NCBI GenBank assembly: GCA_017885605.1
Contig: JAFNFT010000028.1
Span: forward strand, 2,095-52,100
DNA length: 50,006 nt
Reading direction: 5' to 3'
Origin: Methanobacteriota archaeon
GTDB taxonomy: Archaea; Thermoplasmatota; E2; DHVEG-1
A program made the translations under genes and the position numbers. Positions 1 through 50,006 of this stretch are shown in pieces (the first letter of the stretch is position 1; every line of letters starts with the position of its first letter). The notes under the pieces are model-generated. The model was given only the letters and a program-made list of their open reading frames with translations, was not told where the DNA came from and made no database searches.

Positions 1-90
1 GGGAGACACGGGGATATCAAATTATACAGACTCACCGATTTTGGGAAGGAAATCGTAACAGGTCTTCGAGACAATAAAAAACGTTTCTAA
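1..90 (+). CDS. 3' end of a CDS entering from upstream; product unknown (tail is reminiscent of a winged-helix regulator C-terminus)
   Basis: Frame 1 is open from base 1 to TAA at 88-90 and reads GRHGDIKLYRLTDFGKEIVTGLRDNKKRF*. The YRLTxxGKE pattern is common in wHTH wings, but 29 aa is too short to assign. Confidence 0.3.
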   Translation, partial: GRHGDIKLYRLTDFGKEIVTGLRDNKKRF

Positions 91-96
91 ATAGGG

Positions 97-309
97 TCAA
101 TCTAGCTTCTTTTTGTATTCTTCAAACATCGTGGTGACTTGGTTTTCTTCTACTTGTGCGACATCGCCTGTTTCGTATCGTACCACGAACCATCGACTTG
201 GACTAGGATACGTATGGATAACAATCGCTTTTCGAGCAGGCAGATTCGGAGCATCAGGATTGTGTACGAGAACCTCAATGCCTTTTCGTATCCCACGTTG
301 TTCTAACAT
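97..309 (-). CDS. Small hypothetical protein (70 aa)
   Basis: ATG-initiated ORF with non-repetitive, balanced composition (MLEQRGIRKGIEVLVHNPDAPNLPARKAIVIHTYPSPSRWFVVRYETGDV...). I recognise no family. Confidence 0.45.
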   Translation of the reverse strand: MLEQRGIRKGIEVLVHNPDAPNLPARKAIVIHTYPSPSRWFVVRYETGDVAQVEENQVTTMFEEYKKKLD

Positions 310-476
310 CGGTCATTTCCCATCCGTTCTTTTACTCTTTTAAAGGGATGAATGTCTTGGAAGTATATAGAATTGATTCAACTGATCAAGAGGTCTCAAG
401 AAAAGAAAAAAACGATGCTGTTCTAAGATGAAGTTTAAATATATTGCATCTATTTTCAGGATGCAGTGAGGTATCT

Positions 477-1019
477 ATGAAGTTAAAAACGATATTGATA
501 TATATGCTCCTTTTTGTCAACCTTGGCTTTTTTCTGTTTTTAAGCCCGTTATGTACTGCGCAACAAGCAAACGTCTCTATCAAGGAGGTAACTGTACAAT
601 TAACACAAACACGTCCTCCGGTCGGTACGACGACTATACGAGAATATAAAATTACTGCTATTTTACATAACACCGGTGATACAGAATCGGTAAACATCAC
701 CGTCACATTCAAGGACCCCCAACCTGGACTTAATACAAGCCTCATTTTCCAACCTGCTAGTTATTCCTTAAAACCAAATGAAGAGAAAACCTTTGCCTTT
801 GAAAATTGGCCAACGTCTCTATCTGGTGACATTCCTCTTAATATCAGCTTTCGACCTTCGTCACCAAATGTGTTGGAAACCCAGTATAACTCTGATTCTT
901 ATATCTATACATTGCACATCGGAAATGATACAAAGACGACTTCAACCCCTGGTTTTGAAGTCCTGGTTGTTCTGATAGCGATTCTTGCTCTGTTATTTAC
1001 AAAACAAATAAGAAAATAA
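477..1019 (+). CDS. Secreted surface protein with PGF-CTERM archaeosortase sorting signal
   Basis: Start moved to ATG 477 (MKLKTILIYMLLFVNLGFFLFL...), preceded by GTGAGGT and a TTTAAATATATT box. The N-terminus looks like a signal peptide. The C-terminus is a Thr/Ser-rich linker, then PGF, a hydrophobic helix and a basic tail (KTTSTPGFEVLVVLIAILALLFTKQIRK). Confidence 0.7.
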   Translation: MKLKTILIYMLLFVNLGFFLFLSPLCTAQQANVSIKEVTVQLTQTRPPVGTTTIREYKITAILHNTGDTESVNITVTFKDPQPGLNTSLIFQPASYSLKPNEEKTFAFENWPTSLSGDIPLNISFRPSSPNVLETQYNSDSYIYTLHIGNDTKTTSTPGFEVLVVLIAILALLFTKQIRK

Positions 1020-1067
1020 CGCTCTGTTCTGCCTTGCTCTCACGTAGAGAGAACGGTTGGTTCAGGG

Positions 1068-1487
1068 TTATATTTCAGTAACGGAAATGACCACATGGTC
1101 AACGAACGCTACGCCAGCTCCTTCATAGGTTACTTTATTTGCTAGCTGGAATGATTGTTCGGTGTACCCCGCAGGCATATTGCGGATATATTTTGTGCTG
1201 TTGTATAAGAAGAGATTATTCTTATCATAAAATTTTACGTCTATCTTTGCGCTTATTTGTTTTCCAGCGATATTATGAAACAGCCAACCTACGGTCACTG
1301 ATTCAATGCTTCCTGATTTATTGCTATTTTCTTCATAAGTCACATTTACAAATTCAACAATGGTCGAATCAAGAGACACGTTTTGAGGTCTTCCTTGTGT
1401 CTTGACACTGTTTGTATTTTGACAGCCACTTAACGCTGAACAGATACAAATCACAACTGCTACTACACCAAATAAGGTTTTCTTCAT
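1068..1487 (-). CDS. Putative lipoprotein (139 aa)
   Basis: The N-terminus MKKTLFGVVAVVICICSALSGCQNT has a lipobox-like LSGC. The remainder is a soluble beta-rich domain of no recognised family. Confidence 0.6.
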   Translation of the reverse strand: MKKTLFGVVAVVICICSALSGCQNTNSVKTQGRPQNVSLDSTIVEFVNVTYEENSNKSGSIESVTVGWLFHNIAGKQISAKIDVKFYDKNNLFLYNSTKYIRNMPAGYTEQSFQLANKVTYEGAGVAFVDHVVISVTEI

Positions 1488-1630
1488 GCTTACTCATCCC
1501 TCCTGATTTTCTTAAAAAAGATATGGTGCGTCGTCATTTATATGTTTCGATAGAAGTGTATCAGTGTTTATAAAAAATTTTTTTTCACCAAAAGTTTTAA
1601 TAGATAGGGGCTATCATCGATGTTCACTAC

Positions 1631-2119
1631 TTGGGAAAAAGAACAGAATTAAACGCAGAGAGATGGGGTATGCCAGTACCAAAGAAATCAGAGATCATGA
1701 AACATGTCTTACGGACATTAATATCGATTTCTAGTAGAAAAACAGATCTCCCGTATACGATTATGACTATGGATGATCTCATAAAACGACTAGAAACTCA
1801 ATATAGGTTTCTCAAACATATTCAAATTAACGACGATTTCTATAACGAACAATCTGGTGATATTATCAGTGTCATGTCTGATATCAATACCGTTCCACCA
1901 AATGAGTTAGGGAACGCACTGCATTCCATTATCGACTCTATGAATCGATCTCTTGGGGAGAATGCGGGTCATTTTTTCATAAAAGAAATACGCAATAAAC
2001 TTAGCGATGAGTACCTCACCTTGATGCGGGATATGGGAGTCGATCTGGGTCTGATGCAACTGGAAAGTGAAATAAACAGGTTAGAACGAGAAATCACTGA
2101 GCGGAAAAAACAATCTTAA
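1631..2119 (+). CDS. Hypothetical protein; single copy of the ~125-aa domain that is triplicated in 19063..20295
   Basis: The ORF-track start is TTG 1631; ATG 1670 or ATG 1697 (MKHVLRTLIS...) are more likely. It aligns by eye to each repeat of the 410-aa protein: RKT...L.K.L...Y.FL..I.I...NT...G.AL...G..AG.FFI.E.R.K...EY...L..MGVDL.LMQ. Confidence 0.6.
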   Translation: MGKRTELNAERWGMPVPKKSEIMKHVLRTLISISSRKTDLPYTIMTMDDLIKRLETQYRFLKHIQINDDFYNEQSGDIISVMSDINTVPPNELGNALHSIIDSMNRSLGENAGHFFIKEIRNKLSDEYLTLMRDMGVDLGLMQLESEINRLEREITERKKQS

Positions 2120-2131
2120 AAAAACTCCCTG

Positions 2132-2521
2132 TTATTTCAGATGAAAGACATATAACGTTGGAATCTTCTTTTTCTTCCCAGTCCAGTATCCACACAGGTC
2201 ACATCGAAATTCTATGGTGACTTCACCACCATAAATAGTCTGGTTTTTCACCCGTTGTAATGCGCCTCCGCAGACAGGGCATTTATGCAGAATCTTATCC
2301 GGATCGCCCTCTCTTGTATGAATCTCAACTTGAACCAACCCGCTATTCAAAACAAGCATGCGCAACCGATGTTCGCTCACATGTAACTGCTTTTTCTTTG
2401 TTTGTAATTCCTTTTCCACAAATTTTTTGAGCGTATGTTGCGACGTCACTGTATGATACTGTTGAAAAACCTTTTCCACTGCACCGAGAATATCATCATC
2501 GGAGGGAATATGGTACACCAT
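2132..2521 (-). CDS. Zinc-ribbon protein, unknown function (129 aa)
   Basis: The C-terminal half carries CPVCGG...(24 aa)...CDLCG, i.e. two CxxC knuckles. The N-terminal half is helical and of no recognised family. Confidence 0.55.
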   Translation of the reverse strand: MVYHIPSDDDILGAVEKVFQQYHTVTSQHTLKKFVEKELQTKKKQLHVSEHRLRMLVLNSGLVQVEIHTREGDPDKILHKCPVCGGALQRVKNQTIYGGEVTIEFRCDLCGYWTGKKKKIPTLYVFHLK

Positions 2522-2554
2522 GCAATAGTGAATCGTCTTGGTTACTTTAACCTT

Positions 2555-3337
2555 TTACATCACGATCGTTTTCAATAGATCTGTCCTTGTGACCATTCCA
2601 ACGAGTTTATCGTTTTCCAATAGTGGTAAAGCCCCGACGTTCTGTTTTAGCATCAATTGTGCTGCATCAGAAATACTGATTGATGGGTTGGACCACACGA
2701 CTGGGGTTCGCATGACATCCTTGACAAGAAGTTCATCAAGATGATGTTTCTGTTTTCCTAAGGAAAACGATTTTTTTAATGATGCAAACGCTAATGCTAT
2801 CTCGACATCAGAGATGATTCCCACTAATTTTTTTTCCTCAAGAACAGGCAGACGTGCGATATTGTTGGTAATCATGATCCGTCGCGCATGGATCACTCGG
2901 TCATCAAGGCTGACGGTATATACTTTTTTTTGCATGATGGAATGAAGTTGATTTTTATTGGTGACCAAAGGTAGTAAATCAGCTTTTGTCACGACTCCAA
3001 TCAGTTTTTCTTTTTCGACCACCGGCAGCATTGTTGGGCCTGGTTCACCAACTGATTTTAAAATGTTTTTTACTTCCTCTTCTGGTGAGATGACTGTTAC
3101 CTCTTTCTCTGTCACCGATGATGCATGTAACCGAGATGCTGTTATTGCTCGTTTGCGTATCGATCCCAGTTTATAGGCGATTACGTTGTCGGTCACAAGA
3201 CCAAAAAATTTTTTTTCCTCAGTCACCGGAATCTTTGTGATGCCATACTTTTTCATGAGATCCAGCACGAGTTTGAGACTATCATCTTTATCTACTGTAA
3301 TTATTTCTGTCGTCATTATTTCTTTTACTTTCATCAC
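2555..3337 (-). CDS. CBS-domain protein (four tandem CBS motifs)
   Basis: Four repeats of the CBS pattern occur (VKEIMTTEIITV..., ...KIPVTEEKKFFGLVTDNVI..., ...LPVVEKEKLIGVVTKADLL, ...LPVLEEKKLVGIISDVEI, VKDVMRTPVVW...LPLLENDKLVGMVTRTDLL). Confidence 0.85.
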   Translation of the reverse strand: MMKVKEIMTTEIITVDKDDSLKLVLDLMKKYGITKIPVTEEKKFFGLVTDNVIAYKLGSIRKRAITASRLHASSVTEKEVTVISPEEEVKNILKSVGEPGPTMLPVVEKEKLIGVVTKADLLPLVTNKNQLHSIMQKKVYTVSLDDRVIHARRIMITNNIARLPVLEEKKLVGIISDVEIALAFASLKKSFSLGKQKHHLDELLVKDVMRTPVVWSNPSISISDAAQLMLKQNVGALPLLENDKLVGMVTRTDLLKTIVM

Positions 3338-3370
3338 CGTTTTCCTCCTTTTCTATCTCTTTAAAAAATG

Positions 3371-3925
3371 TTATTCATATTTTAATCCATCAATGCAGTC
3401 TTCACAAAGCAGGCGGCCATCAATACTTTTGAGGCTTGTTGATAAGATATTGCAGTCTTCACATTTTCCGGAAAACATCTGGCTCTGTTTATACTCCTCA
3501 TCTTTTGTATCGATATTTGACCATTCATGGGAAATTTCCATTAATGCAGGTGATAATCGAGAGATATCGCGTTGTGTGATAATCCCAACAAGCTCATTGT
3601 TTTCAACGATGGGTAGTCTTCTTATATTACACTTCCCCATAATCTTTAGCGCCTCTTGCAGGGAGATGTATGGTTCTGCGATGATAATGGGGCTGCTCAT
3701 GACTTCTTCGACGGTCACATCTTGGGCGTTTTTCGCCTCACACACCACTTTTTTGATAATGTCGCTTTCTGTAAGAATCCCGATTGGGTGGTGTACTTCT
3801 GATATGATCACATTTCCGATTTTGTTCTGCTTCATAATTCGAGCTGCTTCTAAAACGGTTGTGAATGGTTGTACAACCACCGGTTTTGTCTTCATGACCT
3901 CTTTGACGAGAACATCTTTGTTCAT
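3371..3925 (-). CDS. CBS-pair protein with C-terminal zinc ribbon
   Basis: Two CBS motifs (VKEVMKTKPVVV...GILTESDII; VEEVMSSPIIIA...LPIVENNELVGIITQRDI) are followed by CEDC...(16 aa)...CEDC. Confidence 0.85.
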   Translation of the reverse strand: MNKDVLVKEVMKTKPVVVQPFTTVLEAARIMKQNKIGNVIISEVHHPIGILTESDIIKKVVCEAKNAQDVTVEEVMSSPIIIAEPYISLQEALKIMGKCNIRRLPIVENNELVGIITQRDISRLSPALMEISHEWSNIDTKDEEYKQSQMFSGKCEDCNILSTSLKSIDGRLLCEDCIDGLKYE

Positions 3926-4006
3926 ATGCTGTCCACCAAATCAATGATTGATTGAAAGATCCAATCCCAAACATTAAAACATTACGAGGTATTTTACCTT
4001 TTTCAT

Positions 4007-4516
4007 ATGAGCAGCGTTTATGAAAGAGAATTAAAAGGGATCCTCGAGGGCGATGAAAAAATTCTTTCGAAGATGACCAAAACATGTTCGGCATTAGAGA
4101 AAGGAAATTACTATCTCACGAAACAGAAGCCATTCATTGTGGTTCGCGCTGCGGGTTCGTTCGGTGTTGACTTGGTTGCTCTGAGGGGCGATATCTCGTT
4201 TCTCATGGAGATAAAGTCGAGTAATGTGGACACGTTGCATTTCAGTAGTGTGGATGGGAAGTTGCAGCGGCAGGCTGAAAAGATGCAACGTGAATGTGAA
4301 AAAACAAAGACCTTGCCGATCTATGGTTTTCGTTTGAAAAGCCATGGTGGTGATTGTTGGCGGCTCTTTTCCATGGAGATTTTTCAGCTTGAGGGGCGGG
4401 CGAAGATTCTGCACAATCGACTCCCAAAACTGAGTCGGAGTAAAAGCGGAAATTATATTATGCGATGGGAAGACGGTCTTCCGCTCTCAGATTTTCTGAT
4501 GTATCTCTGTAAATAG
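4007..4516 (+). CDS. Hjc-family (archaeal Holliday-junction resolvase-like) PD-(D/E)xK nuclease
   Basis: YERELKGIL...FIVVRAAGSFGVDLVALRGD..FLMEIKSS matches the Hjc core E...(S/A)xGS..(V)DL(V/I)A...(I)E(V/I)K. It has an insertion after the first helix and a longer C-terminus than classical Hjc. Confidence 0.55.
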   Translation: MSSVYERELKGILEGDEKILSKMTKTCSALEKGNYYLTKQKPFIVVRAAGSFGVDLVALRGDISFLMEIKSSNVDTLHFSSVDGKLQRQAEKMQRECEKTKTLPIYGFRLKSHGGDCWRLFSMEIFQLEGRAKILHNRLPKLSRSKSGNYIMRWEDGLPLSDFLMYLCK

Positions 4517-4646
4517 TTACGTGCTATGAGTCAGGGTTTATCTTCGACTCAAAGATTTTTCGTCAGAATTTATCTCTTTCATTCTGAGAGGTAATACAAA
4601 ATCTTTTTTAGTCAGTTCCTCATTACATGCAGCACTGTGGTGAATT

Positions 4647-5087
4647 ATGAAACGATTACTCGTCGCCTATGATGGATCAGAAGCATCAACGAAAGCGATT
4701 GATATGGCAGTACAATGTTCAACACTGGATGATGAGCTTGTCCTCCTCACTGTGATTCCTGCCGCGTTAGTTGAATCAACATTCACAAACATGCTGTTGC
4801 CAACCATTGATCTCAGCACGGTGGTAACCCCTGGAACCTTTAAAGAAAAAGCCATGGAAAACCTTGGGAAACTCGCAAAAGACCTTGAGGGGAAAATCGG
4901 GAAAGTGGATATCGCGGTTGAAGCAGGTGACCCTGCTGATGAAATACTTCTTGTGGCAAAAAAATATGATAGTGACATTATTCTCATTGGGTATAAGGGC
5001 TATGGAAAAGAAGGAAGATTTTTGCTTGGGAGTGTCACAGACAAAGTAGTTCGACATGCGAGCAGATCCGTACTGGTCGTACGGTAA
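4647..5087 (+). CDS. Universal stress protein (UspA family)
   Basis: MKRLLVAYDGSEAS..A...A.......L.LLTV... and the C-terminal IILIGYKGYGKEGRFLLGSVTDKVVRHASRSVLVVR is the typical Usp ATP-binding signature. Confidence 0.85.
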   Translation: MKRLLVAYDGSEASTKAIDMAVQCSTLDDELVLLTVIPAALVESTFTNMLLPTIDLSTVVTPGTFKEKAMENLGKLAKDLEGKIGKVDIAVEAGDPADEILLVAKKYDSDIILIGYKGYGKEGRFLLGSVTDKVVRHASRSVLVVR

Positions 5088-5102
5088 AAGAATTGTGATG
5101 AA

Positions 5103-6299
5103 ATGCATCCTGCAGAGGAATTACGCGGGAAGAAAGACAACAAACTTCTTCACAAACGTATTGTTCTTGGGATCACTGGTAGTATTGCTGCAGTCGAGTG
5201 TGTGAAACTTGCACGGGAGCTCATCCGTCATGGGGCGACCATCTATCCTGTGATGACACCGTCAGCAACACGTATTATTCATCCGGATGCCGTTGAATTT
5301 GCCACTGGTCATAAACCTGTCCTCCAGCTGACTGGTCAGACGGAGCATGTCTCCTGGTGTGGCTTGGTTGAGGACCCGGTGGACCTCCTTTTGATATCGC
5401 CATGTACAGCAAACACGATTTCAAAGATCGCTCGTGGGATTGATGATACATCGGTGACCACCTGTGCGACCACCGCGATAGGCTCTGGTGTGCAGATTCT
5501 TCTTGTGCCTGCCATGCATCTGTCGATGTACGACCATAAAATTGTTCAAAAAAATATTGATATCTGCAAAGACCATGGTGTGCTGTTTATCGATCCGTTT
5601 ATCTCTGGGAATAAAGCGAAATTCCCAGAGATTCAAGAGATCGTTGAGACCGTGATTCGAACGATTGGCAAACGAGATTTGCAGAAGAAAAAAATCCTGA
5701 TCATCGGTGGTGCGACTGCTGAACCAATCGATGATATCCGAGTGCTAACGAATCGGAGTTCAGGGAAAACAGCGGTCGCGTTAAGTATCAATGCGTTCGA
5801 ACGAGGAGCAGATGTTGAACTCTGGTACGGGTACGCGCAGGAGCCTGTTCCCTCTTCTATTCCTTTCAAACGTTTCGAGACCGTCAATGATCTTTTAGTA
5901 TTGATGAATAACAAGGGACTGAAACAGTTTGATAGCGTCATTGTCTGTGCAGCGATTGCAAACTATATCCCAAAAAAACAGAAAGGAAAAATCCCCTCGG
6001 GAAAAGAGACACTCGCTATCGATTGTTTTCAAGCACCGGTTGTTCTTGAGACCCTGCGTTCGCGGATTCCTCATGCAAAAATCCTTGCTTTTAAAACAGA
6101 AGAAAAAAAGAAAAATGTCAAGAGAAAAACACAGCAGTTACTCAACAGATACCATCTTGATGGTGCCATCGGCAATACCCTTTCGGGGTTTGGTGGGGAA
6201 TATAACGAGATTTTTCTTCTAACAAAAAAAGGAAAAAGCACCTGGAAAAAAGGAAAAAAAGAAGAGCTTGCTTCTGTTATCCTGGATTTGCTACGATAG
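5103..6299 (+). CDS. coaBC: Bifunctional phosphopantothenoylcysteine decarboxylase / phosphopantothenate-cysteine ligase
   Basis: The N-terminal flavoprotein motif is RIVLGITGSIAAVECVKLARELIRHG...ISPCTANTISKIARGIDD. The C-terminal ligase half is ILIIGGATAEPIDDIRVLTNRSSGK...VCAAIANY. Confidence 0.9.
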   Translation: MHPAEELRGKKDNKLLHKRIVLGITGSIAAVECVKLARELIRHGATIYPVMTPSATRIIHPDAVEFATGHKPVLQLTGQTEHVSWCGLVEDPVDLLLISPCTANTISKIARGIDDTSVTTCATTAIGSGVQILLVPAMHLSMYDHKIVQKNIDICKDHGVLFIDPFISGNKAKFPEIQEIVETVIRTIGKRDLQKKKILIIGGATAEPIDDIRVLTNRSSGKTAVALSINAFERGADVELWYGYAQEPVPSSIPFKRFETVNDLLVLMNNKGLKQFDSVIVCAAIANYIPKKQKGKIPSGKETLAIDCFQAPVVLETLRSRIPHAKILAFKTEEKKKNVKRKTQQLLNRYHLDGAIGNTLSGFGGEYNEIFLLTKKGKSTWKKGKKEELASVILDLLR

Positions 6300-6314
6300 T
6301 TGAACAAGAGGTCT

Positions 6315-7187
6315 ATGAAGGGAATTGCTTTTGCTCCAGGGCATGTTTCAGCGTTTTTTGAACCGGTATATTCTCAACAGGATATGGACCGTTCAGGGTC
6401 CTGTGGTGCTGGAATTAGTATCTCGCTTGGAGCAATCAGCCAGGTCACAATACAGCCAGCGCCACATCGAATAGTCACCGTTCATATTAATGGAAAACCA
6501 TCAAGTGCTCCGGTCACAAAATCCGCTTTGAACTATCTTATCGGTGCTACGCCCTTGAGTATTACGGTGAATACTATCATGGATTTGCCGGTGAGCCAGG
6601 GATTTGGTATGAGCGCTGCAGGTGCGTTAAGCACAACCCTTGCTTTGGCAGATTTTCTCAATCTTCCAAGGGAAAACGCCATCAAAGCTGCGCATTATGC
6701 TGAAGTCCAGTTACACACAGGACTTGGTGATGTGATCGCCAGCAGTTTTGGTGGAATTGAGATCCGAAGAAAAGCAGGTCTTCCCCCCTGGGGAATACTC
6801 GAGCATATCCCAGGGAACTATGATATCGTGTTATGTGTGATCGGGGAAAAGATTGAGACAAAAAAGATACTTACGGATTCAACAAAGGTTCGCGAAATCG
6901 CATCGTACGGGCGGTATTGTACAAAAAAACTATTGGAGAAACCTTCACTTGAGCAGCTTTTTTCCCTTGCCTGGGAGTTCACACGAAAAATCGATATCGC
7001 TGATAAGACCGTGCTGCAAGCAATAGAGAAAGCAAACACACATGGGATGGCAAGCATGTGTATGTTAGGAAACTCGGTATATGCTGTGGGAGATACCCCA
7101 GCTCTTTGTAAGATTCTTTCCGCGTACGGAACGGTTTTTTGTTGTACCGTCGATGAGAAAGGAGCACGGGTGTTACAAGAAAAATAA
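6315..7187 (+). CDS. Pantoate kinase (archaeal GHMP-kinase, CoA pathway)
   Basis: The GHMP motif is PVSQGFGMSAAGALSTTLALA and the N-terminal signature is APGHVSAFFEP...GSCGAGISI. The gene directly follows coaBC. Start set at ATG 6315 (AGAGG 5 nt upstream) rather than TTG 6300. Confidence 0.8.
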   Translation: MKGIAFAPGHVSAFFEPVYSQQDMDRSGSCGAGISISLGAISQVTIQPAPHRIVTVHINGKPSSAPVTKSALNYLIGATPLSITVNTIMDLPVSQGFGMSAAGALSTTLALADFLNLPRENAIKAAHYAEVQLHTGLGDVIASSFGGIEIRRKAGLPPWGILEHIPGNYDIVLCVIGEKIETKKILTDSTKVREIASYGRYCTKKLLEKPSLEQLFSLAWEFTRKIDIADKTVLQAIEKANTHGMASMCMLGNSVYAVGDTPALCKILSAYGTVFCCTVDEKGARVLQEK

Positions 7188-7218
7188 TATACTCTCTTGA
7201 TAGTGTTTTCTTCGTATC

Positions 7219-8130
7219 TTATTTTGTTGTATAACACTTTCGGTATCGTTCCCAGAGATTATCCGTGTAGTCTTCGATTGCTTTGAGTCGTACCTCATCC
7301 CGCTGTGGTCTGAAAAGATGGCTGAACCGTCCTTGATATTTTATCCATTCTTCCACTGGTTTGCGTTGGATCTTTTTTTCTAAAATCAGCTTGCTTTTGC
7401 CGTTGAATGTCATCACGTCGTTTTCACATTCCCACAGGGACCAGGCGCCTGAGTCGACTGCTAGTCTTCCCATTTCCACGGTTTTATCCATGCTGAATCG
7501 CCAGCCTGGGGGACATGGTGCGAGAATTTCTATGTATTTCGGACCTTGTATGTTTTTGGCTTTTGTTATTTTACTTATGACGTCCTCTGGGTAGCTGATG
7601 CAGGTTTGTGCTGCGTAGGGGATGTGATGTGCAAGGATGATCTCTCCCATCTCTTTTCGAAACTCGTTTTTCCCACTGACTGTCGTTGTAGTCCATGCCG
7701 CATAGGGGGTTGCTCCACTTCGTTGAATACCGGTGTTCGAATAGATTTGATTGTTGTAGCAAATGTAGATAAAATTGGTTCTCCGTTCGAGGGCACCGGA
7801 GAGTGCTTGAATGCCGATATCATACGTCCCGCCGTCTCCTGCCCAAGCGGCTACCGTGATGTCAGTTCGTCCCTGTTGACGTAATGCTGCTTCTACCCCA
7901 GATGCCCCTGCTGCTGCTGCCTCAAAGGCAATATTCATAACCGGGATGTCAAAGGATGTATGTGGGTAGAGGCTTTCGATGACCGCAGTACAACATGCAG
8001 GAATAACCATGATCGTCTTTTTTCCCAGTGCTTTTAACACCAGACGTAATCCGATAGTTGCTGGGCATCCTGGGCAAGATGCGTTCCCTTGTAAAAGGCA
8101 TTCGTCAACTGGATAATCTTTTAACGCCAT
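7219..8130 (-). CDS. porB: 2-oxoacid (pyruvate-type):ferredoxin oxidoreductase, beta (TPP-binding) subunit
   Basis: CPGCPATIGLRLVLKALG and GDGGTYDIGIQALSGALERRTNFIYICYNNQIYSNTG are the TPP-binding motif. It is the last gene of a G-D-A-B operon. POR versus VOR specificity cannot be decided by eye. Confidence 0.88.
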   Translation of the reverse strand: MALKDYPVDECLLQGNASCPGCPATIGLRLVLKALGKKTIMVIPACCTAVIESLYPHTSFDIPVMNIAFEAAAAGASGVEAALRQQGRTDITVAAWAGDGGTYDIGIQALSGALERRTNFIYICYNNQIYSNTGIQRSGATPYAAWTTTTVSGKNEFRKEMGEIILAHHIPYAAQTCISYPEDVISKITKAKNIQGPKYIEILAPCPPGWRFSMDKTVEMGRLAVDSGAWSLWECENDVMTFNGKSKLILEKKIQRKPVEEWIKYQGRFSHLFRPQRDEVRLKAIEDYTDNLWERYRKCYTTK

Positions 8131-8133
8131 TCT

Positions 8134-9288
8134 TTAGTCCTCCATCCCGTACCATTCTTGTTTTTTTGCTGATCCGTTCATCGCTTTTCTGCACATGGTT
8201 TCAATGTCCTTATAGGTTACATCCTTTCCGCCAAGACCTGCGATAAAACCTGTTGCTTTGGCTTCTGATTCACCGTATAACGCTGCCTTTGCCTCGTTGA
8301 AAAGTACGCCTTCCGAACCGATAGAGATATTTCGATCAATTATGATGAGGTCCGCTTGTTTCCCTAACTTGCGGATTTCTTCTGCAGGGAACGGCCGTAT
8401 CACCCGGACGCGTGCAAGGCCGATCTTAATGCCAGCTTTTTGCATTTCATCAATTGCGATCTTGCTTTCTGCGCCAATCGCTCCCATCGATAAGAGAATA
8501 TGCTCAGCACCCTCACATTTGTAATATTCTAAGAGGTCACCATGGAAATATCCTGAGGCTTTCTTCCAGTCTTTTGCTATCTGAGGGATCAGTTGTTTTG
8601 CGTTCTGTTGTGCCTCTTGCATGGCTCGTCGTACTTTATAATAGTGCTCTGGGCCAATGATGTTCCCAAATGTTATTGGATTATCAATATCAAGTTTCCA
8701 GTGTGGAACGTATTTTCCTACGAAATCATCGACTGTCTGTTGTTCAGGGATTTCTGCAGGCATGGAGGTATGAGACAGAATAAATGCATTTAGATTTACC
8801 ATCACGGGCAGTACGATTTTTTGATGTTCAGCGAGTTTAAATGCTTGGATGACCGTATCAAAAATTTCCTGGTTGCTGCTACAATAGAATTGAATCCAAC
8901 CGGTGTCACGTTGGGAAATCGAATCGTTCTCATCAACCCAGATATTCCATCCTGGTCCGATGACACGGTTGATATTGCACATCACAACAGGGAGTCGCGC
9001 CAGGGCAGCCCAATGGAGCATCTCATGCATCAACAAAAGTCCATGGGATGAGGTTGCGGTAAACGTACGTGAGCCAGCAGCACTTGCTCCAATACATGCA
9101 GACATTGCAGAATGCTCACTTTCGACGCAGATGTACTCTCCTTTAAATTCTCCACGTGCGACATATTCAGCGATCGCTTCTACCATCGTCGTCTGTGGAG
9201 TGATCGGATACGCTGCGACAACCTCTGGTTTCGCCATTACTGCTGCTTTCGCTCCGATGCGATTCCCGGTATCCATCATAATCGTCAT
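8134..9288 (-). CDS. porA: 2-oxoacid:ferredoxin oxidoreductase, alpha subunit
   Basis: MTIMMDTGNRIGAKAAVMAKPEVVAAYPITPQT...ESEHSAMSACIGASAAGSRTFTATSSHGL. Start set at ATG 9288, which overlaps the porD stop in an ATGA (9285-9288). The track's 16-aa upstream extension lies inside porD. Confidence 0.9.
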   Translation of the reverse strand: MTIMMDTGNRIGAKAAVMAKPEVVAAYPITPQTTMVEAIAEYVARGEFKGEYICVESEHSAMSACIGASAAGSRTFTATSSHGLLLMHEMLHWAALARLPVVMCNINRVIGPGWNIWVDENDSISQRDTGWIQFYCSSNQEIFDTVIQAFKLAEHQKIVLPVMVNLNAFILSHTSMPAEIPEQQTVDDFVGKYVPHWKLDIDNPITFGNIIGPEHYYKVRRAMQEAQQNAKQLIPQIAKDWKKASGYFHGDLLEYYKCEGAEHILLSMGAIGAESKIAIDEMQKAGIKIGLARVRVIRPFPAEEIRKLGKQADLIIIDRNISIGSEGVLFNEAKAALYGESEAKATGFIAGLGGKDVTYKDIETMCRKAMNGSAKKQEWYGMED

Positions 9289-9560
9289 TTTTTCTTCACC
9301 TCTTCTCGTTCCATGATGATCGCTTTTACGTTGCATTCATTCGCACAGATGCCACAGCCTTTGCAGAAATCGTAATCAATACTTACTGAATCGTCCTTTT
9401 CACGGTGGATACTGCCCTCAGGACAAAAAATCCAACATCGTAAGCATTTCACGCATTTTTTTTTGTCAAGAATTGGTTTGAATACCCGCCAGCTCCCGGT
9501 TTTCCCCATTGCACCTTTTTTTGGGTAGGATAGACTTGTCTCAACTGCGAATTTCTTCAA
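9285..9560 (-). CDS. porD: 2-oxoacid:ferredoxin oxidoreductase, delta subunit (2x[4Fe-4S] ferredoxin)
   Basis: KTGSWRVFKPILDKKKCVKCLRCWIFCPEG...DYDFCKGCGICANEC has two CxxCxxCxxxCP-type clusters. The likely start is TTG 9560, overlapping the porG stop (TTGA at 9557-9560). The longer ATG-9638 ORF would overlap porG by 80 nt. Confidence 0.8.
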   Translation of the reverse strand: MKKFAVETSLSYPKKGAMGKTGSWRVFKPILDKKKCVKCLRCWIFCPEGSIHREKDDSVSIDYDFCKGCGICANECNVKAIIMEREEVKKK

Positions 9561-10177
9561 AAGTTCACCTCTGTTTGGTCGAATGCATCTTGTGTTGCTT
9601 TTACGTTTCGCTCCCCCAGCTCCTTTTTTCCGGTCCATTTACTTTTGATGACTTGTTGTATCGACTTGAGAGTCACTTGATTCAGAATTTTTGGTACCGA
9701 TCCAAGAATCGGGGTGTTCACCACGGGAATTCCTCCAACGAGGATGTCATATTTGAGTGCGATACTGGTTGCATCGACGGTCGCGACATGGTACTGTTTG
9801 GAAAATTCAAAATCACGAGGTTTTTTCCTTGTGTTGATAAGAATTTTTCCGTCCTCTTTTACTCCTTTTAACACATCGACGATTTCCATGATGCTTTCAT
9901 CAAGTACGATGACAATATCTGGGTTATAGATTTCGCTTCGGAGGTGGATTTCTTCGTCAGCGATTCTTGTGAATGCTTTCACTGGTGCGCCACGTCGTTC
10001 AGCACCAAAAAGAGGGAACGCTTGTACACCTTTATTTCCGTCTTGTAATGCTGCGCTTGCAAGAAGATTTGCGGCAGTGACCGCGCCTTGTCCGCCTCGC
10101 CCGTGAAAACATATTTCAACTAAGGATTTTGATGACACAATACTACCTTCCCGAAACTCGAAATGAAGATGTCCCAT
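9557..10177 (-). CDS. porG: 2-oxoacid:ferredoxin oxidoreductase, gamma subunit
   Basis: VEICFHGRGGQGAVTAANLLA...FGAERRGAPV is the gamma-subunit signature. The exact start is uncertain; family members usually begin just before the FHGRGGQG motif. Confidence 0.85.
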   Translation of the reverse strand: MGHLHFEFREGSIVSSKSLVEICFHGRGGQGAVTAANLLASAALQDGNKGVQAFPLFGAERRGAPVKAFTRIADEEIHLRSEIYNPDIVIVLDESIMEIVDVLKGVKEDGKILINTRKKPRDFEFSKQYHVATVDATSIALKYDILVGGIPVVNTPILGSVPKILNQVTLKSIQQVIKSKWTGKKELGERNVKATQDAFDQTEVNF

Positions 10178-10208
10178 ATAACTGTTTTGAAACCTGTTAG
10201 TGTCCTGG

Positions 10209-10496
10209 TTATTTTAGGGATTGTAATTTCGAATCCATTGTCGCTTCTTTATCTCGTCGGTCATCGATTTTTATTTCGGTGATGATGCGTTCCGCTCCAG
10301 CTTCTATAACTGCTTGATGTGCTTTTTGGATGACGTGGAAAAGGGTTGTTAAATCTTTTGTTTCGATCACTGTTGCCATGGGGTTTGTTTGGAATGTTAC
10401 GTGTTCTTTTTTTAGAATTTCTCTGACGATTTTTACATAGGTGCTTACGCTGGTTCCCTTTCCGAGTGGCGCGATACTGAGTTGAGCGATAATCAT
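10209..10496 (-). CDS. UPF0045 / MTH1187-YkoF family protein (DUF77)
   Basis: From ATG 10496, MIIAQLSIAPLGKGTSVSTYVKIVREILKKEHVTFQTNPMATVIE...A.....GAERI...IKIDDRRD is the characteristic family pattern at ~95 aa. The 48-aa upstream extension in the track has no homology logic. Confidence 0.75.
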   Translation of the reverse strand: MIIAQLSIAPLGKGTSVSTYVKIVREILKKEHVTFQTNPMATVIETKDLTTLFHVIQKAHQAVIEAGAERIITEIKIDDRRDKEATMDSKLQSLK

Positions 10497-10680
10497 TTGG
10501 TCCCTTAGGGAGTCTTTAACCTCGTGCTCCTCATTAACCTTTTGATAAATTACTTGATATAAAGCTACTAAATTATATATACATAAAGATATACTTTCAT
10601 GTATCTCATTTCCTAAAATAATTTTTCTTGTTCGAACCAAAGAGATAAAAAAAGGAATAACCTGAAATCTGAAAAACCAC

Positions 10681-10926
10681 TTATATCAACCGATTCAATA
10701 AGTCTCGGTTGCTAATTATCTCATCATCGACGTTTTTAAAATCCGTCTTATCTAAATCCTTAATTTCCTGGCTGACTAGCTCCAATATCCCCAAAATTGA
10801 GATAAGTGTCAGTTTGTTATGATAAAAACGACACGCCTTTATCAACTCCCCATACAGTTTGGTCTCCATGGCTTTGTATTCATTTAATTTTGGACTGTTA
10901 AAAACGTTCGGCTCTTTTTCCTCCAT
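10681..10926 (-). CDS. Small hypothetical helical protein (81 aa)
   Basis: ATG ORF in an otherwise empty gap, same strand as its neighbours. I recognise no family. Confidence 0.4.
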   Translation of the reverse strand: MEEKEPNVFNSPKLNEYKAMETKLYGELIKACRFYHNKLTLISILGILELVSQEIKDLDKTDFKNVDDEIISNRDLLNRLI

Positions 10927-10993
10927 CTTTGCAACCTCACAAATGAGAATCCCTTTGTAATTTATATTCTTATTTATCAGGAAAAATTCTGTT

Positions 10994-12226
10994 TTACGAA
11001 TTCGAATGGATGCTATATTGTTGTTTTAACCTTTTCTTCATGAATTCTTCCATTGCATCAAACGCTTTTTCCAATGTTTCCATCGGCGGGAGAATCACTG
11101 CTCGGAAATGATCCTTTCCGTACGTCGCGCAGAACCCTGATCCATTGACCGTCAACACATGTGCTTCTTGCAATAGATCAAGGACGAATTCCTTATCGTT
11201 TTTCCAAGGTCCTTTCCCCATCGCCTCAATTTTTGGGAAAATGTAAAACGCACCATCTGGTTTTGCAGTGGAAATGCCTTCGATTTCGTTAAGACGCTTG
11301 TAGGAGAAATCACGTCGCTCCCGTAATTTGTTATTGACTTTTTCAATATGGTCCTGTGGTCCGCGTAATGCTTGGATACAAGCAAGTTGACAGACCGAGT
11401 TCGCACAGAGTCGCGATCGAGCAATCCGCATGAACGCATCCTGTATTTCATCAAGTTCACCCTGATGTTTGAACATGGTGTATCCAATACGCCACCCTGG
11501 CATGATGTACACTTTCGAAAATCCATTGAACGTGATAATAGGGACATCTTTTGTAAGCGACGCAGTCGCATACTGTCTCCCATCAAAGGTTAAATCATCA
11601 TAGATTTCATCAGAGATGACCATGATGTTATGTTCACCAGCAATATCAATAATTTCCTTTAAGACCTTCCTTGAATACAACGCACCAGTCGGATTATTTG
11701 GGTTGATTAGGACGATTCCTTTCGTACGTTCCGTAATCTTTTGACGGATATCCTCGACATCAGGTTGCCAGTTCTCCTTCTCAATACAATGATATGGGAT
11801 AGGTTCTGCGTCAGCAAATTTCGTAATCACGTTGTATTGCGGATAGGTCGGCCCTGGGATCAACAACTCATCCTTTGGGTCTAATGACGCATTCAGAAGC
11901 ATCTGAAGACCTTCGGTGACCCCGGTCGTCACACAGATATCATCGGGTTCATAGGAGACATCATTTCTCCTTTTTTCCCGTTCTATAATGGCATGACGCA
12001 ATTCAAGAAAACCCTCCGATGGTGCATACCCGTTATGCTGTTGGTTTGCTGATTTGCACAACGCATCTTTTATATGCTGTGGTGTATCGAAATCATATGC
12101 GTTAGGATCCCCGATATTCAGCTTCAAAATCGTAATCCCTTTCTTTTCTAACTGTTTCGCTGGAATCAGAACATCTCGAATCGCATATTCAACGCCTTGT
12201 GCACGCCTTGATGGTTTTATTGTCAT
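10994..12226 (-). CDS. Class I/II PLP-dependent aminotransferase (archaeal alanine-aminotransferase-like)
   Basis: MTIKPSRRAQGVEYAIRDV...LNIGDP...NPNNPTGA...FNGFSKVY (PLP lysine)...PGWRIGY. Start set at ATG 12226 because family N-termini begin M-x-I/K-x-S-x-RA. TTG 12283 is an alternative. Confidence 0.85.
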   Translation of the reverse strand: MTIKPSRRAQGVEYAIRDVLIPAKQLEKKGITILKLNIGDPNAYDFDTPQHIKDALCKSANQQHNGYAPSEGFLELRHAIIEREKRRNDVSYEPDDICVTTGVTEGLQMLLNASLDPKDELLIPGPTYPQYNVITKFADAEPIPYHCIEKENWQPDVEDIRQKITERTKGIVLINPNNPTGALYSRKVLKEIIDIAGEHNIMVISDEIYDDLTFDGRQYATASLTKDVPIITFNGFSKVYIMPGWRIGYTMFKHQGELDEIQDAFMRIARSRLCANSVCQLACIQALRGPQDHIEKVNNKLRERRDFSYKRLNEIEGISTAKPDGAFYIFPKIEAMGKGPWKNDKEFVLDLLQEAHVLTVNGSGFCATYGKDHFRAVILPPMETLEKAFDAMEEFMKKRLKQQYSIHSNS

Positions 12227-12354
12227 ATTCTCAAGACCCCAGATAAGAAATTCACATAAATAGTTTAGTATCGCTTTCTGCAAACAATACGAAAAAATCC
12301 CCTTATTTTTACCCTAGAAACCATACGGGTTTTGGTTTGTCATCCTATAGATGA

Positions 12355-12372
12355 ATTTAAATGTTTGGAAAA
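12355..12372 (-). promoter_or_regulatory. TATA-containing promoter-like element, copy 1 of an exact 18-nt repeat (ATTTAAATGTTTGGAAAA on + strand)
   Basis: It is identical to 15481..15498, and flanking similarity extends it to ~30 nt (CTrTAGATkwATTTAAATGTTTGGAAAA). It lies in the divergent spacer upstream of the aminotransferase (-) and the 12522 gene (+). Confidence 0.4.
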
Positions 12373-12521
12373 AATATTTCATAATAGATAGATTTGAGAT
12401 AATTTGATTTTTTTAGAATTTCATTCTCGATGTAAAACTTAGATTTTATAAAAAAAGCATAGAAGGAAATGTTTTTAAATAAATAAATTCTATAAAATAG
12501 TAATTTAGGAGAGGCAAAGTT

Positions 12522-14411
12522 ATGAAAAAAAGAGTATTTACGCATGACAAAAAAGCACATATTTGGGAAAAAATGTGTGGGTGGAACGGTATCTGGTTTC
12601 ATCTTGCTGGAATAATCGCTATTGTCTGGTTTCTCATCCGGGTAGTCCCGAAACCCCAGCGTGCACAATATCCCTGTCAACAGGTCGCCATGTCACTTTC
12701 ACTTGGATACATCGCATTCTGGAGTATTTTATTTGCAGGTCTTGCAGTGTGGTTACGAAACGCAAGGACAAAATTTGCAAAAATAATCCCAACAGTTTTT
12801 GCAGGTTTTATTGTTGTATTCACTATTACAGGTGCGGTGTTTGCCACGAATTATTTTCAAGGAGACGAGCCAGCGGCAGTTTCCTGGGATCCGATACCAA
12901 AACAACCAATGGGAGTCGGAACTGGGGTTAATCCTGGTCGGGTCGTGTGGGTGTGGAACCCGAACGCAACAGAGAAAGATTTGTCAGGATACTGGTGGGA
13001 ACAGGGGAATAATAACCAAGATGTCATTGATCAAATGTTTTCGATAGGTGTCAAACAGTTGACAGGGACATCAAATGATTCTGATGCTTGGAATGCTATT
13101 TTTTGTTATTTTAATCAAGTTCATGGGAATGGAGACGTAAGTTATCAATCAGGGGAAAAAATTACAATCAAAGTAAATTTAAATGCCGCCCTAAATGGTG
13201 TTGGCAATCCATATGTCCAAGAAGATAACGATCGTGATGCAAGTCCATATGTGATAAAAGCATTATTACGTCAGCTGGTAAATGTCGCTGGTATAGCACA
13301 AGAGGATATTACTCTTTTTGATGCATCGAGACCAATGGCAAATTGGTTCTACGACCGTGTGTATTATGAGACATATCCTGCAGATCCATTGATAGAGGAA
13401 TTTTCACAGATCCACTATGTTGATTCAATCGGTGGAGCAGATGGTCGTGAGCTGGTGGTTCCAAGCTCTACAAAAATGTATTTTTCTGATGGAGTCGTCC
13501 GCACGCTTCCAACTTGTGTTGTTGATGCAAAATACATCATCAACATACCACTGTTGAAGAGGCATATAATAAACAATGGTGTGACGCTGTCAGGAAAGAA
13601 CTTTTTCGGCTCGTTCATTGAACCGGTATTTAATATACACCCTTATCTTATATCTGGGATGACAATGGGAGAACCTGCACCGCAGGTGGATTTATTCGCG
13701 TATGAGCATCTGGGGGAAAAGACACTCCTCTATCTTGGGGATGGTACATATGGTACGAAGGTCGACCATTCTACGATTGCGAAGTTTTTGATGTACCCGT
13801 TTATTGATGATTGGACAAACAGCCTGTTTTTCTCCGAGGACCCGGTTGCTATTGATTCCGTTATGTTTGATTTCTTATTGACAGAAGGAACGAACCCGAT
13901 CGAAGGGTCACAGAATTATCTTCACCAGGCAGCAGTTCCTACACCTAATGTCTATGACCCTGAACATGATGGGAATTATCTGTCAGCGAGCCTTGGGGTT
14001 CATGAGCATTGGGACCGAACGGTAGACATCTTTTCCTCAGACCGATACTCTGGTCTCGCAGGCAATGGGATTGATTTTCGGACCTCTGGGGAAGAATTTG
14101 TTCGCCCCGGGGTTGTATTTACGACTCCTTTAGAAAAACATCTTTATCTTTTTGGGTCTGATAGAGGAGCATTCCCTGTCTCCCTGATCATTGGGAAAAT
14201 CGATGTAGAAGCGCAAGTCAACGGTGTCTCAGGAGTTGTTCAAAAAATCGAGTTTTATAAGGACAATACATTACAATTCACCGATACTGACGCACCGTAC
14301 GTCTGGTCCTGGAAGACGGTATCGTTATTCAAGCATAAGATACATGCCATCGCCTACTATGATGAGATGAATATTACAAGCAGTCAAATCACGGTTTGGA
14401 AATTATTTTAG
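12522..14411 (+). CDS. Membrane-anchored DUF362-like protein with C-terminal Ig-like domain
   Basis: The N-terminus has about three hydrophobic helices and the IRVVPKPQRAQYPCQQ motif. The central GEKITIKVNLNAA...ASPYVIKALL...INIPLLKRHIINNGVTLSGKNFFGS resembles the DUF362 core (KPNL...KTH...TLSLKNLFG). The C-terminal ~100 aa is a beta-sandwich-like tail. Confidence 0.55.
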   Translation: MKKRVFTHDKKAHIWEKMCGWNGIWFHLAGIIAIVWFLIRVVPKPQRAQYPCQQVAMSLSLGYIAFWSILFAGLAVWLRNARTKFAKIIPTVFAGFIVVFTITGAVFATNYFQGDEPAAVSWDPIPKQPMGVGTGVNPGRVVWVWNPNATEKDLSGYWWEQGNNNQDVIDQMFSIGVKQLTGTSNDSDAWNAIFCYFNQVHGNGDVSYQSGEKITIKVNLNAALNGVGNPYVQEDNDRDASPYVIKALLRQLVNVAGIAQEDITLFDASRPMANWFYDRVYYETYPADPLIEEFSQIHYVDSIGGADGRELVVPSSTKMYFSDGVVRTLPTCVVDAKYIINIPLLKRHIINNGVTLSGKNFFGSFIEPVFNIHPYLISGMTMGEPAPQVDLFAYEHLGEKTLLYLGDGTYGTKVDHSTIAKFLMYPFIDDWTNSLFFSEDPVAIDSVMFDFLLTEGTNPIEGSQNYLHQAAVPTPNVYDPEHDGNYLSASLGVHEHWDRTVDIFSSDRYSGLAGNGIDFRTSGEEFVRPGVVFTTPLEKHLYLFGSDRGAFPVSLIIGKIDVEAQVNGVSGVVQKIEFYKDNTLQFTDTDAPYVWSWKTVSLFKHKIHAIAYYDEMNITSSQITVWKLF

Positions 14412-14492
14412 TATTAATACCGAGCAATGGACAGCTTAGTGGTTTATAATCTCATAATTTGTCTTCTCTTGATTCTTGATATGATCAAAAAA

Positions 14493-15428
14493 TTATGGTC
14501 GGTCTGAACTGACATTGACATGAAGAGCAGAGCCAAGAAAATAGACGCTATCTATTCCAGCGTATAGGATCAACCCTGTAAATCCTACGCATCCTCTCCA
14601 GGTGTAGTTCATATACCAGTCATCTTGGGGCTGCCAGCCGCTTGTTATTTTTTGCCCCCAAAAAGAACCAGTGATATTTTGTTTTCCGTTGATTCCATTC
14701 GTCGAGAGCCATCCTTGTGCGGGTGATAACCAGTTAGGGTACGGAGAATAACGATTATTTCCAAAATAAATGCAGACGCCCCCGTGATACCCATTCTGTC
14801 GTAAGATCATTTGACTAATCTTACTGATTTGATTGCAGACGATCCACAGGGCTGTGGCAACTTTGACTAAGGGAGCATTTCCAGTGCCAAAATCCATAAT
14901 GTAATACAGGCGTAGTGCTGTTCTTTTCGCTAGTTTTGCAAAATGAGTGTTGCTGGTGTTACCTGCGATGGAGCAGAACGAATTCTGAATCGTTCCTGCT
15001 GCCGTCTCTGCTTGGAATTTCTGAGATAGTATCTTAAGAGATGTGATTCTTTTTTGGTTGGTACTTACCTGATTGACTAAGCGTTGTGTGTGTTCAATGC
15101 TCATTCCTTTAGGTAATAAGTTGTATCTGTTGAGTTCGATGATGGTGTCATTAAATATCCTCTGTGTCTCTTCGACCGACGCTGCGGTTGATAAACTATT
15201 CTTTAACTCATTAAATATTGTTTTTACTTCTTGGACCTGTTCTTTTGTTAACTGGATGATCTGGCTATTTTCCCCTGCGGCATCACAGATTTGAGTCGTA
15301 ACTTCAACAAGATCGTTGTTATTGTATGCTTTCACAATATGAACATCTATGATTGGTAAGGCGGAGAAACTAACAAATAAAAGAATGATTCCATAGGTCA
15401 ATCCTTTCATCCATAAAACGTTTTTCAT
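14493..15428 (-). CDS. Secreted hypothetical protein (311 aa), Trp/Gly/Tyr-rich C-terminal domain
   Basis: The N-terminal hydrophobic segment is GLTYGIILLFVSFSALPII. GGGGAGG lies 8 nt upstream of the ATG and a TATA-like box ~55 nt upstream. I recognise no family. Confidence 0.6.
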   Translation of the reverse strand: MKNVLWMKGLTYGIILLFVSFSALPIIDVHIVKAYNNNDLVEVTTQICDAAGENSQIIQLTKEQVQEVKTIFNELKNSLSTAASVEETQRIFNDTIIELNRYNLLPKGMSIEHTQRLVNQVSTNQKRITSLKILSQKFQAETAAGTIQNSFCSIAGNTSNTHFAKLAKRTALRLYYIMDFGTGNAPLVKVATALWIVCNQISKISQMILRQNGYHGGVCIYFGNNRYSPYPNWLSPAQGWLSTNGINGKQNITGSFWGQKITSGWQPQDDWYMNYTWRGCVGFTGLILYAGIDSVYFLGSALHVNVSSDRP

Positions 15429-15480
15429 TTTAATTTTCCTCCCCTGATAAACAGGTTAGAAATTGTTATTCTGTAGATTT

Positions 15481-15498
15481 ATTTAAATGTTTGGAAAA
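15481..15498 (-). promoter_or_regulatory. Promoter (TATA box region) of 14493..15428; copy 2 of the exact 18-nt repeat
   Basis: The minus strand reads TTTTCCAAACATTTAAATAAATC, placed ~53-70 nt upstream of ATG 15428 and followed by RBS GGGGAGG. Confidence 0.5.
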
Positions 15499-15572
15499 GA
15501 TAAAAATATCAGGACAAGAGCATTGACACGGTTTTTTTTAAAGACACAATGGTGTATGTTCCACTCAAATGA

Positions 15573-15610
15573 TAAAAAAAAGAAAAAGTTGGGGATTTTT
15601 AGTACCCCAA
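15573..15610 (-). terminator. Hairpin plus oligo-T terminator belonging to the decayed C25-like gene fragment
   Basis: The minus strand reads TTGGGGTACTAAAAATCCCCAACTTTTTCTTTTTTTTATC. It is nearly identical to the terminator after 36528..39257 (TTGGGGTACTAAAACCCCATCTCTTTTTTCTTTTTTTTAG). Confidence 0.6.
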
Positions 15611-15721
15611 TAGGCGTCGTAGTATCGAGAATGCATTAGGGAATCGCTGGAACAACCGTTTAAACCACAAATAGTTTATTGACTTTTTGTGCAAATCGTA
15701 TATAACTAAGGTTGAAAATTC
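15599..15721 (-). pseudogene. Orphan 3'-terminal fragment of a C25-like peptidase paralogue (40 codons, no start codon)
   Basis: The minus-frame translation is EFSTLVIYDLHKKSINYLWFKRLFQRFPNAFSILRRLLGY*. The C-terminus of the 947-aa protein is ...KFSFTVFLQHLLEKFPNMFPVLRHLLGY*. Eleven of the last 18 aa are identical, and nucleotides CTACGACrCCTwTTGGGGTACTAAAA are shared. The frame is closed by TGA at 15722-15724. Confidence 0.6.
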
Positions 15722-15829
15722 TCAATAGATTTTCAATAATTAACACGATTTTTGTAGTTGACAAAACTTGCACATCTCAATCCAAGTTTCGTCTTCATTC
15801 ATAATGCGTTCATTTCGAGATTTCAGCCA

Positions 15830-16162
15830 TCATGACATCCTAATTTGTACTTCGTAATATCTATTATTCCATTCTACGAACATAGGAACATCTAAAAAAT
15901 TCATCAATTCATTATACTCTACTTCTGATATATGAACATCGGCATTATTTTGAATTGATTCTAAAAGAAAAGGAAATCTCTCCATGTCGCCTGTTGTAAG
16001 ATTATAAAATTCAGAAGGGGCCGCAGGGGTAGATTCAAATTCATGAACATATATCCATCTACCACCAGATTGGAGAACAAAAAGATAAATTACTCCAATA
16101 ATAACAACACATATAATTAAAATAAGTAAAATCATTTTTTTATTCATGTCCTTCTTTCTCAA
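15830..16162 (-). CDS. Small N-terminally membrane-anchored protein (110 aa)
   Basis: MRKKDMNKKMILLILIICVVIIGVIYLFVL is a signal-anchor, followed by a ~75-aa acidic domain. The RBS is GAAAGAAGG. I recognise no family. Confidence 0.5.
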   Translation of the reverse strand: MRKKDMNKKMILLILIICVVIIGVIYLFVLQSGGRWIYVHEFESTPAAPSEFYNLTTGDMERFPFLLESIQNNADVHISEVEYNELMNFLDVPMFVEWNNRYYEVQIRMS

Positions 16163-16311
16163 TTAACAATATTATAGCAAGCGTGCACTTTAAAAATATG
16201 TTGTTCTAAAGATATTTTTTTAAGTGCAGGGGACGGATGCAATTAATAGTTGATGGTTTTCTAAGAAGAGCCTGTCGTAAAAGAGAGGTATGTATTTTCT
16301 TCGATTACGTA

Positions 16312-17475
16312 TTATATTGTGTCTTGTTTCACCATACAGATAAACATATTGCGGTCTTTCAGATAGGTGATATGTTCACTGACAAAAACTGACGACCCAT
16401 CTTTTTTCTTATGGATGCTTTTTATTTGCGTGCTGCCTTGTTTCTTAATCTCATCTAAACTTGCTTTGATATCCTTGTACGACTCAAGATAGACGACATC
16501 GGCAAAAGTAAGAGTAAGCATCTCCTCTTTGGTAAATCCAAGCCTCTTTTGGATATCATTCGTACAATCAATGATTCTTGCATCCTCATCAAACAGAATC
16601 ATATAATCAAACTCCTGATCGGTTGTGGTGGTAATAGCTGGTTCCATGATTGGGTTTCCCTTTGATTGAGAGTGCAGAACTTCATGTAGTTGTTTATATG
16701 CGTCACTTAATTTTTTTTCTAGCTCATCTATCTTGGTTTCAGCAACCTGATATTCTGTTGCGTCTCTACTAAAACAACGCAGACCCTGGAAGGTTCCAAC
16801 GCTGTTGAAAACTGGGATACAAAAAGAGCGCACCCACACAGGATGTGAAGTGTCTTGGTGCATCCAATGTAAATCTAATTTATTGGCGTTTTCTGATTTC
16901 TGTTGTGATAGTACGTATATGATGTCTTTAAATTTAGTTGCATCTTCAGGTGGTAGGAATTTAAAAATTTCCTTCCCAATGATTTGCTTTGGGGAGTACC
17001 CAAGGGTCCCGGTGACTTTCGCAGAGCATTTTGTGCATATTCCTTTGTCGTCAATCTCCCAGATCCATCCATCGATTTTTTTTAACAGGATTTCGTATTT
17101 TTCCTCTGCTTCTTCTTTTGCTTTTACCGCATCTTGGAAAATCTCCTCTTTTCTTACCCCGACTTTATTGATAGCTAGTTTGAGGCTTGCCATGACTCGG
17201 TCTAAGGAATTCGTCAGATTATTGATTTCATAAATCTCACTTTTTTCTAGTTCAACATCTAAATTTCCTTTGCTAATTTCATCGATGTTTTCTGTTAATT
17301 TTACAAGAGGCATGGAGATAAAATAGGATATGGCCAATGCGACAGAAAGGGTGATGAACAAAATTAGAACAAGGAAAAGGGTCACAATCTCTAAACCTTG
17401 TAATCCAATAATCAACGCTATCGGTATAAGCGATATCAACAAACACATTATGGTTAATAACCATCGTAATCTCAT
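16312..17475 (-). CDS. Membrane HAMP-PAS-PAS sensor protein without kinase or output domain
   Basis: Two N-terminal TM helices are followed by a HAMP-like segment (PLVKLTENIDEISKGNLDVELE...LTNSLDRVMASL), a coiled coil and two PAS-like modules (...DGWIWEIDDKG....; ...YMILFDEDARIIDCTNDIQKRLGFTKEEM). The ATG overlaps the upstream kinase stop (ATGA at 17472-17475). Confidence 0.75.
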   Translation of the reverse strand: MRLRWLLTIMCLLISLIPIALIIGLQGLEIVTLFLVLILFITLSVALAISYFISMPLVKLTENIDEISKGNLDVELEKSEIYEINNLTNSLDRVMASLKLAINKVGVRKEEIFQDAVKAKEEAEEKYEILLKKIDGWIWEIDDKGICTKCSAKVTGTLGYSPKQIIGKEIFKFLPPEDATKFKDIIYVLSQQKSENANKLDLHWMHQDTSHPVWVRSFCIPVFNSVGTFQGLRCFSRDATEYQVAETKIDELEKKLSDAYKQLHEVLHSQSKGNPIMEPAITTTTDQEFDYMILFDEDARIIDCTNDIQKRLGFTKEEMLTLTFADVVYLESYKDIKASLDEIKKQGSTQIKSIHKKKDGSSVFVSEHITYLKDRNMFICMVKQDTI

Positions 17476-18893
17476 TTTTTCACCTTTGGTTCTCCTCTTA
17501 TTTCTTTATCTGTTTGTTTATTTTCTTCTTTTCGTTCCTCTTCACCAAAAATCTTCCCAATATTGGTTTTTAAATCATCTGCATGTGCATGACGAAGGAT
17601 GCTTTGATTTTCTAAAAAGACGGCATACTCAATGAGGTCTTCTTTGTTAAGAGCGTGTTTATTTTTTAGTTCATTGAACTCGATTTCGCCCATTGGTCCG
17701 AGTGTATCTATTAATTCTTTTCGAATTTTATTTTCAATCTCTCCTTTCTGTGAGAAAAGGACTTTGATTGGTTCGATATCGTGCACGGGTATAATCGGGA
17801 CGGTAAAATAAAATGTGCAACCGAAACCAGGTTTGCTTTCGATCCATATTTTTCCTTTTTGTGCTTCAATGATTCCACGACATATTGTGAGTCCTAGTCC
17901 TGTTCCGCCATAGTTTCTATTTATTGATGGCTCTACTTGGTAAAATGGTTCGAACACACGGATCTGTTCTTCAGTGTTTAGTCCAATTCCTTGATCTTTC
18001 ACGCTGAATCGAATAAAATCTTTTTGTTTTTCCGCGTTGATTTCTATAGTACTGCCGGATGGGGAAAATTTAATAGCGTTATGAACAAGGTTTCGTAATA
18101 CCTGACTAATCCGATCAGGGTCGATCTCAATGATGGGAAGTTCACTTATTCTTGTCTCAAGGGAGATGTTTTTCTCTTTGGCAAATCCGGTCATGAACTC
18201 TATTGTCTCTTTGACTGTTTCATGTAAATCTGTTTTTCTGAACGCGAATTTCAATCGGGCAGCCTCGATACGAGAAATCTCTAGGAAATCTTCGATGATC
18301 TTATTGAGCCGTTCTGCGTTGCGCAGAATTATAGTGATGCTTTCTTTTTGTTTCTCTGTAAGCTTACCAAAGTACTCTTGCTGCAGCATCTGCAGTTGAG
18401 CTTTGAGGGGTGTGATAGGAGTACGAAGTTCATGAGAGGTGATACTGAGGAACTCTGATTTTGATTTGTCAAGGGTGATTCGTTCATCCTCCATCTTACT
18501 TAGCGCGAGAGCGCTTCGATTGAATGCATCGCTGAGTTGAGCCAGTTCATCGTTTGTTTTTATTGTGGTTCTGACTTTAAAGTTCCCTTTTTCTAATTCC
18601 TGTGCAGCTATGTACATGTCGCGGATAGGTTTGGAAAAGGACCGGGAGATGAAAAATCCAATGATCGTGGTGTTGACTGCGATAAGGACAATGATGAGGA
18701 GGGCAGCGGCATCCAAGAGCATTTGTTGTTGACTGAAAAACTCAGAATTTTCGGTGAGGAACGAATTTGCGATTAGATAGAAATAACCTATTCCTATTCC
18801 GGGAGCGACGAGTCCCACAATGAAGAACAATAACGTGAGTTTTATATGTATTCGACCCATGATATAGTTCTTCAGATCCAAAGGTTCCTTCAT
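17472..18893 (-). CDS. Sensor histidine kinase (TM-HAMP-HisKA-HATPase_c) with ~100-aa charged C-terminal extension
   Basis: The H-box is FLSITSHELRTPITPL, the N-box LRNLVHNAIKFSP, the G1 box VKDQGIGL and the G2 box GGTGLGLTICRGI. A HAMP segment lies after two TM helices. Confidence 0.9.
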   Translation of the reverse strand: MKEPLDLKNYIMGRIHIKLTLLFFIVGLVAPGIGIGYFYLIANSFLTENSEFFSQQQMLLDAAALLIIVLIAVNTTIIGFFISRSFSKPIRDMYIAAQELEKGNFKVRTTIKTNDELAQLSDAFNRSALALSKMEDERITLDKSKSEFLSITSHELRTPITPLKAQLQMLQQEYFGKLTEKQKESITIILRNAERLNKIIEDFLEISRIEAARLKFAFRKTDLHETVKETIEFMTGFAKEKNISLETRISELPIIEIDPDRISQVLRNLVHNAIKFSPSGSTIEINAEKQKDFIRFSVKDQGIGLNTEEQIRVFEPFYQVEPSINRNYGGTGLGLTICRGIIEAQKGKIWIESKPGFGCTFYFTVPIIPVHDIEPIKVLFSQKGEIENKIRKELIDTLGPMGEIEFNELKNKHALNKEDLIEYAVFLENQSILRHAHADDLKTNIGKIFGEEERKEENKQTDKEIRGEPKVKK

Positions 18894-19021
18894 GGTTTTC
18901 TTGTTCCTCCATGGGCAACTTTGGAATAATTTTGCAGTATCGTCATTGAGAATCGCGGAGTTTTCTTTTTCATTTTCTCTTGCCTTTTATTCATATCATT
19001 TTCGTTTGTTTACGAATATTT

Positions 19022-19043
19022 TTCATATCAAATTTGATATGAA
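19022..19043. promoter_or_regulatory. Perfect 22-nt palindrome TTCATATCAAATTTGATATGAA (candidate operator upstream of the kinase operon)
   Basis: The sequence equals its own reverse complement. It lies 20 nt past the stop of 19063..20295 and ~130 nt upstream of the kinase ATG (18893). Confidence 0.4.
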
Positions 19044-19062
19044 TCATCTTATACGTTATTTA

Positions 19063-20295
19063 TCATTCTATTTTTGTCGACATCGCCTCATGTAATTCGA
19101 TCATATGGAAGTTGATTCCCATCTCCTCTATTTTTAACAGATATTTTTTATCAAGGGAATTTTTAAATTTCTGGATGAACTCATCGCTGATTTTTTCTCC
19201 TAAGGATTCTGTTATACTTTCAAGGAGGAGGTGGATTGCTCGTCGTGCATCGGTTTCATTGATTGTATCGAGATTACCTCCGATTATGATATGATACAGT
19301 TCTCCTTGTTTGGTTGCCGGCTCTACTTTGATGAGTTGAATGAAATCATACTTCATGTCAATTTTTCGGAGAAACGAATTTACTAAAAAGATCGCATTAT
19401 TCTCCGAACTTGTCTTCCCAATAACATCGATTAAAGTTTTTATTACATGTGTAAATACAGCGTTGAACCCAATCCCTTGCGAGGTTATGGTGACACCCAT
19501 CTCCTTGAGTCTTGTCAGATATTCGAACGTCAGGTGTATCTTGAGGTCACTTGCTATTGAGTTCCGGCCAAGATCAGTAAGTGTTTTGTCCGTCTCTTGG
19601 AGTATTGATGTCAATGCCTTACCAAGATCTTGAAGTTCAATCGTGTTGACCTGCTGTTGCACCACAATTTCCTCAGGTCCGAACGTATATCGAATGTCAT
19701 TGATCAAAATAAAGTCAAGAAAGGGGTACGATTGTCGCAATTTATCGATATGTTGTTTGAGGCAGGCTATTGCAAATGATTTCGAGGTTTGTTTCTCTAC
19801 CGCCTCCAAAAGTACCTTTAAAAATCGTCTGATAACATCAGATTTTTGGATTTCAAGGATGTTTATCGATTTATTCTCCACGATTAAAGTCGACTGCATC
19901 AATGATAAGTCAACATTCATTGTCTTCAGGAGGAATCTATCATATTCGATACCAATTTTTTCCCGTGTTTCTCGAATGAAGAAATATCCTGCGGTTTTTC
20001 CGAACGAGATCATTATTTTTGTTACGAGTTCTTTTAACGCACGTCCAACATCTTTTGCCGCAATCGTATTCAGTGCGTCTTTCACTGATACCGAACCTTC
20101 CATTTCTAAGGAACGCGTATTTTTGATTTCTATTTCCCGTAAAAAAGGATAGGTCAGTTGAAGTTTTTTTACGAGATTTTGTATAGTGACTGCTGCATAT
20201 TCTTGTGATGTTTTTCTTCCGATGATTTCGATTATTGTCTCTATAAATTGTCGAGTAACATCAGCAGTATCCAGCATAAGATCCCATCTCATCAC
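19063..20295 (-). CDS. Three-repeat protein of unknown family (3 x ~125 aa), linked to the two-component genes
   Basis: The internal triplication is visible by eye. Each unit runs (V/I)xxxxIxxLxExxGxKTS...(L)xxKLxxxYPFLxxIxI...NTI...LGxAL...(FFI)...xEYL...MG(V/I)... Confidence 0.65.
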   Translation of the reverse strand: MMRWDLMLDTADVTRQFIETIIEIIGRKTSQEYAAVTIQNLVKKLQLTYPFLREIEIKNTRSLEMEGSVSVKDALNTIAAKDVGRALKELVTKIMISFGKTAGYFFIRETREKIGIEYDRFLLKTMNVDLSLMQSTLIVENKSINILEIQKSDVIRRFLKVLLEAVEKQTSKSFAIACLKQHIDKLRQSYPFLDFILINDIRYTFGPEEIVVQQQVNTIELQDLGKALTSILQETDKTLTDLGRNSIASDLKIHLTFEYLTRLKEMGVTITSQGIGFNAVFTHVIKTLIDVIGKTSSENNAIFLVNSFLRKIDMKYDFIQLIKVEPATKQGELYHIIIGGNLDTINETDARRAIHLLLESITESLGEKISDEFIQKFKNSLDKKYLLKIEEMGINFHMIELHEAMSTKIE

Positions 20296-20507
20296 TCTTA
20301 TGGTGGTCTATTCGAGTGGTTTCCATCTCCACATAACATAATATCAATGTTCTTTAAATGTCTTGCTTTCGTAAAAAACCTATGATATCCTCTCTTACAT
20401 TTTTTCATGATTATCGATAGACATCAACCAATAAACCGGTATAGGTTTCTAATGTGTAGGGAAAATATGATTAATTATATATACTTAAAAAGAGTTGATT
20501 GGAGCGG

Positions 20508-20894
20508 ATGGTAAAAACAATACTCGTGGTTGATGATTATGCCGATATTGTCGTCTCAGTCAAACAAGTCTTAGAGGATACAACAGGAGAATATCGTGTT
20601 ATTGGTGTTGATAGCGGTGAAAAATGTCTCCAAATATTACAGCAGGAGGCTTCACTCCCTGACCTTATCTTGCTTGATATCATGATGCCAGGGATGAGCG
20701 GATGGGATGTTGCTGCTCGTATAAAACAAAACGATCGATGGCGTTCTGTCCCTATTGTTTTTTTGACCGCGAAGGGTGACGAGATGAGTATCGGGATCGG
20801 TCATCTTGCATCAGAAGACTATATCGTGAAACCCTTCGATATCATGAAATTGAAGGATTGCGTCAGACGAATCCTTACGAATCCCCCAGAGTAA
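20508..20894 (+). CDS. Stand-alone CheY-like response-regulator receiver
   Basis: MVKTILVVDDYADI...PDLILLDIMMPGMSGWDV...PIVFLTAKGD...DYIVKPFD contains the acidic pocket DD, the phospho-acceptor D in LLDIMMP, and the conserved T and K. There is no output domain. Start set at ATG 20508. Confidence 0.9.
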   Translation: MVKTILVVDDYADIVVSVKQVLEDTTGEYRVIGVDSGEKCLQILQQEASLPDLILLDIMMPGMSGWDVAARIKQNDRWRSVPIVFLTAKGDEMSIGIGHLASEDYIVKPFDIMKLKDCVRRILTNPPE

Positions 20895-21117
20895 AAAATT
20901 AGAAGCGGATTTTCTCCTTATATAAAACTCTTTTTTTTGATACTCGATTAAACGATTCTCACATAAATCATAAACAATATTTATATATGGGACTACTCTG
21001 TATATAGTAATTGAAATATAATATTGCATATGTGCATATGGTCTTTGACTGGGGTTTTCTGAAACCTGTCATCTTCACAAGAATTCGTTTCAATAATTAA
21101 ATGGGGGATATTAGCAG

Positions 21118-23481
21118 ATGAAGAATAGAATACCTAGATTGAAAAAAGGTTATACTCTATGCGTTTTTTTCACGTTGATTCTGTCCATGGAATTGGGAGG
21201 TCTTCTCGCAGCACAAGAAATAACGAACCATACGTTTCCTTCTATTGTTGCCACTGTTCCTCTGTCAGAACAGCATACACTTATGGACATTATTCAGAAG
21301 AGGATTACCATTCTTGAGGTGAACCGATCAAGAACTTCTGTCGTCATCCTTGTCTCAGCGGACGAATTCGCTTGGTTGTCTTCGATGAATTTTTCCCCAG
21401 CGGTTATCCCTGATTCCGTTGCAGAAGCGCATGGGTGGAAGTACTCCCCTGAGTTTGAACGTGATTTTCACTCCTACTCCCAGATGACGACCGAACTTCA
21501 AACCATCGCAACTACCTACCCTGAGATTGCTCATTTATATGATCTTGGGCAGAGTGTACAAGGCCGGATTCTCTGGGGATTAAAAATCACTGATAACCCT
21601 GATATCGAGGAAAACGAACCTGAGGTCCGCATCTGCGGTCTTCATCATGGGAACGAGTACATGTCCGCTGAGTTACCCTTGAATCTTGCATTGCTCCTTG
21701 TTCAAAACTATAGCAGTGATCCTACAATCACCGAGCTGGTCGATACTCGGGAGATCTGGATAATCCCGATGGTGAACCCCGATGGCAGGGAGGCAGGTTC
21801 TCGGTATAATGCTCATGGTGTTGATTTGAACAGGAACTATGGGTACATGCCCGAAAGTGCAACACCATATTCTGAGCCAGAGACATGTGCGATGCGAAAC
21901 AACGCGGTACAGAACAACTTTGTCCTTTCATTATCGTTTCATTGCTCTGGAGATATCGTCAACTACGTCTGGAATTATAAAAATCAACGAGTCCCTGATA
22001 ACAACGCTATTGAATATCTGTCGGAACAATACGGTTCGCATAATGGGTATTGGGTCGTAGAAGGCTATGATTGGTACCAGACTCTTGGTGATTGTAATGA
22101 TTTCAGTTACGGAACTCGTGGTGATATCGACTGGACCGTTGAAGTACAAAACTCAGATATCCCGCAGGCATGGGACCTGAACCGGGATGCGATCCTGGAG
22201 ATTATCGATGCAGCAGACATGGGACTTACCGGGGTGGTAACAAATGCAGATAACGGGCAACCGATCCCTGCGACCGTCTGGGTTGAAGAGGCGTTCTGGC
22301 CTTGTTTCGCAGACCCTGAGATCGGGGATTACCATAAAGTGCTGTTACCAGGAACCTATACGGTTCATTATCAAGCCAATGGTTTCCAGGAAAAGATATT
22401 GTCTGTTGATGTGGACGCAGGCGAACCGACTGTATTAAATGTCGCGCTTCACCCTTCTCCTCACTACTATGCGTACCAGGTTACGACCTGCGCGTACTAT
22501 GCGCCGTCTGATAATTATCAGAATAACCCAACAGAGGGGATCGCATCACTAGGAATCCCTGACGATGTTTGTGCATCACTTGGCGTTGGCGGATACATTA
22601 TCTTGGATATGCTGAATCAGATCACCGATGTCCCCGATGCCAATGACCTGAAGGTGTACGAAGGAGATGCGACGAACGATGGTTACCTGGTGTACGTGTC
22701 CAGTGATTGGCAAGGACCTTGGATATCACTCGGGACCGGAATGGGGACCACGGAGTTCGATCTAGCAAATGGATCTGTTGAATCAGCACGCTATGTAAAA
22801 ATCGTTGATGATGGAAACGGAAATCCCTCCGAACTTAATCCCGCTGCTGATATTGATGCGGTGGAAAACCTTGCGACAGCAAACCAAAATCAAGCCCCGG
22901 ATAACCCAGCCCGACCAGATGGTCCAACAACCGGGGGAACGAACATCGATTATTCATACACAACCACCACAACCGATCCCGAATCCCAACAGGTGTACTA
23001 CCTGTGGTCCTGGGGCGATAGCATGGGGACTTGGCTTGGTCCGTTTGATTCTGGAGTTCCTGCTCAGGCGACTCATCAGTGGAACGTCTCTGGTGATTAC
23101 ACTGTGAAAGTGAAAGCAAAGGATGTCAAAGGAGTCGAAAGCGGATGGTCTGATTCCGTCACCGTGCGTATTGTGGGGGCTCCTCGTATCGAGATCGGTG
23201 AGATTTCCAGTGGTTTTGGGAGTGTCACCGTGCAGATAAAAAACACTGGTGCGGGGGACGCAGTCAATGTCACCTGGTCTATTTCTCTCCAGGGCGGTCT
23301 GGTACTTCTTGGGCGGCAGACGACCGGAACGATTTTGAAAATCCTCCCTGGGTTTAATCCTCTGGTCAAAACAGGCTTTCTCTTCGGTCTTGGGAAGACG
23401 ACCATAACGGTAACAGCGGATACAGCTAGTAAAACAGTATCAGCGTTCCTCCTTGGACCTTTTGTCATAATCCAAGACTAG
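21118..23481 (+). CDS. Secreted zinc carboxypeptidase (peptidase family M14) with PKD-like module and conserved ~100-aa C-terminal domain
   Basis: A signal-peptide-like N-terminus is followed by the M14 motifs GLHHGNEYMS (HxxE), PMVNPDG, HGVDLNRNYG, SFHCSG (third Zn ligand) and DWTVEV (catalytic Glu). The PKD-like module is YYLWSWGDSMGTWLGPFDSG...YTVKVKAKDVKGVESGWS. The C-terminal domain spans 23176..23478. Confidence 0.85.
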   Translation: MKNRIPRLKKGYTLCVFFTLILSMELGGLLAAQEITNHTFPSIVATVPLSEQHTLMDIIQKRITILEVNRSRTSVVILVSADEFAWLSSMNFSPAVIPDSVAEAHGWKYSPEFERDFHSYSQMTTELQTIATTYPEIAHLYDLGQSVQGRILWGLKITDNPDIEENEPEVRICGLHHGNEYMSAELPLNLALLLVQNYSSDPTITELVDTREIWIIPMVNPDGREAGSRYNAHGVDLNRNYGYMPESATPYSEPETCAMRNNAVQNNFVLSLSFHCSGDIVNYVWNYKNQRVPDNNAIEYLSEQYGSHNGYWVVEGYDWYQTLGDCNDFSYGTRGDIDWTVEVQNSDIPQAWDLNRDAILEIIDAADMGLTGVVTNADNGQPIPATVWVEEAFWPCFADPEIGDYHKVLLPGTYTVHYQANGFQEKILSVDVDAGEPTVLNVALHPSPHYYAYQVTTCAYYAPSDNYQNNPTEGIASLGIPDDVCASLGVGGYIILDMLNQITDVPDANDLKVYEGDATNDGYLVYVSSDWQGPWISLGTGMGTTEFDLANGSVESARYVKIVDDGNGNPSELNPAADIDAVENLATANQNQAPDNPARPDGPTTGGTNIDYSYTTTTTDPESQQVYYLWSWGDSMGTWLGPFDSGVPAQATHQWNVSGDYTVKVKAKDVKGVESGWSDSVTVRIVGAPRIEIGEISSGFGSVTVQIKNTGAGDAVNVTWSISLQGGLVLLGRQTTGTILKILPGFNPLVKTGFLFGLGKTTITVTADTASKTVSAFLLGPFVIIQD

Positions 23482-23738
23482 GTGTTTTCCTTAATACTTT
23501 CTTTTTTACTAGTACTACAGAAGATAGATCCTTTTTTTAAAATATACTGCTTCAAGTGTTACATTGTTGCTAAGCAGTGAAGATACGGAGGGTGCTGACC
23601 CATAGGAATCAGAAGGTTTTAGGGACGAGAAGAGTGTTTCATTGTGGTTTTTTTGATTTTCATAGGGTCGATATCTATATAAATACAAATTTTGTTAGAG
23701 TTAATTATTAGTAAATTTTATACTAGGGGATATGAAGA

Positions 23739-26105
23739 ATGAATTGGAGTAGTAAGAAAAAGGTAAGTATTCAAGCAACGGTTGCGCTGGTACTCCTGCT
23801 TTGCGCAGGGGTGAGTGCAATTCATCCAACGACGGCATCGACGTCGACGAAAGTAAATACTGTAGAATCGACATTTCATTTCGAAAACGTACCCTTCATT
23901 ACGGTGACCGTGACACCGCCAGCTCTTGTGTTTGGTCAGCGTATTCTTGCAGGGCAACCGTTTGCTACTGTGCAACTGCCCGGAGAAGGCGTCTCAACGG
24001 TGATCGGTGAAGCACAGCTGCCGACTATCTCTCGATTCATTGAGATCCCACAAGGTGCGATTCCTCAACTTGTTGTTGAATCGGTGACCTGGGAGACCGT
24101 CTCGCTGGAAGCGTTGAACCTCCCATCATCGGTGGTCCCTGTTCAACCCTCGCTGATAAAAATTGAGGGGGCGACTGTTCCATTTTCCAAAGATGATTCG
24201 TTCTATGCATTGGATGCGTCTTTACCAATGTCAATAGCGACAGTGAACGCTCTGGGGGAGTTACGCAGTCGACAGATCGCGTTCCTGCAGGTTTCTCCGG
24301 TGCAATATAACCCTGTGTCTGGTGAACTACGGATTATGACCCAGTGTGATTTACGCATTGATCTTCCGGGTAGCGACCTTGTGACGACAGCGGAGAAGAT
24401 TGATCGGTATACTACCCCATCCTTTGAACAATTGTTTGAAACATCGTTCATGAACTATGGTGATTTGCAAGGGACTTCACAGATGGGGCCAAAGCAGGAG
24501 GGATATCTCATCATCGTTGATGACGACTTCGTTGATGCAATTCAGCCCTTAGTTGACTGGAAGGATTCAAAGGGATTTGATGTTACGATGACGAAAACCT
24601 CAGAGATATCCGGTAGTCCAACTAAAGAGAATATCAAAAATTACATCGTTGATGCATATAATTCCTGGTCGATACCACCAGCATATATCCTGTTAGTTGG
24701 TGATGTCGCACAAATCCCAACATGGACTGGCTCAGAAACTGGTACTTGTACAGATTTATATTATGTGACCATTGATAGTGGGAATTATTTTGCTGACGTT
24801 ATCATCAGTAGGTTCCCTGCAGCGACCGCAGAGCAAGTTACTACGATGGTAGATAAAACAGTTTTTTATGAACAAGGATCTTTCCCTGATGAGGCTTGGA
24901 TTAACAAGGCAGCTTTTACGGCATCAGATGATTATACTTATTGGACTGTTGCTGAAGCTACACAAAACTATGTGATTGATACTTATATGACACCAAATGG
25001 TTACACAAGCGACAAACTATACGCACACACTTATGGCGCTGATACCCAGGATATCCTCAACTCTTTAAACGATGGACGCAGTCTTGCAATCTACACAGGT
25101 CATGGCTCAACAGATTCATGGGCAGGTCCTGCATTTGGCCAAAGTAATGTAAACAGCCTTACCAACGATGGAATGTACCCATTTGTCGCTAGCCACGCGT
25201 GTCTTACATGTCAGTTTACCGTTAGTGAATGCTTTGGGGAAACATGGCTGCGTGCACCAAACAAAGGTGGTCTAGCCTTCTGGGGTGCGACGACCTATTC
25301 CTACTGGGACGAGGACGATATCCTGGAACGAAGCATGTTTAAAGCCTGGTGGGACGACAGCATTGAGACTATCGGTGGCATGACCAACATGGGGTTGTAT
25401 TATCTCTATCAATATTATAGTGGTGGCGGGATGAGCCAATACTACTTCGAGGAGTACAACGTTCTTGGTGATTCCTCTGTGAAAATCTGGCGCGGTGAAT
25501 CAAACGGAAACACGCCACCTACTACTCCTGATGCACCCACTGGACCGTCAACCGGAGGAATCGGCATAGAATACATATTTACGACCAGAGCTACCGATGC
25601 ACAGAATAATGATGTGTACTATATGGTGTCTTGGGGAGATTCAATCAGTGACTGGCTAGGCCCGTACGCTTCTGGAGACGTTGTGAGTTTGAAACATACC
25701 TGGGACTTTGTTGGAGACTACAGCGTTACCGTAAAGGCAAAGGACAGCGAAGGCTTGGAGAGCGGCTGGTCAGAAACATCCCAGATTAGCGTTGTTGCCT
25801 TACCTCGGATCGAGATCGGTGATATTACCGCTAGTTTTGGGAGTATTTCCGCGCAGATAAAAAACGTTGGTGCTGGAGACGCAACGAATGTTGACTGGTC
25901 TATTTCTCTTGAGGGAAAACTGGTTTTTTTCGGCAAGGAGACCACCGGTTCGTTTACCAAGATTATACCTGGGTTTAGCCCAAAAGCAAAAACGAGTTTT
26001 GTGTTCGGGTTTGGCTCGGTGGATATTCTTGTCACAGTCGGTGATCTAGAGAAAACAGCGACCGCTACATTGGTTGGACCGTTTTTCCTTAAGGTGGGGG
26101 AATAA
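23739..26105 (+). CDS. Secreted cysteine peptidase, family C25 (gingipain-type), with propeptide, PKD-like module and conserved ~100-aa C-terminal domain
   Basis: After a signal peptide comes a propeptide-like N-domain (GEAQLPTISRFIEIP...). The catalytic region is YLIIVDDDF...LVDWK..KGF...ILLVGD...IPTW...DLYY...ISRFPA. The His is in YTGHGS and the Cys in SHACLTCQF, 33 residues later. The C-terminal domain spans 25797..26102. Confidence 0.85.
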   Translation: MNWSSKKKVSIQATVALVLLLCAGVSAIHPTTASTSTKVNTVESTFHFENVPFITVTVTPPALVFGQRILAGQPFATVQLPGEGVSTVIGEAQLPTISRFIEIPQGAIPQLVVESVTWETVSLEALNLPSSVVPVQPSLIKIEGATVPFSKDDSFYALDASLPMSIATVNALGELRSRQIAFLQVSPVQYNPVSGELRIMTQCDLRIDLPGSDLVTTAEKIDRYTTPSFEQLFETSFMNYGDLQGTSQMGPKQEGYLIIVDDDFVDAIQPLVDWKDSKGFDVTMTKTSEISGSPTKENIKNYIVDAYNSWSIPPAYILLVGDVAQIPTWTGSETGTCTDLYYVTIDSGNYFADVIISRFPAATAEQVTTMVDKTVFYEQGSFPDEAWINKAAFTASDDYTYWTVAEATQNYVIDTYMTPNGYTSDKLYAHTYGADTQDILNSLNDGRSLAIYTGHGSTDSWAGPAFGQSNVNSLTNDGMYPFVASHACLTCQFTVSECFGETWLRAPNKGGLAFWGATTYSYWDEDDILERSMFKAWWDDSIETIGGMTNMGLYYLYQYYSGGGMSQYYFEEYNVLGDSSVKIWRGESNGNTPPTTPDAPTGPSTGGIGIEYIFTTRATDAQNNDVYYMVSWGDSISDWLGPYASGDVVSLKHTWDFVGDYSVTVKAKDSEGLESGWSETSQISVVALPRIEIGDITASFGSISAQIKNVGAGDATNVDWSISLEGKLVFFGKETTGSFTKIIPGFSPKAKTSFVFGFGSVDILVTVGDLEKTATATLVGPFFLKVGE

Positions 26106-26147
26106 CCCCTTTTCCTTTTTTTCTTTTTTTTTGTTTAATTTTTTTTT
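26106..26147 (+). terminator. Oligo-T terminator region after the C25 peptidase gene
   Basis: CCCCTTTTCCTTTTTTTTCTTTTTTTTTTGTTTAATTTTTTTTT lies immediately after the TAA. A weak GGGG/CCCC stem spans the stop codon. Confidence 0.6.
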
Positions 26148-26418
26148 GTGTATTAAATATATGTACTATATATAAACGGGATTTTTTTTGGTTGTGAGGG
26201 TTACCTCGGTGAGTTTTTTCTATATGAAAAAATGATTTCTAATAAAGTTAATATATAATGATTTATGATAAGAATACGATAGGTGTCGATTCGTTGTTTT
26301 TTTCAGAAGTGATATTTCAATTCTTTTTATTTAATTTTAAATATTAATATATATATATGGTGCGAAACATTTATTAAGAGCATACGCATTTAAGAAGAGT
26401 AAGGCGAGGTAAAATTTT

Positions 26419-29400
26419 ATGAAAGCAAAACATAGTGTATGGAAAAGTAAGCTAGTGAAGACTACGCTTCTTATGACCGCCGTCTTGGTCGCTGCTTTGT
26501 TTTTAGGCACAGCAGCTTCTGCAGGACTACGATCGCAAGACACGAAGACACAAAACAATAATGATAATAGAAACACCGCGGCTCTTTCTAAAACATCAGC
26601 TCTAAGGACAGATGGTTTAGCACCTGCGTCGATGACAAAGGGAATTAAGACCCAGCATGAACCACTGTTGGACCGGGGTTATTTCTATGGGTACGACGCA
26701 AATAATCTCCTGGTAATTACCTTTGATACCCCTGATGCCATTGATACACTTGCATCAGGTGTGTTCCCGAACTTCTGTGGCGGAGCTGATATCGACGCAG
26801 ACGGAAACTGGTATGGTTGTGATTACGCCGGTGGATTGTATCTCATCGACACAGAAACCGGTACCCAGACCTTCATTGCAAGCACAATAGGAGTGAACGG
26901 GATGGCCTTTGATTACGCTTCAGGAAACTGGTATGTCTCAAGCGCGAACAGTTTATACATCATGGACATTACCACAGGAGCAACCACCCTTGTCGGAGCG
27001 CACGGTATTACGAATACCATAATCGGTATCGCCTGTGATAAAGATGGCAACATGTACGGATACGATGTCCTCTGGACCGGTGATAGCATGCTGTACTCCA
27101 TTAACACAGCAACTGGTGCAGCCACTATCATTGGAGATATGGGATACGGTTTCGTGTACGCCCAGGATTGTGCGTATGACCGAGACAACGATGTCCTGTA
27201 TATCGCAGGGTATTTCAACAGCGGGTCTCCCTCTGCATTGTTAACCTGTGACGTCTCCACTGGTGCCGCTACTATTGTTGGAAATTTTGAAGGCGGCATA
27301 GAAGTCGATGGATTAGCTATCCCCTGGATACCTATCCAATACCCTGATGATATCGCCATCAGCAGTATTGTCAAACCAGCCACTGGAAGCGCCGCACCAA
27401 TTATCCCGATCGTTAAAGTGAAAAACTCTGGGGATAACGTCGAAACCAATGTGGATATCAAATTAGATATCGGTAAACAGGTAATCAGCGGGAATTTCGA
27501 AGATTTCGAAGCAACCGACGGCGGATACACACATAATGCCAATGGAGCCGGAGTCGATGCTTGGCAGTGGGGAACACCAACCTCTGGGCCAATGGCCGCG
27601 CATTCCGGGTCAAAAGTATGGGCGACAAACCTTGCAGGGCTCTATCCAGCCAGCATGTGGTGCAGTCTAATTACCACTCCGTTCACCGTGCCTGCTGCTT
27701 TTCAGTTCAAGTTCTGGCACTGGTATCAGTTTGAGAGCAACTATGATGGAGGTAACGTGAAGATCACCATTGATGGTGGAGCTACCTGGACGCTTATCAC
27801 CCCAGTCGGCGGTTATCCTGGAGTTATGAGTTCAAACCCCTACATGAATGGTCAAGCCGCTTATACCGGAACAACAGCGGGAGCTAGCTGGAATCAAGCC
27901 GTTTTCGATTTATCAGCTTATGAAGGAAACGTTGTCCAGATTATGTGGGAAACCGCAAGTGACTCATCTGTCCAATATAATGGTTGGTACATTGATGATG
28001 TCGGTGATGTAATCATAAGCTGGCAGAACGTTTACTCCCAGACCGTCACCATCCCGACCATCGCTCCTGATGAGACAATTAATGTCACGTTCCCTGAATG
28101 GACACCAGCCGAAATGGGTCTTGTTGAGAACACGAACGTCAACTACTTCGCAGAGGCATATAACCTCTTTGCAGATGATAACACAAACAACGATTACAAA
28201 GAAAAAGCGTTCACCCTGCACTACGGATACTTCAACGATGTGAAGGTCAACTCGATCAACTCACCTATTAACGGTCTTGCAGCTCCGCAGACACCTGAAG
28301 TGACCATTTCAAACGTTGGACAGTTCGATCAGAGCGCCAATGTCAACATGGTCATCAGCAAAAGATCCTATGGTTCCGAATGGAAAGTGTGGAACCCCAG
28401 CGGAGGTAACACCTGGGTACGAGATACGACTGGCCCAAGAACCGGTGTAGGTGATGCAAAGTGCACGTATGAATACACTGCATTACCGAACGATGACTGG
28501 CTTGCAACCCCTGGAAACGTTGTCGCTCCTGGTGGAGTGTTCAGCTTCTGGGTCCAAGGATATGTGTACAACGATGATACCTATCACGTCTACATCTCCA
28601 CCACGGGAAACACCATTGATGATTTCCTTGCGGGAACCGAGCTGTTCTCAGGTATTGCACCAACTTCCTATACGTTGCAATCCTTTGACTTGTCAGCATA
28701 CGAAGGACAAACCGTGTACTGTGGTATTTTCTACGATGGAAACTACGCCTGGTACATCTGGGTCGATGATGTCACTTTACCTGATGGAACCTTTGAGGGT
28801 TTCGAGGGAACAACCTTCCCACCAATGCTCGTCAGTTTGACCCCTGAGTACGATCAGACCACAACCGTTGATATCGCAGTTGGAGAAACCATGAATGTCT
28901 CCTTACCTTTGTGGACGCCAGCGGATCTGCCATTAGCAATGGGTATTGATTACCAAGCTGATGTCGAAGTCACCTTGAACGGGTTTACTCCGATCTACAA
29001 CTACGGTTTCGAAGACTGGAGCGCAGCATTCCCACCAACTGGATGGAACATCTATGACGTAAATGGCGGTGGCAGCTGGGTACAAAGCACCACTGGACAG
29101 CACACAGGTGTCGCATGTGCGAAAGTTTCCTATAACTACCCTGCACCAAACGATGATTGGCTTGTCACACCGGGAACCGTAGTCGCACCTGGCGGAGTCT
29201 TTGACCTCTGGGTTAACTCCTACTATTCCTATGATACCTACCAAATCTACATGTCCACCACGGGAAACACCGTCGCTGACTTCTATGCAGGAACCCTACT
29301 GGCTGATATAACCTCAGCACCAACGGTCTACACACAATACACCTTTGACATGTCCGCATATGTCGGTCAAACAGTCTGGTTTGGTATTTTATCTAATGCA

Positions 29401-31491
29401 GACGATTGGTTCTACGTCTGGGTCGATGATGTCACCCTCCCTGATGGATCCTTCGAAGGATTCGAAAACACTGCAGCAGGCTGGCCAGGTTGGACTATTA
29501 TAAATTATGGTGTTCCCAACCAATGGTTTTCAGTTAATGCTGGTTCATACCCAACTTGTATGCCACCCGAAGGAATTTCCATGGCAGAATACAATTCCTG
29601 GAATGTTGCATCAGGAAACGCCGCCGACCTATTACAGACTGGAGCCACCGTGGACTTTACCAGTGCAACCCAAATGAAATTCCAAATGATGCATAACACC
29701 GGCTATAACGCTGCTGATGTCATCTACCCACTATTATCAGCAGATGGTGTTAACTGGTGGTATGACGGCACTGGATTCTACCAATATGACGGAACAAACG
29801 GCTGGAAGACAGAAACCATGGACTACAGTCTATTAATCAACTACTTAGGCGGTCCTGGTAACTACTACATTGGATTCGAAGCAGTTTCTGCCTATGGTTA
29901 CAATATGTTCATCGACGATATCAGCGTCTCAGTCTTTTCATCGATTCCCGATGGGAACCCAGCGGACAACACCATGAGCAAGATGTTCACCTTAAGCTAC
30001 GAACACGATGTTGGTGTCACAGCGATCACAGAGCCTTCCTACACGCCGCCACCCAAGAACGGTGAGGTCATCTTCCACCAGGGATACTGGGGAGTCGATG
30101 AATCCTGGGCGTTTAATAACGCTGGAGTAGGATCAGGTACCGTGTACCTCATCCAAGAGGATTTCTCGGGTCTCAGCGATAAAATCGGTGATATAGCATT
30201 CTGGGGTCTTTCCCTGATCTACGCAGGCGGATGGTCTGAAGGCAGCCCGGCAATGACATTCAACGTCATCTTCTACGAAGATAACGCTGGAGCACCTGGC
30301 GCAGCCGTCGCGACATTCAATGGTCTGGAAGCAACATTCGAGGACACTGGACTTGACTACATCGGCTTCTCGATGTATAAATGGTCAGTCGTCTTACCAG
30401 AAGCAGTAGAGCTGACGGCCGGCTGGATATCGATCCAGAGTACACTGCCCGCGGATCTCTCTAACCTCATGTGGGCGACAGGACCTGACGGGAACAACAA
30501 CGCTTTACAGAACGGCGCCGCACTGTTACAAAACATGGCCTACGACCTCGGTAAAGCAGAAGTACCTCCACCTAGCGGAAACTGGCCACCAGGAACCTAC
30601 CAGGTCGCTGGTGTTGTAAAGAACCTTGGTGTCACCTACGATGAGTCCAACTTCGACGTCAACACCCAGATCAAAGCACCGAACGGCACGATCATCTATG
30701 ACTATACAGTGACCGTTGCTAATGTGCTCATACCGGGCCAAACAGCAGATGTAGCCTTCCCGGAATTCACCATACCTGATGATGCTGCATGGGAAGGAAA
30801 ATACACCCTTACCATGAAGACCATGCTCGTTGGTGATGACCACGCGAACAACGACAAGAAGACCATGGACTTCACCATCCAGAGAAAGGATATCACGCCA
30901 CCTATAACAAACGCAACCGTATCAGGGACCATGGGACAGAACAACTGGTATGTCAGCAATGTCCAAGTAACCTTAACAGCGACTGACTTCAAATGGCCAA
31001 TGGGCGTCAACTACACCATGTATAAGGTCGACAACGGCGCCTGGACGGTATATGGAGCCCCAATCGTTGTCAGCACCGATGGTCAGCACACGGTCTCCTA
31101 CTACTCCGTCGACTTAGCTATACCCCCAAACACTGAAGAAACAAAGGAAGTAAGCTTCAAGATGGACAAGACCGCACCGGTATTCACCAACTATTCGTTC
31201 ACACCACTCAACTTCATGAAGAACAAATGGTTGTGCAGTGCGACGGTAGAAGATGCAACCAGTGGAGTCGTCTTAGTAGAATTCTACGTGGATGACGCAC
31301 TAGTCGGAAGCGCCACTGAAACACCCTACGAGTTCGAATTCGACGGCAAGCCAACCAACAATTCACAAGCACTCGCCTACGATGCCGCAGGCAACTCAGC
31401 ACTCAGCGCTATTGCTCAATACTACGAGATGGGCTACCAGCAACAGAGCCAACCAACCCTGAAGCTGAACCAACAAACAAAGCTGATCTAA
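26419..31491 (+). CDS. Giant secreted adhesin-like protein (1690 aa): propeller-like repeats, CARDB-like modules, three cleaved-adhesin / choice-of-anchor-J-like modules, Ig-like C-terminal modules
   Basis: After a signal peptide (LLMTAVLVAALFLGTAASAG) come repeated LYxIDxxTGxxTxIG units. CARDB-like stretches follow (IVKVKNSGDNVETNV; VTISNVGQFDQSANV). Two near-duplicate modules are PNDDWLATPGNVVAPGGVFSFWV...YHVYISTTGNTIDDF...WVDDVTLPDGTFEGFE and PNDDWLVTPGTVVAPGGVFDLWV...YQIYMSTTGNTVADF...WVDDVTLPDGSFEGFE, and a third is more divergent. There is no C-terminal anchor. Confidence 0.8.
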   Translation: MKAKHSVWKSKLVKTTLLMTAVLVAALFLGTAASAGLRSQDTKTQNNNDNRNTAALSKTSALRTDGLAPASMTKGIKTQHEPLLDRGYFYGYDANNLLVITFDTPDAIDTLASGVFPNFCGGADIDADGNWYGCDYAGGLYLIDTETGTQTFIASTIGVNGMAFDYASGNWYVSSANSLYIMDITTGATTLVGAHGITNTIIGIACDKDGNMYGYDVLWTGDSMLYSINTATGAATIIGDMGYGFVYAQDCAYDRDNDVLYIAGYFNSGSPSALLTCDVSTGAATIVGNFEGGIEVDGLAIPWIPIQYPDDIAISSIVKPATGSAAPIIPIVKVKNSGDNVETNVDIKLDIGKQVISGNFEDFEATDGGYTHNANGAGVDAWQWGTPTSGPMAAHSGSKVWATNLAGLYPASMWCSLITTPFTVPAAFQFKFWHWYQFESNYDGGNVKITIDGGATWTLITPVGGYPGVMSSNPYMNGQAAYTGTTAGASWNQAVFDLSAYEGNVVQIMWETASDSSVQYNGWYIDDVGDVIISWQNVYSQTVTIPTIAPDETINVTFPEWTPAEMGLVENTNVNYFAEAYNLFADDNTNNDYKEKAFTLHYGYFNDVKVNSINSPINGLAAPQTPEVTISNVGQFDQSANVNMVISKRSYGSEWKVWNPSGGNTWVRDTTGPRTGVGDAKCTYEYTALPNDDWLATPGNVVAPGGVFSFWVQGYVYNDDTYHVYISTTGNTIDDFLAGTELFSGIAPTSYTLQSFDLSAYEGQTVYCGIFYDGNYAWYIWVDDVTLPDGTFEGFEGTTFPPMLVSLTPEYDQTTTVDIAVGETMNVSLPLWTPADLPLAMGIDYQADVEVTLNGFTPIYNYGFEDWSAAFPPTGWNIYDVNGGGSWVQSTTGQHTGVACAKVSYNYPAPNDDWLVTPGTVVAPGGVFDLWVNSYYSYDTYQIYMSTTGNTVADFYAGTLLADITSAPTVYTQYTFDMSAYVGQTVWFGILSNADDWFYVWVDDVTLPDGSFEGFENTAAGWPGWTIINYGVPNQWFSVNAGSYPTCMPPEGISMAEYNSWNVASGNAADLLQTGATVDFTSATQMKFQMMHNTGYNAADVIYPLLSADGVNWWYDGTGFYQYDGTNGWKTETMDYSLLINYLGGPGNYYIGFEAVSAYGYNMFIDDISVSVFSSIPDGNPADNTMSKMFTLSYEHDVGVTAITEPSYTPPPKNGEVIFHQGYWGVDESWAFNNAGVGSGTVYLIQEDFSGLSDKIGDIAFWGLSLIYAGGWSEGSPAMTFNVIFYEDNAGAPGAAVATFNGLEATFEDTGLDYIGFSMYKWSVVLPEAVELTAGWISIQSTLPADLSNLMWATGPDGNNNALQNGAALLQNMAYDLGKAEVPPPSGNWPPGTYQVAGVVKNLGVTYDESNFDVNTQIKAPNGTIIYDYTVTVANVLIPGQTADVAFPEFTIPDDAAWEGKYTLTMKTMLVGDDHANNDKKTMDFTIQRKDITPPITNATVSGTMGQNNWYVSNVQVTLTATDFKWPMGVNYTMYKVDNGAWTVYGAPIVVSTDGQHTVSYYSVDLAIPPNTEETKEVSFKMDKTAPVFTNYSFTPLNFMKNKWLCSATVEDATSGVVLVEFYVDDALVGSATETPYEFEFDGKPTNNSQALAYDAAGNSALSAIAQYYEMGYQQQSQPTLKLNQQTKLI

Positions 31492-31506
31492 ACACAACAA
31501 CACAAC

Positions 31507-31559
31507 GGAGTGAATAATCCTTCACTCCCCTCTCTATCTTTTTTTTATTTTTTTTCTTT
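31507..31559 (+). terminator. Hairpin (GGAGTGAA-TAATCC-TTCACTCC) plus oligo-T terminator
   Basis: A perfect 8-bp stem at 31507-31528 is followed by CCTCTCTATCTTTTTTTTATTTTTTTTC. Confidence 0.7.
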
Positions 31560-31692
31560 CATCCCTATATTCACGTGTTTTCTGCAGGTATCTCACTGCT
31601 TTGTTGAAAATCAATTACATTTTCTGATGGGATAAAGCATATATACCATGTGATCATTATTATTCAGTACAATTAGAGATAGGGGAAAAAAT

Positions 31693-34386
31693 ATGAAGAA
31701 TAAAACAAAACATAAAAGTACAGTAGGCAAACTAGGTGTCGTTTTTATCATTTGCATCGCAATGATTTTGACATCTGCAGTGACATCGGTTGGAAACGCA
31801 TCCAAACTAGACCAATTCATGCTGAACAGTCGAATGGTCTACACCTTTGATTTTAAGGAACCAACACTCCAAGCAGCCAATGCAGACTATACAACGATCA
31901 CGATGCCAGGGTGTCTGGCGATCGGGAAAACAGCAGGTGACCCAGTGGTCCCTGTAAAAATCATCACCCTGCTCATACCACCCAACAAAGCAGTCTCGCG
32001 GATCAATGTCCTTGGAACACCTGTGACTCTGAATCTACAGGATGTCAATTTGATGCAAAAACCACTCTTCCCACAACAACGATCTGTTCCTATTGGCAGT
32101 GATGAACCCTATGAGTTTGTCATAAACTCAGCGCTGTATTCATCGGATGCCTATTACCCGACGACACGGTATGCGGACTATGCTATTGGTTATTCCCATG
32201 GATATACGATTCTTTCCTTTAGTCTCAACCCGGTTCAATACAACCCAGTGCAGGGAACCATCGTCTATTACCCGAAAATGACGGTCAGTATCACGTTACA
32301 ACCAGCGGAGAATGCAAACCAATTCTTCAGTAACAACCCTGCTGATAAGACCTATGTCCAATCCTTGGTTTCAAACCCTGAGATAGCGAACCTGTACCAA
32401 AATGCTCCCTTACCTGTGTTTGAATATGGAGGCGGACTGTGCGATCCTGCTGACAGCTATGATTACGTGATTATTACCACGACTCAGAACGGGCTTGACT
32501 ATTGGGATACGAGTGGTTCTACCCCTTATAACTGGGAAAGTCTGATGGATCATCATGCTGGTGATGGGTTGAGCTGTACCCTGGTGACCGTTCAGGACAT
32601 CTATGCCTGTTCTGATTATTATCTCCCCAATCCCTTCAATGACACCAGGGCACATATCCGTGAGTTCTGTAAGGATGCCTACGAGGACTGGGGAACACGA
32701 TATATTCTCATCGCTGGTGATGCTGATACGATTCCTGCGCGGCAGTTATACTATTCTTATGAAGGGAATTTCGACTCTGATGTCTACTGGAGTAACCTGG
32801 ATAACGATTTCAATAACGATCAGGATGCTCAATGGGGCGAATCAGGGGATAGCGGCTACGATTTATATTCTGAGATGTTCATCGGGCGTGTCACTTGTGA
32901 TGTTCCTCAGGATGTCTCAAATTGGCTGACAAAGAGTTTCTACTACGCGGATAGCTCAGATTTTGACTATTTAGATAATGCAGGATTCTTTGGCGGTTCC
33001 CTCGGATTTCCCGGCATCGAAGGCGATGACTTCATTGATTATAGTGCAATAAAAGGCACAACGAACTATTTTGGAACAGATCCTGATTATGCTGGTCCTT
33101 ATCCAACCTGGCTTGGCTTCCTGTACGGTTTTGAGACCTGGAATGAGGTAAACCCTGGAAACCAATTTAACCTGTCTGTAAAGATAACCAGTGAAAACCC
33201 AAATCCAGGTTGGACCGGAGGAGGAACGAATGCATTTAAAAACGCTGTCAACGATGACCAAGTGACCCTCATCAGTTGCGTTGCTCATGCAAATGAACAC
33301 ATGTCTATGGATATCTACGATACTGAGTGGGAAAGCCAATATCATAACACAAAACCATTCTTCCTTTCTGATTACGGCTGTCACTGTGGAGATTTTGACG
33401 CAACCGATGACGGTGTCATCGAATCGATGCTGTTCCATTCAAATACAGAACTCGCCTTTGGCGTTGTCTACAACACTGCGTCTGGATGGGGACAATTTTA
33501 TTGCACGAACTCAAGCAGTGCACATCAACAAAAATTATTCTGGGATTATTTCTTTGATATGGAAAACAACTCTGTTGACTACAGTAATTGGCAACTTGGG
33601 AAAGGACATGCATGGTCAAAAGATATGATGGCTCCCATGATCAACTGGGGTGATTATGAAGAATCGCGTAGCACCATAGGCTGCTGTCTCCTCTTTGGTG
33701 ATCCTGCACAGGTACTAAAATCTGCGTCTCCCAGTGATGCACCAACACAACCGACAAAACCAGTCGGCTCAACCCTTGGGATCTGGAACGTTGAGTATGC
33801 GTATACCAGTAGCGCAACTGATCCAAACACAGATCAGATTTTCTACTTGTTCGACTGGGCAGACGGCAGCAACAGCGGATGGCTCGGACCTTACCCCTCA
33901 GGACAAACCGGGACAGCATCACACATATGGACTGAACTTGGGACATACAACGTCAAGGTAAAGGCTCGAGATGTTTGGGGTGCAGGGAGTGCCTGGTCAG
34001 ATGAATTATTGGTAACGATTACTGATAACAACCTACCGAGTATACCGATTATCACCGGTCCCGGGGAAGGAGTACCAGGAAACCAATACCTCTACAACAT
34101 TGTCTCCGAGGATCTTGATGGCCATGATATCTCCTACTTCGTTGACTGGGGCGATAATACAACCACTGGGTGGCTTGGTCCGTACGTCTCTGGTACCCAG
34201 ATACATGTACTACATTCCTGGAATGTGACGGGAACATACATCGTAAAAGCCAAAGCTAAGGACACCATGAACGGAGAAAGTGACTGGGGCGTTCTCACAA
34301 TCGTAGTACCCGTTGAAGTAGGCTTCAGCAGTACGACCCAGCAACTCTTCGCAAGCCTCCTGTTTGATCAACGCGTAATGGGTTAA
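31693..34386 (+). CDS. Secreted divergent C25-like cysteine peptidase with two PKD-like modules (paralogue A)
   Basis: It has a signal peptide and a Propeptide_C25-like N-domain (YTFDFKEPTLQ...GCLAIGKTAGDPVVPVK). The core is YDYVIITT...ILIAGDADTIPARQ...DVYWSNLD...FIGRV. The His is in CVAHANEH and the Cys in GCHCGDF (second Cys 33 residues after the His). Two WxDGxxxGWLGPYxSG...VKxKAxD modules follow. Confidence 0.7.
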   Translation: MKNKTKHKSTVGKLGVVFIICIAMILTSAVTSVGNASKLDQFMLNSRMVYTFDFKEPTLQAANADYTTITMPGCLAIGKTAGDPVVPVKIITLLIPPNKAVSRINVLGTPVTLNLQDVNLMQKPLFPQQRSVPIGSDEPYEFVINSALYSSDAYYPTTRYADYAIGYSHGYTILSFSLNPVQYNPVQGTIVYYPKMTVSITLQPAENANQFFSNNPADKTYVQSLVSNPEIANLYQNAPLPVFEYGGGLCDPADSYDYVIITTTQNGLDYWDTSGSTPYNWESLMDHHAGDGLSCTLVTVQDIYACSDYYLPNPFNDTRAHIREFCKDAYEDWGTRYILIAGDADTIPARQLYYSYEGNFDSDVYWSNLDNDFNNDQDAQWGESGDSGYDLYSEMFIGRVTCDVPQDVSNWLTKSFYYADSSDFDYLDNAGFFGGSLGFPGIEGDDFIDYSAIKGTTNYFGTDPDYAGPYPTWLGFLYGFETWNEVNPGNQFNLSVKITSENPNPGWTGGGTNAFKNAVNDDQVTLISCVAHANEHMSMDIYDTEWESQYHNTKPFFLSDYGCHCGDFDATDDGVIESMLFHSNTELAFGVVYNTASGWGQFYCTNSSSAHQQKLFWDYFFDMENNSVDYSNWQLGKGHAWSKDMMAPMINWGDYEESRSTIGCCLLFGDPAQVLKSASPSDAPTQPTKPVGSTLGIWNVEYAYTSSATDPNTDQIFYLFDWADGSNSGWLGPYPSGQTGTASHIWTELGTYNVKVKARDVWGAGSAWSDELLVTITDNNLPSIPIITGPGEGVPGNQYLYNIVSEDLDGHDISYFVDWGDNTTTGWLGPYVSGTQIHVLHSWNVTGTYIVKAKAKDTMNGESDWGVLTIVVPVEVGFSSTTQQLFASLLFDQRVMG

Positions 34387-34405
34387 GATCTGAAAGACAA
34401 ACCAA

Positions 34406-34430
34406 ACACCCATCTTTTTTTTTTATTTTT
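34406..34430 (+). terminator. C-rich then oligo-T terminator
   Basis: ACACCCATCTTTTTTTTTTATTTTT lies 20 nt after the stop. Confidence 0.55.
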
Positions 34431-34669
34431 ATAATTACCCTCAGCTATTACAGAAATAAAAAATAGGCATAGCTTGTGTCCTACCTTCCATTATTTCTAT
34501 ATATATTGTTTATTGTGATACATCATTTATATACTAATCATCATTTTCCTTCACTCACTTTTGATTGAATTTTTTATTACTTTTTTTAAAGAATTATAAG
34601 AATATAAGGAAAAACATCGACAATAGATTTAAATACAGAATGACTATAATTAATAATGGGGATAAAAAT

Positions 34670-36076
34670 ATGAAAAGAGTAATACAAATATGGTTAGTAG
34701 CAATTTTTATAGGCTGCCTTGTTGGAACAAGTGTTCTTCCTGCGGTAGATAGTCAACAAAATCAAATAAACATCAAATCTACAGATGGAGCAATCTCGAA
34801 TGTACCGTATACTGGTCGCCTGCGTGTTTATGTGGTCGAACCTGTCTCACGATGGAACATGTATAATGGACAACCATACCATTTTGGATTCCTTGGTTTT
34901 GCATTCAATCAAGACATCTCAATTGATCCACAGGATACCTATCAAAACTCGATAACCTGGACTGGGGACGTAACCGAGTCAAATGCCATGGTTATGGCTG
35001 TTGTGTTCAATTCTGAACCACATCAGGGGTATGCGTATCCTCCCTCAAGTAATCCCTTCACGGCGTACTACAACGATGCGACTGCAGCAGCAACACCAGG
35101 AAACACTGGGTACAATACTGTGAACGAAACTTTCACACACACTGTTTTTGCTGAAGAGGCCACCGCAACATGGTGCCCCTATTGTCCAGATATGGCTACC
35201 AAACTCAATAATATCTACGAATCAGGTACCTATCCCTATTACTTCGTTGCATTGGTTGCTGATCAGAATGCACAGGCTCAAACTCGAATAAATGAATACA
35301 ACACCTACGGGTACCCAACAGCATTTTTTGACGGTGGATTAAAAGTCATTGTCGGTAGCGGCGTCAGTGAAACTGTCTACCGTAACGATATAAAGAATTG
35401 TGGAAACCGTGATGTCCCTGAACTCAATCTCTCAGTCTCAGTCACCTATATCGGAAGTGGAGATCTTCAAATCGATGTAACCATTACAAACAATCCGGCT
35501 GGAGAAGACTTAGTCTGTGACGCAGGCGGACCCTACACTGGGGAAATCAACGTCCCAGTTCAGTTCACTGGTGTTGCATCCGGTGGAACAGAACCGTACA
35601 CCTGGGCATGGGCCTTTGGTGACGGCGCTACCGCATCAGTCCAAAACCCAACCCACACCTATACCACAAAAGGCACCTACACTGCCACCCTGACAGTCAC
35701 GGATGCAGCATCAGGCACAGCCACGGATACAGCAACAGCTACCATCACCGAACCTGTGTTACTTCCCGTGTTAGAAATCGGGACAATCACCGGTGGATTC
35801 GATGTGAAAGCATCAGTGAAAAACACTGGAGAAGCAGCTGCAACAAATGTTGTCTGGACGCTGAGTCTTGACGGAAAATTAGTCTTCCTTGGAAAGGAAT
35901 CCACGGGTACAATCGCAACCCTCGCAGTTGCAGGAAACGAACCAATTAAAGCAGGGTTCATCCTTGGCTTTGGTAAAACAAACATCGCCATTTCAGCAAC
36001 CTGCGATGAAGGCGTATCCGCAGAGGCAACCGCAAGCGGGTTAGTCCTCGGACCATTCGTCCTTGGAGTGAAATAA
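34670..36076 (+). CDS. Secreted thioredoxin-like (WCPYC) protein with canonical PKD domain and the conserved ~100-aa C-terminal domain
   Basis: Start set at ATG 34670 (GGGGAT RBS; MKRVIQIWLVAIFIGCLVGTSVLPA signal peptide). EEATATWCPYCPDM...YGYPTAFFDGG is a thioredoxin-fold pattern. The PKD domain is FTGVASGGTEPYTWAWAFGDGATA..NPTHTYTTKGTYTATLTVTD. The C-terminal domain spans 35765..36073. Confidence 0.7.
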   Translation: MKRVIQIWLVAIFIGCLVGTSVLPAVDSQQNQINIKSTDGAISNVPYTGRLRVYVVEPVSRWNMYNGQPYHFGFLGFAFNQDISIDPQDTYQNSITWTGDVTESNAMVMAVVFNSEPHQGYAYPPSSNPFTAYYNDATAAATPGNTGYNTVNETFTHTVFAEEATATWCPYCPDMATKLNNIYESGTYPYYFVALVADQNAQAQTRINEYNTYGYPTAFFDGGLKVIVGSGVSETVYRNDIKNCGNRDVPELNLSVSVTYIGSGDLQIDVTITNNPAGEDLVCDAGGPYTGEINVPVQFTGVASGGTEPYTWAWAFGDGATASVQNPTHTYTTKGTYTATLTVTDAASGTATDTATATITEPVLLPVLEIGTITGGFDVKASVKNTGEAAATNVVWTLSLDGKLVFLGKESTGTIATLAVAGNEPIKAGFILGFGKTNIAISATCDEGVSAEATASGLVLGPFVLGVK

Positions 36077-43522: not shown

Positions 43523-46258
43523 ATGACCGAATCAACTATGCAAAAGGAATACGACTTACAATATTTCCATACCAACGGATATTATAGAAAGAAATGCAAA
43601 GCATGCGGGGATTATTTCTGGACACTCGATGCACAGACGGAATACTGTGGGGATCAACCATGCGTGAAATTTAGTTTCATTGGAAATTCACTTGCAAAAA
43701 AACCATTGACTCTTGCAGAGGTACGAGAAGGGTTCCTCTCATTTTTTGAAACACAGGGTCATTCACGACTCCAGTACCCAGAGACAGGACAACGCTGCCC
43801 CGTCGTCGCCCGATGGCGTTCCGATATATACCTTACTATTGCCTCGATAGCAGATTTTCAACCCCATGTGACATCAGGAGTGGTCCCTCCACCAGCAAAC
43901 CCCTTAGTCATCTCACAACCATGCATACGACTCAATGATCTGGATGAAGTAGGAAAGAGCGGTCGTCATCTTACCACCTTTGAGATGATGGGACACCATG
44001 CTTTTAATAAAAATATCAACGAAATCTACTGGAAAGAAGAAACTGTAGCATACTGCAATGAGTTTTTTAGAAAAAAAATCGGTATACCACGGGAAGCAAT
44101 TAATTACAAAGAACAACTCTGGATTGGTGGAGGAAACGCAGGACCCTGTGTTGAGGTCCTCGCAGGTGGATTGGAGATAGCAACCCTTGTGTTCATGAAC
44201 ATGAAAGAAGATGAACACGGAAAAACAATCATTGAAGGAAAACCCTACGCATCCAATCCTTTGAATATCGTTGATACCGGATATGGTTTGGAACGAATAG
44301 CATGGTTCACGACCGGTACACCAACGGTGTACGAAACAGCGTTTCCAAAAATGCTTTCATACCTCCTTGATTCAATCAAAGATTCATCAGACATGGGAAG
44401 TATTTACGCGCTTGCAGACCATACCAAATGCCTCGCCTTTATGCTCGGTGATGGAATCGTTCCCTCAAATGTTAAAGCAGGATACCTCGCGCGATTAATC
44501 ATCAGAAGGTCACTTCGATTCATAGAAAAATTACAGGTTCAATATAGTCTACGACAGCTCGTCGAACAACAACTGGAATACCTTGCAAAAGAATTTCCTT
44601 CATTGAAGAAACGGGAGACTCAGATAAACGAAATTTTAGACATTGAGACAAAACGTTTTTCAGAAACTCTCTCAAAGGGAGAAGGACTTATTAAACGAAT
44701 TTTAAAGGAAAAGCAGACCATTGATCCCTCTGCATTAATCATGCTGTATGATACCCATGGGATGCCCCCTGATGTCGTCCAGAACATTGCCCAAAAAGAA
44801 AACATCATCGTGTCCATTCCACCAAATTTTGATTCGATGATCGCTGAGCTACACTCTCATGAAAAAGCAGACGAGAAAATCCAAGAAATGCAAACCGATC
44901 TTCCTCAAACGCACCCGCTCTATTACGATGATCATTACATGAAAGAGTTTGATGCAACAATCCTCTGGAAACAAACCACCCCACGTGGAACCGAAGTGAT
45001 CCTTGATAAAACAGCATTCTACCCCGAAGGAGGAGGACAACCAGCGGACAAAGGAGAACTAGTCATAGACGGAAAATCCATCCAAGTCCTCCATGTTGAG
45101 AAAACAGCAAGTTCTATCATCCATGTACTGAAGTCTAGGTCCCCTGTGGAGGTCGGGAAAAAAGTCCATGGGAAAATCGATTGGGATCATCGATATACCC
45201 TCATGAAACATCACACCGGTACCCACGTGGTCAACGGTGCGCTCCGGAGATTATTCGGAGAACATATCTGGCAGGCTGGTTCTCAATTAGCATTGACCGA
45301 AGCAAGATTTGATTTTGCTCATTACAAGCCGATCGCAGAGGATGAAATCCAGAAAATCGAACAAGTCGCAAACGAGTTCATCCGACAAGCAGTTCCTGTT
45401 GAAAAGAAAGTAATGACAAGAAACGATGCAGAACGAGCACATGGATTCAGACTCTACCAAGGTGGTGTGCCACCAGGAAACCTGATTCGAGTGCTCAACA
45501 TCCCTGGCATTGATGTAGAAGCCTGCGGTGGAACACATCTGAATAACACCAAGGAAATCGAAAAAGTACGCATCCTGAAAACAGAACGTATCGCCGATGG
45601 TGTGAATCGAATCACGTTTGCAGCAGGCAAAATGGCAGATGCCTACCAGAAAGAAGAAAACAAACTCTATCAGCGTGTCACCACCCTTCTATCACCAGTG
45701 TATAGAATCACTACTCATGAGAACATCGCTGAACAATTACGTGAAACAGAAAAATTCTTTTCAGTCCCAGCAGAACAGCTGGAAAAAACAATACAACGAT
45801 TCTTAAACGAAACCGGTAAAAAAGATACAACCACGGTCACAAATCTTGTTGATGCTTGCAATCATCTATTCAATGAATGGAAAAACGCACAGAAGCAAAA
45901 GAAACTAGTTTCATCAGATGTCATAGAACAGTTGATTCAAGATGCATCCCAGATTCCAGGAACCACCATACGAATGATCATCGGTATCTGCGACAGTGAT
46001 GCAATCACCATAGCAGGAGCGATCATAAAAGAACCGGGATATATCGTTCATATCTATGATAGGAAAAAACTTGTCTCAGCCGCGTCCGACAATGTTGAAA
46101 TCGACCTTCGACCACTTGCCTCTGAAATAGGTAAAATACTTGGTGGGAGCGGTGGTGGAAAACCAAAACTCACCCAATGCGGTGGACCGAACAAAGAGAA
46201 GATACACGAAGCACTGAAGATTGCAAAAGAACTCACACTCCAGAAGATAAAAAAATAA
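43523..46258 (+). CDS. alaS: Alanyl-tRNA synthetase (archaeal type)
   Basis: The 911-aa protein has the archaeal N-terminal Zn-like CKACGDYFW...CGDQPC, a class-II core (FEMMGHH, GGGNAGPCVEV), an editing-domain HTGTH...CGGTH motif and a C-terminal DHHA1-like tail GGGKP. Confidence 0.95.
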   Translation: MTESTMQKEYDLQYFHTNGYYRKKCKACGDYFWTLDAQTEYCGDQPCVKFSFIGNSLAKKPLTLAEVREGFLSFFETQGHSRLQYPETGQRCPVVARWRSDIYLTIASIADFQPHVTSGVVPPPANPLVISQPCIRLNDLDEVGKSGRHLTTFEMMGHHAFNKNINEIYWKEETVAYCNEFFRKKIGIPREAINYKEQLWIGGGNAGPCVEVLAGGLEIATLVFMNMKEDEHGKTIIEGKPYASNPLNIVDTGYGLERIAWFTTGTPTVYETAFPKMLSYLLDSIKDSSDMGSIYALADHTKCLAFMLGDGIVPSNVKAGYLARLIIRRSLRFIEKLQVQYSLRQLVEQQLEYLAKEFPSLKKRETQINEILDIETKRFSETLSKGEGLIKRILKEKQTIDPSALIMLYDTHGMPPDVVQNIAQKENIIVSIPPNFDSMIAELHSHEKADEKIQEMQTDLPQTHPLYYDDHYMKEFDATILWKQTTPRGTEVILDKTAFYPEGGGQPADKGELVIDGKSIQVLHVEKTASSIIHVLKSRSPVEVGKKVHGKIDWDHRYTLMKHHTGTHVVNGALRRLFGEHIWQAGSQLALTEARFDFAHYKPIAEDEIQKIEQVANEFIRQAVPVEKKVMTRNDAERAHGFRLYQGGVPPGNLIRVLNIPGIDVEACGGTHLNNTKEIEKVRILKTERIADGVNRITFAAGKMADAYQKEENKLYQRVTTLLSPVYRITTHENIAEQLRETEKFFSVPAEQLEKTIQRFLNETGKKDTTTVTNLVDACNHLFNEWKNAQKQKKLVSSDVIEQLIQDASQIPGTTIRMIIGICDSDAITIAGAIIKEPGYIVHIYDRKKLVSAASDNVEIDLRPLASEIGKILGGSGGGKPKLTQCGGPNKEKIHEALKIAKELTLQKIKK

Positions 46259-46276
46259 TATAATAAAAAACTTTTT

Positions 46277-46444
46277 TTAGAGCGGTTTCCACAGCTGGAT
46301 GGCAATGACAACGACAGCGGTCGCTATACAGGCGAACACCACAAACCATGGCGGAATCTTAAATGCGGTTTTTTCCTCTGCATCGAAATACCGTATTAAA
46401 CCGGCTCCAGAGTGAAATCCTTCTCCTTTTTTCTCTTGTGCCAT
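46277..46444 (-). CDS. secG: Preprotein translocase subunit Sec61beta (archaeal SecG), 55 aa; absent from the ORF track
   Basis: My own translation gives MAQEKKGEGFHSGAGLIRYFDAEEKTAFKIPPWFVVFACIATAVVVIAIQLWKPL*. (S)GAGLIRYFDxE followed by a single C-terminal TM helix is the hallmark of archaeal Sec61beta. Confidence 0.8.
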   Translation of the reverse strand: MAQEKKGEGFHSGAGLIRYFDAEEKTAFKIPPWFVVFACIATAVVVIAIQLWKPL

Positions 46445-46576
46445 ATGATCACGTTGTAGTACAGCATGTCCTGATAGTATTTGAGGTTTACGATGCTTTT
46501 TTCCCCATGGTTCTAGAGGAAAAGAGCAAACATCTAAATATCTTAGGATGATACGTAATCTTGAGGATGTTCTGAT

Positions 46577-47158
46577 ATGAAAGAAACAGATTCTCTTATT
46601 AAAAAAGCCTTAAAGTTTAAAGAAAGTGGACTTACCGATTATGAGATCGCAGAGGAACTCAATGTTTCTAAAGAAACAGCAGCGTGGCTTCTTACACGAG
46701 GAAAGGATAAGAAACCAGAGGGTGAACTAAAAGTTGGGTGGCGTTCTATTGGTGTATCTCCAACCCGTATCGGTTCGATTTCCTATGCCTTATCCGATAT
46801 CATCCTTGAAGAAATGGAAAAAAAGGAAATAGACGTCGAAGTGATTGTCGGGATCGCGATCAATGGAATTCCTTTTGCAACCTATATTGCTGAGGAGCTT
46901 GGTCTTGACCTTGCTGTCTTTCGGCCACATCATGAAAAAACCGGTGCATTCTGCTCAAACTACGCAACTATCGCCAATAAAAACACGGTGATTATTGATG
47001 ATGTGATTGGAACTGGTGAGACATTAAAAAGTGCGATTAAAGCAGTAAAAGCAGAAAAAGGAAATCCTGTTTTATGCGTCTGTCTATTGAATAAACGATC
47101 GATGAACGACGTCGGTGGTGTACCACTCCGCTCATTGATCCGAGCTCAGGCGCTCTAA
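46577..47158 (+). CDS. Orotate phosphoribosyltransferase-like protein (N-terminal HTH plus PRTase domain; GfcR/PyrE-like regulator family)
   Basis: The N-terminal HTH is GLTDYEIAEELNVSKETAAWLL. The PRPP-binding loop is TVIIDDVIGTGETL. At 193 aa it has the size and architecture typical of the archaeal PyrE-like family. Confidence 0.8.
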   Translation: MKETDSLIKKALKFKESGLTDYEIAEELNVSKETAAWLLTRGKDKKPEGELKVGWRSIGVSPTRIGSISYALSDIILEEMEKKEIDVEVIVGIAINGIPFATYIAEELGLDLAVFRPHHEKTGAFCSNYATIANKNTVIIDDVIGTGETLKSAIKAVKAEKGNPVLCVCLLNKRSMNDVGGVPLRSLIRAQAL

Positions 47159-47183
47159 CACTCTATTCCTTGGAGATTTCCTT

Positions 47184-48734
47184 ATGCATTGGGCAGATGT
47201 TTTAGCAGAAGAACTACTGAAAAAGCAGACGAAACATGTGCTGGCGACAGGGATCACCCCGTCTGGTCCGATTCATATCGGCAATATGCGGGAGATCCTA
47301 ACCACTGATGCCGTCTATCGCTGTCTCATTGAAAAAGGTGGTGATGCTGAGTTCATCTACATCTGTGATGACTACGATCCATTACGAAAGGTGTACCCGC
47401 ATCTTCCCTCGTCCTATCAACAGTATGTCGGTAAACCTCTTTCTGAGATCCCCTGCCCTTGTGGTAAACACACGAGCTACGCGGATCATTATCTCGTCTC
47501 ATTTTTAGGGTCATTACATACCATTGGTGTAAACCCGCGGGTTTACCGCGCGAGTGAAATGTACTGCAGAGGTGATTACAACGAATCGATACAGATCGCC
47601 CTGGAGAACACCACAAAAATAAGAAACATTCTTGAGACTCTCTCTGGCAGAAAGATGCCGAAAGACTGGTTGCCCTACAACGTGAAATGTGAGACCTGTG
47701 GTCGTCTCTCCACGACCCATCCGAGTTTGTATGAATTTCCCAACGTTGAGTACACCTGTGATTGCGGACATGACGGTGAGGTGGACATCCGGAAAAGCGG
47801 ACAAGGAAAACTCCCCTGGCGGGTGGACTGGCCAGCACGCTGGAGAATGCTAGGGGTCACCTTTGAACCTTGCGGAAAAGACCATGCGACCGTCGGAGGC
47901 ACACGAGAGACAGGAGCAAAGATCTCTGAAGAAGTCTACCGTTATCCTCCACCTGGATTGCTGGTCTACGAGTTTATCCTGTTGAAGGGAATGGGTGCGA
48001 TGCATAGCTCCAAAGGTACTGCGGTGAGCGGCGAGGATATGCTCCGTATGACACCACCTGAGGTACTCCGGTTCTTGATCATGAGAAATCAACCGAACAG
48101 ACATATTGTTTTTGATTCTGGGTTGGGATTGCTGACGCTGGTTGACGAATACGATAAAGAAGAAGGGGTGTATTTCGGCAAAGAAGCAGAAATAAAAGGG
48201 ATGAAGGAATTCAAAAAAATCTATGAGTTGTCGCAACCGTATCATATCCAAAAAAAGATGCCGCTACACCTTCCTTATCGGCATTTGGTGACTTTAAACC
48301 AGATAGCAAAAACATGGTCTGAGCTAAAAGAGATATTGATGCGAACCGGGCAGCTTCCAAAGAAATTGACAAAAGAGGACGAAGAGCATCTCCGGCAGCG
48401 TGCTGAGCATGTACGCTACTGGCTTGACACCTTCGCACCTGATGAGGTCAAGTTCGAAGTCAAAGAGACACTACCAGACATCACCCTGACAGAAGAACAA
48501 CGAACCATGCTATCGATTTTTAAGGGAAAGATCCCTGATCTTTCCTGGGAACCTGAGGCGATCCACAATGCTATCTATGAGCTCTCTGAACAAACGAAAA
48601 TCCCGATAAAAACCGCGTTTAGCGCAATCTATCAAATCCTCCTCGGGCAGGAGCGAGGGCCACGCGCTGGTTTCTTTTTATCGAACCTTTCGAAACAGTT
48701 TGTTCTCAAACGGGTGACAGAAGCAGTTAAATAA
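47184..48734 (+). CDS. lysS: Lysyl-tRNA synthetase, class I
   Basis: TGITPSGPIHIGNMRE is the HIGH motif, a Cys cluster reads CPCG...CETCGR...CDCGH, and GAMHSSKG is KMSKS-like. The ~516-aa length is typical of the class-I LysRS of archaea. Confidence 0.95.
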   Translation: MHWADVLAEELLKKQTKHVLATGITPSGPIHIGNMREILTTDAVYRCLIEKGGDAEFIYICDDYDPLRKVYPHLPSSYQQYVGKPLSEIPCPCGKHTSYADHYLVSFLGSLHTIGVNPRVYRASEMYCRGDYNESIQIALENTTKIRNILETLSGRKMPKDWLPYNVKCETCGRLSTTHPSLYEFPNVEYTCDCGHDGEVDIRKSGQGKLPWRVDWPARWRMLGVTFEPCGKDHATVGGTRETGAKISEEVYRYPPPGLLVYEFILLKGMGAMHSSKGTAVSGEDMLRMTPPEVLRFLIMRNQPNRHIVFDSGLGLLTLVDEYDKEEGVYFGKEAEIKGMKEFKKIYELSQPYHIQKKMPLHLPYRHLVTLNQIAKTWSELKEILMRTGQLPKKLTKEDEEHLRQRAEHVRYWLDTFAPDEVKFEVKETLPDITLTEEQRTMLSIFKGKIPDLSWEPEAIHNAIYELSEQTKIPIKTAFSAIYQILLGQERGPRAGFFLSNLSKQFVLKRVTEAVK

Positions 48735-48759
48735 GACCGCGCGTCTTCGCGTTTTTATC

Positions 48760-50006
48760 ATGAATATCTATGTTGAGACGTACGGGTGTACGGCAAACAA
48801 AAGCGATGAGGCATTACTCATCGGTCTGCTACAGCAGAACGGACATCAGATAGTCCCGAGTCTCACAGATGCAGATGTGCTGGTTCTGCTCACCTGCACG
48901 GTGATTGGCACAACCGAACAACGGATGCTATCGCGGTTAAAAGTATTTCACAAGACCCATAAGAAGATTATCGTCACCGGTTGTATGCCTGCAGTTCAAG
49001 CAGATCTTATCACCTCCGTAGCCCCCCGTGCGTCCCTCCTTCCATCCCAGTACATACAGTACATTAATGATATAGTAAATGGAGGTAAACCTGCTTTCGT
49101 TGAAACAAAAAAAACAGCACTACCAAAATATTACGATACGACCTTGGCTCCTATTCTAATAGCGGAAGGATGCAGACTTTCTTGTTCTTATTGTATCACG
49201 CATTTCGCACGAGGAGCATTACGAAGTTTTCCCGCTGAAGAAATCATCATAGATGTCTGCTCCGCTCTGAAACAAGGATGCACAGAGATTCAACTCACCG
49301 CACAAGATACTGCCTCCTATGGTCTTGACACGGGTACAAACCTCGGAACATTACTCACCAAGATAAGTGCCATAGATGGAGCGTTCCGCATACGAATCGG
49401 TATGATGAACCCCGTAACAGCACAAAAAAACCTTACCTCGATCATGAAAGCGTATCAGCATCCAAACATCTATAAATTCCTTCACCTACCAGTACAATCA
49501 GGGGATGATGACATTTTACATAAAATGAATCGAGGCTACACGGTGAAAGAATTTACACATCTTGTCCATCAATTCCGAACAACAATACCAACACTAACGC
49601 TTTCCACCGATGTGATAATCGGATTTCCCACGGAAACCGAAGAACAATTCGACCGTACACTACAACTCTTGAAGGAAATACGACCGGATATCGTCAACAT
49701 CACCAGGTTCTCTGCTCGTCCGCTCACCACTGCGAAAAAAATGAAAGGACGCATACCTACCCATGTAGTAAAAGAACGATCAAAAAAAACCACCAAAATC
49801 TGCTCGAAACTAACCTCTAAAAAAAATAAAGAACATCTCGGAAAAACATATATGGTGCTTGTCACGGAGCAAGGAAAAAAAAACACGGTCACCGCAAGAA
49901 CAGACAGCTACAAACAAGTAGTCCTGACAGAATCAGTTCCCCTAGGATCTTTTGTTCAAGTAAAAATAATTGATGCAACACCAACCTATCTTGTCGGAAA
50001 ACTTAT
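48760..50006 (+). CDS. MiaB-like radical-SAM methylthiotransferase (archaeal MtaB/CDKAL1-type), 3'-truncated by the window end
   Basis: My own translation from ATG 48760 gives MNIYVETYGCTANKSDEALL... (UPF0004 domain). The radical-SAM motif is AEGCRLSCSYCITHFARG, followed by HLPVQSGDDDILHKMNRGY. The TRAM-like end is ...VKIIDATPTYLVGKL. The frame stays open to base 50006. Confidence 0.85.
   Translation, partial: MNIYVETYGCTANKSDEALLIGLLQQNGHQIVPSLTDADVLVLLTCTVIGTTEQRMLSRLKVFHKTHKKIIVTGCMPAVQADLITSVAPRASLLPSQYIQYINDIVNGGKPAFVETKKTALPKYYDTTLAPILIAEGCRLSCSYCITHFARGALRSFPAEEIIIDVCSALKQGCTEIQLTAQDTASYGLDTGTNLGTLLTKISAIDGAFRIRIGMMNPVTAQKNLTSIMKAYQHPNIYKFLHLPVQSGDDDILHKMNRGYTVKEFTHLVHQFRTTIPTLTLSTDVIIGFPTETEEQFDRTLQLLKEIRPDIVNITRFSARPLTTAKKMKGRIPTHVVKERSKKTTKICSKLTSKKNKEHLGKTYMVLVTEQGKKNTVTARTDSYKQVVLTESVPLGSFVQVKIIDATPTYLVGKL

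Follow-up and report, generated by a model that had tools for sequence, protein, structure and literature searches.

One of the closest described parallels to the archaeal domain considered here is the C-terminal domain (CTD) of T9SS cargo in Bacteroidota (TIGR04183/PF18962), an Ig-like sandwich of about 80–100 aa that forms the very end of proteins exported via Sec and is attached to many unrelated heads, including peptidases of the C25 gingipain family. Another is the PGF-CTERM/archaeosortase A system, whose C-terminal element, made up of a PGF motif, a transmembrane (TM) helix and a basic tail, is swapped among homologous secreted heads and is exclusive of other C-terminal anchors. Clostridial collagenases ColG and ColH carry C-terminal collagen-binding (PPC-type) domains after PKD domains, and CARDB beta-sandwiches typically occur as internal tandem repeats. 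The Thermoprofundales (MBG-D), to which part of the proteins described below belong, are uncultured and rank among the most abundant archaea of marine sediments. It has been reported that they express many extracellular C25, M14 and M28 peptidases, and they are thought to live on detrital protein (PMC6461988).

In this study, we analysed a stretch of DNA of 50,006 nucleotides (the window), which is archaeal as judged by a class I LysRS and a PGF-CTERM protein, and in which a sequence-only reading had proposed that the last 100 or so aa of three otherwise different proteins are homologous (Table 1). The homology of these segments, which we refer to as the CTD, is borne out by pairwise identities of 43–54 % (MAFFT); the earlier hand count of 55 identities between the M14 and C25a copies was reproduced (55/101), and the two remaining pairs share 45/98 and 42/98 positions. 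Full-length BLASTP comparisons among the three proteins gave E values of 4e-60, 3e-24 and 2e-21, with similarity restricted to the C-terminal portion. The proposed length, however, has to be corrected, as the common block extends over about 181–190 aa and includes the upstream PKD domain; between the M14 protein and C25a, PKD and CTD together align without a gap over aa 604–784 with 96/181 identical residues. As had been read from the sequence, the heads are unrelated (Peptidase_M14 with CarboxypepD_reg, Propeptide_C25 with Peptidase_C25, and a weakly recognized thioredoxin fold that has the motif WCPYC), a PKD domain precedes the CTD in all three proteins according to Pfam, although the match in C25a is weak, and each CTD closes a long plus-strand ORF. 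The thioredoxin-fold protein likely starts at an internal ATG near position 34640, with a signal peptide following MKRVIQIW. A scan with an HMM built from the three copies, as proposed in the sequence-only reading, was run on the window translated in six frames; it matched only these copies (E 1e-45 to 1e-52), and the match after them had an E value of 0.5. Recent duplication or gene conversion as the origin of the three copies was considered and rejected: CTD subtypes are conserved with their own heads in other MAGs, and the M14-type CTD is 84 % conserved in one related locus (L001) versus the 43–54 % seen among the window's three copies. Orthologues of the M14 protein with an identical architecture are found in L001–L003 and L013.

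Table 1. Genes and domains of the cluster, with positions in the window
Feature	Position	Strand	Architecture and basis
M14 carboxypeptidase gene, secreted, 787 aa	21118..23481	+	Signal peptide–Peptidase_M14–CarboxypepD_reg–PKD–CTD; Pfam M14 E 3e-45; N-terminus signal-like
PKD of M14 protein, aa 591–684	22888..23169	+	Pfam PKD_4/PKD; homologous to the C25a PKD; with the CTD, swappable cassette
CTD copy 1 (M14), 101 aa, CARDB-like beta-sandwich	23176..23478	+	AlphaFold2 pLDDT 97.2, eight strands
C25a, secreted C25 (gingipain-family) peptidase gene, 788 aa	23739..26105	+	Propeptide_C25–Peptidase_C25–PKD–CTD; Pfam C25 E 1e-70
PKD-like domain of C25a, aa 602–685	25542..25793	+	Weak Pfam PKD_4, E 0.005; PKD+CTD block 53 % identical to that of M14
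CTD copy 2 (C25a), 102 aa	25797..26102	+	Translation, alignment, sub-threshold CARDB match
Secreted 1690-aa protein within the cluster	26419..31491	+	InhA-like MAM, 4x choice-of-anchor J, OmpL47-type barrel, Big_7; without CTD or FP-tail
C25b, C25 peptidase paralogue without CTD	31693..34386	+	PKD, then short tail ...TTQQLFASLLFDQRVMG
Thioredoxin-fold protein gene, secreted	34565..36076	+	WCPYC motif, PKD, CTD; PKD_4 E 6e-17; weak Pfam Thioredoxin match
PKD of thioredoxin-fold protein, ORF aa 319–395	35519..35749	+	Pfam
CTD copy 3 (thioredoxin-fold protein), 103 aa	35765..36073	+	CARDB E 3e-4, 21.4 bits vs gathering cut-off 22.7
C25c, C25 peptidase paralogue without CTD	36528..39257	+	Ends in PKD–PKD and alternative tail ...FLQHLLEKFPNMFPVLRHLLGY (~39174–39254); Pfam

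The three copies belong to a large family, with 3,070 clusters at 50 % identity matching at E≤1e-3 and 1,854 at E≤1e-10, and all named sources are Thermoplasmatota, Thermoprofundales/MBG-D among them. Full-length architectures were taken from an exhaustive search of representatives (a domain-only search gave fragments of at most 179 aa), and genome loci were retrieved with the three-sequence alignment, which yielded 12 Thermoplasmatota loci with 26 CTD copies. An internal or variable position, named beforehand as the observation that would speak against a terminal tag, was looked for, and what was found was a terminal domain: at most 11 residues follow the CTD in 148 of the 150 best matches (of about 3,070 clusters), 0–2 aa separate it from the stop in 26/26 copies of the 12 genome loci, and it is terminal in 176/176 CTD-bearing homologues of the M14 and C25a heads. 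The two exceptions (P0069 and P0145) are giant proteins with 12–14 generic CARDB repeats that match the core of the profile only. Nearly all family members have one copy per protein. The heads, too, reach well beyond the three unrelated secreted ones from which the sequence-only reading had argued: among 95 members PKD domains (42/95) and BNR repeats (17/95) were found, together with PQQ and other propellers, beta-helices, M28 and C25 peptidases, FG-GAP repeats and thioredoxin folds. A signal peptide is present in most of the family members inspected for it, about 90/130 by a crude pattern. Small proteins consisting of a signal peptide and the CTD alone also exist, which suggests that the CTD functions autonomously. 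It had further been stated that no other anchor is present, and indeed CTD proteins have no additional C-terminal anchor, with no PGF-CTERM match and no TM helix at their ends. In the literature, we found no description of the CTD or of the alternative tail introduced below.

The CTD is confidently predicted by AlphaFold2 as an all-beta sandwich (pLDDT 97), and CARDB (PF07705) is the sole consistent Pfam match of the copies, with 17.0, 16.5 and 21.4 bits (E 7e-3, 1e-2 and 3e-4), all three below the gathering threshold of 22.7. Both results are in agreement with the suggestion, made from the pattern of conserved residues, of a CARDB- or Ig-like fold. The CTD is remotely related to CARDB: it shares the Ig-like beta-sandwich and the core motif xKNxG...A.NV.W.I.L, and its profile cross-matches genuine CARDB repeats. 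It differs from CARDB in being single-copy and C-terminal only, and in having a conserved first strand, P-x-L-E-I-G-x-I-x-G-G, and last strands, LLGPFVLxVK or VLLFFIKI, of its own, none of which is matched by generic repeats; a CARDB match at E≤1e-3 was obtained for only 22/95 family members. No Pfam family is matched above threshold and no NCBIfam model at all, and a search of PDB sequences with the family profile gave 0 matches at E≤10. The structural comparison that had been proposed (AlphaFold2 and Foldseek) returned only generic Ig-like sandwiches among the top 50 PDB matches, the best being pilins, transglutaminase barrels and GH3 FnIII domains with TM-scores of 0.55–0.66, and at this level of similarity the fold points to no ligand. 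Archaeal pilins, FlaF and TRAP-beta were considered as relatives and dismissed, their Foldseek matches being weak (TM≤0.55) and uninformative. Taken by themselves, such generic matches, together with remote homology to a very common archaeal surface repeat, would fit a generic Ig-like cap with no specific function, the terminal position of which merely reflects descent from one PKD–CARDB cassette spread by recombination. We consider this highly improbable, as exactly one copy, 0–8 residues from the stop, has been kept in more than 1,800 clusters that span dozens of types of head (the position being taken from the 150 best matches), the family-specific first and last strands are conserved and are absent from ordinary CARDB repeats, and the CTD alternates strictly with a short tail, there being essentially no homologue that lacks both.

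This alternation bears on function. Nearly all homologues of the M14 and C25 heads that do not have a CTD end in a short tail of about 25 aa, ERFPNAFPxLRxLLGL (FP-tail): among 120 M14-head homologues 85 have the CTD, 35 the FP-tail and 0 neither, and among 119 C25a-head homologues the numbers are 91 with the CTD and 26 with the tail, the 2 others being incomplete. Heads that are up to 85–88 % identical (M14, C25) can differ in their ending, the break point between CTD and tail coincides with the domain boundary, and the ending has changed at least six times in M14 heads and at least three times in C25a heads, counts that are rough minima since they were made on a UPGMA tree from identity distances. 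Both kinds of ending are present in the window, the CTD on the M14 protein and C25a and an alternative tail on C25c, and the C25c-type tail stands in place of the CTD in some C25a and M14 homologues. Defined operationally, by alternative and mutually exclusive endings on close homologues, this is a choice-of-anchor pattern; an anchoring role of either ending is suggested by analogy, and 'interchangeable with an anchor' should be read in that sense. A comparable logic is that of PGF-CTERM, which is likewise swapped among homologous secreted heads to the exclusion of other anchors, and the setting is shared as well, as the genome uses PGF-CTERM and the cluster contains a choice-of-anchor J protein. 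In contrast to the PGF motif, TM helix and basic tail, however, the CTD is a folded domain of 100 aa without a TM helix, and a sortase-type partner was not found in the loci examined. Repeated swaps between CTD and tail on near-identical heads favour a module for localization or surface retention.

The same arrangement of head, PKD and terminal beta-sandwich is reminiscent of the collagenases ColG and ColH, and it is conceivable that the cells just release these enzymes and that the CTD attaches them to substrate or particles. According to this alternative the CTD tethers enzymes to insoluble detritus, as PPC-type domains of collagenases or CBMs do, which would suit carriers that are largely hydrolases of sediment archaea; the beta-sandwich is common among binding modules, and free-standing CTD proteins occur. 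However, substrate-binding modules usually fit the substrate of their head, may be placed at the N-terminus, at the C-terminus or within the protein, and often come in several copies, whereas the CTD is single-copy, strictly terminal and attached to chemically unrelated heads, of which thioredoxin folds, PQQ propellers, BNR repeats and peptidases are examples, many of them not peptidases at all. Furthermore, it alternates with a tail of about 25 aa, which is too small for a binding domain, and no Pfam signal for PPC (PF04151) or a CBM was detected, the CTD having no PPC match at E≤10. We therefore regard substrate binding as unlikely and attachment as the more probable role.

The comparison with the T9SS, made in the sequence-only reading, was supported only in part. 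A terminal beta-sandwich on diverse cargo with Sec signals is indeed what is observed, but neither sequence kinship nor structural kinship closer than generic could be detected: Por_Secre_tail (PF18962) and TIGR04183 gave no match at E≤10 in Pfam and NCBIfam, respectively, and no T9SS CTD was among the top 50 structural matches. The CTD is not a homologue of the T9SS CTD. It could still be a true sorting signal that has arisen convergently with T9SS CTDs or sortase substrates, recognized and cleaved by a dedicated machine, possibly a PorU-like C25 paralogue without a CTD, which links the cargo covalently to a surface lipid or glycan. The build of the proteins, with a Sec signal at the N-terminus, varied heads and a beta-sandwich of about 100 aa within a few residues of the C-terminus, follows the logic of T9SS cargo and fits this proposal, as does the choice-of-anchor pattern; C25-family peptidases with and without a CTD lie together in the cluster, and C25a weakly matches the PorU model (66.6 bits versus a cut-off of 420). 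On the other hand, C25b and C25c have no match to that model at E≤0.1. None of the T9SS components PorK/L/M/N, SprA and PorU/V was found in the window, and the expected processing enzyme was not found beside the CTD genes in the window and 13 related loci. A partner or receptor candidate was likewise lacking in the window, the 12 genome loci and one 263-kb contig; the CTD genes are flanked by further CTD genes and by housekeeping or two-component genes that are syntenic, and no machinery gene is conserved beside the cargo. The linker between the preceding domain and the CTD, in contrast to that of T9SS cargo, is only 3–6 residues long and has no conserved cleavage motif, which makes cleavage less likely, and, to our knowledge, these archaea have neither a T9SS nor an outer membrane that would need a second secretion step. 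Short linkers and a single membrane both argue against a cleaved secretion tag, and proteins made of a signal peptide and the CTD only would be pointless as tag-only cargo. A cleaved sorting signal is in our view distinctly improbable, and the CTD probably stays on the protein.

We give about even credence to an explanation that starts from one lineage-specific CARDB-like beta-sandwich domain, not described before, of which the three segments are copies. Together with the PKD stalk upstream, it forms a modular cassette on Sec-exported proteins of Thermoprofundales (MBG-D) and other Thermoplasmatota related to them. This cassette would hold the enzymes at the cell surface or close to it, which would make localization or retention the function common to CTD proteins. 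According to this model, the pre-protein is directed by its N-terminal signal peptide to export via Sec, and the catalytic head and PKD spacer would then fold outside the cell. The CTD would emerge last, remain part of the protein and bind non-covalently to some component of the envelope or to a common scaffold, so that the enzyme is held at or near the surface and peptidases, the disulfide-active protein and other exoenzymes could act beside the cell's transporters. The second short C-terminal signal, the FP-tail, would be functionally interchangeable with it. For the digestive enzymes, the CTD probably serves to keep them near the cell, a role that we infer from the swaps described above. 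The AlphaFold2 model of PKD and CTD together, in which two confident domains have a loose mutual orientation (pTM 0.64), fits a stalk with a terminal module. The stalk itself has a structural precedent, as the M14 PKD matches PDB 4xed at aa 589–679 (36 % identity, rmsd 1.2 Å), the homologous PKD of a related M14-like peptidase from the MBG-D member Thermoplasmatales archaeon SCGC AB-540-F20; the solved construct, however, ends just before the CTD starts.

Alternatively, the CTD could act as a self-association or docking module that follows cohesin–dockerin logic and assembles different exoenzymes into a multi-enzyme complex. Complementary enzymes of one cluster (an endopeptidase, a carboxypeptidase and a disulfide-active protein) carry the CTD, and small CTD-only proteins could serve as adaptors. 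In addition, conserved hydrophobic residues follow one another without interruption at positions 41–44, 67–71 and 90–96 of the CTD, which may give these strands an exposed hydrophobic face, but the runs may simply reflect packing of the core, given that the monomer is folded by AlphaFold2 with a pLDDT of 97. As the loci examined contained no scaffold protein in which receptor domains are repeated, this alternative appears very unlikely. A more ambitious proposal, which we consider quite unlikely, is that Thermoplasmatota have an undiscovered system for surface attachment or sorting, the two cargo signals of which would be the CTD and the ERFPNAFPxLRxLLGL tail; it would be convergent with T9SS and sortase tagging and served by a dedicated receptor or processing enzyme, possibly one of the CTD-less C25 paralogues. 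If true, such a two-signal system would organize the extracellular proteolysis of one of the most abundant archaeal groups of sediments, and a dedicated partner, if it exists, would define a new archaeal protein-sorting system.

Independently of the mechanism, the CTD is a C-terminal and head-independent domain present in thousands of clusters that is covered neither by a model in Pfam or NCBIfam nor by a solved structure. Its HMM provides a sequence handle with which the secreted or surface proteome of Thermoprofundales (MBG-D) can be defined, and together with the tail it offers a clear hypothesis for localization. With regard to its composition, the CTD has a median GRAVY of +0.41, versus −0.33 for the heads and +0.26 for ordinary CARDB repeats; hydrophobicity was considered as a sign of membrane binding and judged not to be a strong one, the value being only modestly above the CARDB-repeat control. 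The PGF-CTERM model (TIGR04126), used as a positive control, was matched by the ORF at 444–1019 with 24.9 bits versus a cut-off of 24.5. Lastly, the tail of C25b, TTQQLFASLLFDQRVMG, is like the Q-rich/amphipathic tails in which some homologues of C25a end.

The sequence-only reading had described the last 101–103 residues of the M14 peptidase, of the thioredoxin-fold protein and of C25a (of the three C25 paralogues C25a, C25b and C25c, the only one concerned) as a homologous C-terminal segment of about 100 aa, and the translation matches this description exactly. The copies of this C-terminal domain (CTD) have 55/101, 45/98 and 42/98 identical residues in pairwise alignment, BLASTP with the full proteins gave E=4e-60, 3e-24 and 2e-21 with the similarity restricted to the C-terminal part, and an HMM built from the three copies, run on the window translated in six frames, matched only these. 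The homology stands; its extent had been drawn too narrowly, since the common block takes in the preceding PKD domain, and M14 and C25a align by BLASTP without gaps over aa 604–784, PKD included, with 96/181 identities. All three proteins (3/3) have signal-peptide-like N-termini.

When 1.84 billion representative proteins were searched exhaustively with the profile, 3,070 clusters matched at E<=1e-3, and 1,854 did so at E<=1e-10. Among the best 150 of about 3,070 matches, from which position and architecture are known, the CTD ends 11 or fewer residues from the C terminus in 148 and 8 or fewer in 147. The two exceptions are proteins of 2,500–2,700 aa with 12–14 ordinary CARDB repeats each, which match the core of the profile only (about positions 37–88); what marks out the terminal subfamily is its conserved first strand (P-x-L-E-I-G-x-I-x-G-G) together with its last strands (LLGPFVLxVK or VLLFFIKI). 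The copies in 12 genome loci of Thermoplasmatota or Thermoplasmata MAGs, where several often lie together, all end 0–2 residues before the stop codon (26/26). The taxonomic range is drawn from the few named records, which include the MAGs M11B2D, M9B2D, 3300003432D and SM1-50, all listed as Thermoprofundales/MBG-D by Zhou et al. (PMC6461988). The domain bears on the exoenzyme machinery of an archaeal group that is abundant worldwide and uncultured.

The earlier suggestion of a CARDB/Ig-like beta-sandwich was borne out. With each copy Pfam returned CARDB only, below threshold (16.5–21.4 bits, cut-off 22.7), NCBIfam gave no match, and an AlphaFold2 model from a 39-sequence alignment is all-beta and eight-stranded (pLDDT 97.2, pTM 0.87); the CTD is a relative of CARDB that has diverged below the threshold. 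Foldseek against the PDB found only generic Ig-like sandwiches (TM <= 0.66), among them an archaeal pilin, transglutaminase barrels, GH3 FnIII domains and FlaF. A model of PKD plus CTD shows two confident domains in loosely defined mutual orientation (pLDDT 92, pTM 0.64), and its best PDB match, 4xed, aligns to M14 aa 589–679 (22882–23154). This structural-genomics entry shows the PKD of a homologous M14-like peptidase encoded in the MBG-D single-cell genome SCGC AB-540-F20, and its construct stops immediately before the CTD, which is why structural work has so far missed the domain; the family profile matched no PDB sequence at E<=10, and no description of the domain was found in the literature searched. 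An argument from the hydrophobicity of the CTD was put to the test and largely did not stand up to its control.

T9SS cargo tagging and 'choice-of-anchor' behaviour have a functional architecture similar to that of the CTD, and to this extent the proposed analogy with the T9SS CTD holds. Tested by sequence, structure and host, it does not belong to the T9SS CTD family: no T9SS CTD was among the top 50 Foldseek PDB matches. A cleaved tag recognised by a dedicated machine, as in T9SS, is quite improbable given this complete lack of similarity and the lack of any machine near the CTD genes. The linkers also weaken it, for the CTD starts only 3–6 residues after the preceding domain, usually behind a proline-containing linker, and no longer linker or conserved cleavage motif was found there. 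So do small metagenomic proteins of 133–170 aa (P0053–P0068) consisting of signal peptide, short linker and CTD only, whose existence implies an autonomous role for the domain. Some of these lie in several conserved clusters on contigs of up to 57 kb, and some keep a vestige of the last PKD strand. 'Stand-alone' fragments such as P0002 in the first homology search are due to split gene calls in the syntenic locus L013 (ENA ERZ25039461 contig_63383, 263 kb), where the C25a, InhA and kinase genes are broken into several short calls, probably by frameshift errors of long-read assembly.

The 95 full-length members carry diverse heads (PKD 42, BNR 17, further PQQ and other propellers, beta-helix, M28, FG-GAP, C25, thioredoxin and InhA-MAM), and a crude pattern detects a signal peptide in about 90/130 members. 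With the C25a head alone as query, 91 of 119 homologues (58–100% identical) end in the CTD, 26 end otherwise and 2 are truncated; with the M14 head alone, 85 of 120 (57–98% identical) end in the CTD, 35 in a tail and 0 in neither. The 26 carry a second PKD and a short tail, of the ...F(L)ERFPNAFPxLRHLLGL or the Q-rich ...QLLLKILKQL type, and homology between C25a and a tail-bearing relative spans aa 1–686 and ceases exactly at the CTD boundary. Endings are swapped on heads up to 85–88% identical, with at least six (M14) and at least three (C25a) switches by parsimony on a crude UPGMA tree. The FP-tail (about 25–30 aa after the PKD, ...FLERFPNAFPxLRHLLGL) replaces the CTD in close M14- and C25-head homologues, and its helical hydrophobic moment of 0.5–0.6 over 11 residues makes it moderately amphipathic; neither Pfam nor NCBIfam has a model for it, and the literature searched gave no description. 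Both endings occur in the window, where C25c ends in FLQHLLEKFPNMFPVLRHLLGY. Alternative C-termini on the same heads are the pattern by which interchangeable localisation signals are recognised, and it seems that the heads require one or other of two C-terminal elements, exchanged repeatedly by recombination.

That the CTD binds substrate or particles, like the CBDs of collagenases, is unlikely given that the heads are diverse and that the CTD, terminal and in one copy, alternates with a tail of 25 aa. A neutral Ig-like cap, the least probable reading, is hard to square with the constraint on position and with the way in which CTD and tail exclude each other. The best-supported reading, which we give about an even chance, is that the CTD would be a retained, non-catalytic localisation module that keeps enzymes exported by Sec on a shared scaffold or at the surface of the cell, with the PKD as a stalk. 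The analysis shows the homology, the fold, the restriction to the terminus, the variety of heads and the swapping; the retention itself and the binding target are what we infer. Self-association or docking as its role seems very improbable.

Features of the window (nucleotide positions)
Feature	Position	Strand	Remarks
PGF-CTERM protein	444-1019	+	CARDB-like stretch HNTGDTESVNITVTF in body
Isolated reading frame, 31-40 codons	15599-15721	-	ends ...WFKRLFQRFPNAFSILRRLLGY, FP-tail motif
Two-component set	16312-20894		directly upstream of peptidase cluster
M14 carboxypeptidase	21118-23481	+	
C25a, gingipain-family peptidase	23739-26105	+	
InhA-MAM/choice-of-anchor-J protein, 1690 aa	26419-31491	+	Q-rich end ...QQQSQPTLKLNQQTKLI
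C25b, second C25 peptidase	31693-34386	+	
Third-type ending of C25b	34303-34383	+	...TTQQLFASLLFDQRVMG
Thioredoxin-fold protein	34565-36076	+	WCPYC motif
C25c, third C25 peptidase	36414/36528-39257	+	
FP-tail of C25c	39174-39254	+	homologues P0265, P0289, P0320, P0323, P0333-P0337, P0391-P0468
506-aa protein	41832-43352	+	signal peptide; HELGH zinc-metallopeptidase-like motif near C terminus

Endings of a third type, in which a short amphipathic LLxxLLxR-like segment comes after a Q/S-rich stretch, are seen in C25b, in the ...QLLLKILKQL homologues and in a 1386-aa protein of locus L011 (3697–7854, ...SISSILQRLFNLR), and may be degenerate FP-tails. The isolated reading frame has neither PKD nor head upstream and is probably what remains of a decayed gene with such a tail, or a tiny ORF.

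The secreted-protein genes from M14 to C25c form a cluster on the + strand, and loci L001–L003 and L013 are syntenic with the window (response regulator, M14-CTD, C25a-CTD, large InhA protein). The InhA-like protein has four 'choice-of-anchor J' domains (NCBIfam E 2e-42), an OmpL47-type beta-barrel domain and Big_7, with no C-terminal anchor recognised; its L002 orthologue exceeds 2353 aa. The 506-aa protein has no Pfam/NCBIfam family and neither CTD nor FP-tail. The two-component set comprises a PAS protein, a HAMP-HisKA-HATPase kinase, a 410-aa protein without Pfam match and a 128-aa receiver-only response regulator; its arrangement is kept in other MAGs (L003 1047–6990; L013 2413–5084), which suggests that the exoenzyme cluster is under regulated expression. 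The archaeal origin of the genome is attested by a class I LysRS and by the PGF-CTERM protein. The use of PGF-CTERM elsewhere in it, as noted earlier, was confirmed, with TIGR04126 just above cut-off and a weak score on the Heimdall-CTERM model too; surface proteins of the source genome carry at least three different C-terminal endings.
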